From IMG/VR virus record IMGVR_UViG_3300047321_000238, positions 62,001 through 126,000 of that record: 64,000 nucleotides of DNA; one strand, written 5' to 3'. The notes below the pieces were generated by a model. The model ran no database searches. It was not told the DNA's origin and worked only from the letters and a program-made list of their open reading frames with translations. Within the stretch, counting starts at the first letter, position 1; each line of letters opens with the position of its first letter. Of this stretch, positions 1 to 64,000 are shown piece after piece. The translations under genes and the position numbers were made by a program.

Positions 1-242
1 TTGAAGACTCTCTATTAGCTGAAGTTGAATCAGTTAGCACTCCTGACACTATAAGTGATTCATTTGGATTAGATGACTTAGAAGGATTCAGTAACTCAAT
101 AATAGATTATTCTTGTTATGATGTTACTCCAGTTCAAGAAAACTATGATGAAAAACAATTCGTTGCAATTACAACAAACTACGATATTCCTCAAGTTGAC
201 ATGTGCAATGACGAAAACTATTTAAATGGTTTAACTCAATAA
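1..242 (+). CDS. 3' end of an acidic hypothetical protein (partial)
   Basis: Open frame from nt 3 (EDSLLAEVES...GLTQ) to TAA at 240-242, followed by a terminator. Confidence 0.7.
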   Translation, partial: EDSLLAEVESVSTPDTISDSFGLDDLEGFSNSIIDYSCYDVTPVQENYDEKQFVAITTNYDIPQVDMCNDENYLNGLTQ

Positions 243-252
243 TATCAACATT

Positions 253-285
253 AGAGTCTCATTAATTTGAGGCTCTTTTTATTTT
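253..285 (+). terminator. Rho-independent terminator
   Basis: AGAGTCTCA/TGAGGCTCT stem followed by T-rich tail. Confidence 0.75.
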
Positions 286-297
286 AAATTTGAAAGG

Positions 298-1398
298 ATG
301 ATTATAATGAAAACAATTAATAACAAACAATTAGAAACAGGAAAGAAAATAGTAAATCAATTAGGAGTTAACAAAACTGCTATAGCACTAACTCATTATA
401 ATGTAGAAAAGAACAATATTGATATCAGAATGTTTTTGTACTCAGATGAAGACATTACAATATATACAACTGGTAGATTGTTTTTAGGAACATATAAAAA
501 GGAAGATAAAAAGTTCTCATTCGATCCTGCTACTAAACTACCTTATGTTGTAGGATGCAATAACATTAAGACTCGTAGAGAAGTTAAGGATGCTATTAAG
601 AAAGTATTATCTACTCATGCAGATGTATTAAAAATGAGTAATGGATACAAAAACTTAATTAATGATGTAGAGGATGTTTTACTTTATGTTATCAAGAGTG
701 GAATTATTAAAGGCAGCTACTTACCACTTGAGGCACAACTAAAACATAATTGGATCATGAATCCAGACACAATAATTGTAGAGGGTGAGTCAGTAGCTAA
801 ACATGAAATAGCAGTAACAACAGATACTAATACAAAAACAGAAGGAGAAGTCAAAATGAATATAATGAGTGCGGCACATAAACTAAGAAAAGAAATGGAA
901 ATAGAAGATAAAGAATATGCATCTTACAGCTATAAACTTAAAATGAAGATTGCATTAAAGTATGCATGGGATACATGTCATATTAATAAAGTAGTAGCTA
1001 TTAAAGAAGTAGCTATTACTGTAGATAAAGTGATAAACATAAATACACGTAGACCAGAGCCAACAGCTAAGGATGAAGTTATGGCAAGTAAGCTTGAACC
1101 ATTAACAGCTAAGTGCGACAATGGCAAGAAAAGAATCAAAGGAGAAACTTATATTGTATCCACACCAGGACACGTTAATATAGAAGATCACATTGGAACA
1201 GTGATTAAGGCTTTTGATATATCCACTCAAATATTAGGCAGAAAAACATTAGCTGAGTTAAATGTGAAATTCACTGAAAGAAAGTTTGCAGAGAGCAGAT
1301 TTTACAGAGAGAATGCACATAAGTTAATTATTGTTACTAGCCATAAAGATGAATATGAACAAATTAAAAACCCAAGAGGATTTATACTTGTTAAATAG
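298..1398 (+). CDS. hypothetical protein, 366 aa
   Basis: Long ORF; GAAAGG SD suggests alternative start at 307; no recognisable motif. Confidence 0.8.
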   Translation: MIIMKTINNKQLETGKKIVNQLGVNKTAIALTHYNVEKNNIDIRMFLYSDEDITIYTTGRLFLGTYKKEDKKFSFDPATKLPYVVGCNNIKTRREVKDAIKKVLSTHADVLKMSNGYKNLINDVEDVLLYVIKSGIIKGSYLPLEAQLKHNWIMNPDTIIVEGESVAKHEIAVTTDTNTKTEGEVKMNIMSAAHKLRKEMEIEDKEYASYSYKLKMKIALKYAWDTCHINKVVAIKEVAITVDKVININTRRPEPTAKDEVMASKLEPLTAKCDNGKKRIKGETYIVSTPGHVNIEDHIGTVIKAFDISTQILGRKTLAELNVKFTERKFAESRFYRENAHKLIIVTSHKDEYEQIKNPRGFILVK

Positions 1399-1403
1399 TA
1401 TTG

Positions 1404-1906
1404 CCCCCTTCGGGGATAGATCAGTGCCATTCCTTCGGATAAATATAAATAAGCTCCCTCCGCTCGCAGTCCCTTCGGGAACAAATAAACTAACTTCGTT
1501 AGTAGAAATAAGCTTCGCAGACTAATCGTGCGGATTCTATGAGAGCTATATTGAAACTAAGTTCTTATTGAACTATTTAGTTCTCATAATAAATTCGCTA
1601 CACTCATAGTCTTAGTCATGCGTGTTATCTGAGATTATCCTTAATCCCAAATCTCATCTTATCCCAATAAACTCACTACGTTCGTAGTTTTAATCATGCG
1701 GATATCTTGAGACATTTATATGCTTACTCATAGTTATAAACTTACTTACGAGTGACATTATAAATTCAATTAGCTATTAATTAGCTACTACATACATACA
1801 ACAAGGGGGAAATAATAGGAGACTTGCGTTTAATCCATTTCTCAGGTTAAATCTATATGCTCTGTATGTATAAAATAAGCTACGCAGTTTAATCATGCGT
1901 ATTATT
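1404..1906. repeat. Cluster of TTC-loop mini inverted repeats and AAATAAGCT(T/A)CGCAG...ATC(A/G)TGCG repeats
   Basis: CCCC-TTC-GGGG, TCC-TTC-GGA, TCCC-TTC-GGGA, ACTAAC-TTC-GTTAGT; repeat copies at 1506 and 1873, partial copies at 1447 and 1681. Confidence 0.75.
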
Positions 1907-2180
1907 CGTGTAACTCTAATGCTGAAAATAGAGTGTAGACTTAGCAGGTTCTTCTATTGCTTGCTATATGTTGAACGTATAAATGGAATCCTTATATATT
2001 ATTTATGTCTGTAATAATATAAGAAGTTAGCCCAAGACATGTTGTATATATATGAGAGTGCACGCTTATGTATATATTCCTAATTAAATTATTAAATATG
2101 TATACATCCCTACTTACGAGTGAATGTATATATATAAGAATGATTTAAGCGAAAACGAAAAAATCAAAATTTGAAAGGAA

Positions 2181-2741
2181 ATGATTAAAATGGAAAAGAG
2201 AATATTTTTAGCAACAAAGAAAGAACACACAGTAGGAGTAGTGTTTAATGTAACAGAGAATAAATGTAACAGAATTCCTACAATCGTATATGAACACGCT
2301 GGACAAATGAATGGCTTCAGTGACACAAGACTTAGTGCAATGAGTGCATTAATAAAAGTAATTGAAGAAAATAATAGTACTGAACTTACAAATGTAGTAC
2401 CAGTATTTGTTAATGAAGCATTAGCAAAGTTTATAACTGATGAAACATATAAGTTCTGGATTAAGACTGGTGCAAAAAGTACTGGTGAAGTAATTAGTGA
2501 AAATGAAATGACAATACTAAAGAAGTTCGTAGAAGTTTGGAAAGAAAAAGGAGATGACTTTGTAATCAGAGATATATTTACTTGTCGTATTAATGATAAA
2601 GTAAAAGCTGACCCTGCAAAGATATCTAAATTCAAACCATACAGCAGACAAAATGACGCATACTGCAGATACTGTTGGGACGAAATTGCTAAACTATATA
2701 ATGAAACAGTTGAAGCATCTATAGCATCAGTTGCAGTTTAA
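2181..2741 (+). CDS. hypothetical protein (possible degenerate RNase H-like fold)
   Basis: ORF with GAAAGGA SD; weak resemblance to the RNase H helix region. Confidence 0.75.
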   Translation: MIKMEKRIFLATKKEHTVGVVFNVTENKCNRIPTIVYEHAGQMNGFSDTRLSAMSALIKVIEENNSTELTNVVPVFVNEALAKFITDETYKFWIKTGAKSTGEVISENEMTILKKFVEVWKEKGDDFVIRDIFTCRINDKVKADPAKISKFKPYSRQNDAYCRYCWDEIAKLYNETVEASIASVAV

Positions 2742-2843
2742 ATAAATAGATATATGAGATTGATTACTTATCGTAGTCTTTCTCATATTTTTTATGTTAT
2801 TTATGTGAAAATAATAAAACAATAAGAGGAGAGAATAAATAAA

Positions 2844-3038
2844 ATGAAAATTAATCAATCAAGAAAGTCAACACATTCAATCATGGCTCATCAAAGTTTC
2901 GAAGGAGTATTACTAATTAAAGATGGTATCAAAATGTATATACCTAAAGAATGGATTACTCAAAAAGGTAAGATAAAGAAGTATGCATTAAAAGCATTTG
3001 ATAAGTTACAAAAGGAAGAACTAAGAAAGGCAATTTAA
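2844..3038 (+). CDS. small basic hypothetical protein
   Basis: ORF track; GAGGAG upstream. Confidence 0.65.
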   Translation: MKINQSRKSTHSIMAHQSFEGVLLIKDGIKMYIPKEWITQKGKIKKYALKAFDKLQKEELRKAI

Positions 3039-3041
3039 ATT

Positions 3042-3206
3042 ATGTTCAGAATAAAATATGTAGTAAGTGGTTTGGTTAAAGAACAATTATATGAAGACAC
3101 ATTCTATGCAGTCAGTTTAAGACAAGCATGGTATTACTTTGGTAAGAAGTACGGCTTCAATATTAGGGACTTTAAGAGACTGAATAGTGGGGGAATAGCA
3201 TCATGA
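3042..3206 (+). CDS. small hypothetical protein, 54 aa (not in ORF track)
   Basis: MFRIKYVVSG...GGIAS; ATGA overlap with rnhA start. Confidence 0.6.
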   Translation: MFRIKYVVSGLVKEQLYEDTFYAVSLRQAWYYFGKKYGFNIRDFKRLNSGGIAS

Positions 3207-3685
3207 AGAAACTTAATGTGTTCATAGATGGAGCATGTAAAGATGTAAAGAACAAAGAAAAAGCAATTGGTGGTTGGGGATACATAATCACTGATGAATA
3301 TTTTAATGTTATCAAACAAGATAATGGCAAAATAAGAGAAGGCATCCAAGATAGTAATCGTGCAGAACTTGAAGGACTGTATCAAGCATTACTTAAGATG
3401 AAGACGTTTAAAGGAAATAATAAGTTCCATATCTATACTGATTGTGAAAGCATAGCAGATAGTTTAAATGGATATTCAGAACGTAGAGCCAATAGAGATT
3501 ATTGGGATAATATAGAACCTATATGTAAAAGGTTAGCAGGACACTTTAGAATATCTCACATCGTAAGTCATCAAGTAAATGATAACGATGATAAATTTAT
3601 TGAGTATAATAATAAAGTAGACAAGCTAGCAAGAATTGGAGCAAATAGTCTAACTAAAGCACCAGTAACAAACATAGCAATATAA
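3203..3685 (+). CDS. rnhA: ribonuclease HI
   Basis: VFIDGAC, SNRAELEG, YTDCES, VSH, NKVDKLA = RNase HI catalytic D/E/D/H/D motifs. Confidence 0.9.
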   Translation: MKKLNVFIDGACKDVKNKEKAIGGWGYIITDEYFNVIKQDNGKIREGIQDSNRAELEGLYQALLKMKTFKGNNKFHIYTDCESIADSLNGYSERRANRDYWDNIEPICKRLAGHFRISHIVSHQVNDNDDKFIEYNNKVDKLARIGANSLTKAPVTNIAI

Positions 3686-3696
3686 AAATTTATGAG

Positions 3697-4020
3697 ATGA
3701 AAGAGGTAATCATTATGAAACTAGGATTTAAATTAGGAAATATAGAATATAACGAAATCAAATTAAGCAATGTAGAATTAAACGTACAATTCTCAGCAGA
3801 AGAATTAGTAGCAGAATATGATTTATTAAAAAGAATAGCTAAAGAACTTCCAGAGATATGTACAGATTTAGCTAATGGAGCAGTAGCATTTGCAGAAATA
3901 GATAAAGCATTTACTAAGTATACAACTGCAGTAGTAGCAGAAGATTCAACAGAAGAAACAAAAACAACTGCAATGGATCTAGTTAAGTCAGCTATTAATA
4001 AAATCAATCAAGCAGTATAA
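3697..4020 (+). CDS. hypothetical protein
   Basis: ORF; likely start 3715 after GAGGT. Confidence 0.75.
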   Translation: MKEVIIMKLGFKLGNIEYNEIKLSNVELNVQFSAEELVAEYDLLKRIAKELPEICTDLANGAVAFAEIDKAFTKYTTAVVAEDSTEETKTTAMDLVKSAINKINQAV

Positions 4021-4050
4021 TTAAAACAATAAGAAGGAAGTGTAATTAAT

Positions 4051-4875
4051 ATGTCAAAAATAGATATAGATATGAATTCAACAGTAAAAATAAACGGTGG
4101 AAAGTCTTTAAATATGGCAGAGTTTGCAGATAAGTTTGGAGTAGATTTAGCTAATCCTCAATTAGTAGTATCAACAGCTAATATATTAGAGAAACAAGGC
4201 AAGTTAATAGTAGTTGAAACTAAATCTAAAGAAGAACAAATCGTAGACCAAGCAATGGGACAAGAAGTATTCCAAAGTGTTGTAGAAAATTTAGATAATG
4301 AAGAACAAGCTTATAAAGAACAACTAAGAGAAGCTAAGAAAGCAGAATCAGATGTATTAAAAATAACATTAGCATTTATAACAACATTAGATGCAACAAA
4401 GTTTAATATGTGGTTAACTAGCTTAGGAGTAACTGAAGTATCTCAAATAATAAAGAATGGTTGTATTAAACTATTAATAGAAGATATAACTCCGCAAGAA
4501 TATACTAAGATATCAGCTAAGTATAAAGCAGAGAAAGCTATTAATGCAACAGTTAATACAACAAGTAAAGTAATGAATGGAACTACTAATGCTGTAAACT
4601 ATGGTTTAAGTGAAGTAGTCGCACCTGTAGCTAAAATAGCAGGAGAAGCTGGTATGAATTTAGGTAAAGGATTATTCCATACTCTAATTAAAACAGGAGC
4701 AGGTTTAATCAATAGTGGAGCTAAAGCAGTTACAGATACTAAAATAGCTTTAATGACAGATCCTGAATGTTTAAGAGCAACTAGTCAATTAATCGATGCA
4801 AAGAATAATATAACTAGAGGCGTTAATAAACAAATGAATAATAGAGGATTTGGATCAGGAATCGAAATACTATAA
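4051..4875 (+). CDS. hypothetical protein, 274 aa
   Basis: ORF with GAAGGAAG SD; Gly/Ala-rich C-terminal half. Confidence 0.8.
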   Translation: MSKIDIDMNSTVKINGGKSLNMAEFADKFGVDLANPQLVVSTANILEKQGKLIVVETKSKEEQIVDQAMGQEVFQSVVENLDNEEQAYKEQLREAKKAESDVLKITLAFITTLDATKFNMWLTSLGVTEVSQIIKNGCIKLLIEDITPQEYTKISAKYKAEKAINATVNTTSKVMNGTTNAVNYGLSEVVAPVAKIAGEAGMNLGKGLFHTLIKTGAGLINSGAKAVTDTKIALMTDPECLRATSQLIDAKNNITRGVNKQMNNRGFGSGIEIL

Positions 4876-4893
4876 TAGATAGGAGTTGTTGTA

Positions 4894-5007
4894 ATGGGAC
4901 AATTAATAGCTAAAGTACTATTTAATCAGAAGGTGATGAGCAGTATTGTTCCGCCTTCTCTACTTAGTAATTTAGGAAACATAATAACAAAAGCAGTATT
5001 AAAATAA
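4894..5007 (+). CDS. small hypothetical peptide, 37 aa
   Basis: AGGAG SD; MGQLIAKVLF...KAVLK. Confidence 0.45.
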   Translation: MGQLIAKVLFNQKVMSSIVPPSLLSNLGNIITKAVLK

Positions 5008-5022
5008 TAGGAGTGATATATA

Positions 5023-5259
5023 ATGTTAGAACATCAACCAATCTTGAGAGCATTAATAGAACAAGGATATAGTAGCAAGATGTTAGGTGCAGTTATTAAT
5101 GAGAAGACTCAAAGAGGAACTGCATTAATCAAACTAGACTCTATAGAAAAACCATTTAATATATACTGGAATAAACATAAATCACAATGGCAAGACGTAA
5201 AACCAGCAGAAGAAGTATCACCTGCAATAGTAGAAAGATACTACGCATCAGCAATATAA
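5023..5259 (+). CDS. hypothetical protein
   Basis: AGGAGTG SD, ORF track. Confidence 0.75.
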   Translation: MLEHQPILRALIEQGYSSKMLGAVINEKTQRGTALIKLDSIEKPFNIYWNKHKSQWQDVKPAEEVSPAIVERYYASAI

Positions 5260-5320
5260 GATTAAAATAGCTATTGGTAATCTACTTAATCTAATATATA
5301 AATAATAAAATCCTATATAT

Positions 5321-5355
5321 AAATAAGCTTCGCAGTTTTAATCATGCGTATTATT
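5321..5355. repeat. Third full copy of the AAATAAGCTTCGCAGTTTTAATCATGCGTATTATT element
   Basis: Near-identical to 1873-1906. Confidence 0.8.
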
Positions 5356-5800
5356 TGTATATAGGTTGGACCCTTAATCCATGAAAAGACGATTGGAGCA
5401 TCTACGTATGTTGGGTATCGCAAAGTTTTCATTAATCCATCCCGTTCCTTATAGTATTATGCAGGATTTAGAATTCATTCTTGCATTCCTACTATAGGGA
5501 ATACCCCTAAAAAGACTCAATCTTGCAAGAAAAAGAAAACCAACTTTCAGAATTACTATTATTGTGGAATAGATTATAATATATGCAAATATATTTTTAA
5601 GCTATCTTAACACAATTATGGTTAATTTTTTTCAGAGTTGGACACTAGTGTAATATATATAACACCAATTAACAGCTAACGCAGTTATGGAAATAACACT
5701 TTGATATAGCTTAAAGTATATTTGCTGTTAATACACAATTCGTACTTACGAGTGCCGTAGATGCATATGCGACATAAAGTTAAGATGGATTTGTGCTTCC

Positions 5801-5988
5801 GAGTGCGAGCGTTAGCGAGCACGTATAATTAAATAGCGTTAGCGTCAATTATATAATAGCGTTAGCGTCAAAATTAAATAAAGCGTTAGCGTAGATTTAT
5901 AAATAGATATAATCTTCTATAGTATACCCATACTATTATGAAGTATATCGTCCTACAATTCCATTCAGTGACAGTTATAGCGTTAGCG
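5801..5988. repeat. Five direct repeats of AGCGTTAGCG in AT-rich spacers (iteron-like)
   Basis: Copies at 5808, 5835, 5858, 5882, 5979. Confidence 0.85.
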
Positions 5989-6351
5989 TTTAATAACAAG
6001 CGTAGAATCGATTGTATCATCTATTAAGAGTAGCCATGTGTATACATACTACTAAACTTTAATAGATGCAACGTTGAACACGTAGTGCGAAACACAATAA
6101 AATTATAATAATTTCTCTATACCTACCTAGCAGAATGTAAGTGATGTGGTAGTAGAGGATTAGGAGTCATATCTCCGTTTTAAAGAAATGGCACTCGTAG
6201 ACCTGAACCAAGACGGTTTTGGGACGTAATCGGTGCTTTCACGTTATAATGGATATAAGCGTAGTGAGTAGTCTAAAAACGAACGGATTACTATTACAGT
6301 AGTATATATACTTATATACACACATGGAATAAAAATAAAGGAGATTATAAT

Positions 6352-6582
6352 ATGCCTAATTATAATAGAATAAAACAAGAATTAATTAATAAAAGAATTG
6401 AAGAAAGATATGATGGAGTAGATATGTTAACATCACGTCTTACTAATGGAGATATAGCTATTAAATGTAATGATATAGATAATAAGTGTAACCATCCTAA
6501 TGGTTGTTGTATATTAAGTTTACAAGAATTTCAAGAATGGAATTGTAAATGTGCATATCAAAATAAGTATTACTTTAGGTAA
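6352..6582 (+). CDS. Cys-containing hypothetical protein
   Basis: AAGGAG SD; six Cys in the C-terminal half. Confidence 0.7.
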   Translation: MPNYNRIKQELINKRIEERYDGVDMLTSRLTNGDIAIKCNDIDNKCNHPNGCCILSLQEFQEWNCKCAYQNKYYFR

Positions 6583-6599
6583 GAAAGGATATATAATAG

Positions 6600-6932
6600 A
6601 TGGAAGTATTAAAGTATATTAATGATACGTTAGTATCATATACATTAGCTGAACTATATGATAATAGAATAGGAATATCTGTAAGTAACGTAGAAGAGTT
6701 TATAGACATAATCGATAAATTAGATGCAACAGGTTTAGTGTATATGCCTACCGATGTAAAACGAGATAAGGTAGCATTGTACAATAGAGGTACAAGTAAA
6801 AATAGTTGTATATTAATAGAAAGAAGACCTGACCTAGGTAAATGTGAATATATATTAAGGTATTATTCAGAAGACTATGTAACTATGTATGCTGGCACTA
6901 TAAAGAAGTATAGTGAGGTGACATTAGTATAA
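6600..6932 (+). CDS. tag-array paralog 1 (MEVLKYIN)
   Basis: Shared N-terminal peptide and YT(L/I)..L...I.I.V..EEF core. Confidence 0.85.
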   Translation: MEVLKYINDTLVSYTLAELYDNRIGISVSNVEEFIDIIDKLDATGLVYMPTDVKRDKVALYNRGTSKNSCILIERRPDLGKCEYILRYYSEDYVTMYAGTIKKYSEVTLV

Positions 6933-7252
6933 TGGAGTTGTTAAAGCATATTAATGATATGGCAAATACGTATACTATAAGTAAGCTGTTAAATACAAAC
7001 GCTATAGTACAGTGTGATAGTAAAGAAGAGTTTATGCAGTTAATATATAAGATAAACTGTACATCGTATCTACATACAACCCTTAGTGGTAGTACATGGG
7101 ATATTTATAATAACCAGGATAGATATAATGGAAGTATGGCAATATACTTTAACAGTAGACATCTAGAGTTTTGTTACGTAGATTATTATAAAACATATAG
7201 ACGTAAGAACCCTAAGTATAAGTATAGTGAAGTAAATATAGTAACTATATAG
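6932..7252 (+). CDS. tag-array paralog 2 (MELLKHIN)
   Basis: TAATG overlap; family core and FC..DYY motif. Confidence 0.85.
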   Translation: MELLKHINDMANTYTISKLLNTNAIVQCDSKEEFMQLIYKINCTSYLHTTLSGSTWDIYNNQDRYNGSMAIYFNSRHLEFCYVDYYKTYRRKNPKYKYSEVNIVTI

Positions 7253-7260
7253 AGTATGCA

Positions 7261-7293
7261 GAGTTTTTCTTCTGCACGCGAACATATGTTTAT
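7261..7293 (+). promoter_or_regulatory. Repeated intergenic motif TTTTTC-T(C/T)TGCACGC-(G/A)AACATATGTT-TAT, copy 1
   Basis: Matches 9793-9826 and partly 9444-9462; contains the palindrome AACATATGTT. Confidence 0.6.
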
Positions 7294-7319
7294 TATATGA
7301 AAGGAGATTAAGCAAGTCT

Positions 7320-7667
7320 ATGAGTATAGAGTTATTAGATTATATAAATAAGAATAGTAAAAAGTCTTATACTATACAACAGATGATAGATGATAAGATA
7401 GCAATTCAAGTATGTAGTAGAGAAGAGTTGCAAAATCTTATAGATATAAGAAGTAGTCATGGTTGTATTGGGTGTACAGTAGAATCATGGGATACGTATG
7501 TAATAAAATATAACAAAAAGAGATATAATGGTCGGATGTGTTTAGCATTTCAAAGACCAGGATTTCTTGATTTCTGTGATACAGGATATTATCTAAACCA
7601 AGGATATACTATAGTGCCTTATACAAGTCTAGTTATAATAGATAGTGATAAGGTGGTGTTAATATAA
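7320..7667 (+). CDS. tag-array paralog 3 (MSIELLDYIN)
   Basis: KIAIQVCSREE, FCDTGYYLNQGY. Confidence 0.85.
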   Translation: MSIELLDYINKNSKKSYTIQQMIDDKIAIQVCSREELQNLIDIRSSHGCIGCTVESWDTYVIKYNKKRYNGRMCLAFQRPGFLDFCDTGYYLNQGYTIVPYTSLVIIDSDKVVLI

Positions 7668-7984
7668 TGGAAGTATTAAGTCATATTAATAATATACAAA
7701 GGTTTAGTATGTCAGACTTTATAGATAAAGGATATGTAATAAAGGTATGTCATAGAGCTGGACTAGAAGCTATAGTAGAGTATTTAGATAATCATGGTGT
7801 AGAAGTTAACGATGATATACGTGGAGCTGATGATAGAAGATGTGAATACTTATGTTTAAGACTAGGAGGATGGACAGATAAGAGTGGTAACATAACAGGT
7901 TATTGTGCATGGCAAGCAAACTATGAACACTATAAGAGTAGAGGATGTACTATGTACGATTATGATGAGGTGGTGTTAGTATAA
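7667..7984 (+). CDS. tag-array paralog 4 (MEVLSHIN)
   Basis: TAATG overlap; family pattern. Confidence 0.85.
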   Translation: MEVLSHINNIQRFSMSDFIDKGYVIKVCHRAGLEAIVEYLDNHGVEVNDDIRGADDRRCEYLCLRLGGWTDKSGNITGYCAWQANYEHYKSRGCTMYDYDEVVLV

Positions 7985-7985
7985 T

Positions 7986-8318
7986 ATGGAGTTATTAAAA
8001 GAAGTAAATGAATTTAATAAGTATAGAATACGAGATATAATACGTAATAGCATGGATATATTAATACATACACCTAAGGAAGAAGACTTAATTATATTAT
8101 ATAACAAGTTAATTGAATTAGGATATATAATAAGTGATCACATGTTGCATATATATAGTTCGTATAAAGAAGAGACATGTATAAGATTCTATAAGTATAC
8201 TAGTCAAAGTAGTGTAGCAAATGAATTAGGAATGAGTTATGCTGATAAACCATGGTATATCGAGAATGAAAAACAAATGAAGATAATAAACATGGGGGAC
8301 ATAGTATGGAAGTATTAA
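7986..8318 (+). CDS. tag-array paralog 5 (MELLKEVN)
   Basis: IHTPKEE, KEETCI, YADKPWY. Confidence 0.85.
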   Translation: MELLKEVNEFNKYRIRDIIRNSMDILIHTPKEEDLIILYNKLIELGYIISDHMLHIYSSYKEETCIRFYKYTSQSSVANELGMSYADKPWYIENEKQMKIINMGDIVWKY

Positions 8319-8620
8319 GATATATTAATGATGTAGTATATGGTATGTATACTATAGAAGAATTAATAAATAAGAAGATAGCAGTACATGTACCTACAAA
8401 AGAAAAATTTAATAATATGCAAGATATGCTTATATTATTATATGGCAATAAAATAAAAACATTATCTTATGATAAAATAGGTAGGTATGCAAAGTTAATG
8501 TGTATTAACGTAGAGAGTAGTACAGGACCATATCAATATGACATGGTTATAAGTTATTGCGATAAACAATGGTATCTGGATAATGGTTATACTGTTATAA
8601 GTATGGATAGTATAAGATGA
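8306..8620 (+). CDS. tag-array paralog 6 (MEVLRYIN)
   Basis: KIAVHVPTKE, YCDKQWYLDNGY. Confidence 0.85.
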   Translation: MEVLRYINDVVYGMYTIEELINKKIAVHVPTKEKFNNMQDMLILLYGNKIKTLSYDKIGRYAKLMCINVESSTGPYQYDMVISYCDKQWYLDNGYTVISMDSIR

Positions 8621-8808
8621 GTAAAGAATTATTAAGTTATATAATAGTAATGTTTATTACGGGTTTCTTAATAGGAATAATGGGAAACCTAATGGGCTCA
8701 CCAAGTAAAAATAATATATTTATAGATGCTATATTATTTGGAATATTCATGATATTTTATCCATTTTATATTATTATATATGAAATAAGAAACAATAGAA
8801 AGAAGTGA
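8617..8808 (+). CDS. small membrane protein with tag-like start (MSKELLSYI)
   Basis: Two hydrophobic segments; ATGA overlap. Confidence 0.7.
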   Translation: MSKELLSYIIVMFITGFLIGIMGNLMGSPSKNNIFIDAILFGIFMIFYPFYIIIYEIRNNRKK

Positions 8809-8815
8809 AAATATC

Positions 8816-9127
8816 ATGGAGATATTAAGTTATATAAATGATATAGCCTTTAACACGTATACTATAAAACAGTTAATAGGTAATAAGATAGCAGTGCATG
8901 TACCCACGCTTAAAGAATTCAAAGATATGCAAGAGATAGTTAAAGCACACAATAAAGATGTATATATAATGGATGATAGTATATATAATTGTATGAAAGA
9001 GGAGACATGTCTTAATATAGAAAATTGGAGCGGAGATTGTATATGTGATATACAAATAGAATATTGCGATAAACAATGGTATATAGATAATGGTTATAAG
9101 ATTATAAGTATGGAGGATATAAGATGA
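8816..9127 (+). CDS. tag-array paralog 7 (MEILSYIN)
   Basis: KIAVHVPTLKE, KEETCL, YCDKQWYIDNGY. Confidence 0.85.
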   Translation: MEILSYINDIAFNTYTIKQLIGNKIAVHVPTLKEFKDMQEIVKAHNKDVYIMDDSIYNCMKEETCLNIENWSGDCICDIQIEYCDKQWYIDNGYKIISMEDIR

Positions 9128-9438
9128 GTGTAGAACTATTAAATTATATAAACAAAGAAATGTTTAAGATTATAATAACAGTAGATGAACTAGTTAATAA
9201 TGGAGTAGTTATACATGTAAATAATAGAGAAGAACAGGAAGAGTTTTTCACCGCAGTATGTAATGTGGATATACATGTACCTGCTGATACTAGAATACAT
9301 TCATATAAAACACATGGAGATAAGCTGTTACACTTAATACAAAATCATAATGGTTTATATAGAGTAATGTATGGCACTAAGATGTCATTAGGTAAGTATA
9401 GAGTATTAGAGTATAAAGATATAAGTATAGTTAAGTAA
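9124..9438 (+). CDS. tag-array paralog 8 (MSVELLNYIN)
   Basis: VVIHVNNREE core. Confidence 0.85.
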   Translation: MSVELLNYINKEMFKIIITVDELVNNGVVIHVNNREEQEEFFTAVCNVDIHVPADTRIHSYKTHGDKLLHLIQNHNGLYRVMYGTKMSLGKYRVLEYKDISIVK

Positions 9439-9443
9439 ACAAC

Positions 9444-9462
9444 GGTTTTTTCTTTGCACGCG
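9444..9462 (+). promoter_or_regulatory. TTTGCACGC motif, copy 2 (truncated)
   Basis: GGTTTTTTCTTTGCACGCG. Confidence 0.5.
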
Positions 9463-9483
9463 TAATAAGAAGGAGTGAACGTA

Positions 9484-9783
9484 GTGATTGAGTTATTAAA
9501 GTATATTAACAATGACTTCGTAAAAGAAGAAACTGTTGAAGCTATTAATAAAAGAAATAAGTTATTCAACGAACATGTATTAACATTAAGAAAAGATATA
9601 GAAGAACTTAATGATAGAATAGAACTAGATAATAAAAGAAAAAGTAAAGCATTATTTATTATAGTATCTTCTACTATAGTTAATCTTATAATACAATTAA
9701 TATCTATAAGTCTTTATATTAAAGTATCATCAGCTATAGTATATGTATTGCTATTACAATTAGTTATATGGAAGAAAGATTAA
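9484..9783 (+). CDS. coiled-coil + transmembrane protein with tag (MIELLKYIN)
   Basis: GTG start at 9484, 9 nt after AAGGAG; unrelated body. Confidence 0.75.
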   Translation: MIELLKYINNDFVKEETVEAINKRNKLFNEHVLTLRKDIEELNDRIELDNKRKSKALFIIVSSTIVNLIIQLISISLYIKVSSAIVYVLLLQLVIWKKD

Positions 9784-9792
9784 GTAGAAAAA

Positions 9793-9826
9793 GGTTTTTC
9801 TTTGCACGCAAACATATGTTTATATT
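9793..9826 (+). promoter_or_regulatory. TTTGCACGC-AAACATATGTT motif, copy 3
   Basis: Matches 7261-7293. Confidence 0.6.
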
Positions 9827-9844
9827 AAGAAGGAGTGATAAGTC

Positions 9845-10312
9845 ATGGAAGAATTGTTAGAATTATTGGGAGATAGAAGAATACCTAAGTATGAGGAGAC
9901 GACAGCATTTAATAACATACCTATTACAGATGAGTATGTAAAACATCAAATTATAAGTGAAGATAAAAAAGAAGTGAAGGCAATATTAAAAAGAATAAGG
10001 ACTAGCGGATTTCATTGCAATAGTACGAACAATTTAATAACTGTCATATTAGAGAACAAAGCTCTCTTAGATAAAATTAGTTTAGTAAAGGATGGTAGTT
10101 ATTTAAATACAAAGATACTTTTAAAACGTAATAGCAAACCATATATACTTATATATAGTGGAATTAAAACTGTATTAGGTGATAAAGTATTCGATTTGAA
10201 ATTTGATTATAGTGAAATAGAAATGTTAAATCTTATTACTGATAGAAGTGAAAGAGTATATATTAATATAAGAGATTATATAGATAGAGATAGATATAGA
10301 TGGAACTATTAA
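9845..10312 (+). CDS. hypothetical protein (MEELLELL)
   Basis: AAGGAGTG SD. Confidence 0.8.
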   Translation: MEELLELLGDRRIPKYEETTAFNNIPITDEYVKHQIISEDKKEVKAILKRIRTSGFHCNSTNNLITVILENKALLDKISLVKDGSYLNTKILLKRNSKPYILIYSGIKTVLGDKVFDLKFDYSEIEMLNLITDRSERVYINIRDYIDRDRYRWNY

Positions 10313-10629
10313 ATTATATAAACAACGTGTTAAATAAGTATAACTTTGATTATCTATATGATAATAAAGTAGCAATAAGAGTACCAACAGCAGACGATTA
10401 TTATATATTAGAGAAGATGATAAATGATTATTGTAAGAGAAAATATATATCAGTAAGATTATTACCATTCTTAAGGAATAGTAATTATATAAAAATACAT
10501 GCTACATGTATTAATATAGGACCAGAAACTATAACAAATCATTATGATATAAATATAAACTATTGTGATCAAGAATATTATATACAACAAGGATATACTA
10601 TAGTTAATATATCTGACTGTTGTATATAG
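10300..10629 (+). CDS. tag-array paralog 9 (MELLNYIN)
   Basis: KVAIRVPT, ATCI, YCDQEYYIQQGY. Confidence 0.85.
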   Translation: MELLNYINNVLNKYNFDYLYDNKVAIRVPTADDYYILEKMINDYCKRKYISVRLLPFLRNSNYIKIHATCINIGPETITNHYDININYCDQEYYIQQGYTIVNISDCCI

Positions 10630-10641
10630 GAGAGTAGTATA

Positions 10642-10854
10642 ATGGAACTATTAAAGTATATAAACAATTATAAACACAAGATGATGTGTGGCAGTACTAG
10701 TAGACAAAAAAGAGGATGTGACAATATCGATATAAAAGCATGTTGTATAACATGTAATAAGAGAGACGATTGTTACTTTGAATGTGCAGGCTCACAGACA
10801 GAAAGACATTATCGAAATATAGATGAGCCATGTGATAAAGGAGTAGTACTATGA
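10642..10854 (+). CDS. Cys-rich protein with tag (MELLKYIN)
   Basis: CCxxCx5Cx3C pattern. Confidence 0.8.
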   Translation: MELLKYINNYKHKMMCGSTSRQKRGCDNIDIKACCITCNKRDDCYFECAGSQTERHYRNIDEPCDKGVVL

Positions 10855-10982
10855 TGGAATTATTACAAGCAGTTAATAAAATGAATATGTATACTTTAAC
10901 AGATGTAGTCTATGCATTTACAAGAGGAAAGAAAATAGCAATAGAAATAAAAGATATTATAATAAAGAAGGAGTATTTATGA
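10851..10982 (+). CDS. truncated tag-array paralog, 43 aa (not in ORF track)
   Basis: MMELLQAVNKMNMYTLTDVVYAFTRGKKIAIEIKD...; AAGGAG SD; overlaps both neighbours. Confidence 0.65.
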   Translation: MMELLQAVNKMNMYTLTDVVYAFTRGKKIAIEIKDIIIKKEYL

Positions 10983-11347
10983 CCGAACTATTAAGTATGA
11001 TTAATAATTATTCTATAGGATATAGTTTAAACGATTTATATAATAAACATATAATAATTAGAATATTAAACAAAAAAGATTTATGTGATTTCATTGAAAT
11101 TTCTAATTATAATAATACAGTTAGAACCTTTAATGCAGAAAAAGTATGGAATAAATATGTAGAACCACTTAATAATTGTAATAAAATTATATGCATAGAA
11201 TTAGAAGTAAATGACGAAGAAGATAATTATGATTTTATGTTTACATTTGGAAGTATAAGTTATTATACTGATCCAATACTACATCGTGAAAATAAATATG
11301 AAATAGTAGATTATCATAAAGATATAATAAATAATTGGGAGATATAA
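10979..11347 (+). CDS. tag-array paralog 10 (MTELLSMIN)
   Basis: Family pattern. Confidence 0.85.
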   Translation: MTELLSMINNYSIGYSLNDLYNKHIIIRILNKKDLCDFIEISNYNNTVRTFNAEKVWNKYVEPLNNCNKIICIELEVNDEEDNYDFMFTFGSISYYTDPILHRENKYEIVDYHKDIINNWEI

Positions 11348-11350
11348 TTT

Positions 11351-11698
11351 ATGATTGAATTATTAAGTTTTGTTAATGATGAAACAAACATAAAAGAAAC
11401 AGTATATGTAGACGACATAGCTGGAAACAAAATAACATTAGAATTTTCTACTAAAGAAAGTTATATGATATTTTGTAAAGCTATGGACGAAACATATGAT
11501 ACTTATACTGAATATACAAAGAATGATGCATGGGAAGACTATATAGAAGATGAAGAGCAGAACAAAGATTTTAAAGGTAAGCTTGGTTTGAATCTACATG
11601 ATAATAAAAAAGGTTGGAACTATTGTGAAATTGATTGGTATAAAGATAATGGCTATAAAGTATATAAGTACGATGATATTATATTAAAGTACAATTAA
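11351..11698 (+). CDS. tag-array paralog 11 (MIELLSFVN)
   Basis: YCEIDWYKDNGY. Confidence 0.85.
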   Translation: MIELLSFVNDETNIKETVYVDDIAGNKITLEFSTKESYMIFCKAMDETYDTYTEYTKNDAWEDYIEDEEQNKDFKGKLGLNLHDNKKGWNYCEIDWYKDNGYKVYKYDDIILKYN

Positions 11699-11715
11699 AA
11701 AGGAAATGAAGAATA

Positions 11716-12042
11716 ATGAGGGAATTATTAAAACATATACAAGAGAATCAATATAAAATAGAAGATATTATAAAAGATAATGTAGCGTTGTATATTGATA
11801 ATAGAAAAGATTTAGATACTATAATAGAAGTAGCAAATAGACATAATATATTTATTGGGCCATTTATAAGAACATCATTAACGGATTCATATTGTAAAAA
11901 AGGAATCTTTATAAAGATAATACACATTAAAGAAAATGATTATTATGTGAAAGGATATAAATATAGATTAGGATGGAATTTCGATGATAATGATAAATCA
12001 CTCTTAACTGTATATAGTAGAGAGGATTATATATTAGTATAA
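11716..12042 (+). CDS. tag-array paralog 12 (MRELLKHIQ)
   Basis: YKIEDII..VALYI core. Confidence 0.8.
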   Translation: MRELLKHIQENQYKIEDIIKDNVALYIDNRKDLDTIIEVANRHNIFIGPFIRTSLTDSYCKKGIFIKIIHIKENDYYVKGYKYRLGWNFDDNDKSLLTVYSREDYILV

Positions 12043-12054
12043 GGAGAGATTAAT

Positions 12055-12366
12055 ATGGCCGAGCTATTAAAATATGTAAATGAAAATATTAAAGACAAAT
12101 ATACCGTAAAGATGATTATAGACAAAAGATTAGTAGTTAATGTAAAAACTAAAGAAGCGTTTAATGATATGCAGGATAAAATATGGGATTATAATCATAA
12201 AGTATGCTTTATAGATAATGATGTTTATTCCATACACAAATCACAAACATGCATTAAAGTAGAAAGAATAAATACATCGGAATATGATTTAAATATAGAA
12301 TTTTGTGACAAACAATGGTATATAGATGAAGGCTATCAAATAATTGATATAGGAAAAGTAATATAA
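12055..12366 (+). CDS. tag-array paralog 13 (MAELLKYVN)
   Basis: QTCI, FCDKQWYIDEGY. Confidence 0.85.
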   Translation: MAELLKYVNENIKDKYTVKMIIDKRLVVNVKTKEAFNDMQDKIWDYNHKVCFIDNDVYSIHKSQTCIKVERINTSEYDLNIEFCDKQWYIDEGYQIIDIGKVI

Positions 12367-12545
12367 TGGAGCTATTAAAATACATTAATACTCACATATA
12401 TAAAAGAAAATGTAAGTATGGATGTAGATATAAAGAAGATGAAGATGAACATATATGTTGTCATGATTGTGATCGTATAGATATATGTGACGCAGTCTGT
12501 TTCTCTTTAGATGAAAAGGAATGTGACTTCACTATTAAGGAATAA
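12366..12545 (+). CDS. Cys-rich protein with tag, 59 aa (not in ORF track)
   Basis: MELLKYINTHIYKRKCKYGC...CCHDCDRIDICDAVC...; TAATG overlap. Confidence 0.75.
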   Translation: MELLKYINTHIYKRKCKYGCRYKEDEDEHICCHDCDRIDICDAVCFSLDEKECDFTIKE

Positions 12546-12559
12546 GAAGGAGATGTATT

Positions 12560-13084
12560 ATGAGCGTTAAAGATGATTTACTACAAGAATTAAATAAAGT
12601 TTTAGCATTACAAGAAGAAATGGCTAAAAGAGTAGAAATAGTAAAAACTAAAATATTAGAGGAAGAAAATAAGAAAGTATTTTGGACACCAACTCATGGG
12701 CAACAATATTACTATATAAATAACGAAGTGATCGTTCTAGGCTGTCCTTATGACAATAACTGGCGTAGTGATAAAGTAAGAATAAAAAATCTTAACTATT
12801 ACGAAACAGAAAAAAAATGTGAAAGAGCCATATTTGAACAAATTTTAAACAGAAAATTGAATAAATTTGCTCATGAAAACAATGAAGAAGAAATTGATTG
12901 GAGTAATCCAGTGCAAGCTAAATATATGATAATATATGACAATGATTCAAAAAAGCTTGAAGCTAGTATCTATAGTCATATTCAATCTTTTGGACAAGTA
13001 TATTTCACATCAAAAGAAATAGCAGAACGAGCAATTAAAAATTTTAAAGATGATTTAATAAGATCTTTTACTACTAAGGAGTAA
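12560..13084 (+). CDS. hypothetical phage protein
   Basis: AAGGAG SD; IDW.N..Q.KY and VYFTSKEIAERAI motifs typical of Firmicute phage proteins. Confidence 0.8.
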   Translation: MSVKDDLLQELNKVLALQEEMAKRVEIVKTKILEEENKKVFWTPTHGQQYYYINNEVIVLGCPYDNNWRSDKVRIKNLNYYETEKKCERAIFEQILNRKLNKFAHENNEEEIDWSNPVQAKYMIIYDNDSKKLEASIYSHIQSFGQVYFTSKEIAERAIKNFKDDLIRSFTTKE

Positions 13085-13090
13085 TAATCT

Positions 13091-13717
13091 ATGGAAATAT
13101 TAAAACATATAAATGAATTAAAAACTAAAGGAATAGCATATATATGTTACGATACTGGAGGTAGTGGAGAAGATGGTAGAAGATTATACGCACGCAATAT
13201 ATATGATTATTATAAAGAATTATACTTCGATGTAGTAGTATTAAGCTATAGTACTCACGCAAAATATAATAATATAGATAATATTCTACCACAAGGAACT
13301 GGTGGCACTTATATGTCATCGCCATTAACTTTATTAATGCAAGATGCAGAGAGAGTTAAAAACGATAAAGAACTATGTCATTATGCTTACAACTTCAATC
13401 CTAATAATATAATTGTATTAGTAGGGGATGGAGATAACTGGAGTGAAGATAATGATAGATTCTGTAGATGTATAGAAGAGATAACAAAAACTAATAGTGT
13501 TGTATATCATGAAATATTAGGAGGTTCACATCATGATAATACAATGTACAAGCGGTTAAAAGCTAAAAGATATTCAAAGGTTCATCTCTATAAAGTAGAG
13601 AAAGAACAAGATATATTTGGCAATAAGAAAAAACAAATAAAAGGTGCCGATTATTATACTGCTATAACTGAAGATTTAGTAGATAGTATATTTGATTGGG
13701 ATGTATCATATGAATAA
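13091..13717 (+). CDS. vWA-like protein resembling the YhbH/YeaH (DUF444) C-terminus, with tag (MEILKHIN)
   Basis: DTGGS, GGTYMSS, DGDNWSEDNDR, YHEI. Confidence 0.75.
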   Translation: MEILKHINELKTKGIAYICYDTGGSGEDGRRLYARNIYDYYKELYFDVVVLSYSTHAKYNNIDNILPQGTGGTYMSSPLTLLMQDAERVKNDKELCHYAYNFNPNNIIVLVGDGDNWSEDNDRFCRCIEEITKTNSVVYHEILGGSHHDNTMYKRLKAKRYSKVHLYKVEKEQDIFGNKKKQIKGADYYTAITEDLVDSIFDWDVSYE

Positions 13718-14054
13718 TAAAGAATAAATAATATAAAGGAGATGATTGCCATGAGTATATTACCGATGATATTAGTATTAGTAATTGGTTATATTTTAGG
13801 CAAAAATAACGCACACTTAAAATAAGAAAGGAGTATAAAGATTAAATGTCATGAAACTCAATTTGAAAACAGACTTAATAAAAGCATTTATATTAATAGG
13901 GATTTTTACCGCTATATATTTAGTATGGTGGTTTTTTGAATTGTTTATTAATTATAAAATAATGGAGATGGTAGTAAATGGAGGTTTAACTTATTGTATA
14001 TACTACATATTAAGAAGTAATAAGTAGGAATAAGCAAGAAAGGAGTAAATTATT

Positions 14055-14246
14055 ATGGCTGATGCAACTTTAATAAATACACCACCAACAGGAACACCAC
14101 CGCCAGGACCAACAGGTATGCCACCAAATCCTGCACAAGGACTAGGAATGGGATCATGTTTAAATTCTCATATGAATGGTTATTTTATAAATTCATTTGG
14201 CAGTGGACATAAAACTACTGCAAAGAAAAAGAAGAAGAAAAAATAA
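14055..14246 (+). CDS. Pro-rich small protein with poly-Lys tail
   Basis: AAGGAG SD; TPPTGTPPPGP...KKKKKK. Confidence 0.65.
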   Translation: MADATLINTPPTGTPPPGPTGMPPNPAQGLGMGSCLNSHMNGYFINSFGSGHKTTAKKKKKKK

Positions 14247-14258
14247 GGAGGATTTTAT

Positions 14259-14405
14259 ATGGATTCAAATATGTACAATTACTTATATGGAATTGGAGAT
14301 AGAACCTCCTTATCTAGTCAAAATAAGAAAAGTACTAAAAAATCTACTAAGAAAACGGCAGTTAAAAAAACAACAGCTAAGAAGACTGCAACTAAAAAGA
14401 AATAA
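14259..14405 (+). CDS. Lys-rich histone-H1-like small protein, 48 aa (not in ORF track)
   Basis: AAGGAGG SD; KKSTKKSTKKTAVKKTTAKKTATKKK. Confidence 0.7.
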   Translation: MDSNMYNYLYGIGDRTSLSSQNKKSTKKSTKKTAVKKTTAKKTATKKK

Positions 14406-14414
14406 CATATCGTG

Positions 14415-14452
14415 AAAGAATGTATTTGTTTAATATAGATACATTCTTTTTT
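14415..14452 (+). terminator. Rho-independent terminator
   Basis: AAAGAATGTAT/ATACATTCTTT followed by T run. Confidence 0.75.
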
Positions 14453-14591
14453 GTTATATACAAATAATAAGGAGAAATGAATATGTATATAAGCACAGGA
14501 GCAAGTATTGCAATAATTATTTTTTTATCTACATCACTTATTTGTAATGTAGTGTCATTAATTATTCAAATAAACCAACATAATAAAGGAA

Positions 14592-14867
14592 ATGAAAATT
14601 ATGATAAGAAAGAATGAGAAGAAAAAAGCTTTAAAAGTTAATTTAATCTGTATAACATATTGTATTGTAATGGGAATACCTATAGGTATTTTACTTGAAC
14701 ATGTTAACAATGAAAATATAGCAACTGCAATATTTATGTTTTTTAGTATTAGTGTAGTATTATTATCTATTTATTTAGACAATAAAGGCAAAACTACTAT
14801 CTATAAAAGTATTCCTTATAATGAAGAGTATGAAAAATTTATGAAACAAATAGAAATGATACATTAA
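14592..14867 (+). CDS. membrane protein
   Basis: Two hydrophobic segments. Confidence 0.7.
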   Translation: MKIMIRKNEKKKALKVNLICITYCIVMGIPIGILLEHVNNENIATAIFMFFSISVVLLSIYLDNKGKTTIYKSIPYNEEYEKFMKQIEMIH

Positions 14868-14868
14868 T

Positions 14869-15132
14869 ATGGAGATATTAAATCATATCAATAATGCTAT
14901 GAGTATAAACTTTCATGAAGATTCATTGCTTATAGCTAATATATTAGTAAACTACACGCTTGAATATCAAGATTATAGTGAGAATAAAAAAGCTGCAGAC
15001 TATATGGTAAAGGGAGTAAGTTATGTTATGGGAGATAGTCATTGGTCAATCAAAAATGTATATAACTTAGCAGAAACCGTTAAAGGATTGTATGTAGCAG
15101 GAGTTCCACTACATCAATATAGGAAGGGATAA
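14869..15132 (+). CDS. hypothetical protein with tag (MEILNHIN)
   Basis: Tag on an unrelated body. Confidence 0.75.
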   Translation: MEILNHINNAMSINFHEDSLLIANILVNYTLEYQDYSENKKAADYMVKGVSYVMGDSHWSIKNVYNLAETVKGLYVAGVPLHQYRKG

Positions 15133-15136
15133 TTGT

Positions 15137-15634
15137 ATGGAATATCATGTATTTGGAAAAGTAGTTCAAAGAAATTATGTATTAGAAGTAGATAACTTCT
15201 TTTTGTGTGACACAGTTAAATTACCAATAACAGTAGAGCAATATTTAAAAAAGAATTTAGCATGGGAGAAATATAATGAATCAAATGCATATATAGGCGG
15301 CAGCCATCCTAATAACAAATTCTTAAATGATTGCATATTAATACACAAAGATACTATTATTGAGCATAAAGAATTATTTGTAATAGATGTATGCAGAACG
15401 TTTATGGATGGAGATATATACGTATATAAGAATAAAGAATACAAAGCAAAATATAAATACAATGGCGATTTGAATCGACATGAATTATATATAGACTATA
15501 TATTAAAGTTACGTGAGAATGACTTGCAAAAAGCATCTAGCGAAATAATATTAAACTATATTAAGGAATACAATAAATCAATTAAGAATAAAAAAGAAAC
15601 TAAAAAAAAGAAACCCTGGTATAAAATATTTTGA
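15137..15634 (+). CDS. hypothetical protein
   Basis: ORF in operon. Confidence 0.75.
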   Translation: MEYHVFGKVVQRNYVLEVDNFFLCDTVKLPITVEQYLKKNLAWEKYNESNAYIGGSHPNNKFLNDCILIHKDTIIEHKELFVIDVCRTFMDGDIYVYKNKEYKAKYKYNGDLNRHELYIDYILKLRENDLQKASSEIILNYIKEYNKSIKNKKETKKKKPWYKIF

Positions 15635-15795
15635 AAATAACGAACAAGGAAAGGAGATGACAATATGTTAGCAATAATTGGAGCATTTTTATTAAAAGCA
15701 ATAGGTGTATTTAATATGGTATGTTCAACAGTTTCAAACTTAAGAATGATAGCATGCATAGGATACTAATATAAATAAAAAGAGAGGCAATATAT

Positions 15796-16002
15796 ATGAA
15801 AGTAACAACAGGATTAAAACCAATTATAAAAGCATTAAAACCAGTAACAAAAAATGTTACAAAAAAGGTGACAACAACTGTAACACAAATAGCTGGAACA
15901 GTTAATAAGAAATCAATAGATAGAGTAAAAGCACAAGTATCTTTAGTAGTAGCTCAAAAAGCAGTCGAAATTGCGAAAGTTGCATTAAAAGGATTTCTAT
16001 AA
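15796..16002 (+). CDS. small basic hypothetical protein
   Basis: GAGAGG SD; K/T/V-rich. Confidence 0.7.
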   Translation: MKVTTGLKPIIKALKPVTKNVTKKVTTTVTQIAGTVNKKSIDRVKAQVSLVVAQKAVEIAKVALKGFL

Positions 16003-16025
16003 AATAATCTAAGGGGTGATTAAAT

Positions 16026-16370
16026 ATGTTAAAAAGATATTATCAAAATAAAGAAAAAAGTTTCAGAATACAAAGTGAAGAAATACATGCATTTTTAGAA
16101 GATTATCGATATATATGTAAAGGAATAAGAGAAGGCAAAAAGATTTCAAAAGCAATGGAGGAACGTATGGATAGTACATTTAAAACCATAGCTTGTAAAA
16201 TAAGAAATGATGCAAAGATTAAAAACGTTATGTCGTTAATACCTATGTACAATGATATGGTATTAGTAGAAGTTTATGATTATGAATTACCAGATCCAAA
16301 TTGGAATGCATTTTGCGAACCAAAATTAGATGAAGATAAAGAGTTATGGTATTTTGAAATAGAAGAGTAA
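16026..16370 (+). CDS. hypothetical protein
   Basis: GGGGTG SD. Confidence 0.75.
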   Translation: MLKRYYQNKEKSFRIQSEEIHAFLEDYRYICKGIREGKKISKAMEERMDSTFKTIACKIRNDAKIKNVMSLIPMYNDMVLVEVYDYELPDPNWNAFCEPKLDEDKELWYFEIEE

Positions 16371-16392
16371 AAATAATCTTAGGGGGATTATT

Positions 16393-16632
16393 ATGGAATA
16401 CAGACGCAAAAGAGACGAAGAAACAAAGAAAATGCTTAAGAGTATAATACGTGAGATGGCTACAGTTGGAATTGTATTTATCTTATTGGGACTAATAGGT
16501 TTTGTAGTGTTTCATTACACTGGTAAATATCTAATACATCCTGCAGTATATTTTGTAGCAGTAGCTGGAGGTACTTTTACATCATTAACAGCTGGTATTA
16601 TGTATTTAAATTTAGTAGTAAGGAAAAGGTAA
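16393..16632 (+). CDS. membrane protein
   Basis: Two TM segments. Confidence 0.7.
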   Translation: MEYRRKRDEETKKMLKSIIREMATVGIVFILLGLIGFVVFHYTGKYLIHPAVYFVAVAGGTFTSLTAGIMYLNLVVRKR

Positions 16633-16637
16633 ATAAT

Positions 16638-16832
16638 ATGAAGAAGATACAAGCTTTTAATCAAATGATAAATGGCAATAGAATTAGACACGAATATTTC
16701 GGATCATCAGAGTATTTGTATATGGAGTATGGTATAATATATTCCGAAGAAGGATACAACTTCGAAGACGCATGGGATAATAGAAATGGCCCAGAATGGG
16801 AAGAAGGTTGGAGCTTATATGGAGCTGCTTAG
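16638..16832 (+). CDS. hypothetical protein
   Basis: ORF in operon. Confidence 0.7.
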   Translation: MKKIQAFNQMINGNRIRHEYFGSSEYLYMEYGIIYSEEGYNFEDAWDNRNGPEWEEGWSLYGAA

Positions 16833-17061
16833 TTTTATTAATAAATTAAGTGAAAGATATACTGAATATAGTATGGTATGTTCAAGAATAGATAATCTTG
16901 CTGACAATAAATACTATCCATTATTATTAGTTAGTGATAAAGATAATATAAAAGAAGCAATTAAAAAATGGTTTAATATTTATTGTTATGTAGATGAAAC
17001 TCAAATACTACAAGCTATAGATATTTATCTTGAAGTAAGAAAAGAAATAACAGGAGATTAA
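16819..17061 (+). CDS. hypothetical protein with tag (MELLSFIN)
   Basis: Start re-assigned to ATG 16819 after GGAG. Confidence 0.75.
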   Translation: MELLSFINKLSERYTEYSMVCSRIDNLADNKYYPLLLVSDKDNIKEAIKKWFNIYCYVDETQILQAIDIYLEVRKEITGD

Positions 17062-17083
17062 TTTTATCGGGGGATAGATATAT

Positions 17084-17518
17084 ATGAGTAAACATGAGAA
17101 AGAAATAGCAAATAAAATTGCATTATATGTTAGTTCAACATATGAAATAATAGACAAGGAAATAATGAAAATGGGCAAAGGACTTTTTAATCGAAAATGC
17201 CACTTGAATTCAGTTCAATGTCTTAAAGATGAATATAACAATGCAACAGAGGTTTATGCTTGTATAACATTAGATGCAGGTTGTATCTCTAATCCTGTAC
17301 TTCACTTCATAAATAAAACAAGTGAAGGATTCTATGTAGATAATACATTAGGATGGGAATATGCTTTATATGATTATTACATTATAAAGAAATTAAATGA
17401 AGATGAATGTAATCATGTGTGGGATTCATTACAAAACATAAGAGACTCGTTAGTTAACTTACAATGTGGTAAGTTATATCAAAAGATATTTTGTATCCAA
17501 AGTTATAATGTATTATAA
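17084..17518 (+). CDS. hypothetical protein
   Basis: GGGGGA SD. Confidence 0.75.
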   Translation: MSKHEKEIANKIALYVSSTYEIIDKEIMKMGKGLFNRKCHLNSVQCLKDEYNNATEVYACITLDAGCISNPVLHFINKTSEGFYVDNTLGWEYALYDYYIIKKLNEDECNHVWDSLQNIRDSLVNLQCGKLYQKIFCIQSYNVL

Positions 17519-17551
17519 ATATGTACAAGCCTAAACAATGGGAGGAAAGAT

Positions 17552-17827
17552 ATGAAGACAGTATTAAAAATCGTTGCTGTATGTACTTTAGGTATGTTTG
17601 ATAGTTTTTTAGCACGAACTTATGAAGCTATACAAACCTTAATTAACAGTCGTTCAGCTGTACAAGCTTTAAAGAACTCCAATGAAGGATATGTAGTAAG
17701 TCAAGTATTTCAATTTGATGGAACTGTATTCTATGGAGTAATGATATTAATAAATGTATTAATCCTTTATTTGATGTTTAGAACATCATTTAAAGTTAAT
17801 AAAGATAAAAATGAAGAAACAAAATAA
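17552..17827 (+). CDS. membrane protein upstream of SPFH gene
   Basis: GGGAGG SD; hydrophobic termini. Confidence 0.75.
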   Translation: MKTVLKIVAVCTLGMFDSFLARTYEAIQTLINSRSAVQALKNSNEGYVVSQVFQFDGTVFYGVMILINVLILYLMFRTSFKVNKDKNEETK

Positions 17828-17852
17828 TAAATATGATGGGGGAAAAATAATT

Positions 17853-18821
17853 ATGAAAAACGTAAATAAAAAAGTGTTAGCAGCAATCTTACTAGTAGGA
17901 ATATCTTCAACAGGACTTATGGCATGTAAGCCATATAACACTCCTGAATTTGTAGATATATCACCATCTCAAACAGCATTTGCTATTCCATTAAAGGGAA
18001 ATGGAGCAGATCAAGTTAAGTTAGATTCAGAAGAAGCTGTTAAAGCAAACTTAGTTACATCTAAAAGAGTACCAATCAGTAAAGAATGGTTACAAACAGG
18101 TAGAGCATTTATATTTGAAGAAGGTAAATGGATTGCAAATGAAGTAGTTATAGTAGTTGAGCGTAAGCCAGAAACTAGAGCTTGGACAGAAGCATCAGGA
18201 ACTGGAACTTCTGTAACAAATGAAGGAATAGAAGCAGAGACTAAAGGCTCAATAGCTTTTATAGCTGGCATGAATTGTACAGCTAGTATTCAAGAGTCTG
18301 ATGCTGCTAAGTATTTATTTAACTATAATGAAAAACCTTTAAAAGATGTAATGGATACAGAAATTAGAGCAGCAGTAGAATCTAAGTTTGGCGAAGAAAT
18401 AGCTAAACGTGATTTAGAAGTAGTTCTTGTTGAGAAAGAACAAATTATGACTGCAGTTAGAACTTATGTTGATGACATGTTTTCTAAGAAAGGAATCACT
18501 ATAAACCAATTAGGTTTAAAAGGTGAGTTCACATATAAAGATCCTAAAGTTCAAGCATCTTTAAATGCTAAATTTACAGCAGCTAAAGACCAAGAATCTC
18601 AAACAATTGTAAATGAAACAAATAAAGCTAAAGCAATTGCTGATGCAGAAGTTATTAGAACTCAAGCATCTACAATGTCTGACACTATTAAACTTAAACA
18701 AGCAGAAGCAGCAATCATTGAAGCAAATGCTAAATTAGAAATGGCTAAATCTATAGGTAACATGAAAGATGTAAAAGTATTAGGAAACAATCCTTTGTTT
18801 GGATCAGACATGTTAAAATAA
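17853..18821 (+). CDS. SPFH/band-7 family lipoprotein
   Basis: Lipobox LMAC; vmDteIRa, GITInqlgl and Ala-rich coiled tail typical of SPFH. Confidence 0.75.
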   Translation: MKNVNKKVLAAILLVGISSTGLMACKPYNTPEFVDISPSQTAFAIPLKGNGADQVKLDSEEAVKANLVTSKRVPISKEWLQTGRAFIFEEGKWIANEVVIVVERKPETRAWTEASGTGTSVTNEGIEAETKGSIAFIAGMNCTASIQESDAAKYLFNYNEKPLKDVMDTEIRAAVESKFGEEIAKRDLEVVLVEKEQIMTAVRTYVDDMFSKKGITINQLGLKGEFTYKDPKVQASLNAKFTAAKDQESQTIVNETNKAKAIADAEVIRTQASTMSDTIKLKQAEAAIIEANAKLEMAKSIGNMKDVKVLGNNPLFGSDMLK

Positions 18822-18828
18822 TAAATAC

Positions 18829-18863
18829 ATGCCAGTGTGAATACTTTTCACTCTGGTATTTTA
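18829..18863 (+). terminator. probable terminator
   Basis: CCAG.GTGAA/TTCAC.CTGG followed by TATTTT. Confidence 0.55.
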
Positions 18864-18963
18864 AAACACATAAACACATAAATACAGTAAATACTTTAAG
18901 GAAACATATAGCAGCAAAATTAAGCTCAGTAAGAACTAGACGAAAGAAACGAGGTGTAGCTTA

Positions 18964-19380
18964 GTGCTTAAAAACAAAGAAAGAAGAGACTATACAAAAA
19001 AACATAATAAAGCATATACGATTGTAGAAGGAATGTTATTAGGTAAAAATACAATACATGGTCTTCTTCATGATGTAGATAAAATAATTTTATATTGTTT
19101 TTTTAATTATAAAACAGTGCATGAATTTCATAGGAAACATTCGAAGCATCATGAGAAAGCTAAGACATTTGAAGATTATTTATCAATGGTAATAGATTGG
19201 GAATGTGCCCGATTTACTAAGCCAGATAAAGGTCTAAATGCATATGATACATTGTATAAATATTATCCAGAACTTGAAAGCAGGATCTTACCTATATTAG
19301 ACGCATTTAATTTAGCTAAGAGTGAAAGCAACTGGTTAGATCATTATAAAGACTATATAGAAGAAAGGTTGGCTGTCTAG
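18964..19380 (+). CDS. His-rich HD-like hypothetical protein
   Basis: LHDVDK, HRKHSKHH, MVIDWEC. Confidence 0.65.
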   Translation: MLKNKERRDYTKKHNKAYTIVEGMLLGKNTIHGLLHDVDKIILYCFFNYKTVHEFHRKHSKHHEKAKTFEDYLSMVIDWECARFTKPDKGLNAYDTLYKYYPELESRILPILDAFNLAKSESNWLDHYKDYIEERLAV

Positions 19381-19595
19381 TGAGATGGAAAAAGATAATC
19401 AAGAAATTTCCTAAGATAGGAGATACAAGAGTAATTAGTTATTTCGCATTACTTTTAGTAGAAATAGATAAAGAAGTAAGATGGCTTGAAAAAGTAACAG
19501 TAAAACAAATAAGAGCATATAAGTACTATGGTCCTTGTGGTCAATACGGTCCACATTGGAAGAATATAAAATTTATAGATGAAGAGGTGAAATAA
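19380..19595 (+). CDS. hypothetical protein
   Basis: Coupled ORF. Confidence 0.65.
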   Translation: MRWKKIIKKFPKIGDTRVISYFALLLVEIDKEVRWLEKVTVKQIRAYKYYGPCGQYGPHWKNIKFIDEEVK

Positions 19596-20371
19596 TGTTA
19601 AAGTTTATTGGAAGAGGATCTTGTTTTAATTCAAAAGAAGGAAACAATTCAGCTTATATAAAAAAAGGTGAAAGTTTCTTATTAATAGATTGTGGTTGTC
19701 TAACTGCAAATAAGATAATTGAATCAAATTTATTAGATGGAGTAAAGAAAGTTCATATATTAATAACGCATTTCCACGATGATCATGTTGGTAGCTTGGG
19801 AAGCTTACTATTATATTGTCGTTATGCATTAGATATAATACCAGATATATATTTTGAAGACAAACAGTATTTAGTTGATTTCTTAGCTATGCAAGGACTA
19901 TTAGAACATGAAGTTTATACGTATATGACAAATAGATATGTTGACGATATGAAATTAACTTATTCTCCAGTTCCAACAAAACATTATGAATTTTATAAGC
20001 CAATTCAAGAGACTGTTTATTCAAGTGAAATAACAAAGACTGTAGTCATGACAAATTACTTTAAATGCTATGGATATTATCTTGTAAAAAATAATATTGA
20101 AAGAACAAATCAACATGCATATTATTCTGGAGACAGCAATTCAATTCCAAAAAATATGTTAGATATATTAGAATTTTATGATTCAGCAATTTTATATCAA
20201 GATGTATGCTTATCAGATGAACATGGATATGCTCATTTACCTCTAAGTAAGTTATGTGAATTAATACCTAAAGAATTAAGACATAAAGTATATTGTATGC
20301 ATTTGAACTCAGATGAATTAATAACTAAATGTAAAGAAGAAGGATTCAACGTTGTTGAAGTGGAGGTTTAA
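19595..20371 (+). CDS. metallo-beta-lactamase fold hydrolase (RNase Z-like)
   Basis: LIDCG, THFHDDHVG, YSGDS, AH, MH motifs. Confidence 0.85.
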   Translation: MLKFIGRGSCFNSKEGNNSAYIKKGESFLLIDCGCLTANKIIESNLLDGVKKVHILITHFHDDHVGSLGSLLLYCRYALDIIPDIYFEDKQYLVDFLAMQGLLEHEVYTYMTNRYVDDMKLTYSPVPTKHYEFYKPIQETVYSSEITKTVVMTNYFKCYGYYLVKNNIERTNQHAYYSGDSNSIPKNMLDILEFYDSAILYQDVCLSDEHGYAHLPLSKLCELIPKELRHKVYCMHLNSDELITKCKEEGFNVVEVEV

Positions 20372-20373
20372 AA

Positions 20374-20604
20374 ATGGAACATGAACATTTATGTACAATA
20401 CAAATTGTAGAAAAATTTCAAGCACTGATTTCAGAAGTAAAAGATTTTGAATCAGCACTTAAAAGCCTTAGAGGAAACGGACCAGATTGGAACGTTGGTA
20501 TAGAAAAAGACGAAAGACCAGCTGTTAAAACTTTATATTTAGCTTATAAAGAAGCAAAAGAAAGAGCTAATGATTTCAATCAAATTATTTGGAAAGAGGC
20601 GTAA
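20374..20604 (+). CDS. hypothetical protein
   Basis: GGAGG SD. Confidence 0.7.
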   Translation: MEHEHLCTIQIVEKFQALISEVKDFESALKSLRGNGPDWNVGIEKDERPAVKTLYLAYKEAKERANDFNQIIWKEA

Positions 20605-20605
20605 G

Positions 20606-21367
20606 ATGAATAAGATATTAAAAAACAGTATAGTAATTATTGTTCTTCTTATGGCATATTCTTTTATAAGTAATTTTGCAAATATAAATGCTTTGTTTAT
20701 GCCAAAAGTAGATACAATATTCGAAGACTTTAAAACATTATTTGCTAATGGAATGCTAACAGAATCTATATTAAAATCATTTTTAAGGATAACAATAGCT
20801 ACAAGTATATCTTGTGCAATAAGTGTTCCTTTAGCATTACTTATATATAGTTCTAAAACATTAGATGATATTATATCACCTATAGCAAATATGTTTAGAT
20901 ATGTACCAATAACTGCTTTCGGCCCATTATTAATATTATGGGTTGGAATAGGCGAAGATATGAAGATAACATTCTTATTTTGTGCAACATTCTTTTATTT
21001 CTTACCAACATTGGTAATGAACATGAAAGAAATAGACATAAGACTTATAGAAACAGGTTACACAATGGGAATGAGTAAGTTCCAAGTAATAACTAAAATT
21101 GTAGTACCTTATACGTTACCAAGTATATGCCAAAGCATTCTTATGATGTATGGAATAGGTTGGTCGTATATAGTTGTAGCAGAAGCTACAAATGCAACAA
21201 GAGGCTTAGGGTATTTAATCAATATAGGTTCTGCAAGAGGTAGAACTGATATGGTATTTATGTCTATGATAACTATAATGGCAATAAGCTTTATAGTAGA
21301 CACAATTGGTAATAAATTAATAGCTAAATGTTTTAGCTGGAAGTTTAAAAAAATAGAGGAAAATTAA
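20606..21367 (+). CDS. ABC transporter permease (SsuC/TauC/NitT type)
   Basis: FRYVPITAFGPLLILWVGIGE, EtGyTMG EAA loop, WSYIVVAE, RGLGYLI. Confidence 0.9.
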   Translation: MNKILKNSIVIIVLLMAYSFISNFANINALFMPKVDTIFEDFKTLFANGMLTESILKSFLRITIATSISCAISVPLALLIYSSKTLDDIISPIANMFRYVPITAFGPLLILWVGIGEDMKITFLFCATFFYFLPTLVMNMKEIDIRLIETGYTMGMSKFQVITKIVVPYTLPSICQSILMMYGIGWSYIVVAEATNATRGLGYLINIGSARGRTDMVFMSMITIMAISFIVDTIGNKLIAKCFSWKFKKIEEN

Positions 21368-21368
21368 T

Positions 21369-21632
21369 ATGGATTCAAATAAATTTAGTAAAATATTATT
21401 AGAAAAAAACGATAAAGATTATGGCTTATGCCCACCACCTATAAATGCTCAAGAAGGATTAAATATCTTAATTGAGCATTTTTTAGGAGAAGATTGGTTT
21501 GTAACAATGCCAATGTGTCAAGAACAGGTAAATACAGCAGCCATTTATACAATATTAAATAAATATCAAAAAAAAGAATCATTAATCGAAATCGTTAAGA
21601 ACATGATAATAAGTAGAGGAAAAATGATATAA
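21369..21632 (+). CDS. hypothetical protein
   Basis: ORF in operon. Confidence 0.7.
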   Translation: MDSNKFSKILLEKNDKDYGLCPPPINAQEGLNILIEHFLGEDWFVTMPMCQEQVNTAAIYTILNKYQKKESLIEIVKNMIISRGKMI

Positions 21633-21663
21633 TAAATAATATAATTTGAGGAGGAAATAACAA

Positions 21664-23718
21664 ATGGGATTAGCATTTAGAAATTTTAAAAAAATATTTC
21701 AAGGAAATTTTGAGGGACTAGTAAAAGATGAAAGTAAATTATTTGAGGTAACAGTAGATAAAGATGAATTATGGTATTTATATCTTAATTCATTCCCAGC
21801 TGGCACTAATGAAATGTATAGAAACAGAAGAGAATTTGATTGTTCTTGCTGTAGACAATTCATGAGAGCTGTAGCTAGTGCCGTTACTATAAAAAATAAT
21901 AAAATAGTTACTATGTGGGACTTTGACGCACAAAGTACTACGTTCCAACCAGTAATTGATGCATTAGATGCTTATATCAAATCTAAAGCTATCAATAGTG
22001 TTTATGTTAGTAAGCTTAAGAAAATAGGTACTGACAGCAATAGAGAATTAGTAGATGGAAATGCAAACACTTGGGAACATTTCTTTTTAGAACTTCCAGA
22101 TAAGTTTGTTGATAGAAGTGATAAGTCTGAAGGAGATATCCAAGGAACTTATAGATCTACTAAAGATGTATTTAAAAGATCTTTAGAAGAATTAACAGTA
22201 GAATCAGTTGAAACATTATTGGAATTAATTGCTTCTAATTCTTTGTATAAAGGTGAAGAATGGAAAGCTGCATTAACAGAATTCTTAAAGCTTAAAAAAG
22301 AATATGAAAAATTACCAGAAGAAGAAAAAGATTTATACGCTTGGGTTAAATCAGTTGATGTCAATATGGCTGTTGGTAGAATAAGAAATCATTCTATCGG
22401 AGTACTTCTTGTTGATCTAAGTGAAGGTATGGATCTAGAAAAAGCTATTAATAAATATGAAACTGTAATTGTAGCACCAGAAAACTTCAAGAGAAAGAGA
22501 GTGTTATATACTTCTAGACAATTAGAAGAAGGTAAAACAAAATTAACTGAAGGAGGATATATGCCAGCACTTCCAAGAAGACATGCTAATCTTGATGATA
22601 TAAGTGTTAACAACATTTTATTTAGCAACAAAGATTCAGCTAAAAGAATGAAAGGAACTGACATATTTGATGAAATGGCAAGTGCTGTTCCAGTTAATCC
22701 TAAGAAGTTCAATAAAGTTGAAGAAATTGCTATAGAAGACTTTGTTAAAAATGTGCTTCCATTAACAAGAGAAGTTGAAGTATATTTAGAAAATAAACAT
22801 TCTAATAACATGATGTCATTGATAACTGCACAAGATGCAGAAGCACCATCTATGTTTAAATGGAATAATCCTTTCTCATGGGCATACTCAGGTAATATCA
22901 CTGACTCTTCTATGAAAGAAAGAGTAAAAGCAGCTGGTGGTGGTGTAGACGGTGTATTAAGATTTAGTATACAATGGAATTCAGGAACTGCCCATGATAG
23001 AAATGATTTAGATGCACATTGTAAAGAACCAGAAAATTATGAAATTTATTTCAACAATAGACACAAGATTAGTCCAACTGGAGGAAAATTAGATGTAGAT
23101 ATTACTAATCCTAGAATTGGAATTCCTGCAGTAGAAAATATAACATGGGCAAATACAAGCAGTATGAAAGAAGGAACTTATAGATTCTTCGTTGATGGTT
23201 TTGCTAATAGAGGAGGTCGTGATGGCTTTACTGCTGAAATAGAATTCAACGGTCAAATCTTCTCATTCGAATACAATAAAGAAGTAAGAGATAAAGAAAA
23301 AGTCATGGTTGCTGAAGTCACTTATAGCAAAGAAAATGGATTCAGTATTAAAGAATTATTACCATCTACTGTGTCTTCGAAAGAAGTATGGGGATTAAAT
23401 ACTAATCAATTTGTACCAGCAAGTGTTGTTATGTTCTCACCAAATTTTTGGGATGAACAAGAAGGAATTGGACATAAGCACTATTTCTTCATGTTGAAGA
23501 ATTGCGTTAACCCAGAGAAACCAAACGGTTTCTATAACGAATTCTTAAACAATGATTTAACACCTATTGCAAGAGTTACTGAATTCTTAGGAAGTAAAAT
23601 GGCTGTGCAAGATGTTAAGGATCAATTATCAGGAGTAGGATTCTCTTCTACTAAGAGGAACAATCTTATAGTAAAAGTAAAAGGTCAAACTGAAAGAGTA
23701 TTAAAAATAATATTTTAA
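21664..23718 (+). CDS. large conserved phage protein, 684 aa, with YfaP/DUF2135-like C-terminal segment
   Basis: FDCSCCRQF; LRFSIQWN...DLDAHC...GKLDVD. Confidence 0.7.
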
Positions 23719-23739
23719 TTAAGAGAGGAAAGATGTAAA

Positions 23740-24120
23740 ATGGAAAAAAATTTATTTGAATTAGCAACAAGAATGAGATTGAGGTTCCCACACAATGGGA
23801 TTGTAGATGTTGAAGGATTGTGGCAATTACCAGTCACTAAATTAGATGCAATATACAAGGTTTTAAATTCTGAAGCAAAGCAAACAAAAGAAGAAAGTCT
23901 TCTTGATACAAAAACAGCTAAAGATGAAGAACTTGAACTTAAAATTGAAATAGTAAAACACATTGTAAAGACAAAGCAAGATGAAGCTAAAACTTTAAAA
24001 AATGCTGCGGCTAAGAAAGAAGAAAAGGAAAAGCTTCTTAGTGTATTAGATAGAAAAGAAAATGAAGCTTTAGAATCTTTATCAGCTGAAGAACTTAAGA
24101 AAAGAATAGCAGAACTATAA
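23740..24120 (+). CDS. coiled-coil phage protein
   Basis: LFELATRMRLRFP...VEGLWQL; E/K-rich tail. Confidence 0.75.
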   Translation: MEKNLFELATRMRLRFPHNGIVDVEGLWQLPVTKLDAIYKVLNSEAKQTKEESLLDTKTAKDEELELKIEIVKHIVKTKQDEAKTLKNAAAKKEEKEKLLSVLDRKENEALESLSAEELKKRIAEL

Positions 24121-24197
24121 TTTTAACGAATTCATTATTTGATATGTAATGTATTGAATAATGAATTCATATTAATGAAAACTAGGAGGAATTTAGT

Positions 24198-24380
24198 ATG
24201 AAGAAAATAGTATCAAGTGATTTAATAGTATATGATGACATGCAAGAGTTTATGGATGAATATCAAAAACTAATAGATATTAAACAACTAAATGGAGAAG
24301 AAGTCGAAACACATTATGCTCATACCCCACAAGGTAATTTCTTTTCAGCATTAGTATTAGGTAGAAAGGATAGATATTAA
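24198..24380 (+). CDS. hypothetical protein
   Basis: AGGAGG SD. Confidence 0.7.
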   Translation: MKKIVSSDLIVYDDMQEFMDEYQKLIDIKQLNGEEVETHYAHTPQGNFFSALVLGRKDRY

Positions 24381-24486
24381 TATGGAACAGAGCAAAACGT
24401 TAGACCAAATATGTACAAAAAAAGGCTTTAAGCCTAATAAAATATATCTATTCAATACTAAATTAATTAAATAGAAGGGTGATAAT

Positions 24487-24705
24487 ATGGATTTGTATAT
24501 AAACATAATAAAAGCTCAGTTAGATAACATAATACAATCTAATAAACATTATGTCGCAGCTAAGGGCGATAAAGGTAAGAAACAGTCAGCTTTAGTACTG
24601 GCTACTAATATATGCAAACTAGAAAAAATTATAGAAGAATCATTAAAAGAGATTGAAAAAGCAGGAGTAGATGTAGATAGAGTAAGAATGAGGTTAGATT
24701 TATGA
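24487..24705 (+). CDS. hypothetical protein
   Basis: AAGGGTG SD. Confidence 0.7.
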   Translation: MDLYINIIKAQLDNIIQSNKHYVAAKGDKGKKQSALVLATNICKLEKIIEESLKEIEKAGVDVDRVRMRLDL

Positions 24706-25331
24706 TAGAATGTACTGGTTTATCTATGAAATATGGAAAACAAGAAATCTTTAAAAACTTTAATCATACCTTTAAAGATAACTCAATAACAGCAATTATG
24801 GGTGAGTCAGGTAAAGGCAAGACTACATTAATTAAATGTATAGCAGGGCTTAATAAAGCTTATGAAGGACAGATTCTATATAAGAAGTCAAAGGAGGATG
24901 CCGCAGGAGATACCATCACTAAACCACATAAGGATATATTTATGATGCATCAAAGCTATACTAATTTTCCTTGGAAAAATTGTTTAGAAAATGTATTGTT
25001 TCCATTAGAAATTAATGGTAAGATAAGTGAAGCAGATATACTAGAAGCAAAAGAGATTTTGGCTTCTGTTAATCTAAATGGATATGAAGATAAACATCCT
25101 AGTGAATTATCTGGAGGAATGAATCAAAGGTTAGCAATGGCAAGAATGCTAATGGCCAAGCCTAGAGTTCTTTTGATGGACGAGCCTATGAGTGCGTTAG
25201 ATAGCGTAACTAGAGGTAAAGTACAGGATTTATTGATGAATTTCCAAAGGAAACTAAAAAATACAATCATATTAATAACACATGATGAAAGCGAAGCTAA
25301 GAGAATATCAAGTGAGATAATAAATTTTTAG
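24702..25331 (+). CDS. ABC transporter ATP-binding protein
   Basis: Walker A GESGKGKTT, signature LSGGMNQR, Walker B LLMDEP, ITHD. Confidence 0.95.
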   Translation: MIECTGLSMKYGKQEIFKNFNHTFKDNSITAIMGESGKGKTTLIKCIAGLNKAYEGQILYKKSKEDAAGDTITKPHKDIFMMHQSYTNFPWKNCLENVLFPLEINGKISEADILEAKEILASVNLNGYEDKHPSELSGGMNQRLAMARMLMAKPRVLLMDEPMSALDSVTRGKVQDLLMNFQRKLKNTIILITHDESEAKRISSEIINF

Positions 25332-25343
25332 GAGGAAAAAATT

Positions 25344-25880
25344 ATGGGATTTATGGACAAAATTAAAAACGCATTAATAGAAGAGGACGTTACTTCGGTA
25401 AACGTAGGGCCTGCAGGGAGAGTAAATGTAACTCCAGTAGCAACGTATGAACCAATTATAGAAGTAGATACTACAAATGTATTAAGTATTGACAATATCT
25501 ATGAAGCTGGCTGTATTACAGACAGAGAAAGATCAATCTATAAAGTAGAAGAAATTAGAAAGATACTTCCAGATAGTCTTACAAAAGAAGCAAAGAAAGC
25601 TTCAGTTGTTGGAATGTTAAGTGTTTCAAAGATAACTGTAGAAGAAGTATGTTTAGATGCAGATAAGAGAACTGAATTGCTATTAAATACATTAGAACAA
25701 TTCACTCAAGAAACTGTAGCTATTAGACAACAAGCTCAAGTAGAAATTGATGAGTTAGAAGCTCAAGTTGAAGCAAAGAAAGCAGAAGTAACTGCAAGAA
25801 ACTTAGAACAAGAAAAACAAGGTGAAATTATAACTACAGAATTAGAAGCAATTAGAACAATAAATGAATTTATTAAATAA
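25344..25880 (+). CDS. hypothetical coiled-coil protein of the ABC/PspA module
   Basis: AGGAGG SD; between ATPase and PspA-like genes. Confidence 0.75.
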   Translation: MGFMDKIKNALIEEDVTSVNVGPAGRVNVTPVATYEPIIEVDTTNVLSIDNIYEAGCITDRERSIYKVEEIRKILPDSLTKEAKKASVVGMLSVSKITVEEVCLDADKRTELLLNTLEQFTQETVAIRQQAQVEIDELEAQVEAKKAEVTARNLEQEKQGEIITTELEAIRTINEFIK

Positions 25881-25896
25881 GAGAGGATGATGTAAA

Positions 25897-26625
25897 ATGA
25901 TAACTTTAATCGTTGGAGCATTAATTGTATTCGGAGGTATTTTAGTAGTATTTCCAAAGTCTAGAGTATTGTTAAAAGGAATGGTCAATGTCTTCATAGA
26001 AGATGCAGCTAAAACTCCTGAAGGAGCTAAAGCAGTATATAATGAAGCTATTGATCAAAAGAAGAAAGATTATACTAGAGCAGCTGATACATTACAAAAG
26101 TTCACGGGAGCTCTTGAAACAGCTAAGAATAATCAAATTAGAGCAGAAAAAGATTTAAAGAATGCTGAACATCAATGTGATGTATTAATGAGTCAAAACA
26201 ATGAAGCTGATGCACAAATCATGGTGCAAGAAGTAATGCTTCATAGAAAAGAAATCGAAACTTATTCAGCTCAAGTTGCTAAGTTAACACCAGCAGTTGA
26301 AGAAGCTAGAAATATAGCTACAACATTCCAAAAAGATGTTAAAGAACTTCAAGTCAAGAGAGAAATGAATGTTAAAGATCTTGAACTTAATATTCAAAAT
26401 AAAGAGTTATATGATAGTTTAGATGAGTTAAGACATTCTAAACCAATCAATAATCTTCTTAAATCAGTTGAAGAAGGTATTGTTGAAAAGAGAGAAATAG
26501 CTGTTGGAGCTAGAGAAGTTCATGAAAACAAACTTACAACAAAGATCGATAGAATTAACACTAAAGTAGCTGATGTCGAAAGTGATAATTATTTAGCTAG
26601 TTTAAGAGATAAATATAAGAAATAA
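25897..26625 (+). CDS. PspA/IM30-like coiled-coil protein with N-terminal TM
   Basis: TM then long heptad helix ending YLASLRDKY. Confidence 0.7.
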   Translation: MITLIVGALIVFGGILVVFPKSRVLLKGMVNVFIEDAAKTPEGAKAVYNEAIDQKKKDYTRAADTLQKFTGALETAKNNQIRAEKDLKNAEHQCDVLMSQNNEADAQIMVQEVMLHRKEIETYSAQVAKLTPAVEEARNIATTFQKDVKELQVKREMNVKDLELNIQNKELYDSLDELRHSKPINNLLKSVEEGIVEKREIAVGAREVHENKLTTKIDRINTKVADVESDNYLASLRDKYKK

Positions 26626-26655
26626 TTGTAACAAATATGAGGAGGATGTAATAAA

Positions 26656-28224
26656 ATGAAAAGATTTAAATTTACAAAAACAGCGAGGATTTTATTAGTA
26701 ATACTAGCTTTAGCTATAATAGGTGTGTTAGGTTGGAAAACTGGAGCAGCTAAAAAAGTAGTAACATTTGCAAAGAACGATGTATCTTCAGTATTTAGTA
26801 AAAATGATAGTACTGATGAAATGTATGCAAAAGCAGAAGCAATTAAAAAAGAAGATGGAGCTATTAATATATCATTAGATGAATGGGTTGGTTGGAAACC
26901 TATTATAGATGCTAACGGTGGTTTACAAACTGCTAAAGGAAGTATCTTAGATAAAAAAGGAATTAAATTAAACATTTCAGTAATTAATGATTATACTCAA
27001 TCAAGTAATGCTTTAATCAAAGGTGATCTTAATGCCGCTGGTTATACAGTAAATAGATATGCTTTTCTTTATGACAAATTTAAATCAGCTAATGTTGAAA
27101 CTAATATGGGTATCATAATTGATAACTCCAATGGTGGTAACGGAATTATAGCTAAAAAAGGTATTAATAGTTTAAGAGATTTAATAGGTAAGAAGATTGG
27201 TATTCCAAGATTCTCTGAATGTCAAGCAATGGTAGAATTCTTAATCCAAAAATCAGATTTAACAGCTGATGAAGCTACAAAATTAAGAGCAGGATTCGTT
27301 CCATTTGACTCTCCAGATGATACAGCTAAAGCATTCTATGCTGGAGAATTAGATGCAGCATCAACTTGGCAACCATATCTAACACAAGCAACATCTACAG
27401 TAGATGCACATATATTGTTCTCTACAAAAGATGCTCCAAACTTAATTATGGATGGTCTTGTGTTTAGAAAAGATTTCGCAGATAAGAATAAAGAAACTAT
27501 CGAAAAATTATTAGAAGGTATTTTAGAAGCACAAGCAATATATTCTACAGATGCAAAAGCTATATCTCAATCTTTCCCAATGTTTGCAACTCAAACAGAT
27601 AAAGAAACTTTAGATATGACTGGTGATTCACAACCAACTAATAGTGCAAGTATGTTAAATTATATGGATAAAAACGGAGCTGCTGTCAACTTATTCAGAG
27701 ATATGGCTAACATATGGTCTGGATTAGGAGAAAAATCAGATCCAGCAAATGCAGCAGTTGCATTTGATAACACTTATATTAAAGATGTTGCACCTAAATA
27801 TACTGATGCTAAGGTAGCAAAGCCAACATTTACTGCAGAACAAAAACAAACTGCACAATCTCAAGATAATAAACAAGCTTTATTAAGTCAAAAATTATCT
27901 ATTAGTTTTGATGTTGGTAGTGCAAGTATATCTTCAGATAGTTATGCATCATTAAAAGAATTCTTTAACACAGCGAATATATTAAACGGTACTGTTATCC
28001 AAATTGAGGGTAACACAGATAATACTGGAGATGCAACAGCTAACCAAGCATTATCTGAAAAGAGAGCACAAAGTATTGCAAAATACTTACAAGCTCAAGG
28101 TTTAGATGCAAGTAGATTCGTAGTTATTGGTAATGGACCTAATAAACCAGTTGCAGATAATAATTCTGCCGAAGGTCAAGCTGCTAATAGAAGAACAGAT
28201 ATGTACTTCAAAGTAGTTAAATAA
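26656..28224 (+). CDS. SsuA/THI5-like substrate-binding protein fused to an OmpA/MotB-like domain
   Basis: DNSNGGNGII, DLIGKKI, GELDAASTWQPY; IEGNTD, NQALSEKRA, NRRTD. Confidence 0.85.
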   Translation: MKRFKFTKTARILLVILALAIIGVLGWKTGAAKKVVTFAKNDVSSVFSKNDSTDEMYAKAEAIKKEDGAINISLDEWVGWKPIIDANGGLQTAKGSILDKKGIKLNISVINDYTQSSNALIKGDLNAAGYTVNRYAFLYDKFKSANVETNMGIIIDNSNGGNGIIAKKGINSLRDLIGKKIGIPRFSECQAMVEFLIQKSDLTADEATKLRAGFVPFDSPDDTAKAFYAGELDAASTWQPYLTQATSTVDAHILFSTKDAPNLIMDGLVFRKDFADKNKETIEKLLEGILEAQAIYSTDAKAISQSFPMFATQTDKETLDMTGDSQPTNSASMLNYMDKNGAAVNLFRDMANIWSGLGEKSDPANAAVAFDNTYIKDVAPKYTDAKVAKPTFTAEQKQTAQSQDNKQALLSQKLSISFDVGSASISSDSYASLKEFFNTANILNGTVIQIEGNTDNTGDATANQALSEKRAQSIAKYLQAQGLDASRFVVIGNGPNKPVADNNSAEGQAANRRTDMYFKVVK

Positions 28225-28235
28225 TAAAGATAATT

Positions 28236-28264
28236 GGGCTCATATAAATGGGCCCTTTGTTTTA
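28236..28264 (+). terminator. Rho-independent terminator
   Basis: GGGCTCAT/ATGGGCCC followed by TTTGTTTT. Confidence 0.8.
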
Positions 28265-28325
28265 TTAATATATGTATTCAGTAATATGAATATAAATATT
28301 AGTAAAAATAAAAGGAGTTATTATT

Positions 28326-28589
28326 ATGATATTGTTAAATATTTTTATCACTTTTTGCGTTTGGGCAATTGGTTGTTATGTTGTTCAAGAATATGAGTTT
28401 TTTAATGAATTTGCTGAAAAATTTCCAAGACCGATAGAATTATTCATTAAAATTTTGTATATGACTCCCTATGTAGGTCTTATAATAGTTGTTACTACTA
28501 TTTGTCTTTTGTTATGTGGATGTATAATTGGAATAATTATATTATATCCTATAAGTTGTATTACAAGTATATTTGAAAAAGATAAATAA
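28326..28589 (+). CDS. membrane protein
   Basis: AAGGAG SD; hydrophobic. Confidence 0.7.
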   Translation: MILLNIFITFCVWAIGCYVVQEYEFFNEFAEKFPRPIELFIKILYMTPYVGLIIVVTTICLLLCGCIIGIIILYPISCITSIFEKDK

Positions 28590-28604
28590 TAAGGTGGATG
28601 ATAG

Positions 28605-28946
28605 ATGGAATTATTAAAGTATATCAATAATCTAAATAACATTAGTAAACCTCGAACAGTTATAAAAATTAAAAGAGGAGTAATAAATAACTTACCTAAT
28701 AGATTAGAACCAAATGAAATATTTTATGTAACAGATGCCCATATATTAGGAGTAGCTGATAGCACAGGAAATCCTAATTTATTAGTAGCAGTCGAAGAAC
28801 TACCTTATATAGAAGATTTTCCTGTATATCCCGATAGAAATAAATTATACTATTCAATATTGAATGAGCAAGTATATTATTATGATTATCAGACTCAGAG
28901 ATATGAACCTGTTAGATTAAATACATTTAATTTAGATATTAGATAA
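28605..28946 (+). CDS. hypothetical protein with tag (MELLKYIN)
   Basis: Tag on an unrelated body, 11.5 kb from the array. Confidence 0.8.
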   Translation: MELLKYINNLNNISKPRTVIKIKRGVINNLPNRLEPNEIFYVTDAHILGVADSTGNPNLLVAVEELPYIEDFPVYPDRNKLYYSILNEQVYYYDYQTQRYEPVRLNTFNLDIR

Positions 28947-28957
28947 GGAGGAGTATT

Positions 28958-29167
28958 ATGGTAGAAAAGAAAATAGTTAATGTAAATTACTATAGAAGTT
29001 GGTTTGGTATAATTCATAAATGCACAATCATAGGACATGAAACCTTTTATCCTATAATATGTGATACGTATACAAGATATCTTATAAAAATAGAAAGTAA
29101 CGGCAAATTAAAATATGTTCATGAGAAAAGAATAGTCAGTGGAAAGGAAGAAGTTTATGATATCTAA
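28958..29167 (+). CDS. hypothetical protein
   Basis: AGGAGGAG SD. Confidence 0.7.
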   Translation: MVEKKIVNVNYYRSWFGIIHKCTIIGHETFYPIICDTYTRYLIKIESNGKLKYVHEKRIVSGKEEVYDI

Positions 29168-29472
29168 ATTGATATAGCAACTTCTCCAGTTCCTACTATT
29201 ACAATTGTATCACCAACATGAATAATCCCTAAATTTATAACTTCATCTTTATTATCAAATTTTTTTTGTACCCTTTCATTTCCATTAGAATCAAATATTG
29301 ATAAATACATAGTATTTGAAGACATTAGTTTGGCGGTAGCATTATATTCTTTTACAGCATCTATAGTATAGATGCCTTGTTTATATGTATTTGATATAAA
29401 AACTGCTTTTGCAGGACAAGCTAAAAAGAATACTGATAATGTAAGAATTATTAAAGGAATTTTAAATTTCAT
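29164..29472 (-). CDS. secreted Clostridium-type hypothetical protein (only credible minus-strand gene)
   Basis: GAGGTG SD 6 nt before ATG 29472; signal peptide; NTYKQGIY...IVGTGEV. Confidence 0.75.
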   Translation of the reverse strand: MKFKIPLIILTLSVFFLACPAKAVFISNTYKQGIYTIDAVKEYNATAKLMSSNTMYLSIFDSNGNERVQKKFDNKDEVINLGIIHVGDTIVIVGTGEVAISI

Positions 29473-29716
29473 AGTATGCACCTCATTTCATTATATTTTG
29501 TTTAATTTTAATAAGATGTATACATTTAAAATTATATGAGTTAAGGAGAAACAACTTATGAATAAATTTAAAGAAGGATCTATTAAAACATATGGGTGGG
29601 AATTATCTTACTCTAATGAACTAGGTAAGAATAAATTACCTAAAGACGAAAAGAAATATATTAGAAGATTATCAAGAAATAAATTGAAAAGAATTAAAAA
29701 TGAGGAGGAATAAATC

Positions 29717-30127
29717 ATGGCCATTAAAAAAGATTACTATTGTAAAGACTGCGGACATAACAATAATGGATGGTGTCCTAAGAAAAAGAAGAATGGATTA
29801 AAAGACATTACAGCAAAAGATTGTAATGAAAAGACATTAGAGAAGAACATAGACGGAATAGAAATAGAAATAGAAGTAGAAGACGACATATTAAGTAAAG
29901 CAAATAAAGAAATGGCTTGTACTAAACAATCTCTTTGTGATGACATAGACAAAGTAAACGATGTAGCTCAATCATTAAAAAATAAAGAGATGCTTGATTT
30001 CTTAAAAGAACATTTACGTTTAGACAGCGATACTAGATCAGGATTAATTCCAGGAAGTAAAATAGTAACGGTCACTTTAATGATTGACGATGAGCCAATC
30101 AGTGATATAGATTTTTTAACAAGATAA
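29717..30127 (+). CDS. hypothetical protein with N-terminal Cys cluster
   Basis: CKDC.H...WC...C. Confidence 0.75.
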   Translation: MAIKKDYYCKDCGHNNNGWCPKKKKNGLKDITAKDCNEKTLEKNIDGIEIEIEVEDDILSKANKEMACTKQSLCDDIDKVNDVAQSLKNKEMLDFLKEHLRLDSDTRSGLIPGSKIVTVTLMIDDEPISDIDFLTR

Positions 30128-30171
30128 TACGTAATATGTAGATATGGCGACTTAACTAAAAGGGGAATATC

Positions 30172-30429
30172 GTGATGAAAATTAACACAATAGCAGAGAT
30201 TGTCTTAAAATACAAAGAAAAGGAATATAAATTTAATTTTGATTTTGGGAGTTATATTCCAAGTGAAAATGCAGAATATTTGTTTGAAGATGGTAATTAT
30301 GCTTGTGATTGTAATAGGTCAATGTTTATAAAGAAATATTGTAATAAGGATTTTTTGGAATTACAATGCGGTGGAGATGAAATAGATTTAATAAGCTTCA
30401 CAATAATACAAGAGGGGCAAAAAGAATAA
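30172..30429 (+). CDS. hypothetical protein
   Basis: GNYACDCNRS motif. Confidence 0.7.
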   Translation: MMKINTIAEIVLKYKEKEYKFNFDFGSYIPSENAEYLFEDGNYACDCNRSMFIKKYCNKDFLELQCGGDEIDLISFTIIQEGQKE

Positions 30430-30479
30430 TGAGACGCAATACTAAAATATTACGCATAAAAAATAAGGAGGAAATTATT

Positions 30480-31157
30480 ATGAAAATTATCGCATTTATA
30501 GGGCCTACAGGCACAGGAAAGAGTTCTATACAAAAAGGAGTACAAGAATACTACAGAGATAGAGCAAGCTATACAAATGACAGCATGAATGACTACTTGC
30601 GAGTTAAAACAGTTGTTACAACTACAGACAGAGCAATAAGACATGGAGAAAAGAATGGAAAGGATTATCACTTCGTTATACCTGAAACATTTAAAACTGG
30701 AGTAGTCAATGACCACTTTATTGAAGTAAAGACAGTTAAAGATTATGAAGAGAAAGAAATTCATTATGGATTAAAAAAAGATGCTTTAGGTATCTTAAGT
30801 AATAATAATGACATATTATTGTTATCACTAGATATTGGTGGATTAATTAATCTACAACAGTATCTACAAGAACAAGAATTAGATTCAAATGAAATATTAT
30901 TCCCAATCTTCATTGAAACATCTGCTGAAAGAAGAATGAGAAGATGTATGATTAGAGCTACAGGAGATACTGGACAAGGGCCTCATATAAAATGTCCAGA
31001 TGAAACTGTATATAAGATTTGTGAAAGAATGATTCATGATGCAGAAGAAAACGAAGAAGCTAAAGATTATTGTATTTTAACAATTAAAAATGAAATGGAT
31101 TGTGATAAGCAAGAATGTGTTAGCTTTGTTATTAAGTTAATTCAAGGCATGCTTTAA
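30480..31157 (+). CDS. gmk: guanylate kinase-like protein
   Basis: GPTGTGKSS, TTTDRAIRHGEKNGKDYHFV; start re-assigned after AAGGAGG. Confidence 0.8.
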   Translation: MKIIAFIGPTGTGKSSIQKGVQEYYRDRASYTNDSMNDYLRVKTVVTTTDRAIRHGEKNGKDYHFVIPETFKTGVVNDHFIEVKTVKDYEEKEIHYGLKKDALGILSNNNDILLLSLDIGGLINLQQYLQEQELDSNEILFPIFIETSAERRMRRCMIRATGDTGQGPHIKCPDETVYKICERMIHDAEENEEAKDYCILTIKNEMDCDKQECVSFVIKLIQGML

Positions 31158-31173
31158 TTAGGAGGTGCAAACC

Positions 31174-31377
31174 ATGAAAAAAATAACAGAAGAACAGTTA
31201 ACAGAAATATCAGCACAAATATGCGACATATTTGAAGATGTTCTTGAAGAAAATGATGTTACTATTCCAGATGATGAAAGAGATGATAATCAAGAAGATC
31301 AAGCAAGATTATTTGGAGCTACTTATTATGAAGTAGAAGACAAAGTAAAAGAAATATTAAGAAAATTAGGGGAGTAA
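31174..31377 (+). CDS. acidic hypothetical protein
   Basis: AGGAGGTG SD. Confidence 0.7.
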   Translation: MKKITEEQLTEISAQICDIFEDVLEENDVTIPDDERDDNQEDQARLFGATYYEVEDKVKEILRKLGE

Positions 31378-31380
31378 ACT

Positions 31381-32022
31381 ATGAAAAAATTTAAAAGTTC
31401 ACTACTTATAGCTATAGTATTATGTTTTTTAATGTCAATGCCAGCGATTAGTGCACAAGCAGTAGGCACTTCGGTAGGAAGTAGTAGCAAGACTACAACA
31501 ACTACTAAGACACCTACAACAACGACTAAGACGCCACAAACAAGTACAAACAGTACAGGATTTAAAAGTGGTAGTTATTCAGGTACAGGTAGTCAGACTC
31601 AAACAAGTAAAACTGCTCCTGCACCAACTACACCTAAAACACAAACAGGTAGTACAGGAAGTACATCTACTAAAACACAAACAAGTGGAACTAGTGGTAC
31701 TCAAACAGGAAGTGTTAGTAAGAAGTCAATAGACACTAGCAGTCCTGCTTTAAAGAGTATTCCTTCAGATTATAGTGGTCATTCTACAAGCAACAATTAT
31801 TATTATCATGATAGCAGTAGTGGCTTTTATAATGCAATGAGTAGCTATTATTTCTGGAGAGCATTACATCCACAAGATAGAGTATATTATGTAGATGGAC
31901 ATGAGCAAATTGCACCAGCTAGCACTGGAGTAAGATCTATGTTTGCTGATATCTTTACGCTTATATTTTTAATAGCTTTAGGTTATGGAATATATTATTT
32001 TGGATTTAAAAAAAGGAGGTAA
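31381..32022 (+). CDS. secreted/membrane protein with Thr/Ser/Gly low-complexity region
   Basis: Signal peptide, TTTKTP/TQTSG repeats, C-terminal TM followed by KKRR. Confidence 0.8.
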   Translation: MKKFKSSLLIAIVLCFLMSMPAISAQAVGTSVGSSSKTTTTTKTPTTTTKTPQTSTNSTGFKSGSYSGTGSQTQTSKTAPAPTTPKTQTGSTGSTSTKTQTSGTSGTQTGSVSKKSIDTSSPALKSIPSDYSGHSTSNNYYYHDSSSGFYNAMSSYYFWRALHPQDRVYYVDGHEQIAPASTGVRSMFADIFTLIFLIALGYGIYYFGFKKRR

Positions 32023-32185
32023 TTATGAAAAGATTAATTGATTTTTTTGTTGGAGCAGGTATCCTGTTTATGATTAGTTATTCTGCATTTGAATGGAAGA
32101 GTCCAATATTAGTAATGGCTTTCTCATTAATCTTTGGAGTAAGAGGTTATTGGGAAGGATATTCAAAAGGAATGAATAATAGAAA

Positions 32186-32608
32186 ATGAATTTAGAATGT
32201 AGTTCTAAGGGTGATACTGATTATTCCGCTCTATTTGCAAAAGTAGACGGGGTATCCATTGAACATAGATATCAGTTATCTAAACGATTTCTATTTAATC
32301 AATGCATAGTTCACCCTGAGACATATAAACAAGCAAAGTATTGGCAAAGAAGAAATGAGTACTTCTTATTAGATTTTGTAGTAGACTCACATATATACTC
32401 ATTAGAATACCTTAGTATGTTTTATAACAGTCTATGGTATAAATACTTAATCAAGAATTCTAAGCTTATAAAGAACTTAGAGAAGTATGACACATTCACT
32501 GACTGCTTTAAAAACAGTAACACAATCAATAGTCAATGTGATATAATTGCTTTAGTAGCAAACAAAGGCATTGATGAATTAAAAAGACAAAGTGGAATAT
32601 TTATATAA
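32186..32608 (+). CDS. hypothetical phage protein
   Basis: LECSSKGD motif. Confidence 0.7.
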   Translation: MNLECSSKGDTDYSALFAKVDGVSIEHRYQLSKRFLFNQCIVHPETYKQAKYWQRRNEYFLLDFVVDSHIYSLEYLSMFYNSLWYKYLIKNSKLIKNLEKYDTFTDCFKNSNTINSQCDIIALVANKGIDELKRQSGIFI

Positions 32609-32619
32609 GGAGGAATCAC

Positions 32620-33081
32620 ATGGTAAAACAAGTTGAATCTAAATCAATGATTGATGCAATAGCAGCTGTTAAAGATGATGAAATAACTTTTGCTAAATTG
32701 AATAACTTCATAATTAAAAAGAATTCAAGTGGCGAAGTTAGAATATATCATGGAAAGCCAGCTCCAGTATCATTTCCTGTAGATCATGACTTTGCATGTT
32801 TTATTGAAACATTTGAAAAGAGTGATTTAAAAACAGGAATGATTGTTAGAACTAGAGATGGTTACAAATATATAGTTATAGATAATCGTTTAATGCATGA
32901 TACTGAAAATTTAGACTTAAGATATTATAAAGATGATTTAACTCATTCAGATATCAATAATAAAAAGATGGATATTATTAAAATATATAAATCAAAGCCA
33001 GACGAAGTGGAAGGTTTGGATGATTATTTTGATACTAAAAATCTTAATATTATAGCTTCAATAAATGTAATTAAAGACTAA
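32620..33081 (+). CDS. hypothetical phage protein
   Basis: AGGAGG SD; DLKTGMIV.TRDG motif. Confidence 0.75.
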   Translation: MVKQVESKSMIDAIAAVKDDEITFAKLNNFIIKKNSSGEVRIYHGKPAPVSFPVDHDFACFIETFEKSDLKTGMIVRTRDGYKYIVIDNRLMHDTENLDLRYYKDDLTHSDINNKKMDIIKIYKSKPDEVEGLDDYFDTKNLNIIASINVIKD

Positions 33082-33090
33082 ACACTAAAG

Positions 33091-34083
33091 GTGGGAAGAG
33101 AGATGAACTTAAAAAATATACTGGATAAGTATACGAAAGCAAGCTTAGTTGAGGCTTTTTTACACTTGTATCCACATCAGAAAACTTCAATATCTGGTTA
33201 CGAATATATAATAGATGAATTAAAAGATAAAGTTCAAGAAGAAACTGATACTATACTTCATATAGATATGTATATGAAAGATGGTAAAGATTCTTATGAA
33301 GTTTATGGACTTAACCAGAATAAAAGAATAGATCTTTCTTTTATGCCATGGAATAAATGGGTAACCATGGAGATAGATCCCGAAATACTTGAATATATAG
33401 ATGAGAAGGTTATATTTGGACATGCTCTATATGAAATATCATTTAATAGTTGCACCGAAGATATGGTACATGGATTAGGAATAGATATATCAGATGTAAT
33501 TGAAACTTTATTATCTAATCCTAACACTAAAGTTACTGCAGTTTCTTCTATGGAAGACTTATTTAAAGAAATGGATAAGTGGAAAGAAGAGTTAATGAAT
33601 AGCTTTACAATAGAAGAGCTAGGAACTTTTGAACTTCAATCTGATGAATTAGTATTAAGTGATGCAAATTGTTTTGATGATAAAATAATATTAGGCAATA
33701 TGAAACAAGGGACCTGGCATGCTTCTGTAGTTAATTGTAGTGCAAGTGATGAAATAGAAAATGATTATATTGAATTGGCAATTAAACATGAAGATATAAA
33801 AGATGTTGATATCTATGATTTATATTATACTGGACCTGTAGATCTGCATGAAGATAAATTAATTACAGACAATAAAAAAATTGTAGTTATGGATGCAAGC
33901 AAGTTGGATGAGAATAAAACGTTTAACATAGAAGACTTTGAGCCTTGTATATTAGAAAGTGGAGTTCTAGCAATTGCTGGCGTAGAGGAAGGGCCTTATG
34001 AAATCTATTTATTTAAAGATGAAGAAGGTAAAATAGTAGGCTTAAGAATAGCATTCATGCAAGAAGAAGATGATGAATATTAG
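33091..34083 (+). CDS. acidic two-domain hypothetical protein
   Basis: Long ORF; alternative start 33103. Confidence 0.8.
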   Translation: MGREMNLKNILDKYTKASLVEAFLHLYPHQKTSISGYEYIIDELKDKVQEETDTILHIDMYMKDGKDSYEVYGLNQNKRIDLSFMPWNKWVTMEIDPEILEYIDEKVIFGHALYEISFNSCTEDMVHGLGIDISDVIETLLSNPNTKVTAVSSMEDLFKEMDKWKEELMNSFTIEELGTFELQSDELVLSDANCFDDKIILGNMKQGTWHASVVNCSASDEIENDYIELAIKHEDIKDVDIYDLYYTGPVDLHEDKLITDNKKIVVMDASKLDENKTFNIEDFEPCILESGVLAIAGVEEGPYEIYLFKDEEGKIVGLRIAFMQEEDDEY

Positions 34084-34845
34084 AAATAATATAGCTTTGA
34101 GAATTTATTTTTCAAGGCTTCATTTTTGTATGGACAAGTACTAAATATTATTGTAAAATGTAAACAAGCATTAAATTTATACTGCATTGAGAAGTGCTCA
34201 ATATGGAGCATTGTTGTACAGGTACGAAGTGAGAAGAGAAGAATATACAGCAGTATTAAGATTAGTGCTTTTTTGACCAAAAAATTAAATATATTAATAT
34301 AAGAGTTGACATGGACAATCTCTATAAAATAACCTGTCGTAAAAGGCGTACCTCCCCACGTATTGAAAAAAGTATACAAAGGGCTAGGGATTATTCTATA
34401 CTTTTTGACTATATCCAAGAAGTATAAACCCCTCGTGTGAATAGTAGGGTGAGACTCCCAGACGAGGTTAAATAATAATATTAGGCGATAAGAACTGACG
34501 AACTTATCAATTGGATGTCCTAGTGATTGATTTCACGGCATTGTTATAGTAATACATTTATGTAGTTGTTTTAGGGTTAGGAATGGAACAATTAAAGCTA
34601 TAATGCTGATATAGATATGAAGACACAATTCAGAATATACTTAGCGTATATTTCATATGAAAACCTTTTTTGCTGATTATGCATTAAGGGTTTTTATATT
34701 CATCTGTGTCCACAGGAATTCCTTAGCATATATTCTGAAGAGCAACACGCAAGCAATATGACTTATAAATTTAGATATAAGCTATTAAATAAACGTTTAA
34801 TGGTTGATATGTAAATTTTATATTTTATAAGGGAGGATTATTAAG

Positions 34846-35124
34846 ATGAGTAATAATAACAGTAGTAGTTCCAGTTCTTCTGGACTAGGTTTCTTAGGAG
34901 CGTTAACATTACTATTCGTAGGGCTAAAGCTAACACACTTCATTGATTGGAGCTGGTGGTGGATAACTGTACCTATATGGGGACCAGTATTAGCAGTTAT
35001 AGCTTTCCTAGTTATAACATTCGTTTGTGCAATTCTTAAGAGCATGTATGATGATCATCGTCATGAAAAAAGAATGAAGATACTAAAAGAACAAATGGAA
35101 AAGTTAAAAGAAAAGACAAGATAG
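34846..35124 (+). CDS. phage membrane protein
   Basis: Poly-Ser, GLKLTHFIDWSWWW. Confidence 0.75.
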   Translation: MSNNNSSSSSSSGLGFLGALTLLFVGLKLTHFIDWSWWWITVPIWGPVLAVIAFLVITFVCAILKSMYDDHRHEKRMKILKEQMEKLKEKTR

Positions 35125-35316
35125 GGGAAACATACGAATGACAAATTACAGAGTAATGAAAGTAAAAGTAAAATGTTCTTGTTGTGAAACACCAACGATA
35201 TTATATCATTATTTAGATAAAGTAAGAAAGAAAGAACCATTAAAGCCTATGTACTGTTTTGTATGTAGAAAAAAGAAAGTATATATTTACTAAAACATAA
35301 TAAGGAGGAATATGGC

Positions 35317-35817
35317 ATGAGAACATATGATAGATTTATAAAGGACGAGAAAGATATACACGTACAATGTTATGATGATTTCGGAGGTTCCATGTCATCA
35401 TTCAAAATAGGAGAAAAAGTACCACAAGCTAAAATGAATAATGACTTTCAAATTTCAGCAACTTACGGTGAACATTATAATATATTTGACTACATGACAT
35501 CAGATACCATAATCTTAATTAGATATGGTATTTTTGTTGGCCTAAAATCGACTAAAACCATTGTAGAAACTGAAGTTAAAGATATTTTATGTATTGATAA
35601 ATATGGTAGTGAATTAGAATTAAATACCCAATCCGAGTATATTGAATTTAGAAATGAACAAAATTTAGAGCAACATATAAGAGTAGACTTTTATAAAAGA
35701 ATATGTGATAATTTTGATTCATCTGTAGACAAACCAAATACAAAACTTAATCGCCAAGGCATCTTAGATAGTATCGTAGCTAAACTTAGTGGTTTTAAGC
35801 ATGGGAGGACTAAATAG
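35317..35817 (+). CDS. hypothetical protein
   Basis: AAGGAGG SD. Confidence 0.75.
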   Translation: MRTYDRFIKDEKDIHVQCYDDFGGSMSSFKIGEKVPQAKMNNDFQISATYGEHYNIFDYMTSDTIILIRYGIFVGLKSTKTIVETEVKDILCIDKYGSELELNTQSEYIEFRNEQNLEQHIRVDFYKRICDNFDSSVDKPNTKLNRQGILDSIVAKLSGFKHGRTK

Positions 35818-35826
35818 TAAAAGAAG

Positions 35827-36054
35827 GTGATAATAATGGAAGAATTCAAACAAGAATTAAAAAATGCTTTAAAAATTAATAGTTCAGACAGTGTAGATGT
35901 TATAATAGATACTGAAAAGAAAACTGTATATGGAAGTTTTCATAGCAGGCATGATTCACATCCAGTTACAGAAACTTATACATTAACTGAAGAAGAATTA
36001 GAAGAATTAATTAGTTATTGCGAAACAAATGACATATGCTATTGTGAAGATTAA
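35827..36054 (+). CDS. hypothetical protein
   Basis: AAGGTG SD. Confidence 0.7.
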   Translation: MIIMEEFKQELKNALKINSSDSVDVIIDTEKKTVYGSFHSRHDSHPVTETYTLTEEELEELISYCETNDICYCED

Positions 36055-36079
36055 ATAAATAAATAAATAAATAAATAAA
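36052..36079 (+). repeat. (TAAA)7 simple sequence repeat
   Basis: Seven perfect copies directly before the NAMPT SD. Confidence 0.9.
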
Positions 36080-36093
36080 AAGGTGGAGATATT

Positions 36094-37524
36094 ATGTTAA
36101 AAGATATTAGAAAAAATCCAATTAAGTTAACTGATTGCTATAACTTATCACATGAGGAATTAAAATGTAATACAGACTTTGAAGTTTCTCATATGTATAA
36201 TAGAGCAGACGGAATGTTATTATATGGCTTTAAAGAAATTGCATTAGGTATTCTTAGTATAAAGATTACAGAAGAAATGGTTGAAGATGCAGCAGTTGAT
36301 GCTGAAGAATTAAACTTAACTTTCCCTAAAGATTTATGGATGAGAGTAGTTACAGAATGTAGAGGATATGTTCCATTAGAAGTTCAATCAGTTCCAGAAG
36401 GAACATGGTGCCCTAAAGGAACTCCATTTGCTCAAGTAAGAAATACCGTAGAAGGTTTCGGAGAAATGGTTACATGGTTTGAAGGCGTGTTTATGATGGC
36501 GTATTTCCCATCTACATGTGCAACTAGAGCATTTGAAATGAGAAACTATTTAGAAGAAAAGAAAGAACAATACGGATACGATGATAGCTTTCTATGGAGA
36601 TTTCATAGTTTTGGATTCAGAGGACATAAAAGCTTGGAAGATGCGTACTTCGCAGGAACTGCATGGTCAACATTCTTATTAGGAACAGATGATTTCCATA
36701 TAAGACAACACATGTCAGAAGATACTGTTATGGGAAGTATTGCAGCGTTAGCTCATAAAGTTACGCAACAATATGATAATGAATATGATTGTTTCATTCG
36801 TTCAATAGATTATGCAGCTGCAAGCGGTAAGAATATCGTAGCTTTAGTTATAGATACTTACAATGCATATAGAGTTATTCAAGAATATGTGTTAAAATTA
36901 GCTGAGTATGCTAAAGGAAAAGGAGTTCATATTGTATTTAGACCAGATAGTGGAGACATTTTTGGACAAGCAATGGCTATATATACAAGAGTTTCAACTG
37001 CAGGTTATAAAAATGTAAGTGTAATAATTGGAGAAGGTATGAGTTTTAATAATGCTAAATCAATGGATAAAAAATTTGAGTTAATGGGAGTGCCATTAAC
37101 ATTTATTGCTTATGGTATAGGAGCAGGATTCTATAAAGATATAGAAAGAGATACTTTAGGATGGGCAATGAAGACTGGTTATTCTAATGGAGCTCCAAGA
37201 ATGAAAGTAGTTAAGTCGGATCCATTTAAGCAATCAATACCTGGGATTGTAGATTTAATGTACGATGAAGATGATTTAATGACAGTATATATAGAAAAAG
37301 AAGATAATGCTGCTGATTCAATATATGAATGTATATATAGATATGATCTTGATCAAAATACAACACCTTCTATGAAAGACTTATCTTATATTCCTGCACA
37401 AGCTATTAAGGATAGAGCATACAATACTACAGGATATAGAGTTGGAGAAAAAATACAAGAAAGAATAATCATATCTAATGAAATTAAAGAACTTATAAAT
37501 GTAATAACAAAAAAATATGAATAA
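36094..37524 (+). CDS. nadV: nicotinamide phosphoribosyltransferase (NAMPT/NadV)
   Basis: TDCYNLSH, FHSFGFRG, GTD, AHKV, VIDTY, RPDSG, GEG, GIGAG. Confidence 0.85.
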   Translation: MLKDIRKNPIKLTDCYNLSHEELKCNTDFEVSHMYNRADGMLLYGFKEIALGILSIKITEEMVEDAAVDAEELNLTFPKDLWMRVVTECRGYVPLEVQSVPEGTWCPKGTPFAQVRNTVEGFGEMVTWFEGVFMMAYFPSTCATRAFEMRNYLEEKKEQYGYDDSFLWRFHSFGFRGHKSLEDAYFAGTAWSTFLLGTDDFHIRQHMSEDTVMGSIAALAHKVTQQYDNEYDCFIRSIDYAAASGKNIVALVIDTYNAYRVIQEYVLKLAEYAKGKGVHIVFRPDSGDIFGQAMAIYTRVSTAGYKNVSVIIGEGMSFNNAKSMDKKFELMGVPLTFIAYGIGAGFYKDIERDTLGWAMKTGYSNGAPRMKVVKSDPFKQSIPGIVDLMYDEDDLMTVYIEKEDNAADSIYECIYRYDLDQNTTPSMKDLSYIPAQAIKDRAYNTTGYRVGEKIQERIIISNEIKELINVITKKYE

Positions 37525-38245
37525 AACAGGAGATAAAACAATGGACATATATTTAATCTGTGAAAATAACAAAGACGTTGAAGATTACTTAACGGTTGGT
37601 AAAGAATATAAAGTAATAAGCATGTTTCCTAAAACTGGACTAATTCTAGTAAAAAGCGATACAGGATTAGTTGAACATGTAAAAGAAAGTAGATTCAAAG
37701 TAAGAAAGGATGATAGTATGAAAACATGTTATAAACCATTTATTATCGAGATAAACGTAGAAGGTAAAGAAGCTTCAGGACATATATCATATGTAGATGA
37801 AAATTTACCAACAATGGATTCAATGAATGAATTCTTAAATATACCATCACCATTTGGAATAGATTTAAAATTAACAAAAACAGGTAGAGGTACTAGAGTA
37901 TTCTTCTTTGATAAAGATGGATCAGATAAAGCTTTAGCTAACAATATGGAAGCTTTAGAGTTTGCTTATTTAATTAAGAAGACAATAGTATTGTATAATA
38001 TATTGCTACAAAACAAAGAATATGTAGTAAAGACAGTTTATGATGTACAATTTCAACCTGAAGGAAAACTATATACATTCAGAAGTACTGATAGCCCAAT
38101 AATTGGACAACTTGTAGTATGCAATAGTTGTAATGGTAAAGATTATGGTATGGTAGTAGCAATTAAAGAAGAATCAGAACATGAATATAATTCAAGAGCA
38201 TATTGTACAACATCTAATATTCTGTCACGAAGAGCACCATTTTAA
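37517..38245 (+). CDS. multi-domain hypothetical protein
   Basis: Coupled to NAMPT. Confidence 0.75.
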   Translation: MNKTGDKTMDIYLICENNKDVEDYLTVGKEYKVISMFPKTGLILVKSDTGLVEHVKESRFKVRKDDSMKTCYKPFIIEINVEGKEASGHISYVDENLPTMDSMNEFLNIPSPFGIDLKLTKTGRGTRVFFFDKDGSDKALANNMEALEFAYLIKKTIVLYNILLQNKEYVVKTVYDVQFQPEGKLYTFRSTDSPIIGQLVVCNSCNGKDYGMVVAIKEESEHEYNSRAYCTTSNILSRRAPF

Positions 38246-38257
38246 TTTAAATAGAAT

Positions 38258-38287
38258 AGCTGGAGACTTAAAACCTCTGGCTTTTTT
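38258..38287 (+). terminator. Rho-independent terminator
   Basis: AGCTGGAG/CTCTGGCT followed by T run. Confidence 0.65.
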
Positions 38288-38321
38288 ATAAAATAAATAG
38301 ATGAATAGGAGTGAATGTAAA

Positions 38322-38624
38322 ATGAATAAAAAGAAAAAATTTAGAGAAAACATAATAGTAAGAGCACAGGATTGTGGCAAACATATAACAGAGACAGGCG
38401 ATACTTTAAGAACAACAGCGAAATTATTTGGTTGTTCAAAATCAACAGTACACAAAGACATAAATGATAGATTATTATTCATCAATAAAAGATTGTATAA
38501 TAAAGCTAGAAAGGTACTAGAAAAGAATTTAGCTGAGAGAAATTTAAGAGGAGGATTAGCTACTAAGAATAAATATGCTAATTCAGGCAAAGACAATAAC
38601 ATATTAGATAAAAGCAAAAGCTAA
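38322..38624 (+). CDS. spoIIID: SpoIIID-like sporulation transcription regulator
   Basis: TLRTTAKLFGCSKSTVHKDI.DRL...L.KN..ER..RGG.AT..KY. Confidence 0.9.
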   Translation: MNKKKKFRENIIVRAQDCGKHITETGDTLRTTAKLFGCSKSTVHKDINDRLLFINKRLYNKARKVLEKNLAERNLRGGLATKNKYANSGKDNNILDKSKS

Positions 38625-38950
38625 TGGAACTATTGGCATACGTAAGGAAAATTTGGTTAAGAAAACATTCTAAAGGAAAGTGGGAGACTAAAGATGGATC
38701 AGAACAGTATGTTGAAGAACTTACTGATGACCATCTAATGAGGATCCCACATTTCATTTGGAAACAATATCGTAGCTATTCAAAAACAATGATTTCAGAT
38801 GTGATCAAAGAAGAAATAGAAGAAAGAAATATGTATATTGACTATGATAACGAATGTAAAGTAAGACGTAATCATCCAGCTCTTAAAGCAATTTCCTCTA
38901 AATCTAATGTCGCTAAAAAGAAAACACATAATAAAATATTTTATAAATAA
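38624..38950 (+). CDS. hypothetical protein with tag-like start (MELLAYVR)
   Basis: TAATG overlap with spoIIID. Confidence 0.75.
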   Translation: MELLAYVRKIWLRKHSKGKWETKDGSEQYVEELTDDHLMRIPHFIWKQYRSYSKTMISDVIKEEIEERNMYIDYDNECKVRRNHPALKAISSKSNVAKKKTHNKIFYK

Positions 38951-38971
38951 GAAATTAAATGAGGAAGCAAT

Positions 38972-39520
38972 ATGACAAAAGAAGAGTTTAAAGCGATGAT
39001 AATAGAAAACTATATAAAAGGGAAAAAAATAGTTTTTGTTAACATTGGAACAGAAAAATATATAGGAGATAGTTTTGCACCATTATTAGGTTCTATGCTA
39101 CAATGTAAACTAGATATTATTAAGATATATGGAACATTAGATGAAACAATTAATGGCAGAAACATGATAGAAGAATTAGAACATATTAATAAGAAATATA
39201 AGAATGATTTTATAATAGGAGTTGACGCAGCGTTTTCTGATGATTACGATAATTGTAATGAAGATTTTATAATACGTAAAGAATCTTTTAAGCCAGGCGA
39301 AGGAGTTGGTAAAAACCATCTACCACACATTGGAAATGCATGTATTAAATTTTGTATCAGAAATGACGAAGAAGATCATTTTGATTCATTAAAAAAACCA
39401 AACATCAAAGAAATATATAATAGAACAAAGAAAGCAGCAGACTTCATATTTGAAATAGATGAAGAACTAAAAGCGTTGGAGGTGCAATATGAAGACAGAG
39501 ATAGTCATTACACTGAGTAA
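38972..39520 (+). CDS. yyaC: spore protease YyaC-like protein
   Basis: IGTEKYIGDSFAPLLG, YGTLD, IIGVDAA, PGEGVGK.LP.IG. Confidence 0.85.
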   Translation: MTKEEFKAMIIENYIKGKKIVFVNIGTEKYIGDSFAPLLGSMLQCKLDIIKIYGTLDETINGRNMIEELEHINKKYKNDFIIGVDAAFSDDYDNCNEDFIIRKESFKPGEGVGKNHLPHIGNACIKFCIRNDEEDHFDSLKKPNIKEIYNRTKKAADFIFEIDEELKALEVQYEDRDSHYTE

Positions 39521-39692
39521 AGATGAATATGATCAAAAAATAGCAGAGCTTGAAGCATTAATAGCTGATCTTGATGTGCAGTATAATTTTATATTAAATC
39601 ACACAAACGATAGTGAAATCATACATGCTTTAATAAATATCAAGAAGGCTTTTATTAAGATGCGTGAAGAATTAATTATTTATGAAATTTAA
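39489..39692 (+). CDS. hypothetical protein
   Basis: GGAGGTG SD. Confidence 0.7.
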   Translation: MKTEIVITLSKDEYDQKIAELEALIADLDVQYNFILNHTNDSEIIHALINIKKAFIKMREELIIYEI

Positions 39693-40059
39693 AGTAATAG
39701 TAGCTGGAGGTAGACTTTTTGATGACTATGAGCTATTAAAAGAATGTTTGGACATGTTACTTACTTTATACGTAATGTACGGGTATGAAATAGTTATAGT
39801 ATCTGGCACAGCAAAAGGTGCAGATACACTAGGTGAAAGATATGCTAAAGAAAGAGGCTACGAAATTATACGAATGCCTGCAGACTGGAGTATCGGTAAA
39901 AGTGCTGGTTATAGACGCAATGCGGATATGGCTGACATAGCTGATGCTTCAGTTTGTTTTTGGTCAGGTTCTAAAGGAACGGGCCATATGATAGATTTAT
40001 CAAAAAGTAAAGGATTAGATTATAGAATAATAGAGTACGAGGAGGAAGAGTATGAATAG
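39682..40059 (+). CDS. SLOG superfamily (YspA/DUF2493-like) protein
   Basis: VAGGR.F.DY, SGTAKGADTLGERYA, FWSGSKGT.HMI. Confidence 0.85.
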   Translation: MKFKVIVAGGRLFDDYELLKECLDMLLTLYVMYGYEIVIVSGTAKGADTLGERYAKERGYEIIRMPADWSIGKSAGYRRNADMADIADASVCFWSGSKGTGHMIDLSKSKGLDYRIIEYEEEEYE

Positions 40060-40270
40060 CATGGATATATATAGCGAAGAAGGAACTAAAGTAAGATTTA
40101 GAAATAAAGGTGGATATGATAGTGAACCAAAAAATGCAGTTAAAGCAAGATTAGTTGAAGGAGAAATATATACTGTAAATTTTACTAATGTTGGTGGTTG
40201 GTCAAGTGACGTTATATTAAAAGAATTTCCAGGTAGAAGATTTAATACTGTAATGTTTGAGGAGGTATAA
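40052..40270 (+). CDS. hypothetical phage protein
   Basis: GAGGAGG SD. Confidence 0.7.
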   Translation: MNSMDIYSEEGTKVRFRNKGGYDSEPKNAVKARLVEGEIYTVNFTNVGGWSSDVILKEFPGRRFNTVMFEEV

Positions 40271-40271
40271 T

Positions 40272-40562
40272 ATGCAATATGAATTATCTGATGAAGAAAA
40301 ACTAGAAGTAGTAAAAAAAAGATTAAATGCTCTTAATTTAAATGTAACCAGAAGTGGATCTAATTTAACTTTATTTAACATGGACAATGGAGAAATCAAT
40401 CTAAGTATCTTTGATGAAGTAAACGATAGAGCTTATGCTATGTCATTAAATGATGAAGCTTTAGATGAAATGTATAAATATTTAAAACAAAGACATGAAT
40501 TAAAAAAAGAATTAGATTACTTAGAAAAACCTAGAGTAACAAGAAAAAGAGGACCTTTTTAA
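40272..40562 (+). CDS. hypothetical protein
   Basis: GAGGAGG SD; start re-assigned. Confidence 0.7.
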   Translation: MQYELSDEEKLEVVKKRLNALNLNVTRSGSNLTLFNMDNGEINLSIFDEVNDRAYAMSLNDEALDEMYKYLKQRHELKKELDYLEKPRVTRKRGPF

Positions 40563-40573
40563 ATAAAATAATT

Positions 40574-41056
40574 ATGGGGGAAAATAAAATGAATCACTTG
40601 ATTGTATATTTAGATGAAAACAAAAATATGATAAATGAGATACATGATAGTGCAGCAATAAGCCTATCAATAATACACGCAAATCTAATAGCATATAGGA
40701 ATAATAGACAAGTCTTAAATGTTAAGATGTTTAATGCAAAAGAACTTATACTTAAAGCAATTAAAGAAGAAAAAATAGATACTGTAATAAACACGATTAT
40801 AGCGTATAATGAAGATAATAAGTATATATTAAACAAGGTAGCAGATTTAGCTGTTAATGATGGAATAATATTTAAACAAGAAGAATTCGAAAATAGCGTG
40901 ATACAATTTTTAGAACTTGATGAGTATCTTATAGCTTTGTATGGAATATATAATGCGTATGGAATTATTGATTTCAAAAGTATCCATGTTAAGAATAAAA
41001 ATTTAGTAATAATAATGGACAAGGAGATAGATAATGGAGAGAAAAGAGCTGTTTAG
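40574..41056 (+). CDS. hypothetical protein
   Basis: ORF in operon. Confidence 0.7.
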   Translation: MGENKMNHLIVYLDENKNMINEIHDSAAISLSIIHANLIAYRNNRQVLNVKMFNAKELILKAIKEEKIDTVINTIIAYNEDNKYILNKVADLAVNDGIIFKQEEFENSVIQFLELDEYLIALYGIYNAYGIIDFKSIHVKNKNLVIIMDKEIDNGEKRAV

Positions 41057-41795
41057 AGCATTGTTTGGTTCAGATAATTATGATCTTTCAATGAAAGCAA
41101 ATGAAAAGTTAAAGATACCAGCTAGCGATAAAGACTATAAGGTATTCTTAGTGCCATCATTTGATGACCTATATACAAAAAAGGAATATTCTTTTGATGA
41201 AATTACCGAGACTGTAGATCTTGTATATAGTGATATAAGAAAGTTAGAAAGAGTTTCTACAAATCTTAATTGGTTAGAAATATTCTTTAGTAAAGAGATA
41301 ATATATAATCCAACTTTATCTATAAGAGAAAGACAATTATTAAATTTAATATTTAATATGAGACATGATATAGTACGTATGAATTTAGCATATTTCTTTG
41401 ATTCATGTATGGGAATGCATATAGAACGTGTAAAAAGATTACACAAATATTCTGCTTCATGTTTATATATGAAAGACTTATACGGATATAATATCAAAGA
41501 AGCATTACATGCTTATAGGGTGCCAGATACTGCAATTAGATTTGCAGATGGTGGATTTAAAGATTTAGGTGCTGCGTTGAGATATGAAGGTGAATCAAAA
41601 GACTTTATGATGAAGATCAGACACGGAGAGATATCTGAAGAAGTAATGATTAAAACATTAGATGGTATAAAAAATTATGCTAATGAAAAATATCAAGAAG
41701 CATATCATGCATTTGCTAAAAATGAAGAAGTTGAAGTAAAATTAAAAGCAATAATATATGAGTTAGTTAAAATAAATGTAGTTAAGGGGGAATAA
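41034..41795 (+). CDS. predicted nucleotidyltransferase (Pol-beta superfamily)
   Basis: LFGSDNY...SDKDY GS/DxD motif; N.N.LE.FF. Confidence 0.75.
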   Translation: MERKELFRALFGSDNYDLSMKANEKLKIPASDKDYKVFLVPSFDDLYTKKEYSFDEITETVDLVYSDIRKLERVSTNLNWLEIFFSKEIIYNPTLSIRERQLLNLIFNMRHDIVRMNLAYFFDSCMGMHIERVKRLHKYSASCLYMKDLYGYNIKEALHAYRVPDTAIRFADGGFKDLGAALRYEGESKDFMMKIRHGEISEEVMIKTLDGIKNYANEKYQEAYHAFAKNEEVEVKLKAIIYELVKINVVKGE

Positions 41796-41797
41796 CA

Positions 41798-42364
41798 TTG
41801 AGAGAATGTAATATATGCAAAAAGGAATTAAAAGAATCAGAGTACCAATTATGTGAAGGTTGTAAGACTGTTGGCAATGAATTTTTTAAAGTAAAAGGAT
41901 CTGTAAGTAAACCTACAAAGAAATTAAATAGAGAAGAATATTACTTAGGAATAGCTAAAGCTGTTTCAGTAGGTGGTACATGCCTTAGACGTAACTATGG
42001 TGCCATTATAGTAAACAACGATGAGATTATATCTACTGGTTATACAGGAGCTCCTAGAGGTAACGCTAACTGTTGTGACTTAGGAGTTTGTGAAAGGCAA
42101 AGATTAAAGATTGCTCCTGGAGAAAGATATGAATTATGCAAATCAGTTCATGCTGAACAAAATGCAATAATATCAGCATCTAGACAAGAAATGCTTGGAG
42201 CTACATTATATCTATATGGATATGATAAAGAAAAGGATTGTGAAATACTTGTAGCTCAACCGTGTGATTTATGTAGTAGAATGATTATAAATGCTGGAAT
42301 ATCTAAAGTAGTAGCAGCAAATTATATATGGTATCCATCAGCTAATAGAAAGTATATAGAATAG
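41798..42364 (+). CDS. dCMP/cytidine deaminase
   Basis: CLRRNYGA, TGYTG, VHAEQNAI, PCDLC. Confidence 0.9.
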   Translation: MRECNICKKELKESEYQLCEGCKTVGNEFFKVKGSVSKPTKKLNREEYYLGIAKAVSVGGTCLRRNYGAIIVNNDEIISTGYTGAPRGNANCCDLGVCERQRLKIAPGERYELCKSVHAEQNAIISASRQEMLGATLYLYGYDKEKDCEILVAQPCDLCSRMIINAGISKVVAANYIWYPSANRKYIE

Positions 42365-42374
42365 AGGTGATTGC

Positions 42375-42623
42375 ATGGATATAGAAATGAGAAGTCCTTA
42401 TCTTGAAGTAATTGAAATTAAAAGAAAGATTACTGCAGAATTATTTAAAGATTTAAAAGTCGGACATAAAATTAGATTATCTCAAATAATCGAAAAAGGA
42501 AGATCAGGATATGTAGCAAAAATAACAGTTACTAACGATGAAAACGGTAAAAAAATAACTAAAACTATGCATGAATTGTGCAATATTTTAGATAGTTTTA
42601 GATTAGTATCAGTAAATAGATAG
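42375..42623 (+). CDS. hypothetical protein
   Basis: GAGGTG SD. Confidence 0.7.
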   Translation: MDIEMRSPYLEVIEIKRKITAELFKDLKVGHKIRLSQIIEKGRSGYVAKITVTNDENGKKITKTMHELCNILDSFRLVSVNR

Positions 42624-42826
42624 GAGATGTTTATAATGAGTAATAAATTTCAAAGAGCTGTGAGTAAAGAAGTATTAAGAAGAGTGAGTAAAGAACTTGA
42701 TGTTGAAGGTTATGGTGTTAATAAGATTAGATCAATAATTAATCTTGATATTGGAAAAATTCAAAGAGAAGTTCGTAAAGAAATTAGAAAAGGTCCAAGG
42801 TTATAAAATATTAGGGGGAAATAATA

Positions 42827-43120
42827 TTGAACAAATATCAAAATAATATTAAGAAATTAACATTAAAAAAAATGGCAGATATATATAAAAATTTTATTAA
42901 AGAGCATGGAACTTATAGAGAAATGTTAAATAGTGTTACTACTGAAAAAGAATATGTATTTCATATTGATATGAAAAATCCAGTAGTAAGTAAATATTGT
43001 GACGCTGCTGATATTGCATTTAAATCTTTTGAAGTAACAAGAAAAGAAGTTCGTAAAGGTCTAAAAGATAACAAAAAGGCATTAAATTTATTAAAAAAAA
43101 TGGAGCCTGTAAATTATTAA
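42827..43120 (+). CDS. hypothetical protein
   Basis: AGGGGG SD, TTG start. Confidence 0.7.
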   Translation: MNKYQNNIKKLTLKKMADIYKNFIKEHGTYREMLNSVTTEKEYVFHIDMKNPVVSKYCDAADIAFKSFEVTRKEVRKGLKDNKKALNLLKKMEPVNY

Positions 43121-43141
43121 TAAATAAGACATTAGGGGGAA

Positions 43142-43831
43142 ATGATATTGAATAAAATAAATGATTTTTTTAAAGGATGGACAAAGCTAGATTTTGCTTG
43201 GCTATTAATAGCTAATGCAATCATGTTAGGATTATCTATCAGAAATGGTGATACAGTAGTATCTATGATATGTGCTGTAACAGGAATAGTTAGTGTTATA
43301 TTTGCAAGTAAGCAAATGACAGCTAATTATGTAGTAGGACTTATAAATGTAGCGTTATATGCTTATCTTTCATATCAAGCCAAATTATATGGAGATTTTC
43401 AATTAAATGCTTTCTTCTATGTACCAATGCAATTCATAGGATATTATATGTGGAATAAAGCTAAAAACAAATCATCAGAACATAAAGTTGAAGCTAAAAG
43501 ACTAACTGGAGAGCAAGCTATATTTATATCAGTAGGAACAATAGGAACTATATTGGTATACGCTAAAATATTAGATATGCTTAGAGGAAATATAACTTTA
43601 ATCGATTCAGCCTCTACAGTACTATCAGTGATAGCTATGATATTAATGGTTAAACAATATACTGAACAATGGTATATGTGGGTTCTTGTTAATATAGTAT
43701 CTATAGTAATGTGGGTAGTATCTTTATCACAAGGCACAGGAGATTTGGCTACATTATTAATGTGGGTAGTTTTCTTAATTAATTCTATATTTGGATTAGT
43801 TAATTGGAGAAAGGCTAGTAAGAAGGCTTAA
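43142..43831 (+). CDS. pnuC: nicotinamide riboside transporter PnuC
   Basis: LYGD, GYYMW, DSASTVLSVIAMILM, EQWYMWVLVNIVSI. Confidence 0.9.
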   Translation: MILNKINDFFKGWTKLDFAWLLIANAIMLGLSIRNGDTVVSMICAVTGIVSVIFASKQMTANYVVGLINVALYAYLSYQAKLYGDFQLNAFFYVPMQFIGYYMWNKAKNKSSEHKVEAKRLTGEQAIFISVGTIGTILVYAKILDMLRGNITLIDSASTVLSVIAMILMVKQYTEQWYMWVLVNIVSIVMWVVSLSQGTGDLATLLMWVVFLINSIFGLVNWRKASKKA

Positions 43832-43987
43832 ATGATAATTATTAAGATTATAGTAGCTGTCTTTATTGTTTCTTGGATATTAGCTAAGGATTCTGTAGAG
43901 AAATAGGAAGAAGGTTAAATTATGATCAAATTAATAATTGTAATATTTATTGTATTGTATGTAGTAAGTATTATGAATGAATAAGAT

Positions 43988-44012
43988 GGAGCTCTAATAG
44001 GCTCCTACTTTA
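43988..44012 (+). terminator. probable terminator
   Basis: GGAGC/GCTCC followed by TACTTTT. Confidence 0.55.
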
Positions 44013-44475
44013 TATGAGCTATTAATAATATAATGGTTGATATAAAGTATTACGTAATAAAGAAAGGGTGGAGTAATTATGGCATATGAAATTAAGTGTC
44101 TTCATTGTGGACAGGAATATGATGGCCTGGATTATGTTGAAACAGGAGGTATGATATGAATAATAAAAATGAGATATATGTTTGTAATGCTAATTGTCCC
44201 GAATTAGATAGTGATAATAGTAAGCACTGTACCTGTACCGTTAAAAATGAAGAAGATAAGTTTAATATGTTAAATAATGAATGTCCATGTGGAAATAATT
44301 CAAAATGGGCATTAAAAGAAAAGTTACAATAAACATGGAGGAATAAAATTATGAAGCTTGAATTAGCAATATGTAAAGAATGTAAACACAAATCCTTCTG
44401 TAAAAAGAAAAAAGTTCAATGTGAAGAGTATTCAATTTTAATAAGAGCATTAGAAAGCAAATAAGGAGGTTTAAT

Positions 44476-44664
44476 ATGTCAAATAAATTTCAAAGATTAG
44501 CTATTCAAGTGGCTAAAGATGATTCTAAAAAGGAGTATTATATAAATAGAAAGTTTAATATTAGAGAAACTAAGTCTTTAGTATTGGCAGGATTTAGAGA
44601 AGAACTAAGAACATATGAAGATGCAAGAAGATATAAAAATTGGAATAAAAATATAGAATTTTAA
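44476..44664 (+). CDS. hypothetical protein
   Basis: AAGGAGG SD. Confidence 0.7.
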   Translation: MSNKFQRLAIQVAKDDSKKEYYINRKFNIRETKSLVLAGFREELRTYEDARRYKNWNKNIEF

Positions 44665-44675
44665 GGAGGATTAAT

Positions 44676-44942
44676 ATGGACGAAGATAATAGAGTTTATT
44701 ACAAGATTTTTAAGTCTCCAGGGATAAACAATAAATTAACTATTATTACTATGCAATGGTTTGACGAAAATCAATATGAACAAAAGAGATTTTTTAAAGA
44801 TAAGCAAGGAAATCAATTAGAATTCGAAGACAAAGAGAAAGCAGTTGAATGGTTATTAGACAATATTAAAGAAGAACTTATAGATGAAGAGTATCTAAAA
44901 TGCAAAATAATGAAAGACGAAGATTATTTATTAAGTAAATAA
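44676..44942 (+). CDS. hypothetical protein
   Basis: AAGGAGG SD. Confidence 0.7.
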   Translation: MDEDNRVYYKIFKSPGINNKLTIITMQWFDENQYEQKRFFKDKQGNQLEFEDKEKAVEWLLDNIKEELIDEEYLKCKIMKDEDYLLSK

Positions 44943-44969
44943 ATTATATTAAAGATGGGGGAATAAGAA

Positions 44970-45848
44970 ATGAAAGTTCAAAGTTTAAGTATTAGTGTAC
45001 CAGCAAAGTGTACAAATAATTGCTATTTTTGTGTAGCACACATGCACAGGGAGGACTATTGTAATCAAATAGAAAACAATACAAGATTTATCGATTTATA
45101 TACTAAGGATTATAAAAAGAGATTAATGTTTGCAAGAGACAATGGATGCAATACAGTTATGTTAACTGGAAATGGTGAACCATTATTAAATAAAAGATTC
45201 TTAGAAAGATTTGCATTATGGAATGAATCATTGCCAAAGCCTTTTGTATGGATTGAAATTCAAACTTCAGGAACATTGTTAGATGATGAATATCTAAGAT
45301 ACTTAAGAAATACAGTAGGAGTTAATACTATTAGTTTATCATTATCGAATATTTTTGATTCAGATAAAAATGCAGAATATAATAGAACTCAAGCAGGAGT
45401 TAAAATTGATATCGATAAATTATGTGATGAAATAAAGAAATATGATTTCAATTTAAGATTATCACTTAATATGACAGACTATTATAATGACACTGAAATT
45501 AAGAGTATTTTTGAAAGAGCAAAACAATTAGGAGCAGATCAAATCACATTTAGAAAGCTATATACTAGTAGTATAAATGGAGAGAATGAACAAAATAAGT
45601 GGATTGAAAAGCATGCTTGTGCGTCTTCTAAGTATGAAGAATTAACACAGTATGTTAAAAAGAATAGTACACCTTTAGAAGTATTACCTTTTGGAGCAAT
45701 CAAGTATTCATTAGGCTCTTTTGCAGTAGTAGTTGATGATGATTCAATGAGTACTCAAATAAAAGATGATACAGTTAAATATTTAATACTTAGAGAAAAT
45801 TGCAAATTATATTCAAAATGGGAAGATAAAAATTCATTAATATTCTAG
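44970..45848 (+). CDS. radical SAM protein
   Basis: CTNNCYFC (CxxxCxxC), LTGNGEPLL. Confidence 0.9.
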   Translation: MKVQSLSISVPAKCTNNCYFCVAHMHREDYCNQIENNTRFIDLYTKDYKKRLMFARDNGCNTVMLTGNGEPLLNKRFLERFALWNESLPKPFVWIEIQTSGTLLDDEYLRYLRNTVGVNTISLSLSNIFDSDKNAEYNRTQAGVKIDIDKLCDEIKKYDFNLRLSLNMTDYYNDTEIKSIFERAKQLGADQITFRKLYTSSINGENEQNKWIEKHACASSKYEELTQYVKKNSTPLEVLPFGAIKYSLGSFAVVVDDDSMSTQIKDDTVKYLILRENCKLYSKWEDKNSLIF

Positions 45849-45860
45849 GAGGAATAATAA

Positions 45861-46301
45861 ATGAAAAGAGTACAATTTCTAAAAACAGAAGAAGATTTTA
45901 AGACATTAAAAATTGGAGATAATATCTTATTAAAATATAAAGATGGAAAGATATTTATGTTAAAAATAACTAAAATAGAGGAAAATCAATTAATTGTAAA
46001 AGAAGATGTTAGTTTTCTTCAAGAAACATACATAAATATTTCTTCTGTGATTAATAACGGATTAAATAAATATTTAGAATACATCATTGTAGAAAGAAAT
46101 ATAAAAAGTCCATATAGTACTCAACTTGATGGACTTATAAAGAGTATGAAAGAGCTTAGAGTAAGGTTAATGAAAGCTTATTATAGTAAGCAATTTTGTG
46201 ATAATAAAACAATATTACTTGATTTAAAGGCGATGTCAAAAGGAATTGCAACAATGATGAATGATAAGCTATTATATAACATATTAAAAGGAGCTAAATG
46301 A
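45861..46301 (+). CDS. hypothetical protein
   Basis: AGGAGG SD. Confidence 0.7.
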   Translation: MKRVQFLKTEEDFKTLKIGDNILLKYKDGKIFMLKITKIEENQLIVKEDVSFLQETYINISSVINNGLNKYLEYIIVERNIKSPYSTQLDGLIKSMKELRVRLMKAYYSKQFCDNKTILLDLKAMSKGIATMMNDKLLYNILKGAK

Positions 46302-46494
46302 TATGGTAGATAATAAAAAAGATAATGCATTTATTGAAAAAATTGCTAAAGAAATTGATGAAAATAAAATACACATAGGAATTGAAAATATATTAGAACT
46401 AGTTTATGATATGGGAGTTAAAGAAGGAAAAGCATTGGTAGTAAAAAATGCTGTTGAATTCATAAGTAAGTAAATAATCTTGAGGGGGATTAAA

Positions 46495-47553
46495 ATGAAT
46501 AAAATATCAGACATGCCAAAGAAAGGTGTATGGTTTGCTAAAGCATTACCACCACATAGAGGTCATTTAAGTACAATATTACAAGCTGCTACACAAGTAC
46601 AACAATTAGATGTAATTGTATCAGAGCATGAAGAAGGAAATGGTAAACTGTGTAGAAATGTCGGAATACCATATATGCCAGGAGCAAAAAGAGTACAATG
46701 GCTTAGTCAGGAATTAATGGACATGCCTCATATTACCGTTAAGTTACTTAATGAAAATAATATGCCTGTATATCCTAATGGATGGGATATGTGGACTCAA
46801 GAATTACAAAAAGTTGCAGGAGAAAAAATAGATATGTTTTTCTGCGGTAAAAAAGATATAGATGTATATGGACCAAAATTAAAGAGTTATTTTCCAGGAG
46901 TTAAAGTTACAGCGTATGATACAGATACTTGTTACTTTAATATATCAGCTACAGAGATCAGAAGTAATCCAATTAAGCATTGGGACTATATATTAGGACC
47001 AGCAAGACCATTCTTTGCTAAGAAAATATTAATAGCTGGAACTGAAAGCACAGGTAAGACTACTTTAACTAAAACTTTAGCTAAGATGTATCATACATCA
47101 TGGAGTGAAGAAGTAGGAAGATATTATGCAACGCAATATCTAGGAGGTAATGAAAATTACTTTACTGATGAAGACTTTACAAGAATAGCTCATTTGCAAG
47201 TTGAACAAGATCATCAAGCATTAAGAAACTGTAATAGAGTTTGTTTCTTTGATACAGACGCTACAGCAACAGATTACTTCAGTCAATTATATATGGGACA
47301 TAGCAATAGCATAGTTAGAAGCTATATAGATCCTGATAAGTATGACATAGTGTTCATGTTGAAGCCTGATGTTGAATGGGTAGATGATGGCATGAGATTA
47401 AATGGATCACAAGAGCAAAGAATTAAACTTCATAATAAATTAAAAGATATGTATGATAATTTAGGATTTAAAGTAGTTGAAGTAGGTGGAACATACCAAG
47501 AAAGACTTAAATTTATATTATCAAAAATAGATGAAATGATTGGGGGAAAATAA
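46495..47553 (+). CDS. nadR: NadR-like NMN adenylyltransferase / ribosylnicotinamide kinase
   Basis: PPHRGH (HxGH), NISATEIR, GTESTGKTT, FFDTD, WVDDGMR. Confidence 0.9.
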   Translation: MNKISDMPKKGVWFAKALPPHRGHLSTILQAATQVQQLDVIVSEHEEGNGKLCRNVGIPYMPGAKRVQWLSQELMDMPHITVKLLNENNMPVYPNGWDMWTQELQKVAGEKIDMFFCGKKDIDVYGPKLKSYFPGVKVTAYDTDTCYFNISATEIRSNPIKHWDYILGPARPFFAKKILIAGTESTGKTTLTKTLAKMYHTSWSEEVGRYYATQYLGGNENYFTDEDFTRIAHLQVEQDHQALRNCNRVCFFDTDATATDYFSQLYMGHSNSIVRSYIDPDKYDIVFMLKPDVEWVDDGMRLNGSQEQRIKLHNKLKDMYDNLGFKVVEVGGTYQERLKFILSKIDEMIGGK

Positions 47554-48132
47554 ATGAGAAAGCTATTAAGCGTAGATAAACAAACGGATAATAAATTCTT
47601 AAACATGTTTGTAGCAAACTATGAAGAAGACGGTGAAGAGTCTAAATACTTTATTGCATCAAGAAAAAAGAATGCAGAAGATTTAGATTGTATGACTGGT
47701 AAGATGGTAGCTGATGCAGTAATAATCGTTCCTGTATATACTAATGGAGATATATTATTTATTAAGCAATTTAGAAAACCTATAAATGATTATATATATG
47801 AATTTCCAGCAGGATTAATCGATGCAGGTGAAACTAGTAAACAAGCTGCAATAAGAGAGCTTCATGAAGAAACTGGATTAAGTGTAGTAAGTGCTAGAGA
47901 ATTAATCAAGCCTACGTATACATCAGTTGGAATGTCAGATGAAGCTGTAGGAATATATATAGCTGAAGTTCAAGGAGAACTATCTCAAGAATATCAAGAA
48001 AAAAGCGAGGATATAAATTTTGAAATAGTAAAAATAGATGACTTAGCAAAGTTCATTAAAGAAAACAAAGTAGCAATGCAAGCATCAATACTTTCTTTAT
48101 TCTTATATAGCATAGAAAAAGGAGAATATTAA
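47554..48132 (+). CDS. NUDIX hydrolase (ADP-ribose pyrophosphatase-like)
   Basis: KQFR, EFPAGLID.GE....AA.REL.EETG. Confidence 0.9.
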   Translation: MRKLLSVDKQTDNKFLNMFVANYEEDGEESKYFIASRKKNAEDLDCMTGKMVADAVIIVPVYTNGDILFIKQFRKPINDYIYEFPAGLIDAGETSKQAAIRELHEETGLSVVSARELIKPTYTSVGMSDEAVGIYIAEVQGELSQEYQEKSEDINFEIVKIDDLAKFIKENKVAMQASILSLFLYSIEKGEY

Positions 48133-48338
48133 TGGATATAGAAAATATTCCTGATGATATTTTTTATACTGAATATGAGAGAAGAAAATCAGAAAGAAAA
48201 TCAAACCAAGAAGCCAAAGAAAAACAAGAAGAGCGACAAAGAATTAGATGGTTAGAATCTAATGGAGGAACGTGTGGTAATGATCAATGTGCTACATCTT
48301 ATTGTAGAATAAATTGTTATGGTTGTGATGGTTTTTAA
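48132..48338 (+). CDS. hypothetical protein with C-terminal Cys cluster
   Basis: Coupled ORF. Confidence 0.65.
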   Translation: MDIENIPDDIFYTEYERRKSERKSNQEAKEKQEERQRIRWLESNGGTCGNDQCATSYCRINCYGCDGF

Positions 48339-48356
48339 TTTAAGGAGTGATATACA

Positions 48357-48662
48357 ATGTCATCTAATGTAATAAAATTTAATTTAAAAAAAGAAGTAGA
48401 ATTGGATAAAGAATTTCAACCAATAAATGAAGAAAAAATATCTCTTTATGCTAATTGTGATGCAGTATCTTCATGGGTAGCCTATGTTGAAAATTATGAA
48501 CAAGCAAAAGAACTTATTTTACCAGAAAATATAGATGATTTATTTAATAGTTCATTAAGTTGTGATGAATTAGAAATATTTGTTGCAGTTTTAAATAATC
48601 ATTCAGAATATTATTTTTTTAATGAAGTATTTGATTATGAAGATTACAAAAATAAGGAGTGA
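48357..48662 (+). CDS. hypothetical protein
   Basis: AAGGAGTG SD. Confidence 0.7.
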   Translation: MSSNVIKFNLKKEVELDKEFQPINEEKISLYANCDAVSSWVAYVENYEQAKELILPENIDDLFNSSLSCDELEIFVAVLNNHSEYYFFNEVFDYEDYKNKE

Positions 48663-48667
48663 TGTAA

Positions 48668-49120
48668 ATGGAAATAAAAGAAGTGAAAGGCAATTTATTA
48701 GAAGCAAGTGAAGATCTAATATGTCATCAAGTAAACTGCCAAGGTAGAATGGGTAGTGGAGTAGCTTTAGCTATTAAAGAAAAGTATCCACAAGTATATA
48801 AGCAATATAAAACTATGTGTAAATTAACGAATCCTTTAGGAGAAGCACAAGCAATCCAAGTATCAGAAAAACAAATAGTAATTAATATGTATGCACAAGA
48901 ATTCTATGGATATGATAAAAAGCAATATACTAGTTACGAAGCGTTTGAGAAGTGTTGTAAGAAGATTCGAGATATTGCAATTCAATTTAACTTAAGTGTA
49001 GCAATGCCATATAAGATTGGTAGTGTACGCGGAGGAGCTGAATGGGACGAGATATACAAGATATTAGTAAAGTATTTTGGACCACTAAGTAAAGTAAATT
49101 TAACGCTGTATAAATTATAA
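48668..49120 (+). CDS. macro domain (Appr-1-p processing) protein
   Basis: KGNLL, HQVNCQGRMGSGVA, MPYKIGS.RGG..W. Confidence 0.9.
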   Translation: MEIKEVKGNLLEASEDLICHQVNCQGRMGSGVALAIKEKYPQVYKQYKTMCKLTNPLGEAQAIQVSEKQIVINMYAQEFYGYDKKQYTSYEAFEKCCKKIRDIAIQFNLSVAMPYKIGSVRGGAEWDEIYKILVKYFGPLSKVNLTLYKL

Positions 49121-49162
49121 AAGAATGAGTTAAGAGAGGAGCATTATATAAACTTAAATAAT

Positions 49163-49450
49163 ATGGATGTATTAAAGCATATAAATCGAATTAGTAGTAA
49201 AAAAATTGCTGTAGTAATGTTCAGTCGTGGTACTATGTGTTATTTTAAAACTACATTAGATGATCTAGAAGAAAATGATATGGTCTTAGTTCACACTAAG
49301 CAGGGATATGAAATAGCACATTTTTATGAATATACAACCTATGAATTTGATGTTGAAAAAGCTATTCATTGGATAGTACAAAAAATAGATACAACAGAAT
49401 ATGAAGAAAATAAAAAATTATTTGAGGAGGATAACAATGTTAATAACTAG
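49163..49450 (+). CDS. hypothetical protein with tag (MDVLKHIN)
   Basis: Tag on an unrelated body. Confidence 0.7.
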   Translation: MDVLKHINRISSKKIAVVMFSRGTMCYFKTTLDDLEENDMVLVHTKQGYEIAHFYEYTTYEFDVEKAIHWIVQKIDTTEYEENKKLFEEDNNVNN

Positions 49451-49700
49451 AATAGGAAATGAAGATATAACAGTTGAAATAACAAACTCTAGCTATTGTT
49501 CTATACCAAAATATACGATTGCATTAGGAGAAGCTGATGATTTAAGTGCAGTTCCTGAAATTAAATATGAAGATATAGATAAAACTGTAGCTATAATGCT
49601 AGAAGCTAAAAAAATGATAGAAGATGAAATGGAATTAGACGCTAAAAATAAAGCTGAAGCAGAAAAAGCTAAGGAATTAGCAAACAAAACAATAGATTAG
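49437..49700 (+). CDS. hypothetical protein
   Basis: GAGGAGG SD; start re-assigned. Confidence 0.7.
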   Translation: MLITRIGNEDITVEITNSSYCSIPKYTIALGEADDLSAVPEIKYEDIDKTVAIMLEAKKMIEDEMELDAKNKAEAEKAKELANKTID

Positions 49701-49709
49701 GGGGAATAC

Positions 49710-50204
49710 ATGTTAATAGAAATCGTACAAGCATTCATGACAAAAATTATGGATAATGGCTTAGGGACGTTTAAAAGTATTTATATTAATAAAGAACAAT
49801 ACGTTAGAGGATCCTTATTTGCATCAGCTTCTACATTCTTTTATCTTGTAGGAGTCAAACAGGTTGCTACAAGTGGTTGGTTAGTCATTGGAGTAATGAC
49901 ATTTGCCACTTTTATAGGGACATTGTTCCCTGGAATTTTCATGAAGAAAATAGAAAAAGATAAAACATGGACTTTTAATGTAATGGCAACATCTTTTGAA
50001 GAAGGTATTGAATTTGCAGATAAAATAAGAGAGCTTGATAATAGTTACAATATAGATATTAATACAACTATAAGTTATGATATTAATTTAAATAAAGTAG
50101 TTAGTTGTTCAATAGATTGTCCAACGAAAGAATCAAGTAAAATAGTATTAAATTTATTACCAGAAGATTTCAGTAAAAAGGTTAATATACCATTAGAAAT
50201 ATAA
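49710..50204 (+). CDS. membrane protein
   Basis: Hydrophobic N-terminal half. Confidence 0.75.
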   Translation: MLIEIVQAFMTKIMDNGLGTFKSIYINKEQYVRGSLFASASTFFYLVGVKQVATSGWLVIGVMTFATFIGTLFPGIFMKKIEKDKTWTFNVMATSFEEGIEFADKIRELDNSYNIDINTTISYDINLNKVVSCSIDCPTKESSKIVLNLLPEDFSKKVNIPLEI

Positions 50205-50212
50205 CAGGAGGA

Positions 50213-50773
50213 ATGTTTATGGGAATTATACACGGAATATATACAAAGTTTATGGATTTATATTGGTGGCAAATGTTATTGTGTGGAGCATATTTTTTAT
50301 ACTTCGTAACAAGAACATGCCAATTTTGGGATGCAACAGATGATGCTGGATTATGGAAAGGTTATAAAAAATTAATCTTTAGATATGAGAAAGCTTTTAA
50401 AATATATCATATTGTAAGAATAATATTTGATATGCCTCCAGCAGTAATAGGAATATTCTTTCCATTTTTAAAAAAAGTATTAGGGCATGAAATATATAAA
50501 TTCAAACCAGACGTACTACCAAAATATGAGTATTTAGTTACAGTATCAAGTACTATAATAAGAGATACACAAATGGTAGATACATCACAAGAAGGATTCA
50601 ATACTTTATGGAACGTTGAAGATGAACGTGATAAATTAATATGGAGTGATATAGATAATAAGGATATTGTATTAGGAACTGTTTATACAACATCTGGATC
50701 AGAAGCTGAAAAGGAAATGTCAGAGAAATATACCACAGATTCAAGATTTCTACACTCATATAGAATAAGGTAG
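50213..50773 (+). CDS. membrane-associated hypothetical protein
   Basis: AGGAGG SD. Confidence 0.75.
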   Translation: MFMGIIHGIYTKFMDLYWWQMLLCGAYFLYFVTRTCQFWDATDDAGLWKGYKKLIFRYEKAFKIYHIVRIIFDMPPAVIGIFFPFLKKVLGHEIYKFKPDVLPKYEYLVTVSSTIIRDTQMVDTSQEGFNTLWNVEDERDKLIWSDIDNKDIVLGTVYTTSGSEAEKEMSEKYTTDSRFLHSYRIR

Positions 50774-50783
50774 GTAAAAGTAA

Positions 50784-51251
50784 ATGAGTTTTTTAGGAAA
50801 ACAATTAAAACACGCATGGGCTTTTCTTAATGCAAAAGATACAAGAGAAGTTGATAGCGAAGTTCATACAATGCCTATAGATACTAAAGCTAATAATGAA
50901 GCTTTAGAAAGATTAATGGCTATAAGACATGACGGACCTGAAAGAGAGCAAGCTATTAATAATATTGTTAATATGGAACATGATATGATTAAATTACAAA
51001 TGCCAATGGAAGTAAAACCTAATGTTAAAGCTTATCTTATAACTTATCATGCATATTATCATTCACCTAGTAGTAAAGTAGCTATACCGATAATATGTAA
51101 AGATGAAAAAGAGATGTTAATGATACTAGAAGAAACAACAGGCTGTAAAGCACCTAGACTAGAAATAAAAAATCAACTAGAAATTCCTTTAGCTATGGTA
51201 AAAATAAAAGATTTAGATGCACAAAGTTTCTATAATCTAATGAAAGCGTGA
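50784..51251 (+). CDS. hypothetical protein (C-terminus paralogous to 52565-52798)
   Basis: IKDLDAQSFYNLMK. Confidence 0.75.
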   Translation: MSFLGKQLKHAWAFLNAKDTREVDSEVHTMPIDTKANNEALERLMAIRHDGPEREQAINNIVNMEHDMIKLQMPMEVKPNVKAYLITYHAYYHSPSSKVAIPIICKDEKEMLMILEETTGCKAPRLEIKNQLEIPLAMVKIKDLDAQSFYNLMKA

Positions 51252-51422
51252 TAAGTATGTTTCAATATATAGTAGGAGCAATATTATTTGCATGGATGTT
51301 AACTTGGTTTGGATTTGATAATTTTATATTAGGTGTTATTAATAGCTTTTTTGGAACTAGATTCGATATAAATGCATATTATATATCAGCAATTATATTA
51401 GCGATATTAGATAGGTGGTAGT

Positions 51423-51647
51423 ATGCAAGATAAAATAGTATTTATATTAGCTAATCTTGTTATAATTTTATTTGTATTTTTGAATAGTATATGTCTATTA
51501 AAATTATTAACATGGATACAAGGTGATAGATTTGAAGATAACAAGTATATTGACTTATTAAAAACAATAATAGCAGCATTTTTAAATATGTTATTATTAT
51601 ATCCAGAATTACATGGCTTAGGATTTATATTCAAAATAATAAAATAA
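51423..51647 (+). CDS. membrane protein
   Basis: AGGTGG SD; hydrophobic. Confidence 0.65.
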   Translation: MQDKIVFILANLVIILFVFLNSICLLKLLTWIQGDRFEDNKYIDLLKTIIAAFLNMLLLYPELHGLGFIFKIIK

Positions 51648-51663
51648 AAAAGATTTGACTAAC

Positions 51664-51695
51664 AAGGAGGAGCTTAATGCTCCTTCTTTTATTTT
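51664..51695 (+). terminator. Rho-independent terminator
   Basis: AAGGAGGAGC/GCTCCTTCTT followed by TTATTTT. Confidence 0.8.
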
Positions 51696-51715
51696 AAAGA
51701 AAGAGGTGAATTAAG

Positions 51716-51940
51716 TTGAACACTTTATTTGTATTAAAGGATTGTTCAGAAAAAAATGTCACTTATGGAGTTTTAATTATTAAAGCAGAAGTAACGCAAT
51801 TAGAAGTTGAAATAGCTATTAGCAATATAAAAGCAGATATGGATGATGAATTAGAAACTTCTTTTACAATAAATGAACACATATTACCTAAATTGCCATG
51901 GGAAGTCGAATTAGTAAAAGCTCCCATAGTAACAGTTTAG
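51716..51940 (+). CDS. hypothetical protein
   Basis: GAGGTG SD, TTG start. Confidence 0.65.
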   Translation: MNTLFVLKDCSEKNVTYGVLIIKAEVTQLEVEIAISNIKADMDDELETSFTINEHILPKLPWEVELVKAPIVTV

Positions 51941-51951
51941 TAGGTGATTAT

Positions 51952-52239
51952 ATGAAAAATTTATATATGTTATTATGCATTTTGGTTATAACAATTCCAT
52001 TATTAATTTATGGAGAAAATAGTAATAAAGCAGAAATAAATAAACAAGTACATGCGATTAATGGAGAAGTAATTTCTATTGACGGTCTAGGACTTTTTGA
52101 ACACGATCCGTTACCATGGGGAGGAAAAGGAACTACCAAATATAAATTTCTTTATAAACAAAATGGACAACTTAAAACAGGATATGTAATGTTCTCTTTT
52201 GGAGAAACATGGATTATGAATATTGAGGAAGTGAAATAA
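51952..52239 (+). CDS. small exported/membrane protein
   Basis: AGGTG SD; N-terminal hydrophobic segment. Confidence 0.7.
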   Translation: MKNLYMLLCILVITIPLLIYGENSNKAEINKQVHAINGEVISIDGLGLFEHDPLPWGGKGTTKYKFLYKQNGQLKTGYVMFSFGETWIMNIEEVK

Positions 52240-52565
52240 TGAAAAAAAAAGCAATGGAATTCAATGTAAGTGGACTTAAGTGTGATAATCCATTATGTGA
52301 TTATAAAGACATGTCAATTTTATCAAGTCGTTATAAACAATATGTTAATGCCCCATGTCCAAAATGTGGAGAAAACTTATTAACTGAAGCAGATTATAAA
52401 TCTCTAAAAGTACTTAGAGGCATAGCTAGATTTGTAAACTTTATATATTTCTTTATTCCTAAAAGTATGATAAAAAAAGATAGAGCAACAATGAAAGTAA
52501 CACACGATGGCTCAGGTGTTCCAACATTTGGACCAATAGAAATCATTAAAGAAGAGGTGAAATAA
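52239..52565 (+). CDS. Zn-ribbon-like hypothetical protein
   Basis: CDNPLC...CPKCG. Confidence 0.75.
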   Translation: MKKKAMEFNVSGLKCDNPLCDYKDMSILSSRYKQYVNAPCPKCGENLLTEADYKSLKVLRGIARFVNFIYFFIPKSMIKKDRATMKVTHDGSGVPTFGPIEIIKEEVK

Positions 52566-52798
52566 TGAAAGCATATAGTATATATTTTAATGCACCTGGA
52601 GTTAATGGAAGCACTACTTTAATTTGTAAAGAGAACGATTCGGCTATTCTTTCAATGTTAGCTAAGAAATATGACTGTAAAGAAGAACATATGAAAATTG
52701 AACAAGTATCGGAAGTAAATTTAGAAGAAATTAATATTAAAAATTTAGATGCAAGAAGTTTCTTAAATTTAATGAAAATTGGAATATTGGAAGGATAA
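52565..52798 (+). CDS. hypothetical protein
   Basis: IKNLDARSFLNLMK. Confidence 0.7.
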   Translation: MKAYSIYFNAPGVNGSTTLICKENDSAILSMLAKKYDCKEEHMKIEQVSEVNLEEINIKNLDARSFLNLMKIGILEG

Positions 52799-52850
52799 TA
52801 AATATTTTAAATAAATTTACCCAAAATATAAAAAATATTCAAAAAAGGTG

Positions 52851-52879
52851 TTGACAACTTGTCCATTGTTTGGTATATT
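52851..52879 (+). promoter_or_regulatory. sigma-A promoter driving the RNA cluster
   Basis: TTGACA-17 nt-TATATT with TG extension and A-rich UP-like region. Confidence 0.85.
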
Positions 52880-53086
52880 GGTTATATCGTAGCTAACGGT
52901 AACGGTTACGAGACAATGACTTTTAGAATTCTTCTTATTGGATAATTCTTTTCATGGTACACCTCCTTTCGAATATAATATATATAAGCTATGCTGTTCA
53001 GCCTTTCAGCATAAGAGGTAAAGTCCTCGACATAATAAAAGAGTGTAGTAACTTCAGGGCGTGGATGTTACTACGCAAATACATAT

Positions 53087-53173
53087 GGAAGAGTGGCCGA
53101 GATGGTTGATGGCGGCAGACTGTAAATCTGTTCTGTAAAAAGCACGTTGGTTCGAATCCAACCTTTTCCACCA
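53087..53173 (+). tRNA. tRNA-Tyr(GTA)
   Basis: Cloverleaf, long variable arm, CCA. Confidence 0.95.
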
Positions 53174-53412
53174 AAGTCTAAGGTTAAGATATATTCACTC
53201 AATTGACTTGAATTGAATAAAGTTACACATTAGGTTAGTAATACTTTGATTAAAGATATATTCATCAGAATATTGATAGTCAATTATAACTATACGTAAT
53301 ATGGATGTTTCTGAACTTCAGCCCCTGTGGTACATAAATATGTGAGAAATATCGGAGTATTCTAATTAGGAATATGTGTCTAGTAGTAGGTCGGGACTAG
53401 ACAAAATAATAT

Positions 53413-53488
53413 GGATAGATAGCTCAGATGGTAGAGCAGTGGATTGAAGATCCGCGTGTCCAAGGTTCGATTCCTTGTCTGTCCACCA
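53413..53488 (+). tRNA. tRNA-Phe(GAA)
   Basis: Cloverleaf, 76 nt, CCA. Confidence 0.95.
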
Positions 53489-53557
53489 GTAGGTTTTTGT
53501 TAGCTTTTGCCGTAGAACTCCTAGAGAGAGTCAAATCAAAAACTATCTCCACCATAT

Positions 53558-53634
53558 GGCTCTGTAGCTCAGTTGGAAGAGCATCCGTATTATTAAACGG
53601 AGTGTCGGAGGTTCAATTCCTCCCAAAGTCTCCA
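53558..53634 (+). tRNA. tRNA-like gene with 8-nt anticodon loop ATTATTAA (Asn-like?)
   Basis: D and T arms and CCA intact; TCCGT/ACGGA stem. Confidence 0.7.
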
Positions 53635-53697
53635 TTCATCCTTTTTATATTTTTATATTGTAGATACTCTCTATTATTGGGAGGGTATTTGCAACAT

Positions 53698-53772
53698 GGC
53701 TCATTAGTATAGCGGTTAGTACACTGCCCTGTCACGGCAGAAGCGGGAGTTCGATTCTCCCATAAGTCGCCA
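53698..53772 (+). tRNA. tRNA-Asp(GTC)
   Basis: Cloverleaf, CCA, one acceptor mismatch. Confidence 0.9.
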
Positions 53773-53831
53773 TAGGATTTTCTTTTGTCAGTTTCTTTCT
53801 AGATCAAAAAAGTAAACTGTAAAACCTATAT

Positions 53832-53920
53832 GGAGCAATACTCAAGTGGCTTAAGAGTCCAGTCTTGAAAACTGGTAGGCTGTAACAGGTGCGTAGGTTC
53901 GAATCCTACTTGCTCCGCCA
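53832..53920 (+). tRNA. tRNA-Ser(TGA)
   Basis: Cloverleaf, long variable arm, GCCA. Confidence 0.95.
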
Positions 53921-53986
53921 AGGCGTTAAGCCTATGTTTTCTTTAGACGTAAGTTTCTTTTCTCAAAAGCAAACACGTTGAATTAT

Positions 53987-54063
53987 GGGTTCTTAGCTCA
54001 GATGGCTAGAGCACTGGCCTCCAAATCCAGGTGTCCTAGGTTCGATTCCTAGAGGGCTCGCCA
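53987..54063 (+). tRNA. tRNA-Trp(CCA)
   Basis: Loop CT-CCA-AA, G73, CCA. Confidence 0.9.
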
Positions 54064-54140
54064 ATAAAGAGTAAAGTTGTACCGCTCTAATGTTAGTTAT
54101 TAGTGTACATCGCAAAGGAGAATGACTAACAAAACAATAT

Positions 54141-54231
54141 GGAACTGTACTCAAGAGGTTTAAGAGGAGCCCTTGCTAAGGGTTTAGACGAATTTATTCG
54201 TGCTAGGGTTCGAATCCCTACGATTCCGCCA
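54141..54231 (+). tRNA. tRNA-Ser(GCT)
   Basis: Cloverleaf, long variable arm, GCCA. Confidence 0.9.
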
Positions 54232-54570
54232 AGGGTAGTTCAACACACTTCTAGTAGAGTTTCTACAAGTGGCAAGAGTAAATGTATGCAGTTAACTTAT
54301 AAGAACATTGCATAGCAGTATAGAACCAGTGGTAATGATCCACCGATACTGCAAAAGGTTTTAATGCTTAGTAGGAACAACTAAGTAGTGTACGCTATCT
54401 ACAAAAGAGTATCCTCATGGTGCTGATACTTGAAAGATGGATAAGGGTGAACCACTTGAAACCCGATAGCAAAAGACCTAATAAGTAGCAAAATTAGGTT
54501 TAAAACTCTAAATATAATTAGGGATTAAAGCAATTACAAATGCAAGTTTAGGACTTTTATAATAGTCCTT
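54232..54570 (+). ncRNA. candidate structured ncRNA (~340 nt)
   Basis: Many nested stems (GCAGTAT/ATACTGC, GCTATC/GATAGC, ACCTAAT/ATTAGGT); no ORF. Confidence 0.45.
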
Positions 54571-54575
54571 TATAT

Positions 54576-54651
54576 GCTGAATTAGCACAATTGGCAGTGC
54601 ATCTGACTTGTAATCAGAAGGTTAAGAGTTCGAATCTCTTATTCAGCTCCA
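54576..54651 (+). tRNA. tRNA-Thr(TGT)
   Basis: Perfect cloverleaf, CCA. Confidence 0.95.
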
Positions 54652-54780
54652 AAACCAGTATTCGGTGGCAATCTAATTGCACTAGCTGACGAGGTTTGTC
54701 ACACAGAGATAGACGTTAATTCTCGGAGTCTTTATTAGGAAGACATCTAGACAGTATGGTAGGGACTGTCCAACCGATAT

Positions 54781-54855
54781 AGCATTGTTGAGGAGTGGTT
54801 TCTCGCTAGCTCAAAAAGCTAGAGCACACTGGTTCGATTCCAGTCTTTGCGACCA
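54781..54855 (+). tRNA. degenerate tRNA-like gene (loop TCAAAAA)
   Basis: D, anticodon and T stems paired, ACCA end; acceptor has 3 mismatches; no U33. Confidence 0.6.
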
Positions 54856-54993
54856 TAATCTATGTAAGTCTTCACAGATTCTAATTGTGTGAAGCCGAAA
54901 CTTATATCAACGCGGTAAGGATAAAGTATTAGATAAACCATCCTATTAGCAGAGATTACGGGTGCAGAAGTTCGTAGTTATAGCATCCACCAA

Positions 54994-55069
54994 CAGGATA
55001 TAGGACAGTTGGTAGTCCGCCACATTTGGGATGTGGAGATCCTAGGTTCGAGTCCTAGTATCCTGACCA
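54994..55069 (+). tRNA. tRNA-Pro(TGG)
   Basis: C1-G72, A73, TT-TGG-GA loop, CCA. Confidence 0.95.
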
Positions 55070-55305
55070 AGGTCGTCTGTAGTTTAAGCGAATTCTTTAC
55101 TAACTAGCTTAACAAAAAACTTACTGTTGATTCAAAGCATGCCTGCGATCATGGCCAATGATTTGTTAGTTTTAATCATAAGCTGAATCAAAGTGTTCTT
55201 AGGAAGTACAATATGCATATCGTTCAAAAGCGAAAGATTTCATAGATGGCGTTTATAATAAGAACAACAATAAAGTAATGAGCCACCTGCCATTACTTTA
55301 AATAT

Positions 55306-55383
55306 CAGGATGTAGCTCAGTTGGTAGAGTGCTGGCACGATTATAGCCAGAAGTCGTAGGTTCAATCCCTACTGTCCTGACCA
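55306..55383 (+). tRNA. tRNA-Pro-like body with 9-nt anticodon loop ACGATTATA
   Basis: CAGGATG/TGTCCTG-ACCA; CTGGC/GCCAG stem. Confidence 0.8.
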
Positions 55384-55390
55384 AAGTGTG

Positions 55391-55471
55391 GGGAGCACAT
55401 ATTGCGGAAAGCTTTGTAACCAAAAGTAAGGAATGTTGTTCTGGCATAAAGTTCCTTTGCTCCCATGGTTA
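55391..55471 (+). ncRNA. novel ~74-nt branched RNA, copy 1, plus ATGGTTA tail
   Basis: GGGAGCA/TGCTCCC closing stem; covaries with copy 2. Confidence 0.75.
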
Positions 55472-55667
55472 TTTACTTGGTAGCTATACCAAGACTATAA
55501 AATAGTCGTATCTTAGGAACGTAAGCACTAAGCGTCATCAGGCTAAAGACTAATAATTAATTTATTAGAGATGAGAACCCTGACCAATGTATTGAAAGCT
55601 TAACGGATGTTGGAAACGTTAGTTTTTAGGGTGATAACCTTGAGTAGTGTCTAAATAATCATAATAT

Positions 55668-55746
55668 CAGGATGTAGCTCAGTTGGTAGAGCACTGGCAT
55701 TAATAGGAGCCAGAGGTCGTAGGTTTGAGTCCTACTGTCCTGACCA
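55668..55746 (+). tRNA. tRNA-Pro-like body with 10-nt anticodon loop ATTAATAGGA
   Basis: Same acceptor and anticodon stems as 55306. Confidence 0.8.
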
Positions 55747-55754
55747 TATCTGTC

Positions 55755-55836
55755 GAGAGTACAGTTTGCAGAAAAGCTTAAGAACCTAAAGCAGGGAATG
55801 TTGTTCTGGTATAAAGTTCCCTTACTCTCATGGTTA
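55755..55836 (+). ncRNA. novel ~74-nt branched RNA, copy 2, plus ATGGTTA tail
   Basis: GAGAGTA/TACTCTC closing stem. Confidence 0.75.
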
Positions 55837-55840
55837 ACAA

Positions 55841-55915
55841 TGGGGAATAGTCAAGCGGAAAGACAGTGGATTTTGATTCCACGATGCGAAGGTTCGAACC
55901 CTTCTTCCTCAGCCA
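55841..55915 (+). tRNA. tRNA-Gln(TTG)
   Basis: U1-A72, G73, TT-TTG-AT loop, CCA. Confidence 0.95.
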
Positions 55916-56010
55916 CCTACAATAGTAGGAGTTTATTATAAGTCCGATTTCAATCTTTTATTAGCTATTAATGGCTCGCCAAAGTAATCATTAATAGCTA
56001 ATATAATATC

Positions 56011-56086
56011 ATGAAGGTAGGATAGTTGGTAGTCCACCAGTTTGTGGCACTGGTTTACGCGAGTTCGAGTCTCGTCCTTCATTCCA
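56011..56086 (+). tRNA. tRNA-His(GTG), atypical acceptor end
   Basis: TT-GTG-GC loop; A1-U72, U73, no genomic G-1. Confidence 0.85.
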
Positions 56087-56087
56087 T

Positions 56088-56164
56088 GGCTTCATAGCTC
56101 AGTTGGCTAGAGCAATCGGTTCATACCCGAAAGATCATTGGTTCAAGTCCAATTGAAGCCACCA
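56088..56164 (+). tRNA. tRNA-Met(CAT), elongator type
   Basis: GGTTCATACCCG arm as in Firmicute elongator Met; CCA. Confidence 0.9.
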
Positions 56165-56372
56165 TAATAAAGAAGATATTCAATATTTGTAAATAATTTC
56201 TCCCGTAGAATGTGTTTATGTGTGTGGTTGAATGTCTTTTTTATTTTCTAAATATTTACCGTTTATACTTAAACTTATTAGATACTTGCAAACAATACTG
56301 AATAAAACTGTTGTGGCAAGAGTATATAAATGGTATGGTGTAAGTATCTAATAATACAAAAAGGAGTATACT

Positions 56373-56696
56373 ATGAGAGAACACACTTTAATATTAGAAA
56401 AAGTAACACCTAGTAAAACTGAATTAGTAGATAACAAATTTTACAGATTAGAATTCACTGGTTTAAATAATCAAATATATACTGCATTTGTTGACAAAAA
56501 AGATGTTGATAATGAAGTTATACTTTTGAATGATACATTTGATGTAATAAAAGTAGATATATTTAGAGATAATTTAAATGAATCAGTTAATGATAATATA
56601 TTTGAGACACAACCTCATTTAAAGTATGAAGGAGTCTATTCTTATATTACAATAGATATAAATCATACAGATCCAGCAGTGTTCAATAGAATATAA
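56373..56696 (+). CDS. hypothetical protein embedded in the tRNA cluster
   Basis: AAGGAG SD. Confidence 0.75.
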   Translation: MREHTLILEKVTPSKTELVDNKFYRLEFTGLNNQIYTAFVDKKDVDNEVILLNDTFDVIKVDIFRDNLNESVNDNIFETQPHLKYEGVYSYITIDINHTDPAVFNRI

Positions 56697-56869
56697 TGAA
56701 AAATCACCGAGAAATAAGCCTGATTATGCCAATTAGTTCGTCACCTCTAGTTGAAGGTTCATTCTAATAGGTACGAGTTTGCTACGTTAAATGTTTGTAA
56801 TCAGTAAAAGTTCTAAAATGTTATTATGAATTCGAATAGTAATGACGTGCTAGTGTGCACAGGTTGACT

Positions 56870-56990
56870 AGTAACATGGAGAAGGCGGTCCATCTTCGAT
56901 AGAAGACCAGGGGTTCGATTCCCTTTGTTATCGCCACAAAACGGTAATAGTTTGGTACGGATTAGAGATTCGACTCCTCTACTCTCCACA
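56870..56990 (+). ncRNA. tRNA-like element with two T-loop hairpins
   Basis: AGGGG-TTCGATT-CCCTT and TAGAG-ATTCGACTC-CTCTA; internal GCCA. Confidence 0.6.
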
Positions 56991-56996
56991 AAATAT

Positions 56997-57091
56997 GTGG
57001 GTATGGTGAAATTGGCAGACACAGGCAAAAAGCGGCAACTCAGATGATATGCTCAGTTGTGTGAAGGTTCGAATCCTTCTACCCTACATCA
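56997..57091 (+). tRNA. tRNA-Leu-like body with collapsed anticodon arm
   Basis: GTGAAATTGGCAGACAC D arm, long variable stem, perfect T arm; no anticodon stem; ends ATCA. Confidence 0.65.
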
Positions 57092-57092
57092 T

Positions 57093-57173
57093 GGGTTAAT
57101 AGTTCAATTGGTTAGAATACCGTTTGCTTACAAACAACGGAGATGTAGGTTCGAGTCCTACAAGGGCCTGCCA
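57093..57173 (+). tRNA. tRNA-like gene with 11-nt loop containing CTTACAA (Val-like)
   Basis: CCGTT/AACGG stem, T arm, GCCA; weak acceptor. Confidence 0.65.
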
Positions 57174-57187
57174 AATAAATATAATAT

Positions 57188-57256
57188 GGGCCGATAGCTC
57201 AGTGGCAGAGCATATGACTTTTACTCATATACGTGGGTTCGATTCCCAATAGCCTA
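57188..57256 (+). pseudogene. degenerate tRNA-Lys-like gene, 8-nt loop CTTTTTAC, no CCA
   Basis: D and T arms present; acceptor mismatched. Confidence 0.6.
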
Positions 57257-57429
57257 TAATAGTTATTATCACAATTATAAGAATCACAGAGTGGGTTCTT
57301 GGTATTTAGGAATGACGTCAAAGGTAATGCATGTTAGTGGGACGTTGAAGGGTGCTCGTAACTTTAGCTAAGTTAGGAAGAGCATACCTAGTAGTTGTCT
57401 GAGGGTTGGCAATCACAAAAAAATAATAT

Positions 57430-57500
57430 GAGTTTGTAGCTCAGTGGTAGAGCATAGGAATTTTAATCCTAGACATAGGTTCGATTCCTGTCATAGCTCA
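57430..57500 (+). tRNA. tRNA-Lys(TTT), somewhat degenerate, CCA not encoded
   Basis: TAGGA-ATTTTAA-TCCTA arm; T arm intact. Confidence 0.7.
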
Positions 57501-57862
57501 AAAACAAAAGGACATTAATCATGAGGAGGTAAATAGGTCTTATGATTTAAATTTTTGGAGTTATAATTGAGGGAATATAAATAGCCAAAAACCCGTTTCT
57601 CCTTAGTGCCTATTTGCTAATGCGAGAAGGTTATAACTTGTGAGTATAGAAAGTCCTCTATACTTGATAATGAGAATAGTTGCCCGTATTCCCTTGTGGT
57701 TAAGACAATTATTCAATAGTTCGTGAGGCTACCAGTCTGGCAACAGATGAGAGTTTGTGGTAATCTCGAAACCACCAAATCGACAAGTGAGTGAAAAGCT
57801 CACAAAAAAAATCCTAATTCTCTTCTAATCGAAAGAGCAAGTTTTAGTATGCTTGCTCTTTT
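57501..57862 (+). ncRNA. candidate structured ncRNA ending in a terminator
   Basis: AGTATAGA/TCTATACT, GAATAGTTG/CAATTATTC, TCTG-GCAA-CAGA, GTGAG/CTCAC; AAAGAGCAAG/CTTGCTCTTT hairpin. Confidence 0.45.
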
Positions 57863-57869
57863 ATATTAT

Positions 57870-57952
57870 GCCGATATAGTTCAAGGTGAGCACTAAGGGA
57901 GCTCCGCTAACGTGGCTTAGAAGTGTAGGTTCGATTCCTATAGTCGGCACCA
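57870..57952 (+). tRNA. tRNA-Thr-like body with 18-nt insertion-type anticodon loop
   Basis: GCCGATA...AGTCGGC-ACCA; CTAAG/CTTAG stem around GGAGCTCCGCTAACGTGG. Confidence 0.75.
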
Positions 57953-58194
57953 TTGACATACTATTAATTTTATGGTAATGTCAAATATATAATATTAATT
58001 TGTTGCAAATACATAGTATATATTTCTTGAGTAAGATTAATGATAACGATTAATTTTGCTAGGTTAAAAGCCACATGTAAATATATACTTTGTGTTTTTA
58101 ATAACATTATCAAAAAAAATAAATTATTAAGAGTAAAGTATTTTTATATGATTAGTGTTGACTTATTTGTAAACTAATAACATGAGTGATGAGA

Positions 58195-58226
58195 AGAGAG
58201 CGGCTGTACCCCGTCTCTCTTTTTAT
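58195..58226 (+). terminator. Rho-independent terminator
   Basis: AGAGAG.CGG/CCGTCTCTCT followed by T run. Confidence 0.7.
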
Positions 58227-58374
58227 TATGCAAAAACTAAGTATTTTTAATTACAATTGGTAGCTTACTGTAAAAAGAGGTTCCTATTTTGTTAAATTAA
58301 AGGTAAAATAGAGGTAATATTAAAATGTTACTTGTATTTTAACTTTAAATTAAAAAGCAAAGGAGAAAATTAAT

Positions 58375-59175
58375 ATGATTAAAAAAACAATAGCAATTCT
58401 ATTAATGATTGTTGTAACAATACCATCATTGAAAACAAATGCTACTGTTTTAGTACCTGAGCAAAACAGTACAACAACAATTAAAGTTGAGGACAAATTA
58501 TTAAATCCTACAAGTTATCAGTACCTTACAGTGACAGATTTCAGATTGAAGAATTTTATTGAAATTGTCGAAGAAGCGAAAAAACTAAAAGAGGAGATAA
58601 AAGCAGCACAAGAAAAACAAGCAGCAATAGATAAAGCAAGACAAGCCGTAATCGATGACAATAGTAGAAAGAATAATGTTCATGTTTATCAAGAAAATCT
58701 TACTAGTGTGTCAGGAATTACAGTAGAAGAATTAAATCAAGTATTTTATAAAATTGGAAAACCAAAAATGGCAAAGTATTCTCAAGCATTTATTGATGCA
58801 GAGAAACAATACGGAGTCAATGCACTATTTATAGCTTCAATAGTTGCACAAGAATCTGGCTGGGCCACCAAAGCTGGTGGAACTAATGGTACTAACTTAA
58901 CTGGGCATGCAGTATATAATGCTCAAGCGACAGGAACTACTTTCAATTCAGGTTATGAAGGTATACTAGAAACCGCAAGACTATTAAAAGAAGATTACTT
59001 GACATCAAGTGGAAAATATTTTAATGGATATAGCGTAGAAGATGTAAATCTACATTATTGTTTATTACAAGATATGAAGACTACTGATTATAAATGGTCG
59101 GTAGCTATTACAAATATAGAAAATACTTTTGAAAAAGTTTATCAACACGATGTAAAAACATTAGAACAAATCTAA
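58375..59175 (+). CDS. secreted glucosaminidase (GH73-like) cell-wall hydrolase
   Basis: Signal peptide; AEKQYGVNALFIASIVAQESGW, NLTG. Confidence 0.85.
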   Translation: MIKKTIAILLMIVVTIPSLKTNATVLVPEQNSTTTIKVEDKLLNPTSYQYLTVTDFRLKNFIEIVEEAKKLKEEIKAAQEKQAAIDKARQAVIDDNSRKNNVHVYQENLTSVSGITVEELNQVFYKIGKPKMAKYSQAFIDAEKQYGVNALFIASIVAQESGWATKAGGTNGTNLTGHAVYNAQATGTTFNSGYEGILETARLLKEDYLTSSGKYFNGYSVEDVNLHYCLLQDMKTTDYKWSVAITNIENTFEKVYQHDVKTLEQI

Positions 59176-59200
59176 TACAACAATATCTGATGGAGGATTT

Positions 59201-59869
59201 ATGGCAAAAGAAATCAAAGAAAAACAGATTGATTTTATAATAGACGATATAATGACTTCAGAACAAGTTGCCAATTATTATGAAGTTGGAATAGATGCAA
59301 TTCAAATTATGATTACTAGACATAGAAAAGAATTCGATAAAAGTGGACTAAAAGTTCTTAAATCAAATGAACTAAAAGAATTTAAGAAAAACTTACAAAA
59401 TAAATCTATTGTTGAAAAATTAAAGTTTGTATCTAAATTAACAATATTAAATTATGATTCGATATTGTTAACAGCATTTTATCTTCAAAATAATCATGTA
59501 GCAAATAAAGTTAAAATAGAAATATTGAAAGTCAATTCAGAACTATATAAATATTATGAAGATATAACAATATCTAAAGGATACAAAAAAAGATTTGAAA
59601 AGGGTTTTGAAGAAGTTATATATCCATTATTTAATAAGCATAACAAGATAGAAAAACAAGTTCAATGTGGCAAATATTTTATAGATTTTGTTATCAATGA
59701 TAAGATAGCTATTGAAATAGATGAAAATGGTCATAAAGACTATGATGTTCTAAATGAAATAAAAAGAGAAAGAGCCATAAAAGCAAAAGGATATAAGCTA
59801 TTAAGATTCAATCCAGAAGAACAAGATTGCCTGGAATTCATAGGTGAAATTATTGAGTTGTTAAAATAG
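59201..59869 (+). CDS. ORF6N-like DNA-binding domain fused to DUF559/Vsr-like PD-(D/E)xK nuclease
   Basis: MTSEQVANYYEV...RHRKEF; KYFIDFVI...AIEIDENGH. Confidence 0.75.
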   Translation: MAKEIKEKQIDFIIDDIMTSEQVANYYEVGIDAIQIMITRHRKEFDKSGLKVLKSNELKEFKKNLQNKSIVEKLKFVSKLTILNYDSILLTAFYLQNNHVANKVKIEILKVNSELYKYYEDITISKGYKKRFEKGFEEVIYPLFNKHNKIEKQVQCGKYFIDFVINDKIAIEIDENGHKDYDVLNEIKRERAIKAKGYKLLRFNPEEQDCLEFIGEIIELLK

Positions 59870-59920
59870 CATTTCAATATTTACAATATATAAATAATAT
59901 AAATCAAGGGGGAAAATATC

Positions 59921-61084
59921 ATGAAAAACGCAAAAATGATTAATTTAGTAGAGGACAAACAAGCAAGGGAAGGTTTAATCGCTCGTACAGAGGTATTAGA
60001 TAGAGTAAAGGTTATACCTTACTTAACATCTGATTTAGTAATTGATACAAAAACCGTATCAGATTATTATGGAGTTGGGAAAAAAGCAATTGATTCATTA
60101 TTAATAAGACATAAAGATGAATTAGAATTAAACGGTCTAACAATCCTTAAGGGAGATGAATTAAAAGAGTTTAAGACTCACCTTCAAAATGAAGGCGACT
60201 CCGTAAGATTAAAAAGAGTAGCTACTTTGGCTTTATTTACAAAAAGAGCTTTATTAAATGTTGGTATGTTATTAACTGATTCAGAAGTTGCTGAAAAAGT
60301 AAGAGATTATCTTTTAAATATTGAAGAAAATTCTACTGATGAACAAAAAACAGCAGCAGCAGATGAAACTATTAAGAAAGCTACAATGACTAAAGAAGAA
60401 TTAAAAGAACACAATGCTAAGAAATTATTAAACAAGCAACACAGAGAAAAAAGTAAATTAGTTAAAATACAAGCAACAATAGATAGATGTACTCTTTATG
60501 GAATTCCTAAAGAAGAGGCTAGTTTCTTAGTTCAAAAAGCATTAGCTGAAGGTGTAAAAGTAGAAACAGTTATACTTGGACAAGTAGAAAAGAATAAAGA
60601 ATTAGCTGTTAATGTTAATAGAGGCATTGTAAGAGAGAAGATTGATTATGTTGCAAATAATTGTTATGATGGCGATTATGAAATAGTATATCATTTAATG
60701 TCTGAAAAAATGAGATTTGAAATAGGATTTAATATGAGAGCTCATAGAAGTAGACTTAAAGCTGCTAATGAAAAGAGAGTTGCTAAAGGAGAAAAGAAGT
60801 TAGATGTTCCATCTTATTTAGACATCATCGTTGAATACAATGCTTTTGCATCAGCAGATAAAGTAATAAATGCATTGATTGATGAAAAGGACGAGATGAA
60901 AGTTAAAGTAGCGGAAATGAGAGCAGAGAAAATAGAAGCTGAAAAAGCTGAAAAAGCTAAAATAGCAAAAGCAAAGGCTAAAGCTGAAGAAGCTAAAACT
61001 ATTAAAGTAACTTATGTAGAACCAAAACCTACTGGAAAAGCTTCTCAAAAACCAAAGAATCCTAAGAAAGATTTTACATTTTAA
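59921..61084 (+). CDS. ORF6N-like antirepressor-type DNA-binding protein
   Basis: TKTVSDYYGVG...RHKDEL; LFTKRALLNVGMLLTDSEVA.KVRDYLL. Confidence 0.75.
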   Translation: MKNAKMINLVEDKQAREGLIARTEVLDRVKVIPYLTSDLVIDTKTVSDYYGVGKKAIDSLLIRHKDELELNGLTILKGDELKEFKTHLQNEGDSVRLKRVATLALFTKRALLNVGMLLTDSEVAEKVRDYLLNIEENSTDEQKTAAADETIKKATMTKEELKEHNAKKLLNKQHREKSKLVKIQATIDRCTLYGIPKEEASFLVQKALAEGVKVETVILGQVEKNKELAVNVNRGIVREKIDYVANNCYDGDYEIVYHLMSEKMRFEIGFNMRAHRSRLKAANEKRVAKGEKKLDVPSYLDIIVEYNAFASADKVINALIDEKDEMKVKVAEMRAEKIEAEKAEKAKIAKAKAKAEEAKTIKVTYVEPKPTGKASQKPKNPKKDFTF

Positions 61085-61101
61085 ATAAAAGGTATAAGAC
61101 T

Positions 61102-61144
61102 CTCTTTCTTAAGTAATGTATATTGAAATTTACTTAAGAAAGAG
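61102..61144. promoter_or_regulatory. Perfect 15-bp inverted repeat overlapping the protease SD
   Basis: CTCTTTCTTAAGTAA-13 nt-TTACTTAAGAAAGAG. Confidence 0.7.
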
Positions 61145-61155
61145 GGTTCTTTATT

Positions 61156-61875
61156 ATGATTTATAATTTAAGAAAACAAAAAGAAGACGAAAGGGATTTC
61201 ATGCTTTCAGCTATTGTGGCTCCGCAAGCAAAATTACCTAAGTCGGTTGACTTAAGAAGTCAATGTCCACCAATTTTTGATCAAGGGCAATTAGGCTCAT
61301 GTTCAGCTAATGCAGGATGTGCTAGTATTGCTACATTGCTCAAAAAACCAACCCTTACACTTTCTAGATTATATATGTATTATAGAGAAAGAGAAAAGGA
61401 AGGTACAATTTCACAAGACAGTGGTGCTCAAATGAGAGATATATGTAAAGTTGCAGCTGTAGGTGTATGTGAAGAAAAATACATGCCTTATGTAATTGCT
61501 GACTTTGCTAAGATTCCATCAACTGAAGCTACTGCAAATGCTGTAAACTACAAAGCAAATGGTTATCATGCAGTTAGAACATTAAATGAAATTAAACAAG
61601 TTTTAGCTTTAGGTTCAACAGTTCTTACTGGTATGCAAGTCTTTGAAAGTTTTGAATCAGCAACTGTTGCAAAAACAGGAGTAGTTCCAATGCCAAAATC
61701 TAACGAACAAAACTTAGGCGGACATGCTGTAGAGTTCGTAGGTTATGAAGATGCTAAGAAAAGACTTATTGTAAGAAATTCTTGGGGAACTGCATGGGGA
61801 GATAAGGGATATTTCTATATGCCTTACGACTTCATAACACAAGGATTCGCATTCGATTTTTGGGTGCTAGTTTAA
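61156..61875 (+). CDS. papain-like (C1) cysteine peptidase
   Basis: DQGQLGSCSANA, GGHAV, RNSWG..WGDKGYF. Confidence 0.95.
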   Translation: MIYNLRKQKEDERDFMLSAIVAPQAKLPKSVDLRSQCPPIFDQGQLGSCSANAGCASIATLLKKPTLTLSRLYMYYREREKEGTISQDSGAQMRDICKVAAVGVCEEKYMPYVIADFAKIPSTEATANAVNYKANGYHAVRTLNEIKQVLALGSTVLTGMQVFESFESATVAKTGVVPMPKSNEQNLGGHAVEFVGYEDAKKRLIVRNSWGTAWGDKGYFYMPYDFITQGFAFDFWVLV

Positions 61876-61896
61876 AATTGAATAGAGAATGATTCT

Positions 61897-61928
61897 AAAA
61901 CCCTACATGTTAATTCGTGTAGGGTTTT
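61897..61928 (+). terminator. Rho-independent terminator
   Basis: AAAACCCTACA/TGTAGGGTTTT. Confidence 0.8.
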
Positions 61929-62001
61929 AATATTATTCTTTTATAGAATAAATATAAAATAAATGATAGAATATAAACATATAAAACAAGGAGGAAACAT
62001 A

Positions 62002-62601
62002 ATGAATACAAGCAATTTAGTGCCAATGGTTATAGAAAGAGAAGGTAACTCTGAAAGGGCAATGGATTTAATCAGTAGAATGATGAAAGACAGGATTATA
62101 TTTCTTAATGGAGAAGTAAATGATATGTCAGCAAATCTATTAGTATCACAACTAATATTTTTAGAAGCAGATAGCCCAAACCAACCAATAACAATGTATA
62201 TCAACAGTCCAGGTGGTTCAGTTACTGCAGGACTTGCAATCAAAAATACAATGCATTACGTAAAAAGTCCAGTATGGACAGTAGGAATGGGAATGTGTGC
62301 CTCTATGGGAGCATTCTTACTAGCGTCAGGGGAGCCAGGACATAGATCGGTATTGCCAGATACAACGGTAATGATACATCAAGTATTAGGTGGTGCAGAA
62401 GGACAAGTTACCGATATGAAATTAAGAGTAGAATTTGCAGAAAGTCTTAAGATTAAATTAAATAAATACCTTTCACAATATACACAAGGAAAAGTAGACT
62501 ATGATACAATGGTAGCTCTGTGTGAAAGAGATAATTTTTTAACAGCTGAAAAAGCGTTAGAATTAGGATTAATAGATGAAATAGTAGAAAAACAAGTATA
62601 A
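62002..62601 (+). CDS. clpP: ATP-dependent Clp protease proteolytic subunit
   Basis: YINSPGGSVTAG, CASMGAFLL, MIHQ, RDNFL; start after AAGGAGG. Confidence 0.95.
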   Translation: MNTSNLVPMVIEREGNSERAMDLISRMMKDRIIFLNGEVNDMSANLLVSQLIFLEADSPNQPITMYINSPGGSVTAGLAIKNTMHYVKSPVWTVGMGMCASMGAFLLASGEPGHRSVLPDTTVMIHQVLGGAEGQVTDMKLRVEFAESLKIKLNKYLSQYTQGKVDYDTMVALCERDNFLTAEKALELGLIDEIVEKQV

Positions 62602-62616
62602 GAGGAGGCATAACTA

Positions 62617-63873
62617 ATGAGTAATGAAAAGAAAATTTGTGGATTTTGTGGCAAAACAGAAGGAGCAATGATAAGAGGAGTTTCTAGTTTTATATGCTTC
62701 GATTGTTTAGGGATTTGTAATGAAAAAATCAAAGGCGTAAAATCTAAAGGAAAACAATTAAAGCTTATAGCTAATTTAAAGCCATCAGCTATTAAAAATA
62801 TGTTAAACGAGTACGTAATTGATCAAGATATTGCTAAGGAAAAATTAGCAGTAGCTATTTATAATCATTATAAGATGAATAAGTACTTTGATGAACATGA
62901 TGGCAATCCACCAATCGAGATTGAAAAATCTAATGTAATTTTACTAGGTCCAACAGGTTCAGGTAAAACACATATAGTTAAGACATTAGCAAAAGAATTA
63001 GGGATTCCACTTGGAATTGCAGATGCTACTGGATTAACTGAAGCAGGATACGTTGGAGAAGACGTTGAAAATTGTATAAGAAAGTTAATTGAAAATGCAG
63101 ATGGAGACGTAGAAAAAGCAGCTAGAGGAATAATCTATATAGATGAAATCGATAAGATTTGCCGTAAAGGTGAAAATGTCTCTGTTTCAAGAGACGTATC
63201 TGGAGAAGGAGTTCAACAAGCTCTATTAAAATTAGTTGAAGGTACGATTGCAGAAGTTCCACCAAAGGGAGGAAGAAAGCATCCAGATCAAGAATGTATT
63301 AAGATTGATACATCAAGAATACTATTTATAGTAGGAGGATCTTTTGAAGGTATAGAAAAAACTATAGCTAAAAGAAAACAAGGTAAATCTACTATGGGAT
63401 TTGGTTCTAAAATAGTAGATACAAAGAAAGCTGAATTTAATGAATACATCCACGATGTAGTTGTTGATGATATAAAGAAGTTTGGAATGTTACCTGAATT
63501 CTTAGGAAGATTCCCTGTTATAGCTACACTGAATGAATTGAATGAAGAAGCTTTAATTAAAATATTAACCGAGCCAAAAAATTCTTTAGTTAAGCAATAT
63601 ACAGAACTATTAAAGATGGATTCAATCGATCTTATTATTGAACCTGGAGCACTTGCAGCAATAGCACATAAAGCTATTGAAAGAAAAACTGGTGCAAGAA
63701 GTTTAAGAGCAATAGTAGATGAAAAATTACTAGACTACATGTACAAGTTGCCAGATGATGAGTTGGCAGACACGATTACTATAACAAAAGAAGTAATTGA
63801 AGAAAATGCAGAAGCTGTTATAACTCATAGAGAACCAACACCAGAAGAAGAAATTGAACAAATAGCAGAATAA
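62617..63873 (+). CDS. clpX: ATP-dependent Clp protease ATPase subunit
   Basis: CGFCG..C..C zinc domain, GPTGSGKT, YIDEIDK, RDVSGEGVQQ, GGRKHP, MGF loop, GARSLR. Confidence 0.95.
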   Translation: MSNEKKICGFCGKTEGAMIRGVSSFICFDCLGICNEKIKGVKSKGKQLKLIANLKPSAIKNMLNEYVIDQDIAKEKLAVAIYNHYKMNKYFDEHDGNPPIEIEKSNVILLGPTGSGKTHIVKTLAKELGIPLGIADATGLTEAGYVGEDVENCIRKLIENADGDVEKAARGIIYIDEIDKICRKGENVSVSRDVSGEGVQQALLKLVEGTIAEVPPKGGRKHPDQECIKIDTSRILFIVGGSFEGIEKTIAKRKQGKSTMGFGSKIVDTKKAEFNEYIHDVVVDDIKKFGMLPEFLGRFPVIATLNELNEEALIKILTEPKNSLVKQYTELLKMDSIDLIIEPGALAAIAHKAIERKTGARSLRAIVDEKLLDYMYKLPDDELADTITITKEVIEENAEAVITHREPTPEEEIEQIAE

Positions 63874-63927
63874 AAATTATCAAAATATAAAAATAATAAT
63901 ATGAAGAAATTCGAGGAGGAATTAACA

Positions 63928-64000
63928 ATGAATAAATTATCACAAAACTTTTACAACATGATGCAAGAAGGATACAAAATGGCGAAAGGAATTACTGACG
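63928..64000 (+). CDS. 5' end of a hypothetical protein (partial)
   Basis: GAGGAGG SD; MNKLSQNF... runs off the window. Confidence 0.6.
   Translation, partial: MNKLSQNFYNMMQEGYKMAKGITD

What the first reader, a model, noticed from the sequence alone, without database searches (positions are those of the whole stretch)
6600..12366. Tandem hyper-diverged expansion of a ~105-aa domain (13 copies plus a fragment)
Seen: a common scaffold YT[IL]..L...K[IV]A[IV].V.T.EE ... TC[IL] ... [YF]CD..WY...GY.[IV] with highly variable middles. The closest copies (8306, 8816, 12055) share CDKQWY while others are barely alignable. The pattern recalls an unannotated domain usually seen in one copy in Firmicute phages. 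Inference: an accordion of diversified binders such as anti-defence or host-takeover variants, under arms-race selection.
Basis: partly seen in the sequence, partly recalled or inferred. Interest (0 to 1): 0.78.

Follow-up and report, generated by a model that had tools for sequence, protein, structure and literature searches.

The report
Tagged small-gene family in jumbo phage
A 248-kb phage, probably of a Gram-positive host, carries 13 very divergent tandem genes for one small unannotated protein fold, and each starts with the same eight-residue N-terminal tag that about 14 unrelated small proteins of this phage group also carry, which points to a shared, still unknown addressing signal.

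Summary
Window 6600-12366 contains 13 intact paralogous genes of 103-122 aa plus one 43-aa truncated copy. They are separate, mostly translationally coupled genes, not domains of one protein.

All 13 pass leave-one-out HMM tests. AF2 models of a typical copy and of the most divergent copy show the same order of secondary-structure elements. The fold has no match among solved structures and no Pfam family. It recurs as an unannotated N-terminal or repeated domain in early-region proteins of Bacillota-type phages.

The array is not a recent accordion. Median pairwise identity is 23%. Several copies have closer relatives in other phages than in their own genome. Two related jumbo phages hold 5 and 6 copies in the same slot. 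The two orthologous pairs give dN/dS of 0.37-0.45.

Conservation is confined to the hydrophobic core. Surfaces and two loops are hypervariable.

The most conserved part is an N-terminal octapeptide, M-E-[LIV]-L-x-[YH]-[IV]-N. It also heads about 14 unrelated small-protein families in this phage clade and is absent from homologues outside the clade.

Best reading: an old, fast-turning-over battery of early, cytoplasmic binding modules that share an address tag. Their targets and the tag's receptor are unknown.

The parts
6600..6932 (+). family copy 1 (110 aa), tag MEVLKYIN
   Evidence: Orthologue in L014 is 58% identical.
6932..7252 (+). family copy 2 (106 aa). Its start overlaps the stop of copy 1 (TAATG).
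   Evidence: Orthologue L014 11311-11637 is 55-56% identical.
7320..7667 (+). family copy 3 (115 aa), tag preceded by MS
7667..7984 (+). family copy 4 (105 aa), divergent
   Evidence: Nearest relative is P0026, from another phage.
7986..8318 (+). family copy 5 (110 aa)
8306..8620 (+). family copy 6 (104 aa), CDKQWY subgroup
8816..9127 (+). family copy 7 (103 aa), the copy modelled by AF2
   Evidence: pLDDT 86, pTM 0.76. Nearest relative is P0003.
9124..9438 (+). family copy 8 (104 aa), divergent, lacks the Cys and YCD motifs
10300..10629 (+). family copy 9 (109 aa)
10851..10982 (+). truncated copy (43 aa): tag, first strand and start of the first helix only
10979..11347 (+). family copy 10 (122 aa)
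   Evidence: Nearest relatives are P0034 and P0014.
11351..11698 (+). family copy 11 (115 aa)
11716..12042 (+). family copy 12 (108 aa), the most divergent copy, also modelled by AF2
   Evidence: pLDDT 72, pTM 0.65, same order of secondary-structure elements
12055..12366 (+). family copy 13 (103 aa), CDKQWY subgroup
10642..10854 (+). interspersed 8-Cys mini-protein (70 aa) carrying the same tag
12366..12545 (+). second 8-Cys mini-protein (59 aa) with the tag, paralogue of 10642
   Evidence: E about 1e-7. Orthologue in L014 is 81% identical.
9484..9783 (+). interspersed tag-bearing protein with a hydrophobic C-terminal half. The likely start is GTG 9484, not 9475.
7263..7306 (+). intergenic element TTTCTTCTGCACGCGAACATATGTTTAT, copy 1 of 3
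9440..9470 (+). intergenic element, copy 2 of 3
9794..9835 (+). intergenic element, copy 3 of 3
13091..13717 (+). DUF444-like 208-aa protein carrying the same tag. Its out-of-clade homologue has an 84-aa N-terminus in place of the tag.
5260..6351 (.). conserved non-coding stretch with five AGCGTTAGCG(T) iterons, directly upstream of the operon

Best explanation
The region is an old, fast-turning-over multigene family in a 248-kb jumbo phage, most likely of a Gram-positive (Bacillota) host.

Shown:
- There are 13 intact genes and one truncated gene.
- They lie head to tail in four blocks with overlapping or nearly abutting stop and start codons. The Shine-Dalgarno sequence of each gene often lies inside the last codons of the gene before it. 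They are therefore almost certainly co-transcribed and translationally coupled.
- Each product has two parts. The first is an N-terminal octapeptide, M-E-[LIV]-L-x-[YH]-[IV]-N, modelled as a short, low-confidence helix. The second is a roughly 90-aa alpha/beta domain of an unannotated fold.
- In the domain only the hydrophobic core is conserved. Polar positions and two loops are hypervariable.
- The polar residues conserved in homologues outside the clade (His, Cys, Cys-Asp-Lys) are lost in about half of the copies.

Inferred:
- The domains act as diversified protein-binding modules rather than enzymes. They are made early in infection and aimed at different host or defence targets.
- The octapeptide is a peptide-level address tag that links these and about 14 other small-protein families of the clade to one common partner. 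That partner could be a chaperone, an unfoldase or a loading machine.
- The family grows and shrinks by gene birth and death in one hyperplastic slot.
For: Family and genes:
- Family membership.
- Gene boundaries agree with public gene calls.
- Coupling: 18 of 21 gene junctions have a gap of 17 nt or less, or an overlap, with SD-like sequences in the preceding gene.

Fold:
- AF2 pLDDT 86 for a typical copy and 72 for the most divergent one, with the same element order.
- The tag segment scores only pLDDT 58 and 45.
- The models match viral and Bacillota clusters of the ESM Atlas over residues 12-103 (TM 0.6-0.77).

Conservation pattern:
- In 44 clade members E2 and L4 are invariant. Other conserved columns are hydrophobic. 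Positions 43-63 and 69-82 are hypervariable.

The tag is modular:
- 20 N-terminal occurrences in 132 ORFs, against 0.13 expected.
- About 14-15 unrelated protein bodies carry it.
- Leaderless homologues exist for the domain and for the DUF444-like protein.
- Third codon positions of E2, I7 and N8 vary freely, and 0-2 residues may precede the Glu.

Turnover:
- 13, 5 and 6 copies in the same syntenic slot of three phages.
- Flanking genes are 65-94% identical, the best array orthologues 55-58%.
- Array dN is 2.5-3 times that of the flanks.
- More distant relatives lack both the family and the tag.

Purifying selection:
- dN/dS of 0.37-0.45 for the two orthologous pairs.

Context:
- The neighbourhood contains a homologue of the anti-Pycsar nuclease Apyc1 and NAD-salvage genes.
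- Tag-bearing genes elsewhere in the genome sit among replication, SIR2 and Acb2/Tad1-hairpin genes, not structural genes.

Host:
- The lysin carries choline-binding repeats.
- A 684-aa ORF is 60% identical to proteins of Bacillus phages.
Against: - No copy matches any known anti-defence, host-takeover or other characterised family.
- Timing of expression is inferred only from gene neighbourhood; no promoter class could be assigned.
- Gene-wide dN/dS is below 1, so positive selection is not shown.
- Surface clustering of the variable sites could not be computed, because model coordinates are not returned.
- Codon choice inside the tag departs from background (GAG, CTA and TTA enriched, p about 0.002-0.004). 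An additional RNA-level constraint is therefore possible.
- The partner of the tag is wholly hypothetical.
Confidence: 0.42

Rival explanations
1. The tag is a capsid-targeting sequence like that of the T4 internal proteins. In this reading the tagged proteins, including the 13 copies, are packed into the head and injected with the DNA to meet host defences on entry.
For: [quoted passage not shown] The same logic appears here: one short N-terminal peptide heads many unrelated small proteins, and they sit in a hyperplastic locus.
Against: - No conserved protease cleavage motif follows the tag; positions 9-14 are hypervariable.
- One tagged protein has a hydrophobic, membrane-like C-terminal half.
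- Tagged genes lie among early, replication and nucleotide-metabolism genes, not head genes.
- There are no virion proteomics.
Confidence: 0.17
2. The array is a recent genomic accordion. In this reading a single gene was amplified under an ongoing arms race and the copies then diversified by positive selection.
For: - Tandem arrangement, and copy number differing between related phages.
- One subclade of five window copies (7986, 8306, 8816, 10300, 12055) lies within one supported clade.
- Segmental amplification of a counter-defence gene is known in T4 (10.1101/2022.04.14.488369, listed).
Against: - Median pairwise identity is 23% and the maximum 47%.
- At least five copies have nearer relatives in other phages than in their own genome.
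- Median terminal branch length is 1.2 substitutions per site.
- dN/dS is 0.37-0.45.
- No repeated DNA is left between copies beyond short stretches.
Confidence: 0.1
3. The domains are nucleic-acid-binding regulators, for example RegA-like translational repressors. In this reading the conserved start-of-gene sequence is their RNA operator rather than a peptide tag.
For: - ESM Atlas feature search lists RegA (PF01818) clusters at cosine 0.81-0.82.
- A local strand-helix match to the T4 RegA N-terminus recurs in three profile comparisons.
- Codon choice in the tag is biased.
Against: - hhalign probability is 2% or less.
- No RegA structure appears among the Foldseek or VIA-align matches.
- No Pfam PF01818 hit even at E <= 1.
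- Most copies are acidic, with pI 4.4-6.8.
- Third codon positions of E2, I7 and N8 vary, and the distance from the AUG to the motif varies by 0-2 codons.
Confidence: 0.05
4. The copies keep a small-molecule or nucleotide-related activity inherited from the domain's role next to DUF3310 ('kinase'), DUF3850 (ASCH) and DUF551 modules in other phages.
For: - Structural matches to the N-terminal part of DUF3310, DUF3850 and DUF1642 proteins.
- A weak hit to phrog_4897, annotated 'kinase'.
- Conserved His, Cys and Asp-Lys positions in homologues outside the clade.
Against: These polar positions are not kept in roughly half of the window copies. No nucleotide-binding motif is present. The fusion partners are themselves uncharacterised.
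Confidence: 0.1
5. Most copies are functionless leftovers that drift neutrally.
For: Divergence is extreme, family motifs are lost in several copies, and there is one truncated copy.
Against: - All 13 reading frames are open in a 29% GC genome.
- The hydrophobic core and the tag are conserved across 44 sequences from several phages.
- dN/dS is below 0.5.
- Coupling signals between genes are kept.
Confidence: 0.05

Closest known systems
T4-type internal proteins (IPI, IPII, IPIII and their variable relatives) with the capsid targeting sequence
   Same: One short conserved N-terminal peptide heads many otherwise unrelated small proteins. They are encoded in a locus that differs between related phages, and at least one T4 member is an anti-restriction protein (PMC3012670).
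   Different: The tag sequence is different, and no protease site follows it. Tagged genes are spread through early and replication regions. Packaging into the virion is untested. The phage lineage is unrelated, and the host is probably Gram-positive.
Lineage-specific expansions in jumbo phages, for example the roughly 35 zinc-ribbon copies of Bacillus phage G
   Same: It is a large paralogous family of a small domain in a jumbo phage of a Bacillota host (PMC7824862).
   Different: The fold here is alpha/beta and unannotated. The copies are tandem and translationally coupled. They carry a tag that is shared with other families.
Genomic accordions: poxvirus K3L (own knowledge) and T4 tifA amplification (10.1101/2022.04.14.488369)
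   Same: Tandem copies of a putative host-interaction gene, with copy number varying between relatives.
   Different: Accordions are recent and their copies are nearly identical. Here the copies are 14-47% identical, and several have orthologues in other phages.
Unannotated N-terminal or repeated domain (consensus KIAIHCxTxEE ... ETC ... YCDKxWY..GYxII) of early-region proteins in Bacillota-type phages, found alone or next to DUF3310, DUF1642, DUF3850, DUF551 or zinc ribbons
   Same: It is the same domain by profile search (E down to 1e-16) and by predicted fold. It also tends to multiply: six domain copies lie in three neighbouring genes of the phage contig L016.
   Different: Those proteins lack the octapeptide, keep the polar consensus, and multiply the domain within one polypeptide rather than as separate genes.
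Multigene families of large eukaryotic DNA viruses (ASFV MGF, poxvirus ankyrin/PRANC; own knowledge)
   Same: Diversified paralogues with a shared short docking module and variable binding surfaces, evolving by birth and death.
   Different: The host domain of life is different, there is no sequence relationship, and the docking role of the tag is only hypothesised here.

Membership tests
   With the first 12 residues removed, every copy scores E <= 3.4e-4 in the leave-one-out HMM test.
   AF2 models of copy 8816 and of the most divergent copy 11716 have the same order of helices and strands. Both models match the same kind of ESM Atlas clusters. Caveat: both models used family alignments.
Genomic accordion (recent amplification) | Copies are nearly identical at the DNA level, and closer to each other than to genes of other genomes | tested here: not met
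   Copies are 14-47% identical at the protein level. Five copies or more have nearer relatives in other phages.
Arms-race (positively selected) family | dN/dS above 1, gene-wide or at clustered surface sites | tested here: inconclusive
   Gene-wide dN/dS is 0.37-0.45 for the two orthologous pairs. There are too few orthologues for site models, and no coordinates for surface mapping.
T4-like capsid-targeted internal proteins | Conserved N-terminal targeting peptide on diverse small proteins | tested here: met
   The octapeptide heads about 14-15 unrelated protein bodies.
T4-like capsid-targeted internal proteins | Prohead-protease cleavage site at the end of the targeting peptide | tested here: not met
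   No conserved residue follows N8; columns 9-14 have entropy of 2.5-3.3 bits.
T4-like capsid-targeted internal proteins | Presence in the virion and injection with the DNA | not testable with these tools
   This needs virion proteomics of an isolated phage.
RegA translational repressor (PF01818) | Sequence or profile similarity to RegA | tested here: not met
   No Pfam hit. hhalign probability is 2% or less against T4 RegA and against a profile of 120 RegA sequences.
RegA translational repressor (PF01818) | RegA fold | tested here: not met
   No RegA chain appears among the Foldseek PDB matches or the VIA-align wide matches (best Z 3.4).
Known anti-defence protein families in Pfam and PHROGs | Profile match to a described family | tested here: not met
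   No significant hit for any copy. The only related signal is a sub-threshold Tad2-like hit in the C-terminal part of one out-of-clade homologue, P0049.
Bacillota-phage KIAIHC...YCDKxWY domain (unnamed) | Profile-level homology over the whole domain | tested here: met
   The window-family profile finds these proteins at E from 1e-16 to 1e-3, covering profile positions of about 12-106. The class B profile finds 11 of the 13 window copies at E < 1e-4.

The most novel reading that the evidence does not exclude
The octapeptide M-E-[LIV]-L-x-[YH]-[IV]-N is a phage-wide protein-sorting signal. In this reading it routes 25 or more otherwise unrelated small proteins of this jumbo-phage clade to one machine or place. 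Candidates are loading into the virion for co-injection, a phage-encoded AAA+ unfoldase, or an infection compartment. The 13-gene array would be its largest and most diversified cargo family. Such a system would be a previously undescribed addressing mechanism in phages of Gram-positive hosts, analogous to but independent of the T4 capsid targeting sequence.
Probability: 0.3. Interest if true: 0.8.

Novelty: new variant of a known kind. Interest (0 to 1): 0.62.

Why it matters
Large phages carry many small genes of unknown function, and there are few handles for grouping them. Here a single eight-residue N-terminal peptide marks about one in six genes of a 64-kb stretch, across roughly 14 unrelated folds. 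It is absent from the same folds in phages outside the clade. This defines a testable set of proteins that probably share a fate or a partner. The 13-copy family is the richest member set for finding that partner and the diversified targets.

The domain itself has no solved or annotated relative, yet it recurs in early regions of many Bacillota phages and multiplies repeatedly. A structure and one identified ligand would therefore annotate a widespread phage module.

If the tag turns out to be a packaging or delivery signal, it would also be a practical tool for loading cargo into phages of Gram-positive bacteria.

Tried and rejected
- DNA similarity to 50,697 phage records: no match.
- tblastn of leaderless homologues, of the neighbouring 274-aa gene and of the DUF444-like gene against the same records: no match.
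- Pfam and PHROG scans of all copies and of 20 out-of-clade homologues: only sub-threshold noise.
- Solved structures by sequence profile: nothing below E 0.16.
- Solved structures by fold: Foldseek best E 1.3; VIA-align wide best Z 3.4, to ribosomal protein L31e, which is uninformative.
- BFVD: only weak matches.
- Word-indexed protein search with the class B profile: returned three already-known proteins.
- The search for related loci with the 13-copy alignment: failed for lack of a conserved block.
- RegA lead from the protein language-model search: tested and rejected.
- Double-glycine bacteriocin leader, Sec or TAT signal, and ClpX N-motif readings of the tag: considered by inspection and set aside, because the spacing or composition does not fit. 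These were not formally tested.
- Sigma-70 promoter and intrinsic terminator scans of the array: no better than shuffled sequence.
- Literature searches for the tag sequence, the sample accessions and DUF1642 function: nothing useful.
- A zinc site formed by His/Cys/Cys/Cys of the leaderless homologues: considered, but only one Cys is near-invariant.

Full report
**What the window is**

All long ORFs lie on the + strand, and GC content is about 29%. There are 16-19 tRNA genes at 53-58 kb. The window also encodes a nicotinate/nicotinamide phosphoribosyltransferase-family protein, an AAA_28 protein, a ClpX-like ATPase and an SPFH protein.

A pattern search showed that the window is part of IMG/VR contig IMGVR_UViG_3300047321_000238, which is 247,883 bp long. 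The window corresponds to contig positions of about 62,001-126,000. No phage record in GenBank/INPHARED resembles the region at the DNA level.

The host is probably a Gram-positive Bacillota. The lysin elsewhere on the contig combines glucosaminidase, amidase_3 and choline-binding repeats. A 684-aa ORF is 60% identical to proteins of Bacillus Tsarbomba-like phages.

**The observation**

Between 6600 and 12366 there are 13 + strand genes of 103-122 aa and one 43-aa remnant at 10851-10982. Two public gene callers give the same boundaries.

- BLASTP links all 13 genes.
- In leave-one-out HMM tests each copy is recovered at E from 1.7e-28 to 6.4e-7.
- With the first 12 residues removed each copy still scores E <= 3.4e-4.
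- A six-frame scan finds no further copy in the window.
- Pairwise identity is 14-47%, with a median of 23%.

These are separate genes, not domains of one protein. Five unrelated small genes lie among them: a 63-aa hydrophobic protein, a tagged protein with a hydrophobic C-terminal half, a 155-aa protein, and two 8-Cys mini-proteins that are paralogues of each other.

**Gene organisation**

Of 21 successive junctions from 6352 to 13717, 18 are overlaps or gaps of 17 nt or less. An SD-like sequence usually lies inside the end of the preceding gene. For example, the recurrent C-terminal 'E-V-x-L-V' is encoded by GAGGTG..., which also serves the next gene.

Only three gaps are longer, at 45-67 nt. 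Each holds a copy of one element, TTTCTTYTGCACGCRAA(CATATGTTTAT), which occurs nowhere else in the window. Consensus scans for sigma-70 promoters and intrinsic terminators were no better than on shuffled sequence.

**The fold**

AF2 on the 13-copy alignment gives a confident model of copy 8816, with pLDDT 86 and pTM 0.76. It has a short N-terminal helix (residues 3-12, pLDDT 58) followed by a compact alpha/beta domain. The most divergent copy, 11716, was modelled with a 44-sequence alignment. It has the same order of elements (pLDDT 72, pTM 0.65), and its first eight residues score below 50.

Nothing in the PDB resembles the fold:

- Foldseek best E is 1.3.
- VIA-align wide best Z is 3.4.
- A profile against PDB sequences gives a best E of 0.16.

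Residues 12-103 match other predicted structures:

- ESM Atlas clusters of small viral proteins, with TM 0.62-0.77 on both sides.
- The N-terminal part of proteins carrying DUF3850, DUF3310, DUF1642 or zinc ribbons, mostly from phages and Bacillota.
- One AlphaFold DB cluster, R6T3D1, at TM 0.61.
- Weak BFVD hits, including a DUF551 protein.

**Relatives**

An exhaustive profile search of 1.84 billion representatives found only 76 proteins at E <= 0.001. They fall into two classes.

Class A proteins are 100-125 aa long and begin with the same MELLKYIN-like peptide. They come from related phages, including a 259-kb contig (L013) and a 137-kb contig (L014).

Class B proteins lack that peptide and begin directly at the domain. 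Their consensus is KIAIHCxTxEE ... W..YKExTC ... YCDKxWY..GYxII. They often contain two or three tandem domain copies or extra C-terminal regions. Their context is the early, recombination or nucleotide-metabolism region of other phages:

- next to a DUF3799 nuclease, YopX and HTH genes in L001/L002;
- next to ribonucleotide reductase, DUF3310 and DUF551 genes in L016.

In L016, six domain copies sit in three neighbouring genes.

No Pfam family covers the domain.

**Evolution of the array**

L013 and L014 are syntenic with the window. The order is RNase H, a 274-aa gene, a long non-coding stretch, the array, a Cys-rich gene, a DUF444-like gene, then an SPFH gene and an Apyc1-like hydrolase. 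They hold 6 and 5 copies respectively, against 13 in the window.

- Between the window and L014, flanking genes are 65-94% identical.
- The best array pairs are 55-58% identical, and most copies have no orthologue.
- dS is not saturated, at 0.15-0.9.
- The two orthologous pairs have dN of 0.27-0.33, against a flank median of about 0.11.
- Their dN/dS is 0.37-0.45, against about 0.29 for the flanks.

A maximum-likelihood tree of 50 class A proteins has a median terminal branch of 1.2 substitutions per site. With support, it pairs 6600 with L014_10354, 6932 with L014_11311, 7667 with P0026, 10979 with P0034 and 8816 with P0003. Five window copies (7986, 8306, 8816, 10300, 12055) fall in one supported clade together with metagenomic sequences.

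More distant relatives, with 44% identity in the 274-aa gene, show neither the family nor the tag in the visible part of the slot.

The picture is an old family evolving by birth and death in a hyperplastic slot. Purifying selection acts on fold and tag, and the amino-acid rate is raised. It is not a recent accordion.

**Where the variation lies**

In the 44-sequence alignment, the conserved columns of the domain are almost all hydrophobic. In copy 8816 numbering they are Y15, I17, L20, I25, V27, V29, F35, M38, V42, C65, L66, I68, Y83, W88, Y89, Y94, I96, I97, M99 and I102.

Polar columns have entropy above 3 bits. Segments 43-63 and 69-82 are also variable in length. The polar consensus of class B (His, Cys, Cys-Asp-Lys) is missing from about half of the window copies.

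This fits a stable scaffold with diversified surfaces and argues against a shared catalytic site.

**The N-terminal octapeptide**

E2 and L4 are invariant in all 44 class A proteins. Position 7 is always aliphatic, and N8 is present in 82%.

The same peptide heads many other genes:

- the two Cys-rich genes;
- the DUF444-like gene at 13091;
- genes at 14869, 16819, 28605, 38624 and 49163;
- the tagged membrane-like gene at 9484;
- further genes elsewhere on the contig and in L013 and L014.

In the window there are 20 N-terminal occurrences among 132 ORFs, against 0.13 expected from the internal rate. With the tag removed, the tagged proteins fall into about 14-15 unrelated groups.

Homologues outside the clade lack the tag in both families where this could be checked. 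These are class B for the domain, and P0203 for the DUF444-like protein. P0203 has an 84-aa N-terminus in its place.

The constraint appears to act mainly on the peptide:

- Third codon positions of E2, I7 and N8 vary at or above background frequencies.
- Zero to two residues can precede the Glu.

A residual codon bias suggests that some RNA-level effect cannot be excluded. GAG, CTA and TTA are enriched, with p of about 0.002-0.004.

Tagged genes outside the window lie among helicase, primase, SIR2, Gam, NrdD and Acb2/Tad1-hairpin genes, not structural genes.

**Interpretation**

I commit to the following reading. The array encodes a battery of small cytoplasmic binding modules. They are made from a coupled operon in the early, accessory part of the genome, and each is probably directed at a different host or defence component. 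All carry a clade-specific address tag that connects them, and about 14 other small-protein families, to a common partner.

Shown: family membership, fold, coupling signals, the conservation pattern, turnover, purifying selection and the modularity of the tag.

Inferred: binding function, early timing, host-directed targets and the existence of a tag receptor.

The closest precedent is the T4 internal-protein system. There, diverse small anti-defence proteins share only a capsid targeting sequence (PMC3012670). However, the cleavage-site feature of that system is not met here, and packaging is untested.

Each is given with its evidence in the rival section. RegA was tested directly and not supported.

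**Novelty and score**

Paralogous expansions in jumbo phages are known, for example the roughly 35 zinc ribbons of phage G (PMC7824862). Leader-tagged diverse proteins are known in T4. What is new here:

- this unannotated fold as the expanded unit;
- its recurrent multiplication in unrelated phages;
- a different, clade-wide octapeptide on many unrelated small proteins of a probable Gram-positive jumbo phage.

I rate this a new variant of a known kind, with interest 0.62. Interest would rise to about 0.8 if the tag proves to be a sorting signal.

Noticed in passing
window 5260-6351: A 1.1-kb non-coding stretch lies directly upstream of the operon. It contains five AGCGTTAGCG(T) iterons plus one inverted copy. 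It is 85% nt-identical to L014 over 976 bp, which is more conserved than many neighbouring genes. The iterons are kept in all three related phages. It could be an origin of replication or a regulatory hub. There is no Rfam match.
   Followed up: partly
window 10642-10854 and 12366-12545; L013 10434, 11000, 13399, 14045; L014 12509: A second small family of 8-Cys mini-proteins (59-85 aa) carries the same N-terminal tag and is interleaved with the array. It is expanded to four copies in L013. This recalls the zinc-ribbon expansion reported for Bacillus phage G.
   Followed up: partly
window 7263-7306, 9440-9470, 9794-9835: Three copies of one intergenic element (TTTCTTYTGCACGCRAA, followed in two copies by CATATGTTTAT) occupy the only real gaps in the array. 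The element occurs nowhere else in the 64-kb window. It may be a local promoter or processing site, or a scar of duplication units.
   Followed up: partly
window 6900-6935, 7640-7670, 7955-7990 and other junctions: There is dual use of sequence at the junctions. The conserved C-terminal residues of many copies (E-V-x-L-V, K-V-V-L-I) are encoded by the GAGGTG or GGTGGTG Shine-Dalgarno sequence of the next gene, and stop and start codons overlap as TAATG or ATGA.
   Followed up: yes
window 19595-20371; 36094-37524; 46480-47553: Counter-defence-type genes lie in the neighbourhood. One is a metallo-beta-lactamase-fold hydrolase whose orthologues carry the Pfam Anti-Pycsar_Apyc1 domain. There are also a phosphoribosyltransferase-family gene and an AAA_28 gene that could form an NAD-salvage route.
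   Followed up: partly
window 53087-57952: This is a tRNA cluster. ARAGORN finds 16 genes, two with odd anticodon loops (2-nt and 4-nt anticodons) and one Asn(ATT). Rfam finds 19 tRNA matches, including three that ARAGORN missed (54781, 57100, 57435).
   Followed up: no
L016 6759-10404 (JGI 3300031972 contig, an unrelated phage): The same domain has multiplied independently here. Six copies are spread over three adjacent genes (148 aa, 351 aa with three copies, 195 aa with two copies), next to ribonucleotide reductase, DUF3310 and DUF551 genes.
   Followed up: partly
window 21664-23718: A 684-aa ORF is 60% identical to proteins of Bacillus Tsarbomba/BCP78-like phages (phrog_1735, function unknown). 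This is far closer than any other gene of the window is to a cultured phage. It is either a horizontally shared gene or a clue to the host.
   Followed up: no
L019 (same contig, 146778-167326): Elsewhere in the genome there are two SIR2-domain genes, an Acb2/Tad1-hairpin gene, Gam, an anaerobic ribonucleotide reductase and a lysin with choline-binding repeats. Four tagged small genes sit directly after the first SIR2 gene.
   Followed up: no
L007 2839-2862 (-); L003 9151; L011 9167: The tag-like N-terminus MEILKYIN / MEILKHIN also starts a holin-like membrane protein on an unrelated 40-kb viral contig, and a gene on two contigs binned as giant-virus MAGs. The number of such hits is compatible with chance for the pattern used.
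   Followed up: partly

What the first reader, a model, noticed from the sequence alone, without database searches (positions are those of the whole stretch)
20606..28224. Complete but split ABC importer with PspA-like and SBP-OmpA components in a phage
Seen: the permease (20606) is separated by 3.3 kb from the ATPase, an unknown coiled-coil protein, a PspA/IM30-like protein and a membrane-anchored SsuA-like binding protein fused to an OmpA/MotB peptidoglycan-binding domain. The ligand is unknown. Inference: it may work with the SPFH protein as an envelope-stabilising or signalling complex during infection rather than as a simple nutrient transporter.
Basis: partly seen in the sequence, partly recalled or inferred. 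Interest (0 to 1): 0.6.

Follow-up and report, generated by a model that had tools for sequence, protein, structure and literature searches.

The report
Phage ABC importer coupled to PspA
A 248-kb phage carries a conserved five-gene envelope module: an ABC importer whose binding protein is pinned to the cell wall, plus a membrane-anchored PspA-type membrane-repair protein and an unknown coiled-coil partner. The module type has already been noted in bacteria and huge phages, no function has been tested for it, and here it is split by inserted accessory genes.

Summary
On a complete 247,883-bp phage record, the window encodes:
- a NitT/TauT-type permease (20606-21367);
- a short but motif-complete ABC ATPase (24702-25331);
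- a 178-aa orphan coiled-coil protein (25344-25880);
- a 242-aa TM-anchored PspA/IM30-family protein (25897-26625);
- a signal-anchored NMT1/SsuA-like binding protein fused to an OmpA-like peptidoglycan-binding domain (26656-28224).

In 82 of 104 related loci these five genes are contiguous and often overlap. The loci include Bacillus phage G gp243-250, 100-560-kb phage contigs and phage regions in cultured Clostridia genomes.

The 3.3-kb split is specific to this lineage. The permease/ATPase junction is an insertion point holding Tad8, DUF8224 and small ORFs here, and NADAR in a relative.

Chromosomal Clostridia variants pair the same ABC/SBP-OmpA core with TelA and VWA proteins. This again points to envelope stress rather than plain nutrition.

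The operon theme (TM-PspA/Snf7 + ABC + PBP-OmpA) was described by Ravi et al. 2024. Phage PspA next to complete ABC transporters was reported in an October 2026 preprint. This is therefore a new member of a known but functionally untested kind.

Ligand, physical interactions and expression remain untested. The SPFH link is weak (12 loci).

The parts
20606..21367 (+). ABC importer permease (type I, NitT/TauT family; 253 aa from the ATG at 20606). It is separated from the rest of the cassette.
   Evidence: BPD_transp_1 4.4e-18. TauC 4.2e-30, SaoP 6.3e-30 and SsuC 1e-23, all below the equivalog cut-offs. The coupling-loop (EAA) region around residues 149-172 is conserved in 101 homologs.
21369..24705 (+). 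Lineage-specific insertion between permease and ATPase. It holds Tad8 (21369-21632), a DUF8224/phrog_1735 protein (21664-23718), a phrog_2018 protein (23740-24120) and two small ORFs (24198-24380, 24487-24705). It is not part of the module.
   Evidence: Tad8 PF25189 1e-23. phrog_1735 3.9e-258 and phrog_2018 1.9e-36. DUF8224 assignment. Relatives have no gap here. L111 has NADAR plus two small genes at the same junction and L112 has three unknown genes.
24702..25331 (+). ABC ATPase, a short nucleotide-binding domain of 209 aa with no C-terminal regulatory domain.
   Evidence: ABC_tran 1.1e-30. Walker A, Q-loop, the LSGGMNQR signature, Walker B, D-loop and H-loop are present and conserved across 104 homologs.
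25344..25880 (+). p178, an orphan cytoplasmic protein. It has a short conserved N-terminal helix, an acidic linker, a small helical head (about residues 49-94) and an 80-residue helix.
   Evidence: No Pfam, PHROG or NCBIfam hit. Homologs sit at the same position in 89 loci. AF2 pLDDT 88.8. No named structural match in PDB or the Atlas.
25897..26625 (+). p242, a membrane-anchored PspA/IM30 (ESCRT-III-type) protein. An N-terminal TM helix is followed by a cytoplasmic helical hairpin and further helices.
   Evidence: phrog_33389 5.8e-50. 41 of 69 homologs hit PF04012, best 6.6e-13. AF2 pLDDT 89.4 with helices 41-99, 103-180, 183-211 and 213-240. The top Foldseek hits are Vipp1/PspA over about 220 columns. 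TM segment at residues 1-27.
26656..28224 (+). Substrate-binding protein (NMT1/SsuA-like, about residues 70-400) with an N-terminal signal-anchor and a C-terminal OmpA-like peptidoglycan-binding domain (about residues 405-522).
   Evidence: OmpA 4.7e-21, NMT1 5.6e-12, NMT1_2 2.5e-10. TIGR03427 8.4e-20 and SsuA_fam 7.1e-17. TauA is the nearest solved SBP, 2e-5. More than 1,200 fusion homologs.
28236..28265 (+). Terminator-like hairpin plus T-run, 12 nt after the SBP-OmpA stop codon. It is the only + strand terminator-like site in 17500-29000.
   Evidence: The total number of such sites in the region is not above chance, so only the position is suggestive.
17811..18821 (+). SPFH/Band-7 membrane protein 1.8 kb upstream. 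This is context and a loosely associated neighbour.
   Evidence: Band_7 2.8e-6. TM segment at residues 21-40. SPFH homologs lie within 8 kb of the cassette in 12 loci.

Best explanation
This is a conserved envelope module of large phages, apparently of low-GC Bacillota hosts. It appears to be related to a bacterial operon type.

Shown:
- It encodes a complete type-I ABC importer of the NitT/TauT family. There is one permease gene and one ATPase gene, so presumably a homodimer of each.
- Its binding protein is kept at the outer face of the membrane by an N-terminal signal-anchor.
- The binding protein also carries an OmpA-like peptidoglycan-binding domain.
- Two cytoplasmic-side partners are inherited together with the importer: a TM-anchored PspA/IM30 (ESCRT-III-type) protein and the orphan coiled-coil protein p178.

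Inferred:
- The four or five proteins form one wall-to-membrane complex.
- During the long infection cycle of a big phage, the importer takes up a small solute that is still unknown.
- The PspA polymer, held at the same site by its TM helix, keeps the cytoplasmic membrane tight and energised.

In this phage lineage the permease gene has been cut off from the rest by insertion of unrelated cargo, including the anti-Thoeris gene Tad8. No predicted terminator lies in between, so the genes are probably still co-transcribed.
For: - Domain assignments.
- All ATPase catalytic motifs and the permease coupling loop are conserved.
- Topology is consistent. The TM anchors of p242 and the SBP are each followed or preceded by basic residues, and p178 and the ATPase have no TM segment.
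- PspA membership of the p242 family.
- Five-gene synteny in 82 of 104 loci, with median gene distances of -17, 11, -1 and 11 nt.
- Presence in phage G gp243-250, in a 558-kb phage, and in phage regions of Dysosmobacter segnis and Lacrimispora amygdalina assemblies.
- A bacterial-looking 4-gene version, permease-ATPase-PspA-like-SBP-OmpA, flanked by PilZ and MFS genes.
- Chromosomal Clostridia versions of the ABC/SBP-OmpA core always sit beside TelA and VWA genes, in 10 of 10 loci.
- Lak and 735-kb megaphages carry the same kinds of parts in permuted order.
- A terminator-like site occurs only after the SBP gene.
- Literature. Ravi et al. 2024 (PMC11237479) describe operons of PspA, TM-Snf7, ABC ATPase, permease and a PBPB+OmpA protein. 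Yuan & Chen 2026 (10.64898/2026.10.24.761521) report 15 huge-phage pspA genes next to complete ABC transporters.
Against:
- The complex prediction for ATPase + p242 + p178 gave no answer, so no physical link is shown.
- The ligand is unknown. All SBP matches are far below the equivalog cut-offs.
- The window's own p242 matches PF04012 only at 10.8 bits.
- Structural matches of helical hairpins are not discriminating. Vipp1 (Z 12.4) ties with unrelated coiled coils.
- One relative, L116, lacks the ATPase gene in the cassette.
- The canonical Asp of the OmpA peptidoglycan-binding motif is present here (D455) but is variable among relatives.
Confidence: 0.5

Rival explanations
1. It is a plain auxiliary metabolic transporter. 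The phage imports a nutrient, such as a sulfonate, a nitrogen source or a pyrimidine precursor, to feed replication. The PspA-like and p178 genes are merely neighbours.
For: The importer is complete and its catalytic motifs are intact. Family assignments are to nutrient importers such as TauABC and SsuABC. The window also carries metabolic cargo: NAMPT-like, NadR-like and guanylate kinase genes.
Against: p178 and p242 sit between the ATPase and the SBP genes with overlapping or near-overlapping reading frames in 82 loci. The partnership persists across under 45% identity and in permuted gene orders. Chromosomal relatives swap PspA for TelA/VWA stress genes rather than for metabolic enzymes. 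A wall-binding domain on an SBP is not needed for uptake.
Confidence: 0.15
2. It is a mechanotransducer or sensor rather than a transporter. The SBP-OmpA bridge between wall and membrane reports wall damage, spacing, or a wall-derived ligand. The ABC ATPase cycle then drives assembly or disassembly of the PspA polymer. In this reading it takes the place of the AAA+ ATPase found in the related bacterial operons.
For: The related Handelsmanbacteria operon of Ravi et al. has an AAA+ pair beside TM-Snf7, and the phage cassette has none. The phage ATPases are shortened to about 205 aa and are followed by p178, whereas bacterial versions have 242-299 aa and no p178. The SBP is tethered at both ends.
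Against: Type-I BPD_transp_1 importers are not known to act as mechanotransducers (established knowledge; the known cases are type VII, FtsEX/MacB-like). The many invariant columns in the SBP domain would fit a conserved small-molecule site, although the pocket was not mapped. No interaction evidence exists.
Confidence: 0.2
3. It is a counter-defence or lysis-timing device. The module keeps the membrane polarised against membrane-disrupting abortive-infection effectors, or against premature holin triggering or superinfection.
For: In this lineage the cassette lies in an accessory island with an Apyc1-like MBL hydrolase, Tad8 and NAD-salvage genes. A NADAR gene is inserted at the same junction in a relative. 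PspA proteins are known to counter loss of proton-motive force (established knowledge; preprint).
Against: In phage G, the 558-kb phage and the Dysosmobacter region, the cassette lies among DNA replication and repair genes, not defence islands. This proposal names a biological role, is compatible with the main explanation, and has no direct evidence.
Confidence: 0.15

Closest known systems
[quoted passage not shown] 2024, mSystems, PMC11237479; example OGG56892.1, Candidatus Handelsmanbacteria)
   Same: It has an ESCRT-III-type protein with a TM segment, an ABC ATPase, a permease and a signal-bearing binding protein fused to OmpA, all in one operon. The authors likewise propose that membrane remodelling is linked to solute transport.
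   Different: That operon also has a soluble PspA and a double AAA+ ATPase, and its gene order differs. Here there is no AAA+ gene, the TM protein scores as PspA_IM30 rather than Snf7, and the orphan p178 is present. The system is phage-borne, and the SBP scores as NMT1/SsuA-like.
Huge-phage pspA loci next to complete ABC transporters or SPFH proteins (Yuan & Chen, bioRxiv 10.64898/2026.10.24.761521, Oct 2026)
   Same: These are phage-encoded PspA genes in large genomes, mostly of Bacillota-associated gut phages. 15 loci have an SBP, ATPase and permease, and 36 have SPFH. The authors propose a membrane-stress role.
   Different: The main text of the survey does not mention the OmpA fusion on the SBP (text search). 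The PspA section and the text searches showed nothing about the TM anchor of this PspA branch, the p178 partner, phage G, the TelA/VWA chromosomal variant or the split arrangement. The supplements were not read.
TauABC / SsuABC (NitT/TauT family, TC 3.A.1.17) sulfonate importers
   Same: There is one BPD_transp_1 permease gene, one ATPase gene and one class-II SBP of the NMT1/SsuA type. TauC is the best permease match and TauA is the nearest solved SBP.
   Different: All scores are far below the equivalog cut-offs (for example TauC 105 vs 342 bits). The ATPase is about 45 aa shorter than the TauB model (209 vs 255 positions). The SBP is signal-anchored, fused to OmpA, and has no lipobox. The ligand is unknown.
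PspA / Vipp1(IM30) / LiaH membrane-protecting ESCRT-III homologs
   Same: The PF04012 profile matches the protein family. The predicted model has a helical hairpin plus three further helices of the same lengths and order as Vipp1.
   Different: A fully hydrophobic TM helix precedes the PspA core. This replaces recruitment by an amphipathic helix or by partner proteins such as PspB/C or LiaI. No pspBC, liaI or pspF genes are nearby.
Clostridia chromosomal TelA | SBP-OmpA, permease, ATPase, 2TM-helical protein, SBP-OmpA, VWA | TelA loci (found here, apparently undescribed)
   Same: These loci have the same ABC/SBP-OmpA core. In a quick tree their SBPs form one clade nested near the window's SBP.
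   Different: They have no PspA-like or p178 gene, two SBP-OmpA copies and a longer ATPase (273-299 aa). An unrelated 229-aa two-TM helical protein occupies the slot between the ATPase and the SBP.

Membership tests
Type-I ABC importer, NitT/TauT family | Permease with the BPD_transp_1 fold and a cytoplasmic coupling (EAA) loop | tested here: met
   PF00528 66 bits against a cut-off of 26.4. The loop region is conserved in 101 homologs.
Type-I ABC importer, NitT/TauT family | ATPase with Walker A, Q-loop, LSGGQ-type signature, Walker B, D-loop and H-loop | tested here: met
   PF00005 107 bits. All motifs are present and at least 90% conserved.
Type-I ABC importer, NitT/TauT family | Cognate extracytoplasmic SBP of the NMT1/SsuA class | tested here: met
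   NMT1 46 bits and NMT1_2 41 bits, both above their cut-offs. An N-terminal TM/signal segment is present.
Type-I ABC importer, NitT/TauT family | Equivalog-level identity to a transporter of known substrate (TauABC, SsuABC, nitrate, choline and others) | tested here: not met
   All NCBIfam hits are far below the curated cut-offs, for example TauC 105 vs 342 bits and SsuA_fam 61.5 vs 163.5 bits.
Type-I ABC importer, NitT/TauT family | ATP-dependent uptake of a solute | not testable with these tools
   This needs ligand binding and transport assays.
PspA/IM30 (ESCRT-III superfamily) | Match to the PF04012 profile | tested here: inconclusive
   The window protein scores 10.8 bits, E 0.031. Of its homologs, 41 of 69 match (best 6.6e-13). 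L116's homolog scores 42.4 bits against a cut-off of 33.9. The feature is met for the family but not for this sequence alone.
PspA/IM30 (ESCRT-III superfamily) | Alpha1-alpha2 hairpin followed by helices alpha3 to alpha5 | tested here: met
   AF2 pLDDT 89, helices 41-99, 103-180, 183-211 and 213-240. Vipp1 and PspA chains are the top Foldseek hits and are covered end to end, TM 0.5-0.66. The VIA Z of 12.4 ties with unrelated coiled coils.
PspA/IM30 (ESCRT-III superfamily) | N-terminal amphipathic helix alpha0 as the membrane-binding element | tested here: not met
   Residues 1-20 are a fully hydrophobic TM helix. A second helix at residues 20-38 may correspond to alpha0.
PspA/IM30 (ESCRT-III superfamily) | Polymerisation into rings or rods on membranes | not testable with these tools
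   This needs EM of the purified protein.
OmpA-like peptidoglycan-binding domain (PF00691) | Profile match, plus the Asp and Arg of the GxTD...LSxxRA motif that bind the peptide stem (known from A. baumannii OmpA and Pal; recalled knowledge) | tested here: met
   PF00691 75 bits. The window has GNTD(455)...LSEKR(470)A. R470 is invariant in 28 relatives, and D455 is variable among them.
TM-PspA/Snf7 + ABC + PBP-OmpA operon class (Ravi et al. 2024) | TM-bearing ESCRT-III-type protein, ABC ATPase, permease and SBP-OmpA fusion in one gene cluster | tested here: met
   In this window the permease is displaced by 3.3 kb, but it is contiguous in relatives.
TM-PspA/Snf7 + ABC + PBP-OmpA operon class (Ravi et al. 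2024) | Associated double AAA+ ATPase and a second, soluble PspA | tested here: not met
   Neither is in or beside the cassette. There is only one PF04012-like place in the 248-kb genome. A ClpX-like AAA+ gene lies 34 kb away.

The most novel reading that the evidence does not exclude
The five proteins form a wall-tethered machine in which the ABC ATPase cycle powers or gates an ESCRT-III (PspA) membrane-repair polymer through p178, rather than only importing a solute. Large phages would use it as a generic shield that keeps the host membrane energised against membrane-depolarising abortive-infection effectors or premature lysis.
Probability: 0.12. Interest if true: 0.8.

Novelty: new member of a known kind. 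Interest (0 to 1): 0.45.

Why it matters
PspA/ESCRT-III proteins coupled to ABC transporters and wall-binding SBPs have been noticed only by comparative genomics. No such system has a known ligand, stoichiometry or phenotype.

This work adds four things:
- The phage version is a fixed five-gene unit with a previously unremarked partner, p178.
- It is present in the cultivable Bacillus phage G, which makes it experimentally tractable.
- It has a chromosomal sister system linked to TelA and VWA stress genes.
- In one phage lineage the permease/ATPase junction collects accessory genes, including an anti-defence gene.

If the physical coupling is real, it would be a new way of localising membrane repair, and a new kind of host-envelope management by large phages.

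Tried and rejected
No read mapping and no expression or co-transcription evidence followed, and I did not try another route.
- Complex prediction on ATPase + p242 + p178, with p178 as the partner, gave 'no answer' with score 0.00. This is neither support nor evidence against binding.
- Megablast of the region against cultured phages found nothing.
- A single-sequence scan of viral contigs found nothing. The alignment-based scan worked.
- A profile of p242 against PDB sequences gave only coiled-coil noise.
- p178 had no PDB match (best E 1.4) and only unnamed Atlas clusters.
- My first iterated p242 HMM was contaminated and also hit the ATPases. Those hits were removed and a clean profile from A3 was used.
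- The idea that p178's N-terminus is an amphipathic membrane-targeting helix, like alpha0 of Vipp1 (a resemblance recalled from memory), was not supported. A crude hydrophobic-moment test gave 0.43 against 0.41 for shuffles.
- The idea that DUF8224 and phrog_2018 belong to the module was rejected. They flank the cassette in about 35 loci. However, DUF8224 is in 497 phage records of Ackermannviridae-like and Herelleviridae-like phages.
- No homology was found between the 229-aa slot protein of the TelA/VWA loci and p242 or p178.
- No homology was found between DUF8224 and the VWA protein.
- Homology of the Lak and megaphage helical proteins to p178 and p242 stayed weak.
- A search for the terminase, intended for host inference, failed.
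- None of the ten small flanking ORFs has a Pfam family. The small ORFs are shared only with the nearest relative.
Full report
**Where the window lies.** The window is bases 62001-126000 of a 247,883-bp virus record with direct terminal repeats, judged complete. It is about 29% G+C, with a positive GC skew in every 2-kb window. All genes assigned here lie on the + strand.

**Checking the observation.**
- Permease, 20606-21367: BPD_transp_1 (4.4e-18). It is nearest to TauC, SaoP and SsuC but far below their equivalog cut-offs.
- ATPase, 24702-25331: a 209-aa ABC ATPase (ABC_tran 1.1e-30). Walker A, Q-loop, signature (LSGGMNQR), Walker B, D-loop and H-loop are present and conserved in 104 homologs. 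It ends 14 residues after the H-loop, so it has no regulatory domain.
- p178, 25344-25880: no family in Pfam, PHROGs or NCBIfam.
- p242, 25897-26625: a hydrophobic N-terminal helix followed only by helices.
- SBP-OmpA, 26656-28224: a basic N-terminus and a TM/signal segment without a lipobox cysteine, an NMT1/SsuA-like binding domain, a linker, and an OmpA-like domain (OmpA 4.7e-21, NMT1 5.6e-12).
- In the OmpA motif GNTD...LSEKRA both ligand-contacting residues are present. R470 is invariant in relatives, and D455 is variable.
- The distance between the permease and the ATPase is 3,334 nt.

**Is p242 PspA-like?**
- On its own the protein fails. It has no PF04012 hit at E 0.01 and scores 10.8 bits in a genome-wide search.
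- Its family passes. A profile search of 1.8 billion representatives found 278 relatives.
- Of 69 diverse relatives, 41 match PspA_IM30 (best 6.6e-13).
- The homolog in a human-faecal phage contig scores 42.4 bits against a gathering score of 33.9. JGI names one close relative 'phage shock protein A'.
- The AF2 model (pLDDT 89.4) has a TM helix, a short helix, a 59/78-residue hairpin and two more helices.
- Vipp1 and PspA chains are the best Foldseek hits and are covered end to end (TM 0.5-0.66, E 4e-3 and weaker).
- The second-look aligner shows that such helical hairpins tie with unrelated coiled coils. The structural evidence is therefore supportive, not decisive.
- I conclude that p242 belongs to a divergent, TM-anchored branch of PspA/IM30.

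**p178.**
- Homologs exist only at this position of this cassette (89 loci).
- They share a short N-terminal helix with a consensus like MG-L-x-K-L-G-LVEE, then a strongly acidic linker (mean net charge -8.8).
- A small conserved helical head follows, with invariant Y53, S64, D105 and R109, and then an 80-residue helix.
- No solved or named predicted structure resembles it.

**Is the grouping real?**
- The SBP-OmpA fusion has more than 1,200 homologs.
- Alignment-based scans returned 80 viral contigs and 23 loci from species-representative genomes.
- With home-made profiles, 82 of 104 loci show the order permease, ATPase, p178, p242, SBP-OmpA. The median distances are -17, 11, -1 and 11 nt. 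These loci fall into about 30 clusters at under 75-80% identity.
- Carriers include Bacillus phage G (gp243-gp250, with two SBP-OmpA genes), a 558-kb phage and 100-215-kb IMG/VR contigs.
- Contigs of cultured Clostridia also carry it: Dysosmobacter segnis, Hominicoprocola fusiformis, Lacrimispora amygdalina, Acetatifactor muris.
- In Dysosmobacter the surroundings are phage replication genes: SSAP, SSB, primase-helicase, Pol III alpha and Thy1.
- The 'bacterial' carriers are therefore largely phage regions. The 2026 preprint also found this for gut pspA genes.

**The split.**
- Only the window and its two nearest relatives have genes between the permease and the ATPase. These are L111 (68% SBP identity, 259-kb contig) and L112 (58%, 262 kb).
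- L111 has NADAR plus two small genes there (908 nt). L112 has three unknown genes (1,209 nt). The window has Tad8, DUF8224, phrog_2018 and two small ORFs.
- Elsewhere the largest permease-ATPase gap is 272 nt.
- DUF8224 occurs in 497 cultured-phage records. The small ORFs are shared only with L111.
- The split is therefore a lineage-specific insertion point for cargo, part of it anti-defence, and not a feature of the system.
- Gene spacing stays tight. The only + strand terminator-like hairpin in 17500-29000 lies 12 nt after the SBP stop codon. Co-transcription is therefore plausible but unproven.

**Bacterial relatives.**
- A Bacillota MAG contig has permease, ATPase (242 aa), a p242 homolog (27% identity, 3e-24; PF04012 E 0.0015) and SBP-OmpA, between PilZ and MFS genes and without p178.
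- Ten rumen or gut Clostridia loci, one on a 766-kb contig, have a different arrangement. The order is SBP-OmpA, permease, ATPase (273-299 aa), an unrelated 229-aa two-TM helical protein, a second SBP-OmpA and a 561-aa VWA protein.
- All ten of these loci have a TelA gene on the opposite strand beyond the VWA gene. Three of them also have a second TelA gene upstream of the first SBP-OmpA.
- Their SBPs form one clade (support 100) close to the window's SBP in a quick, midpoint-rooted tree. That tree does not give direction.
- The core therefore keeps company with two different membrane-stress families.

**Megaphages.** Lak phages of Prevotella and a 735-kb phage have 27-30% identical SBP-OmpA proteins. 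Upstream of each lie an acidic-linker coiled-coil protein and a TM-anchored helical protein. A permease and a long ATPase follow. Homology of the two helical proteins to p178 and p242 is weak, so I treat this as the same architecture with kinship not shown.

**How it probably works.**
- Shown: the importer is complete and catalytically competent. The SBP and OmpA domains face outward, and the ATPase, p178 and the PspA body face the cytoplasm.
- Inferred: the parts form one complex fixed to the wall. It imports an unknown small solute while a locally anchored PspA polymer protects the membrane during a long infection.
- Rivals are listed with their tests. They are a plain nutrient importer, a sensor in which the ABC cycle drives the PspA polymer, and a counter-defence or lysis-timing role.
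- The SPFH gene 1.8 kb upstream recurs near the cassette in only 12 loci.

**What is known.**
- Ravi et al. 2024 list a Handelsmanbacteria operon of PspA, PBPB+OmpA protein, permease, ABC ATPase, TM-Snf7 and a double AAA+ ATPase. They propose a link between membrane remodelling and solute transport.
- Yuan & Chen (October 2026 preprint) count 189 pspA genes in huge phages, 15 beside complete ABC transporters and 36 beside SPFH.
- The finding is therefore a new member of a known kind that has not been tested experimentally.
- New details here are the fixed p178 partner, the breadth of the five-gene unit including phage G, the TelA/VWA sister system and the insertion hot-spot.

**Limits.**
- No interaction evidence: the complex job gave no answer.
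- No ligand.
- The host is inferred only. The nearest cultured matches are Bacillus phages, and relatives lie in Bacillota assemblies.

Noticed in passing
window 21369-21632 (+): An 87-aa protein matches the type II Thoeris inhibitor Tad8 (PF25189, 1e-23, 83 bits against a cut-off of 27). It starts 1 nt after the permease stop codon.
   Followed up: partly
window 19595-20371 (+): A metallo-beta-lactamase-fold hydrolase has a sub-threshold match to the anti-Pycsar nuclease Apyc1 (35 bits against a cut-off of 50). Its counterpart in relative L111 (4338-5117) is listed with Apyc1.
   Followed up: no
window 21664-24120 (+): A DUF8224/phrog_1735 protein (684 aa) and a phrog_2018 protein (126 aa) form a pair. 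The pair flanks the cassette upstream in about 18 loci and downstream in about 17. DUF8224 alone is in 497 cultured-phage records, with best matches of 58-61% in Bacillus cereus-group phages. Its function is unknown.
   Followed up: partly
window 53087-57952 (+): An array of 16 tRNA genes explains the local G+C rise to 0.34-0.40. ARAGORN reports two with odd anticodon loops (53558-53634 and 55668-55746) and a tRNA-Asn with anticodon ATT (55306-55383).
   Followed up: no
window 36094-37524 and 46480-47553 (+): There is a NAPRTase/NAMPT-like protein and an AAA_28 (NadR-like) protein, which suggests NAD salvage cargo. The Dysosmobacter phage region also carries NAMPT and NAD synthase genes next to the cassette (L109).
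   Followed up: no
window 62617-63873, 44970-45848, 30429-31157 (+): A ClpX/ClpB-like AAA+ ATPase, a radical SAM protein and a guanylate kinase-like protein lie in the same accessory region.
   Followed up: no
L101 2237-12200, and L088-L098, L106: This is a chromosomal Clostridia system: SBP-OmpA, permease, ATPase, a 229-aa two-TM helical protein, a second SBP-OmpA and a VWA protein, with TelA on the opposite strand downstream in all ten loci and a second TelA upstream in three. No description turned up in the one paper search aimed at it.
   Followed up: partly
L114 6311-13679 (Lak-B5) and L115 6340-12098 (735-kb phage): Megaphages carry the same kinds of parts in permuted order: coiled-coil protein, TM-helical protein, SBP-OmpA, permease, then an ATPase with a 100-130-aa N-terminal extension. 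In Lak-B5 three small paralogous ORFs sit between the SBP and the permease.
   Followed up: partly
L116 1469-5528 (MT835556): A human-faecal phage contig has permease, p178, PspA-like and SBP-OmpA genes but no ATPase ORF. Only 217 nt separate the permease and p178.
   Followed up: no
L002 9905-13110 (phage G gp249, gp250) and L004 10001-13420: The largest carriers have two tandem SBP-OmpA genes. The second copies form their own clade, which indicates an old duplication.
   Followed up: no

What the first reader, a model, noticed from the sequence alone, without database searches (positions are those of the whole stretch)
36094..49120. Unusually complete, dispersed NAD+ rebuilding and ADP-ribose toolkit
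Seen: NAMPT, SLOG/YspA, PnuC, NadR (NMNAT + NR kinase), NUDIX and macro domain. Known: phage Nampt+Nmnat (NARP2) restores NAD+ destroyed by Thoeris/SIR2/DSR-type defences, and macro domains can reverse ADP-ribosylation. Here two routes converge on NMN (nicotinamide+PRPP, and imported NR). NUDIX could recycle ADPR to ribose-5-P. Inference: an extended, redundant NAD-defence countermeasure.
Basis: partly seen in the sequence, partly recalled or inferred. Interest (0 to 1): 0.68.

Follow-up and report, generated by a model that had tools for sequence, protein, structure and literature searches.

The report
Phage NAD salvage and ADP-ribose cluster
A 248-kb soil phage packs into 17 kb the genes to import nicotinamide riboside, recycle nicotinamide and rebuild NAD+, plus four enzymes that handle ADP-ribose. 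Every piece belongs to a family already described in phages, so this is a well-stocked but ordinary example of a known kit.

Summary
All six named genes are present at the stated coordinates, with intact catalytic motifs. The seven genes cluster far more tightly than chance allows (P about 6e-6).

The kit has four layers:
- A NARP3 core, made of PnuC and an HTH-less NadR. The closest solved structure to this NadR is the NARP3 enzyme Bas30_86.
- A divergent NARP2-type Nampt that has no NMNAT of its own and must use NadR.
- An ADP-ribose pyrophosphatase-type Nudix that starts at the base after the NadR stop codon.
- Three ADP-ribose-processing domains: a TARG1/DarG/Poa1p-class macro, the NADAR and a YAcAr SLOG.

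"Unusually complete" is overstated. Jumbo phage CBB carries both Nampt+NadM and NadR+PnuC. An uncultured clade of phages of about 250 kb shares the order SLOG, dCMP deaminase, PnuC, NADAR, NadR, Nudix. Nampt, Nudix and macro come and go between relatives.

The kit may therefore serve phage housekeeping as much as counter-defence. It is a new member of a known kind, of modest interest.

The parts
32186..32608 (+). DarG1/AdfN-like NADAR domain protein (140 aa).
   Evidence: PF22397 2.7e-9, 37.2 bits against a cut-off of 27. All 8 homologs found carry PF22397. E26, Y29, Q30 and K33 are invariant, with the same E-to-K spacing as the mutated residues E36/K43 of AdfN-T4 (PMC11825919). The AF2 model has pLDDT 94.4. 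Its only significant Foldseek hit is the Geobacter lovleyi NADAR 8bat: E 4.2e-6, TM 0.68.
36094..37524 (+). Divergent nicotinamide phosphoribosyltransferase (Nampt/NadV type, 476 aa).
   Evidence: Family hits. Best PDB hits are NAMPTs. The FGxRG, GTD, AxH, RPDSGD and G[DE]G motifs are kept. The closest phage homologs sit beside NMNAT genes. The score is below the NCBIfam cut-off and identity to those homologs is only about 28%.
39682..40059 (+). YAcAr (YspA/DUF2493) SLOG domain protein (125 aa).
   Evidence: PF10686 1.5e-16 and phrog_289 3e-30. In L011 the 292-aa gene next to a NADAR gene hits YAcAr and, faintly, Macro; this SLOG matches its C-terminal part at 44%. Homologs are syntenic in L016 and L018 at 45%.
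43142..43831 (+). PnuC nicotinamide riboside transporter (229 aa).
   Evidence: PF04973 2.6e-46, TIGR01528 2e-46, 4QTN 1.3e-47. Relatives show 51-73% identity, and there the gene lies next to NadR.
43988..44005 (+). Terminator-like hairpin after PnuC. It is a possible operon boundary between PnuC and NadR.
   Evidence: Consensus scan only; weak evidence.
46480..47553 (+). HTH-less NadR: NMN adenylyltransferase plus NR kinase (357 aa). It is the only NMNAT detected in the genome.
   Evidence: TIGR01526 1.8e-78, and PRK08099 matched at positions 57-408 of 411. The best solved structure is 9X6F, which is Bas30_86 of NARP3, at 2.8e-61. K10, E230 and D275 of Bas30_86 correspond to K21, D244 and D289 by my count on the alignment. 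phmmer found no paralog.
47554..48132 (+). Nudix hydrolase of the ADP-ribose/ADP-sugar pyrophosphatase family (192 aa). It starts at the base after the NadR stop codon.
   Evidence: PF00293 5.8e-17. The best NCBIfam hits are NudE and ADPRase. PDB ADPRases and NUDT5 match at 2e-14. The Nudix box is intact. The reference motif SPGFADE reads SVGMSDE here.
48668..49120 (+). Stand-alone macro domain (150 aa) of the TARG1/DarG/Poa1p class, BT1257-like subfamily.
   Evidence: PF01661 1.3e-8 and DarG NCBIfam 3.8e-20. The AF2 model has pLDDT 93.6. Top Foldseek hits are DarG 5m3e, BT1257 2fg1, SCO6735, Poa1p and TARG1. The family profile's best PDB hit is BT1257 at 1.6e-17. An invariant Gln77 occupies the position of the DarG/TARG1 catalytic Lys.

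Best explanation
The locus is an NAD+ supply and ADP-ribose clean-up kit in the accessory (+ strand) region of a complete 247.9-kb jumbo phage. The phage belongs to the 0305phi8-36/Moorella-phage lineage and probably infects a spore-forming Bacillota host.

The core is a NARP3 module. PnuC lets nicotinamide riboside in. The kinase domain of the HTH-less NadR traps it as NMN, and the NMNAT domain of the same protein makes NAD+ from NMN and ATP.

A divergent Nampt adds a second NMN source from nicotinamide and host PRPP; the phage has no Prs. Nampt has no NMNAT of its own, so both routes share NadR.

The Nudix starts at the base after the NadR stop codon. It splits ADP-ribose into AMP and ribose-5-phosphate, which removes the other NADase product and feeds host PRPP synthesis.

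Macro, NADAR and SLOG act on other ADP-ribose derivatives or adducts.

The net effect is that NAD+ stays available in the infected cell when it is being cleaved. The cleavage may come from host NADase defences (SIR2, TIR, DSR) or from the phage's own LigA and sirtuins.

What is shown here: the family, fold and motif assignments, the clustering and the synteny. What is inferred: all enzyme activities, the shared-NadR logic and the physiological role.
For: -
- The closest solved structure to NadR is the experimentally validated NARP3 enzyme Bas30_86. PMC13464706 shows that PnuC+NadR restores NAD+ against Sir2-HerA and DSR1.
- NARP2 (Nampt+Nmnat) is shown to counter Thoeris and DSR in bioRxiv 10.1101/2024.02.11.579819.
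- phmmer finds no second NMNAT or Nampt-family paralog, and an HMM search finds no Prs. NadR is therefore the common hub, and NARP1 is excluded.
- The top phage homologs of Nampt lie beside NMNAT genes.
- Clustering: P = 6e-6.
- PnuC and NadR are adjacent in relatives L015 and L017. The order SLOG, dCMP deaminase, PnuC, NADAR, NadR, Nudix is kept in contigs of about 250 kb, L016 and L018.
- In L011 the NADAR gene is followed by a gene hitting both Macro and YAcAr, which ties the three ADP-ribose domains together.
- A Nampt relative in L002 has a Nudix homolog 1.5 kb downstream.
- Presence and absence of Nampt, Nudix and macro vary among relatives, as expected of arms-race accessory genes.
Against: - No activity or expression was tested. 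The only sequencing run that holds the DNA is a rhizosphere DNA run.
- Nampt is divergent. It scores 196.6 bits against the PRK09198 cut-off of 405. It is 26-28% identical to NARP2-context Nampts and almost as similar to the FADO Namat (bit scores 112-155 against 96).
- The genes are not one operon. Nampt lies 9 kb from NadR. PnuC and NadR are separated by 2.6 kb, seven ORFs and a terminator-like hairpin.
- The host is unknown, so nothing shows that it carries NADase defences.
- The phage's own NAD+ consumers (LigA and two SIR2 genes) give a non-defence reason for the same genes. LigA lies next to PnuC-NadR in L019 and next to the NARP2 genes in BcepSauron.
- The macro lacks the DarG/TARG1 Lys, and the SLOG has no known activity.
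Confidence: 0.6

Rival explanations
1. The kit is housekeeping only and closes a phage-run NAD+ cycle. LigA turns NAD+ into AMP and NMN, and NadR re-adenylates the NMN. The CobB-type sirtuin(s) turn NAD+ into nicotinamide and O-acyl-ADP-ribose. Nampt recycles the nicotinamide, the macro deacylates O-acyl-ADPR, and the Nudix splits ADPR. PnuC tops up the pool. On this reading there is no selection from host NADase defences.
For: The genome encodes LigA (NF005932 1.2e-108) and a sirtuin that passes the NCBIfam equivalog cut-off for NAD-dependent protein deacylase (226 bits against 221). It also encodes a second SIR2 gene and a second Nudix in the replication block. LigA lies 1.5 kb upstream of PnuC-NadR in relative L019 and next to the NARP2 genes in BcepSauron. 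Sir2 and Nudix lie next to Nampt/NadM in CBB. TARG1-class macros are O-acyl-ADPR deacylases, and JGI labels homologs of this macro that way.
Against: Homologous PnuC+NadR and Nampt+Nmnat modules have measured anti-defence phenotypes (PMC13464706; bioRxiv 10.1101/2024.02.11.579819). Here the consumers sit 45-60 kb away from the kit. Nampt, Nudix and macro vary between close relatives, which is unlike core housekeeping genes. NADAR and SLOG have no place in this cycle. The two readings are not exclusive.
Confidence: 0.3
2. The three ADP-ribose domains are not part of NAD+ recycling. They are separate counter-defences. NADAR would be an orphan DarG1-like antitoxin (AdfN) that removes ADP-ribose from guanine in phage DNA. 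Macro and/or SLOG would destroy or sequester ADP-ribose-derived toxins or signals such as ADPR-1''-phosphate from aRES, or gcADPR from Thoeris.
For: NADAR is supported by PF22397, the 8bat fold and the E..K pair. Diverse phage NADARs neutralise DarT1 (PMC11825919). A Poa1p-like phage macro, Adpp, dephosphorylates ADPR-1''P to defeat aRES (bioRxiv 10.64898/2026.01.28.702374), and Poa1p is among the top fold hits of this macro. The NADAR/Macro/YAcAr neighbourhood is seen in L011. Iyer et al. (PMC9503650) predict that viral SLOG, Macro and NADAR domains act on soluble ADPr derivatives.
Against: The macro's subfamily (BT1257-like) is uncharacterised, it lacks the DarG Lys, and it is not next to a NARP1 operon; the phage has none. 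No activity is known for YAcAr. In this phage the three genes are 7-9 kb apart from each other.
Confidence: 0.35
3. The co-location is accidental: unrelated morons that happen to share NAD-related annotations.
For: The genes are interleaved with unrelated genes (SpoIIID, YyaC, dCMP deaminase, radical SAM) and are not one operon.
Against: The permutation P is 6e-6 to 6.6e-5. The same gene set recurs in the same order in independent contigs of about 250 kb. NadR and the Nudix abut with no gap.
Confidence: 0.03

Closest known systems
NARP3 (Escherichia phage TrudiRoth Bas30_87 PnuC + Bas30_86 HTH-less NadR; PMC13464706; PDB 9X6F/9X6H)
   Same: It has a PnuC-type NR transporter and a NadR without the HTH domain. 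Bas30_86 is the best solved match to this NadR (2.8e-61). The mutated residues K10 and D275 are conserved, and E230 is Asp here.
   Different: The two genes are not adjacent here: 2.6 kb lie between them, containing a radical SAM gene and six small ORFs. The host is a Bacillota rather than an enterobacterium. The same NadR must also serve a Nampt. Identity to Bas30_86 is well under 40% by eye on the alignment (not computed).
NARP2 (Vibrio phage KVP40 Nampt NadV + NatV; bioRxiv 10.1101/2024.02.11.579819)
   Same: It has a Nampt-family enzyme plus an NMNAT and a Nudix ADPRase function. The closest phage Nampt homologs are in NARP2-type contexts.
   Different: There is no NatV/NadM fusion. The NMNAT function is supplied by NadR, and the Nudix is a separate gene that starts right after NadR. 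Nampt lies 9 kb away and is very divergent.
Jumbo phages Pectobacterium CBB / Cronobacter GAP32
   Same: One genome carries Nampt, an NMNAT, Nudix, NadR, PnuC, Sir2 and dCMP deaminase.
   Different: CBB keeps two complete modules about 200 kb apart and has a NadM-type NMNAT. This phage has a single NMNAT and keeps everything except the sirtuins within 17 kb.
NARP1-AP phosphatase Adpp (Vibrio phage Gary; Poa1p-like macro)
   Same: It is a stand-alone phage macro of the Poa1p/TARG1/DarG structural class.
   Different: It is not associated with Adps/Namat, which are absent here. Its best profile match is the uncharacterised BT1257, not Poa1p. It was not compared directly with Adpp.
AdfN orphan NADAR antitoxins and DarG1 (PMC11825919)
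   Same: It has the NADAR fold, is a member of Pfam PF22397, and keeps the conserved E..K pair.
   Different: It is a short 140-aa form. Sequence similarity to the solved DarG1 NADAR is marginal by phmmer (E 0.46). Its activity is untested.

Membership tests
NARP3 | PnuC-type nicotinamide riboside transporter | tested here: met
   PF04973 2.6e-46, TIGR01528 above its cut-off, and 4QTN at 1.3e-47 over the full length.
NARP3 | NadR-like enzyme with NMNAT and RNK domains but no HTH | tested here: met
   TIGR01526 1.8e-78. PRK08099 is matched from profile position 57. The HxGH, ISxTxxR and Walker A motifs are present. The best PDB match is Bas30_86.
NARP3 | The two genes form an adjacent two-gene cassette | tested here: not met
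   There is a 2.6-kb gap with seven ORFs and a terminator-like hairpin. The genes are adjacent in relatives L015 and L017.
NARP3 | Restores NAD+ and phage growth against Sir2-HerA/DSR1 when NR is available | not testable with these tools
   This needs an experiment.
NARP2 | Nampt that makes NMN from nicotinamide and PRPP (KVP40 NadV clade) | tested here: inconclusive
   The NAMPT family and its motifs are present. However, the score is below the NCBIfam cut-off, and the protein is nearly equidistant from NARP2-context Nampts and the FADO Namat.
NARP2 | Partner Nmnat of the NatV/NadM type (NMNAT fused to Nudix), usually nearby | tested here: not met
   The only NMNAT found is NadR, 9 kb away. 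The Nudix is a separate gene that starts right after NadR.
NARP1 | Adps (PRPP-synthetase-like) next to Namat | tested here: not met
   PF13793 has no match in the complete genome, while all 14 of 14 control genomes match.
ADP-ribose pyrophosphatase (NudF/NUDT5 Nudix subfamily) | Intact Nudix box and the downstream SPG(F/G)xxE-type motif | tested here: inconclusive
   The Nudix box is intact and the best hits are ADPRases. The conserved Pro is Val here (SVGMSDE against SPGFADE). All NCBIfam scores are below their cut-offs.
DarG (DarTG2 macro antitoxin) | Macro fold with catalytic Lys (PTKKHW motif), plus a C-terminal DarT-binding domain | tested here: not met
   The fold matches. The Lys position is an invariant Gln. 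The protein is only 150 aa, with no second domain.
Adpp / Poa1p ADPR-1''-phosphate phosphatase | Poa1p-like macro with the catalytic residues mutated in 6LFS/6LFT (H23, S30) | tested here: inconclusive
   Poa1p is a fold hit (TM 0.79-0.85) and a profile hit at 1.3e-8. S30 is invariant and the H23 position is probably N23, but this was judged by numbering only. No residue-level alignment was obtained.
NADAR (DarG1/AdfN type) | NADAR fold with the conserved Glu and Lys that contact ADP-ribose | tested here: met
   PF22397 is above its cut-off. The 8bat fold hit has probability 1.00. E26 and K33 are invariant.
SLOG, YAcAr family | Match to PF10686 above its cut-off | tested here: met
   60.4 bits against a cut-off of 28.2. 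The ligand and activity are unknown.

The most novel reading that the evidence does not exclude
The phage runs a closed, self-owned NAD+ economy. One NadR hub takes NMN from three sources: Nampt, imported NR, and the NMN released by the phage's own LigA. Macro and Nudix convert the O-acyl-ADPR and ADPR made by two phage sirtuins back to ribose-5-phosphate. The kit would then exist first to let the phage deploy NAD+-burning enzymes of its own, possibly sirtuins used as weapons on host proteins. Resistance to host NADases would be a by-product. A side possibility is that the YAcAr SLOG is a new sponge or hydrolase for Thoeris-type gcADPR signals.
Probability: 0.25. Interest if true: 0.55.

Novelty: new member of a known kind. 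Interest (0 to 1): 0.3.

Why it matters
It extends NARP3-type NAD+ rebuilding from enterobacterial phages to an uncultured clade of soil Bacillota jumbo phages of about 250 kb. It gives a natural example in which a Nampt is attached to the NARP3 NadR rather than to its own NMNAT. It also shows, across relatives, that Nampt, Nudix, macro, NADAR and SLOG are gained and lost around a stable PnuC-NadR core.

The co-occurrence with phage-encoded LigA and sirtuins raises a question that can be tested. Are NAD+ reconstitution pathways primarily counter-defence, or support for the phage's own NAD+ consumers? None of this would surprise a specialist. All the domain families and their co-occurrence in large phages are already published.

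Tried and rejected
- **No close relatives by DNA or pattern search.** Megablast of the 13-kb region against 50,697 phage records found nothing. A pattern search of IMG/VR with NadR found no relative. With Nampt it found one 57% relative on a 42%-complete fragment that lacks NadR and PnuC.
- **Host inference.** A search of bacterial genomes with SpoIIID found nothing.
- **ORF 37517-38245 as a Nampt partner.** This 242-aa ORF overlaps the Nampt stop codon, so I considered it. I rejected the idea for three reasons: it has no family hit, the Atlas model is poor, and its homolog sits in relative L013 where Nampt is absent.
- **Radical SAM 44970-45848 and ORF 45861-46301 as NAD-related.** These lie between PnuC and NadR, so I considered them. 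They belong to a phage-specific rSAM cluster of unknown function. They are absent between PnuC and NadR in relatives. I treat them as an insertion.
- **A KptA/Tpt1 source of ADPR-1''-2'' cyclic phosphate for the macro.** None is present in the genome.
- **Promoter scan.** It was uninformative in this AT-rich DNA, giving fewer hits than shuffled sequence.
- **Logan contigs L011 and L013.** They could not be searched beyond the fetched 20 kb because they are not held.
- **Closest cultured phages.** MTATph1, WH1, 0305phi8-36 and KLEB27-3 lack NadR, and only KLEB27-3 has a NAPRTase-family gene. The kit is therefore not a core trait of that lineage.
- **Expression.** No RNA run holds the locus, and read laying was not used.

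Full report
**Setting**

The window is bases 62001-126000 of a single 247,883-bp IMG/VR virus record. The record has direct terminal repeats and is rated complete. GC content is about 30%.

A simple ORF call gives about 301 genes. There is a large + strand block from about 53 to 185 kb, flanked by - strand blocks that hold the virion genes.

The major head protein and large terminase are closest to Moorella phage MTATph1 (50% and 43% identity). The next closest are the Bacillus jumbo phages of the 0305phi8-36 group at 29-40%.

Several features point to a spore-forming, probably anaerobic Bacillota host. This is an inference.
- The phage carries SpoIIID, YyaC/DUF1256 and DUF444 homologs.
- It carries NrdD and NrdG.
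- A relative has a choline-binding endolysin.

The only sequencing run that holds the DNA is a rhizosphere metagenome, likely the source sample. No RNA run holds it.

**The observation**

Their family assignments are firm.

*Nampt, 36094-37524.* It hits PF04095, PRK09198 (6e-58) and phrog_448 (1e-59). Its best solved matches are bacterial and human nicotinamide PRTases. The FGxRG, GTD, AxH and RPDSGD motifs are kept. It is divergent: it scores below the NCBIfam cut-off and is 26-28% identical to other phage Nampts.

*PnuC, 43142-43831.* It matches the N. mucosa PnuC structure over its full length at 1.3e-47.

*NadR, 46480-47553.* It has the NMNAT and NR-kinase domains but no HTH domain. The PPHRGH, ISATEIR and GTESTGKT motifs are readable. 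Its best solved match, at 2.8e-61, is 9X6F. That entry is Bas30_86, the NARP3 enzyme.

*Nudix, 47554-48132.* It has an intact Nudix box. Its best matches are ADP-ribose/ADP-sugar pyrophosphatases at 2e-14. The conserved Pro after the box is Val here.

*SLOG, 39682-40059.* It is a YAcAr family member.

*Macro, 48668-49120.* It is a stand-alone 150-aa domain.

- PF22397 is above its cut-off.
- E26, Y29, Q30 and K33 are invariant.
- The AF2 model has pLDDT 94.4.
- Its only significant fold hit is the DarG1-type NADAR 8bat.

In random draws, seven genes fell within a 35-gene span with P = 6e-6 genome-wide. Within the + strand block the figure is 6.6e-5.

**What else the genome holds**

phmmer finds no paralog of any of these genes. 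HMM searches give the following:
- no PRPP synthetase or Adps;
- no KptA;
- one macro only;
- a second Nudix at 158.7-159.3 kb.

Outside the window, in the replication block, the phage encodes its own NAD+ consumers:
- an NAD-dependent DNA ligase;
- a sirtuin that passes the NCBIfam equivalog cut-off for NAD-dependent protein deacylase;
- a second, weaker SIR2 gene.

So NARP1 is excluded. NadR is the only NMNAT found, and the phage itself spends NAD+.

**Typing the macro**

The AF2 model (pLDDT 93.6) is closest to these structures:
- DarG macrodomains;
- B. thetaiotaomicron BT1257;
- S. coelicolor SCO6735;
- yeast Poa1p;
- human TARG1.

A profile of 45 homologs scores BT1257 best at 1.6e-17. 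The family conserves H20, N23, S30, Q77, D83 and G122-G123.

Gln77 sits where DarG and TARG1 have their catalytic Lys. A DarG-type mechanism is therefore unlikely.

Three activities remain open: ADPR-1''P phosphatase (as in Adpp/Poa1p), O-acyl-ADPR deacylase, or another hydrolase. The nearest phage homologs, at 40-50% identity, are in large Bacillus phages such as FADO, the Tsamsa group and PBS1. In FADO the gene lies 25 kb from the NARP1 operon.

**Relatives**

NadR homologs at 57-78% identity lie on Logan/ENA contigs of up to 256 kb. Their neighbourhoods are as follows.
- **L015 and L017:** PnuC and NadR are adjacent.
- **L016 and L018** (249.5 and 247.5 kb): the order is macro, SPASM/rSAM, YAcAr-DHH, dCMP deaminase, PnuC, NADAR, NadR, Nudix. 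No Nampt is seen in the 30 kb examined.
- **L019:** LigA lies 1.5 kb upstream of PnuC-NadR.
- **L013:** it is syntenic with window 20-39.5 kb but has no Nampt.
- **L017:** it lacks the Nudix and macro that follow NadR here.
- **L002:** it has a 57% Nampt with a Nudix homolog 1.5 kb downstream.
- **L011:** a NADAR gene is followed directly by a 292-aa gene that hits YAcAr and, faintly, Macro.

The stable core is therefore PnuC+NadR. Nampt, Nudix, macro, NADAR and SLOG are accessory and mobile around it. In this phage a 2.6-kb insertion has split the core. It holds a radical SAM gene and small ORFs, and a terminator-like hairpin follows PnuC.

**Comparison with what is known**

PnuC plus an HTH-less NadR is NARP3, shown to restore NAD+ against Sir2-HerA and DSR1 (PMC13464706). 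Nampt plus Nmnat is NARP2 (bioRxiv 10.1101/2024.02.11.579819).

Iyer et al. 2022 (PMC9503650) report three relevant points:
- NadV is found in 33% of jumbo phages.
- NadR co-occurs with NadV and NadM.
- Macro, NADAR, SLOG and Nudix co-occur and neighbour one another in large DNA viruses.

Jumbo phage CBB carries NadM-type NMNAT/ADPRase, Nampt, Sir2, Nudix and dCMP deaminase at 53-62 kb. It also carries NadR-PnuC at 263-265 kb. Tsamsa-like Bacillus phages and Enterococcus Schiekvirus carry PnuC and NadR close together without Nampt.

Phage NADARs neutralise DarT1 (PMC11825919). A Poa1p-like phage macro defeats aRES (bioRxiv 10.64898/2026.01.28.702374).

What is particular here is modest. Nampt has no NMNAT of its own and must share the NARP3 NadR. 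The Nudix starts right after NadR, so two genes reproduce the NMNAT+kinase+Nudix domain set. Apart from the second Nudix at about 159 kb, the kit sits within 17 kb in a Bacillota jumbo phage.

**Mechanism and its rivals**

I hold this model at confidence about 0.6.
- NR enters through PnuC.
- The NadR kinase domain traps it as NMN.
- Nampt adds NMN from nicotinamide and host PRPP.
- NadR adenylates NMN to NAD+.
- The Nudix removes ADP-ribose as AMP and ribose-5-phosphate.
- Macro, NADAR and SLOG deal with other ADP-ribose derivatives or adducts.

The activities are inferred from homology. The anti-defence role is inferred from experiments on homologs.

The main rival is that the kit serves the phage's own LigA and sirtuins. 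Each of their products (NMN, nicotinamide, O-acyl-ADPR, ADPR) has a matching enzyme in the kit. LigA or Sir2 lie beside NAD salvage genes in L019, BcepSauron and CBB. The two readings are compatible.

A second, partial rival is that NADAR, macro and SLOG are separate counter-defences against DarT, aRES or Thoeris rather than recycling enzymes. Chance co-location is disfavoured by the permutation test and by the conserved synteny.

**Verdict**

The finding is a new member of a known kind, with interest about 0.3.

Noticed in passing
G000:C1:155782-156504, 163777-164550, 167044-169113 (outside the window; locus L020): The phage encodes two SIR2-family proteins and an NAD-dependent DNA ligase. 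One SIR2 passes the NCBIfam cut-off for NAD-dependent protein deacylase. They sit in a block with primase, NrdD/NrdG, thymidine kinase, ThyX, a second Nudix (158737-159345) and a SpoT-like HD (p)ppGpp-hydrolase domain protein (163227-163844).
   Followed up: partly
window 19595-20371: A metallo-beta-lactamase-fold protein has a partial, below-cut-off match to the anti-Pycsar nuclease Apyc1 (PF23023, 35 bits against a cut-off of 50; phrog_392 2e-26). It may be a cyclic-nucleotide-degrading counter-defence gene.
   Followed up: no
window 20570-28224: The phage encodes ABC transporter parts: a permease (20570-21367), an ATPase (24702-25331) and an NMT1/THI5-like substrate-binding protein fused to an OmpA domain (26656-28224). 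Relatives L013 and L019 conserve them at 55-69% identity. The substrate is unknown.
   Followed up: partly
window 44970-45848 and 45861-46301: A radical SAM protein with CX3CX2C at residues 14-21 belongs to a phage-specific cluster of unknown function. It is inserted, together with a 146-aa ORF, between PnuC and NadR. The Atlas copy of this protein starts at residue 25, which would remove the cluster-binding motif.
   Followed up: partly
window 6932-12366: Seven paralogous ORFs of about 105 aa are arranged in a near-tandem series (blastp clustering). No function is known.
   Followed up: no
window 53087-57952: There is a cluster of 16 tRNA genes in a GC-richer stretch. Two of the ARAGORN calls have irregular anticodon loops (a 2-nt and a 4-nt anticodon), and there is a tRNA-Asn(ATT).
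   Followed up: no
window 38301-38624, 38972-39520, 13091-13717: Sporulation-type genes occur in a phage: SpoIIID (1e-27), YyaC/DUF1256 (1e-32) and a DUF444 fragment-like protein. This suggests a spore-forming host and possible manipulation of sporulation.
   Followed up: no
window 61156-63873: A papain-family cysteine protease (61156-61875), ClpP (61963-62601) and a ClpX/AAA_2-type ATPase (62617-63873) lie in a row.
   Followed up: no
L016:10001-11491 and L018:19414-20306+: In relatives of about 250 kb the NadR gene is 496 aa, with an N-terminal extension of about 149 aa and no Pfam hit. The YAcAr SLOG there overlaps a DHH/DHHA1 phosphoesterase gene.
   Followed up: no
L011:3885-8120: A 1411-aa protein with a cellular-type RNA-dependent RNA polymerase domain (PF05183) lies on a 119-kb phage-like contig, 2 kb upstream of the NADAR and Macro/YAcAr genes.
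   Followed up: no
window 44156-44332 and 48132-48338: Two small Cys-rich ORFs (58 and 68 aa) lie in the gaps after PnuC and after the Nudix. They may be zinc-binding, and whether they are real genes is unverified.
   Followed up: no
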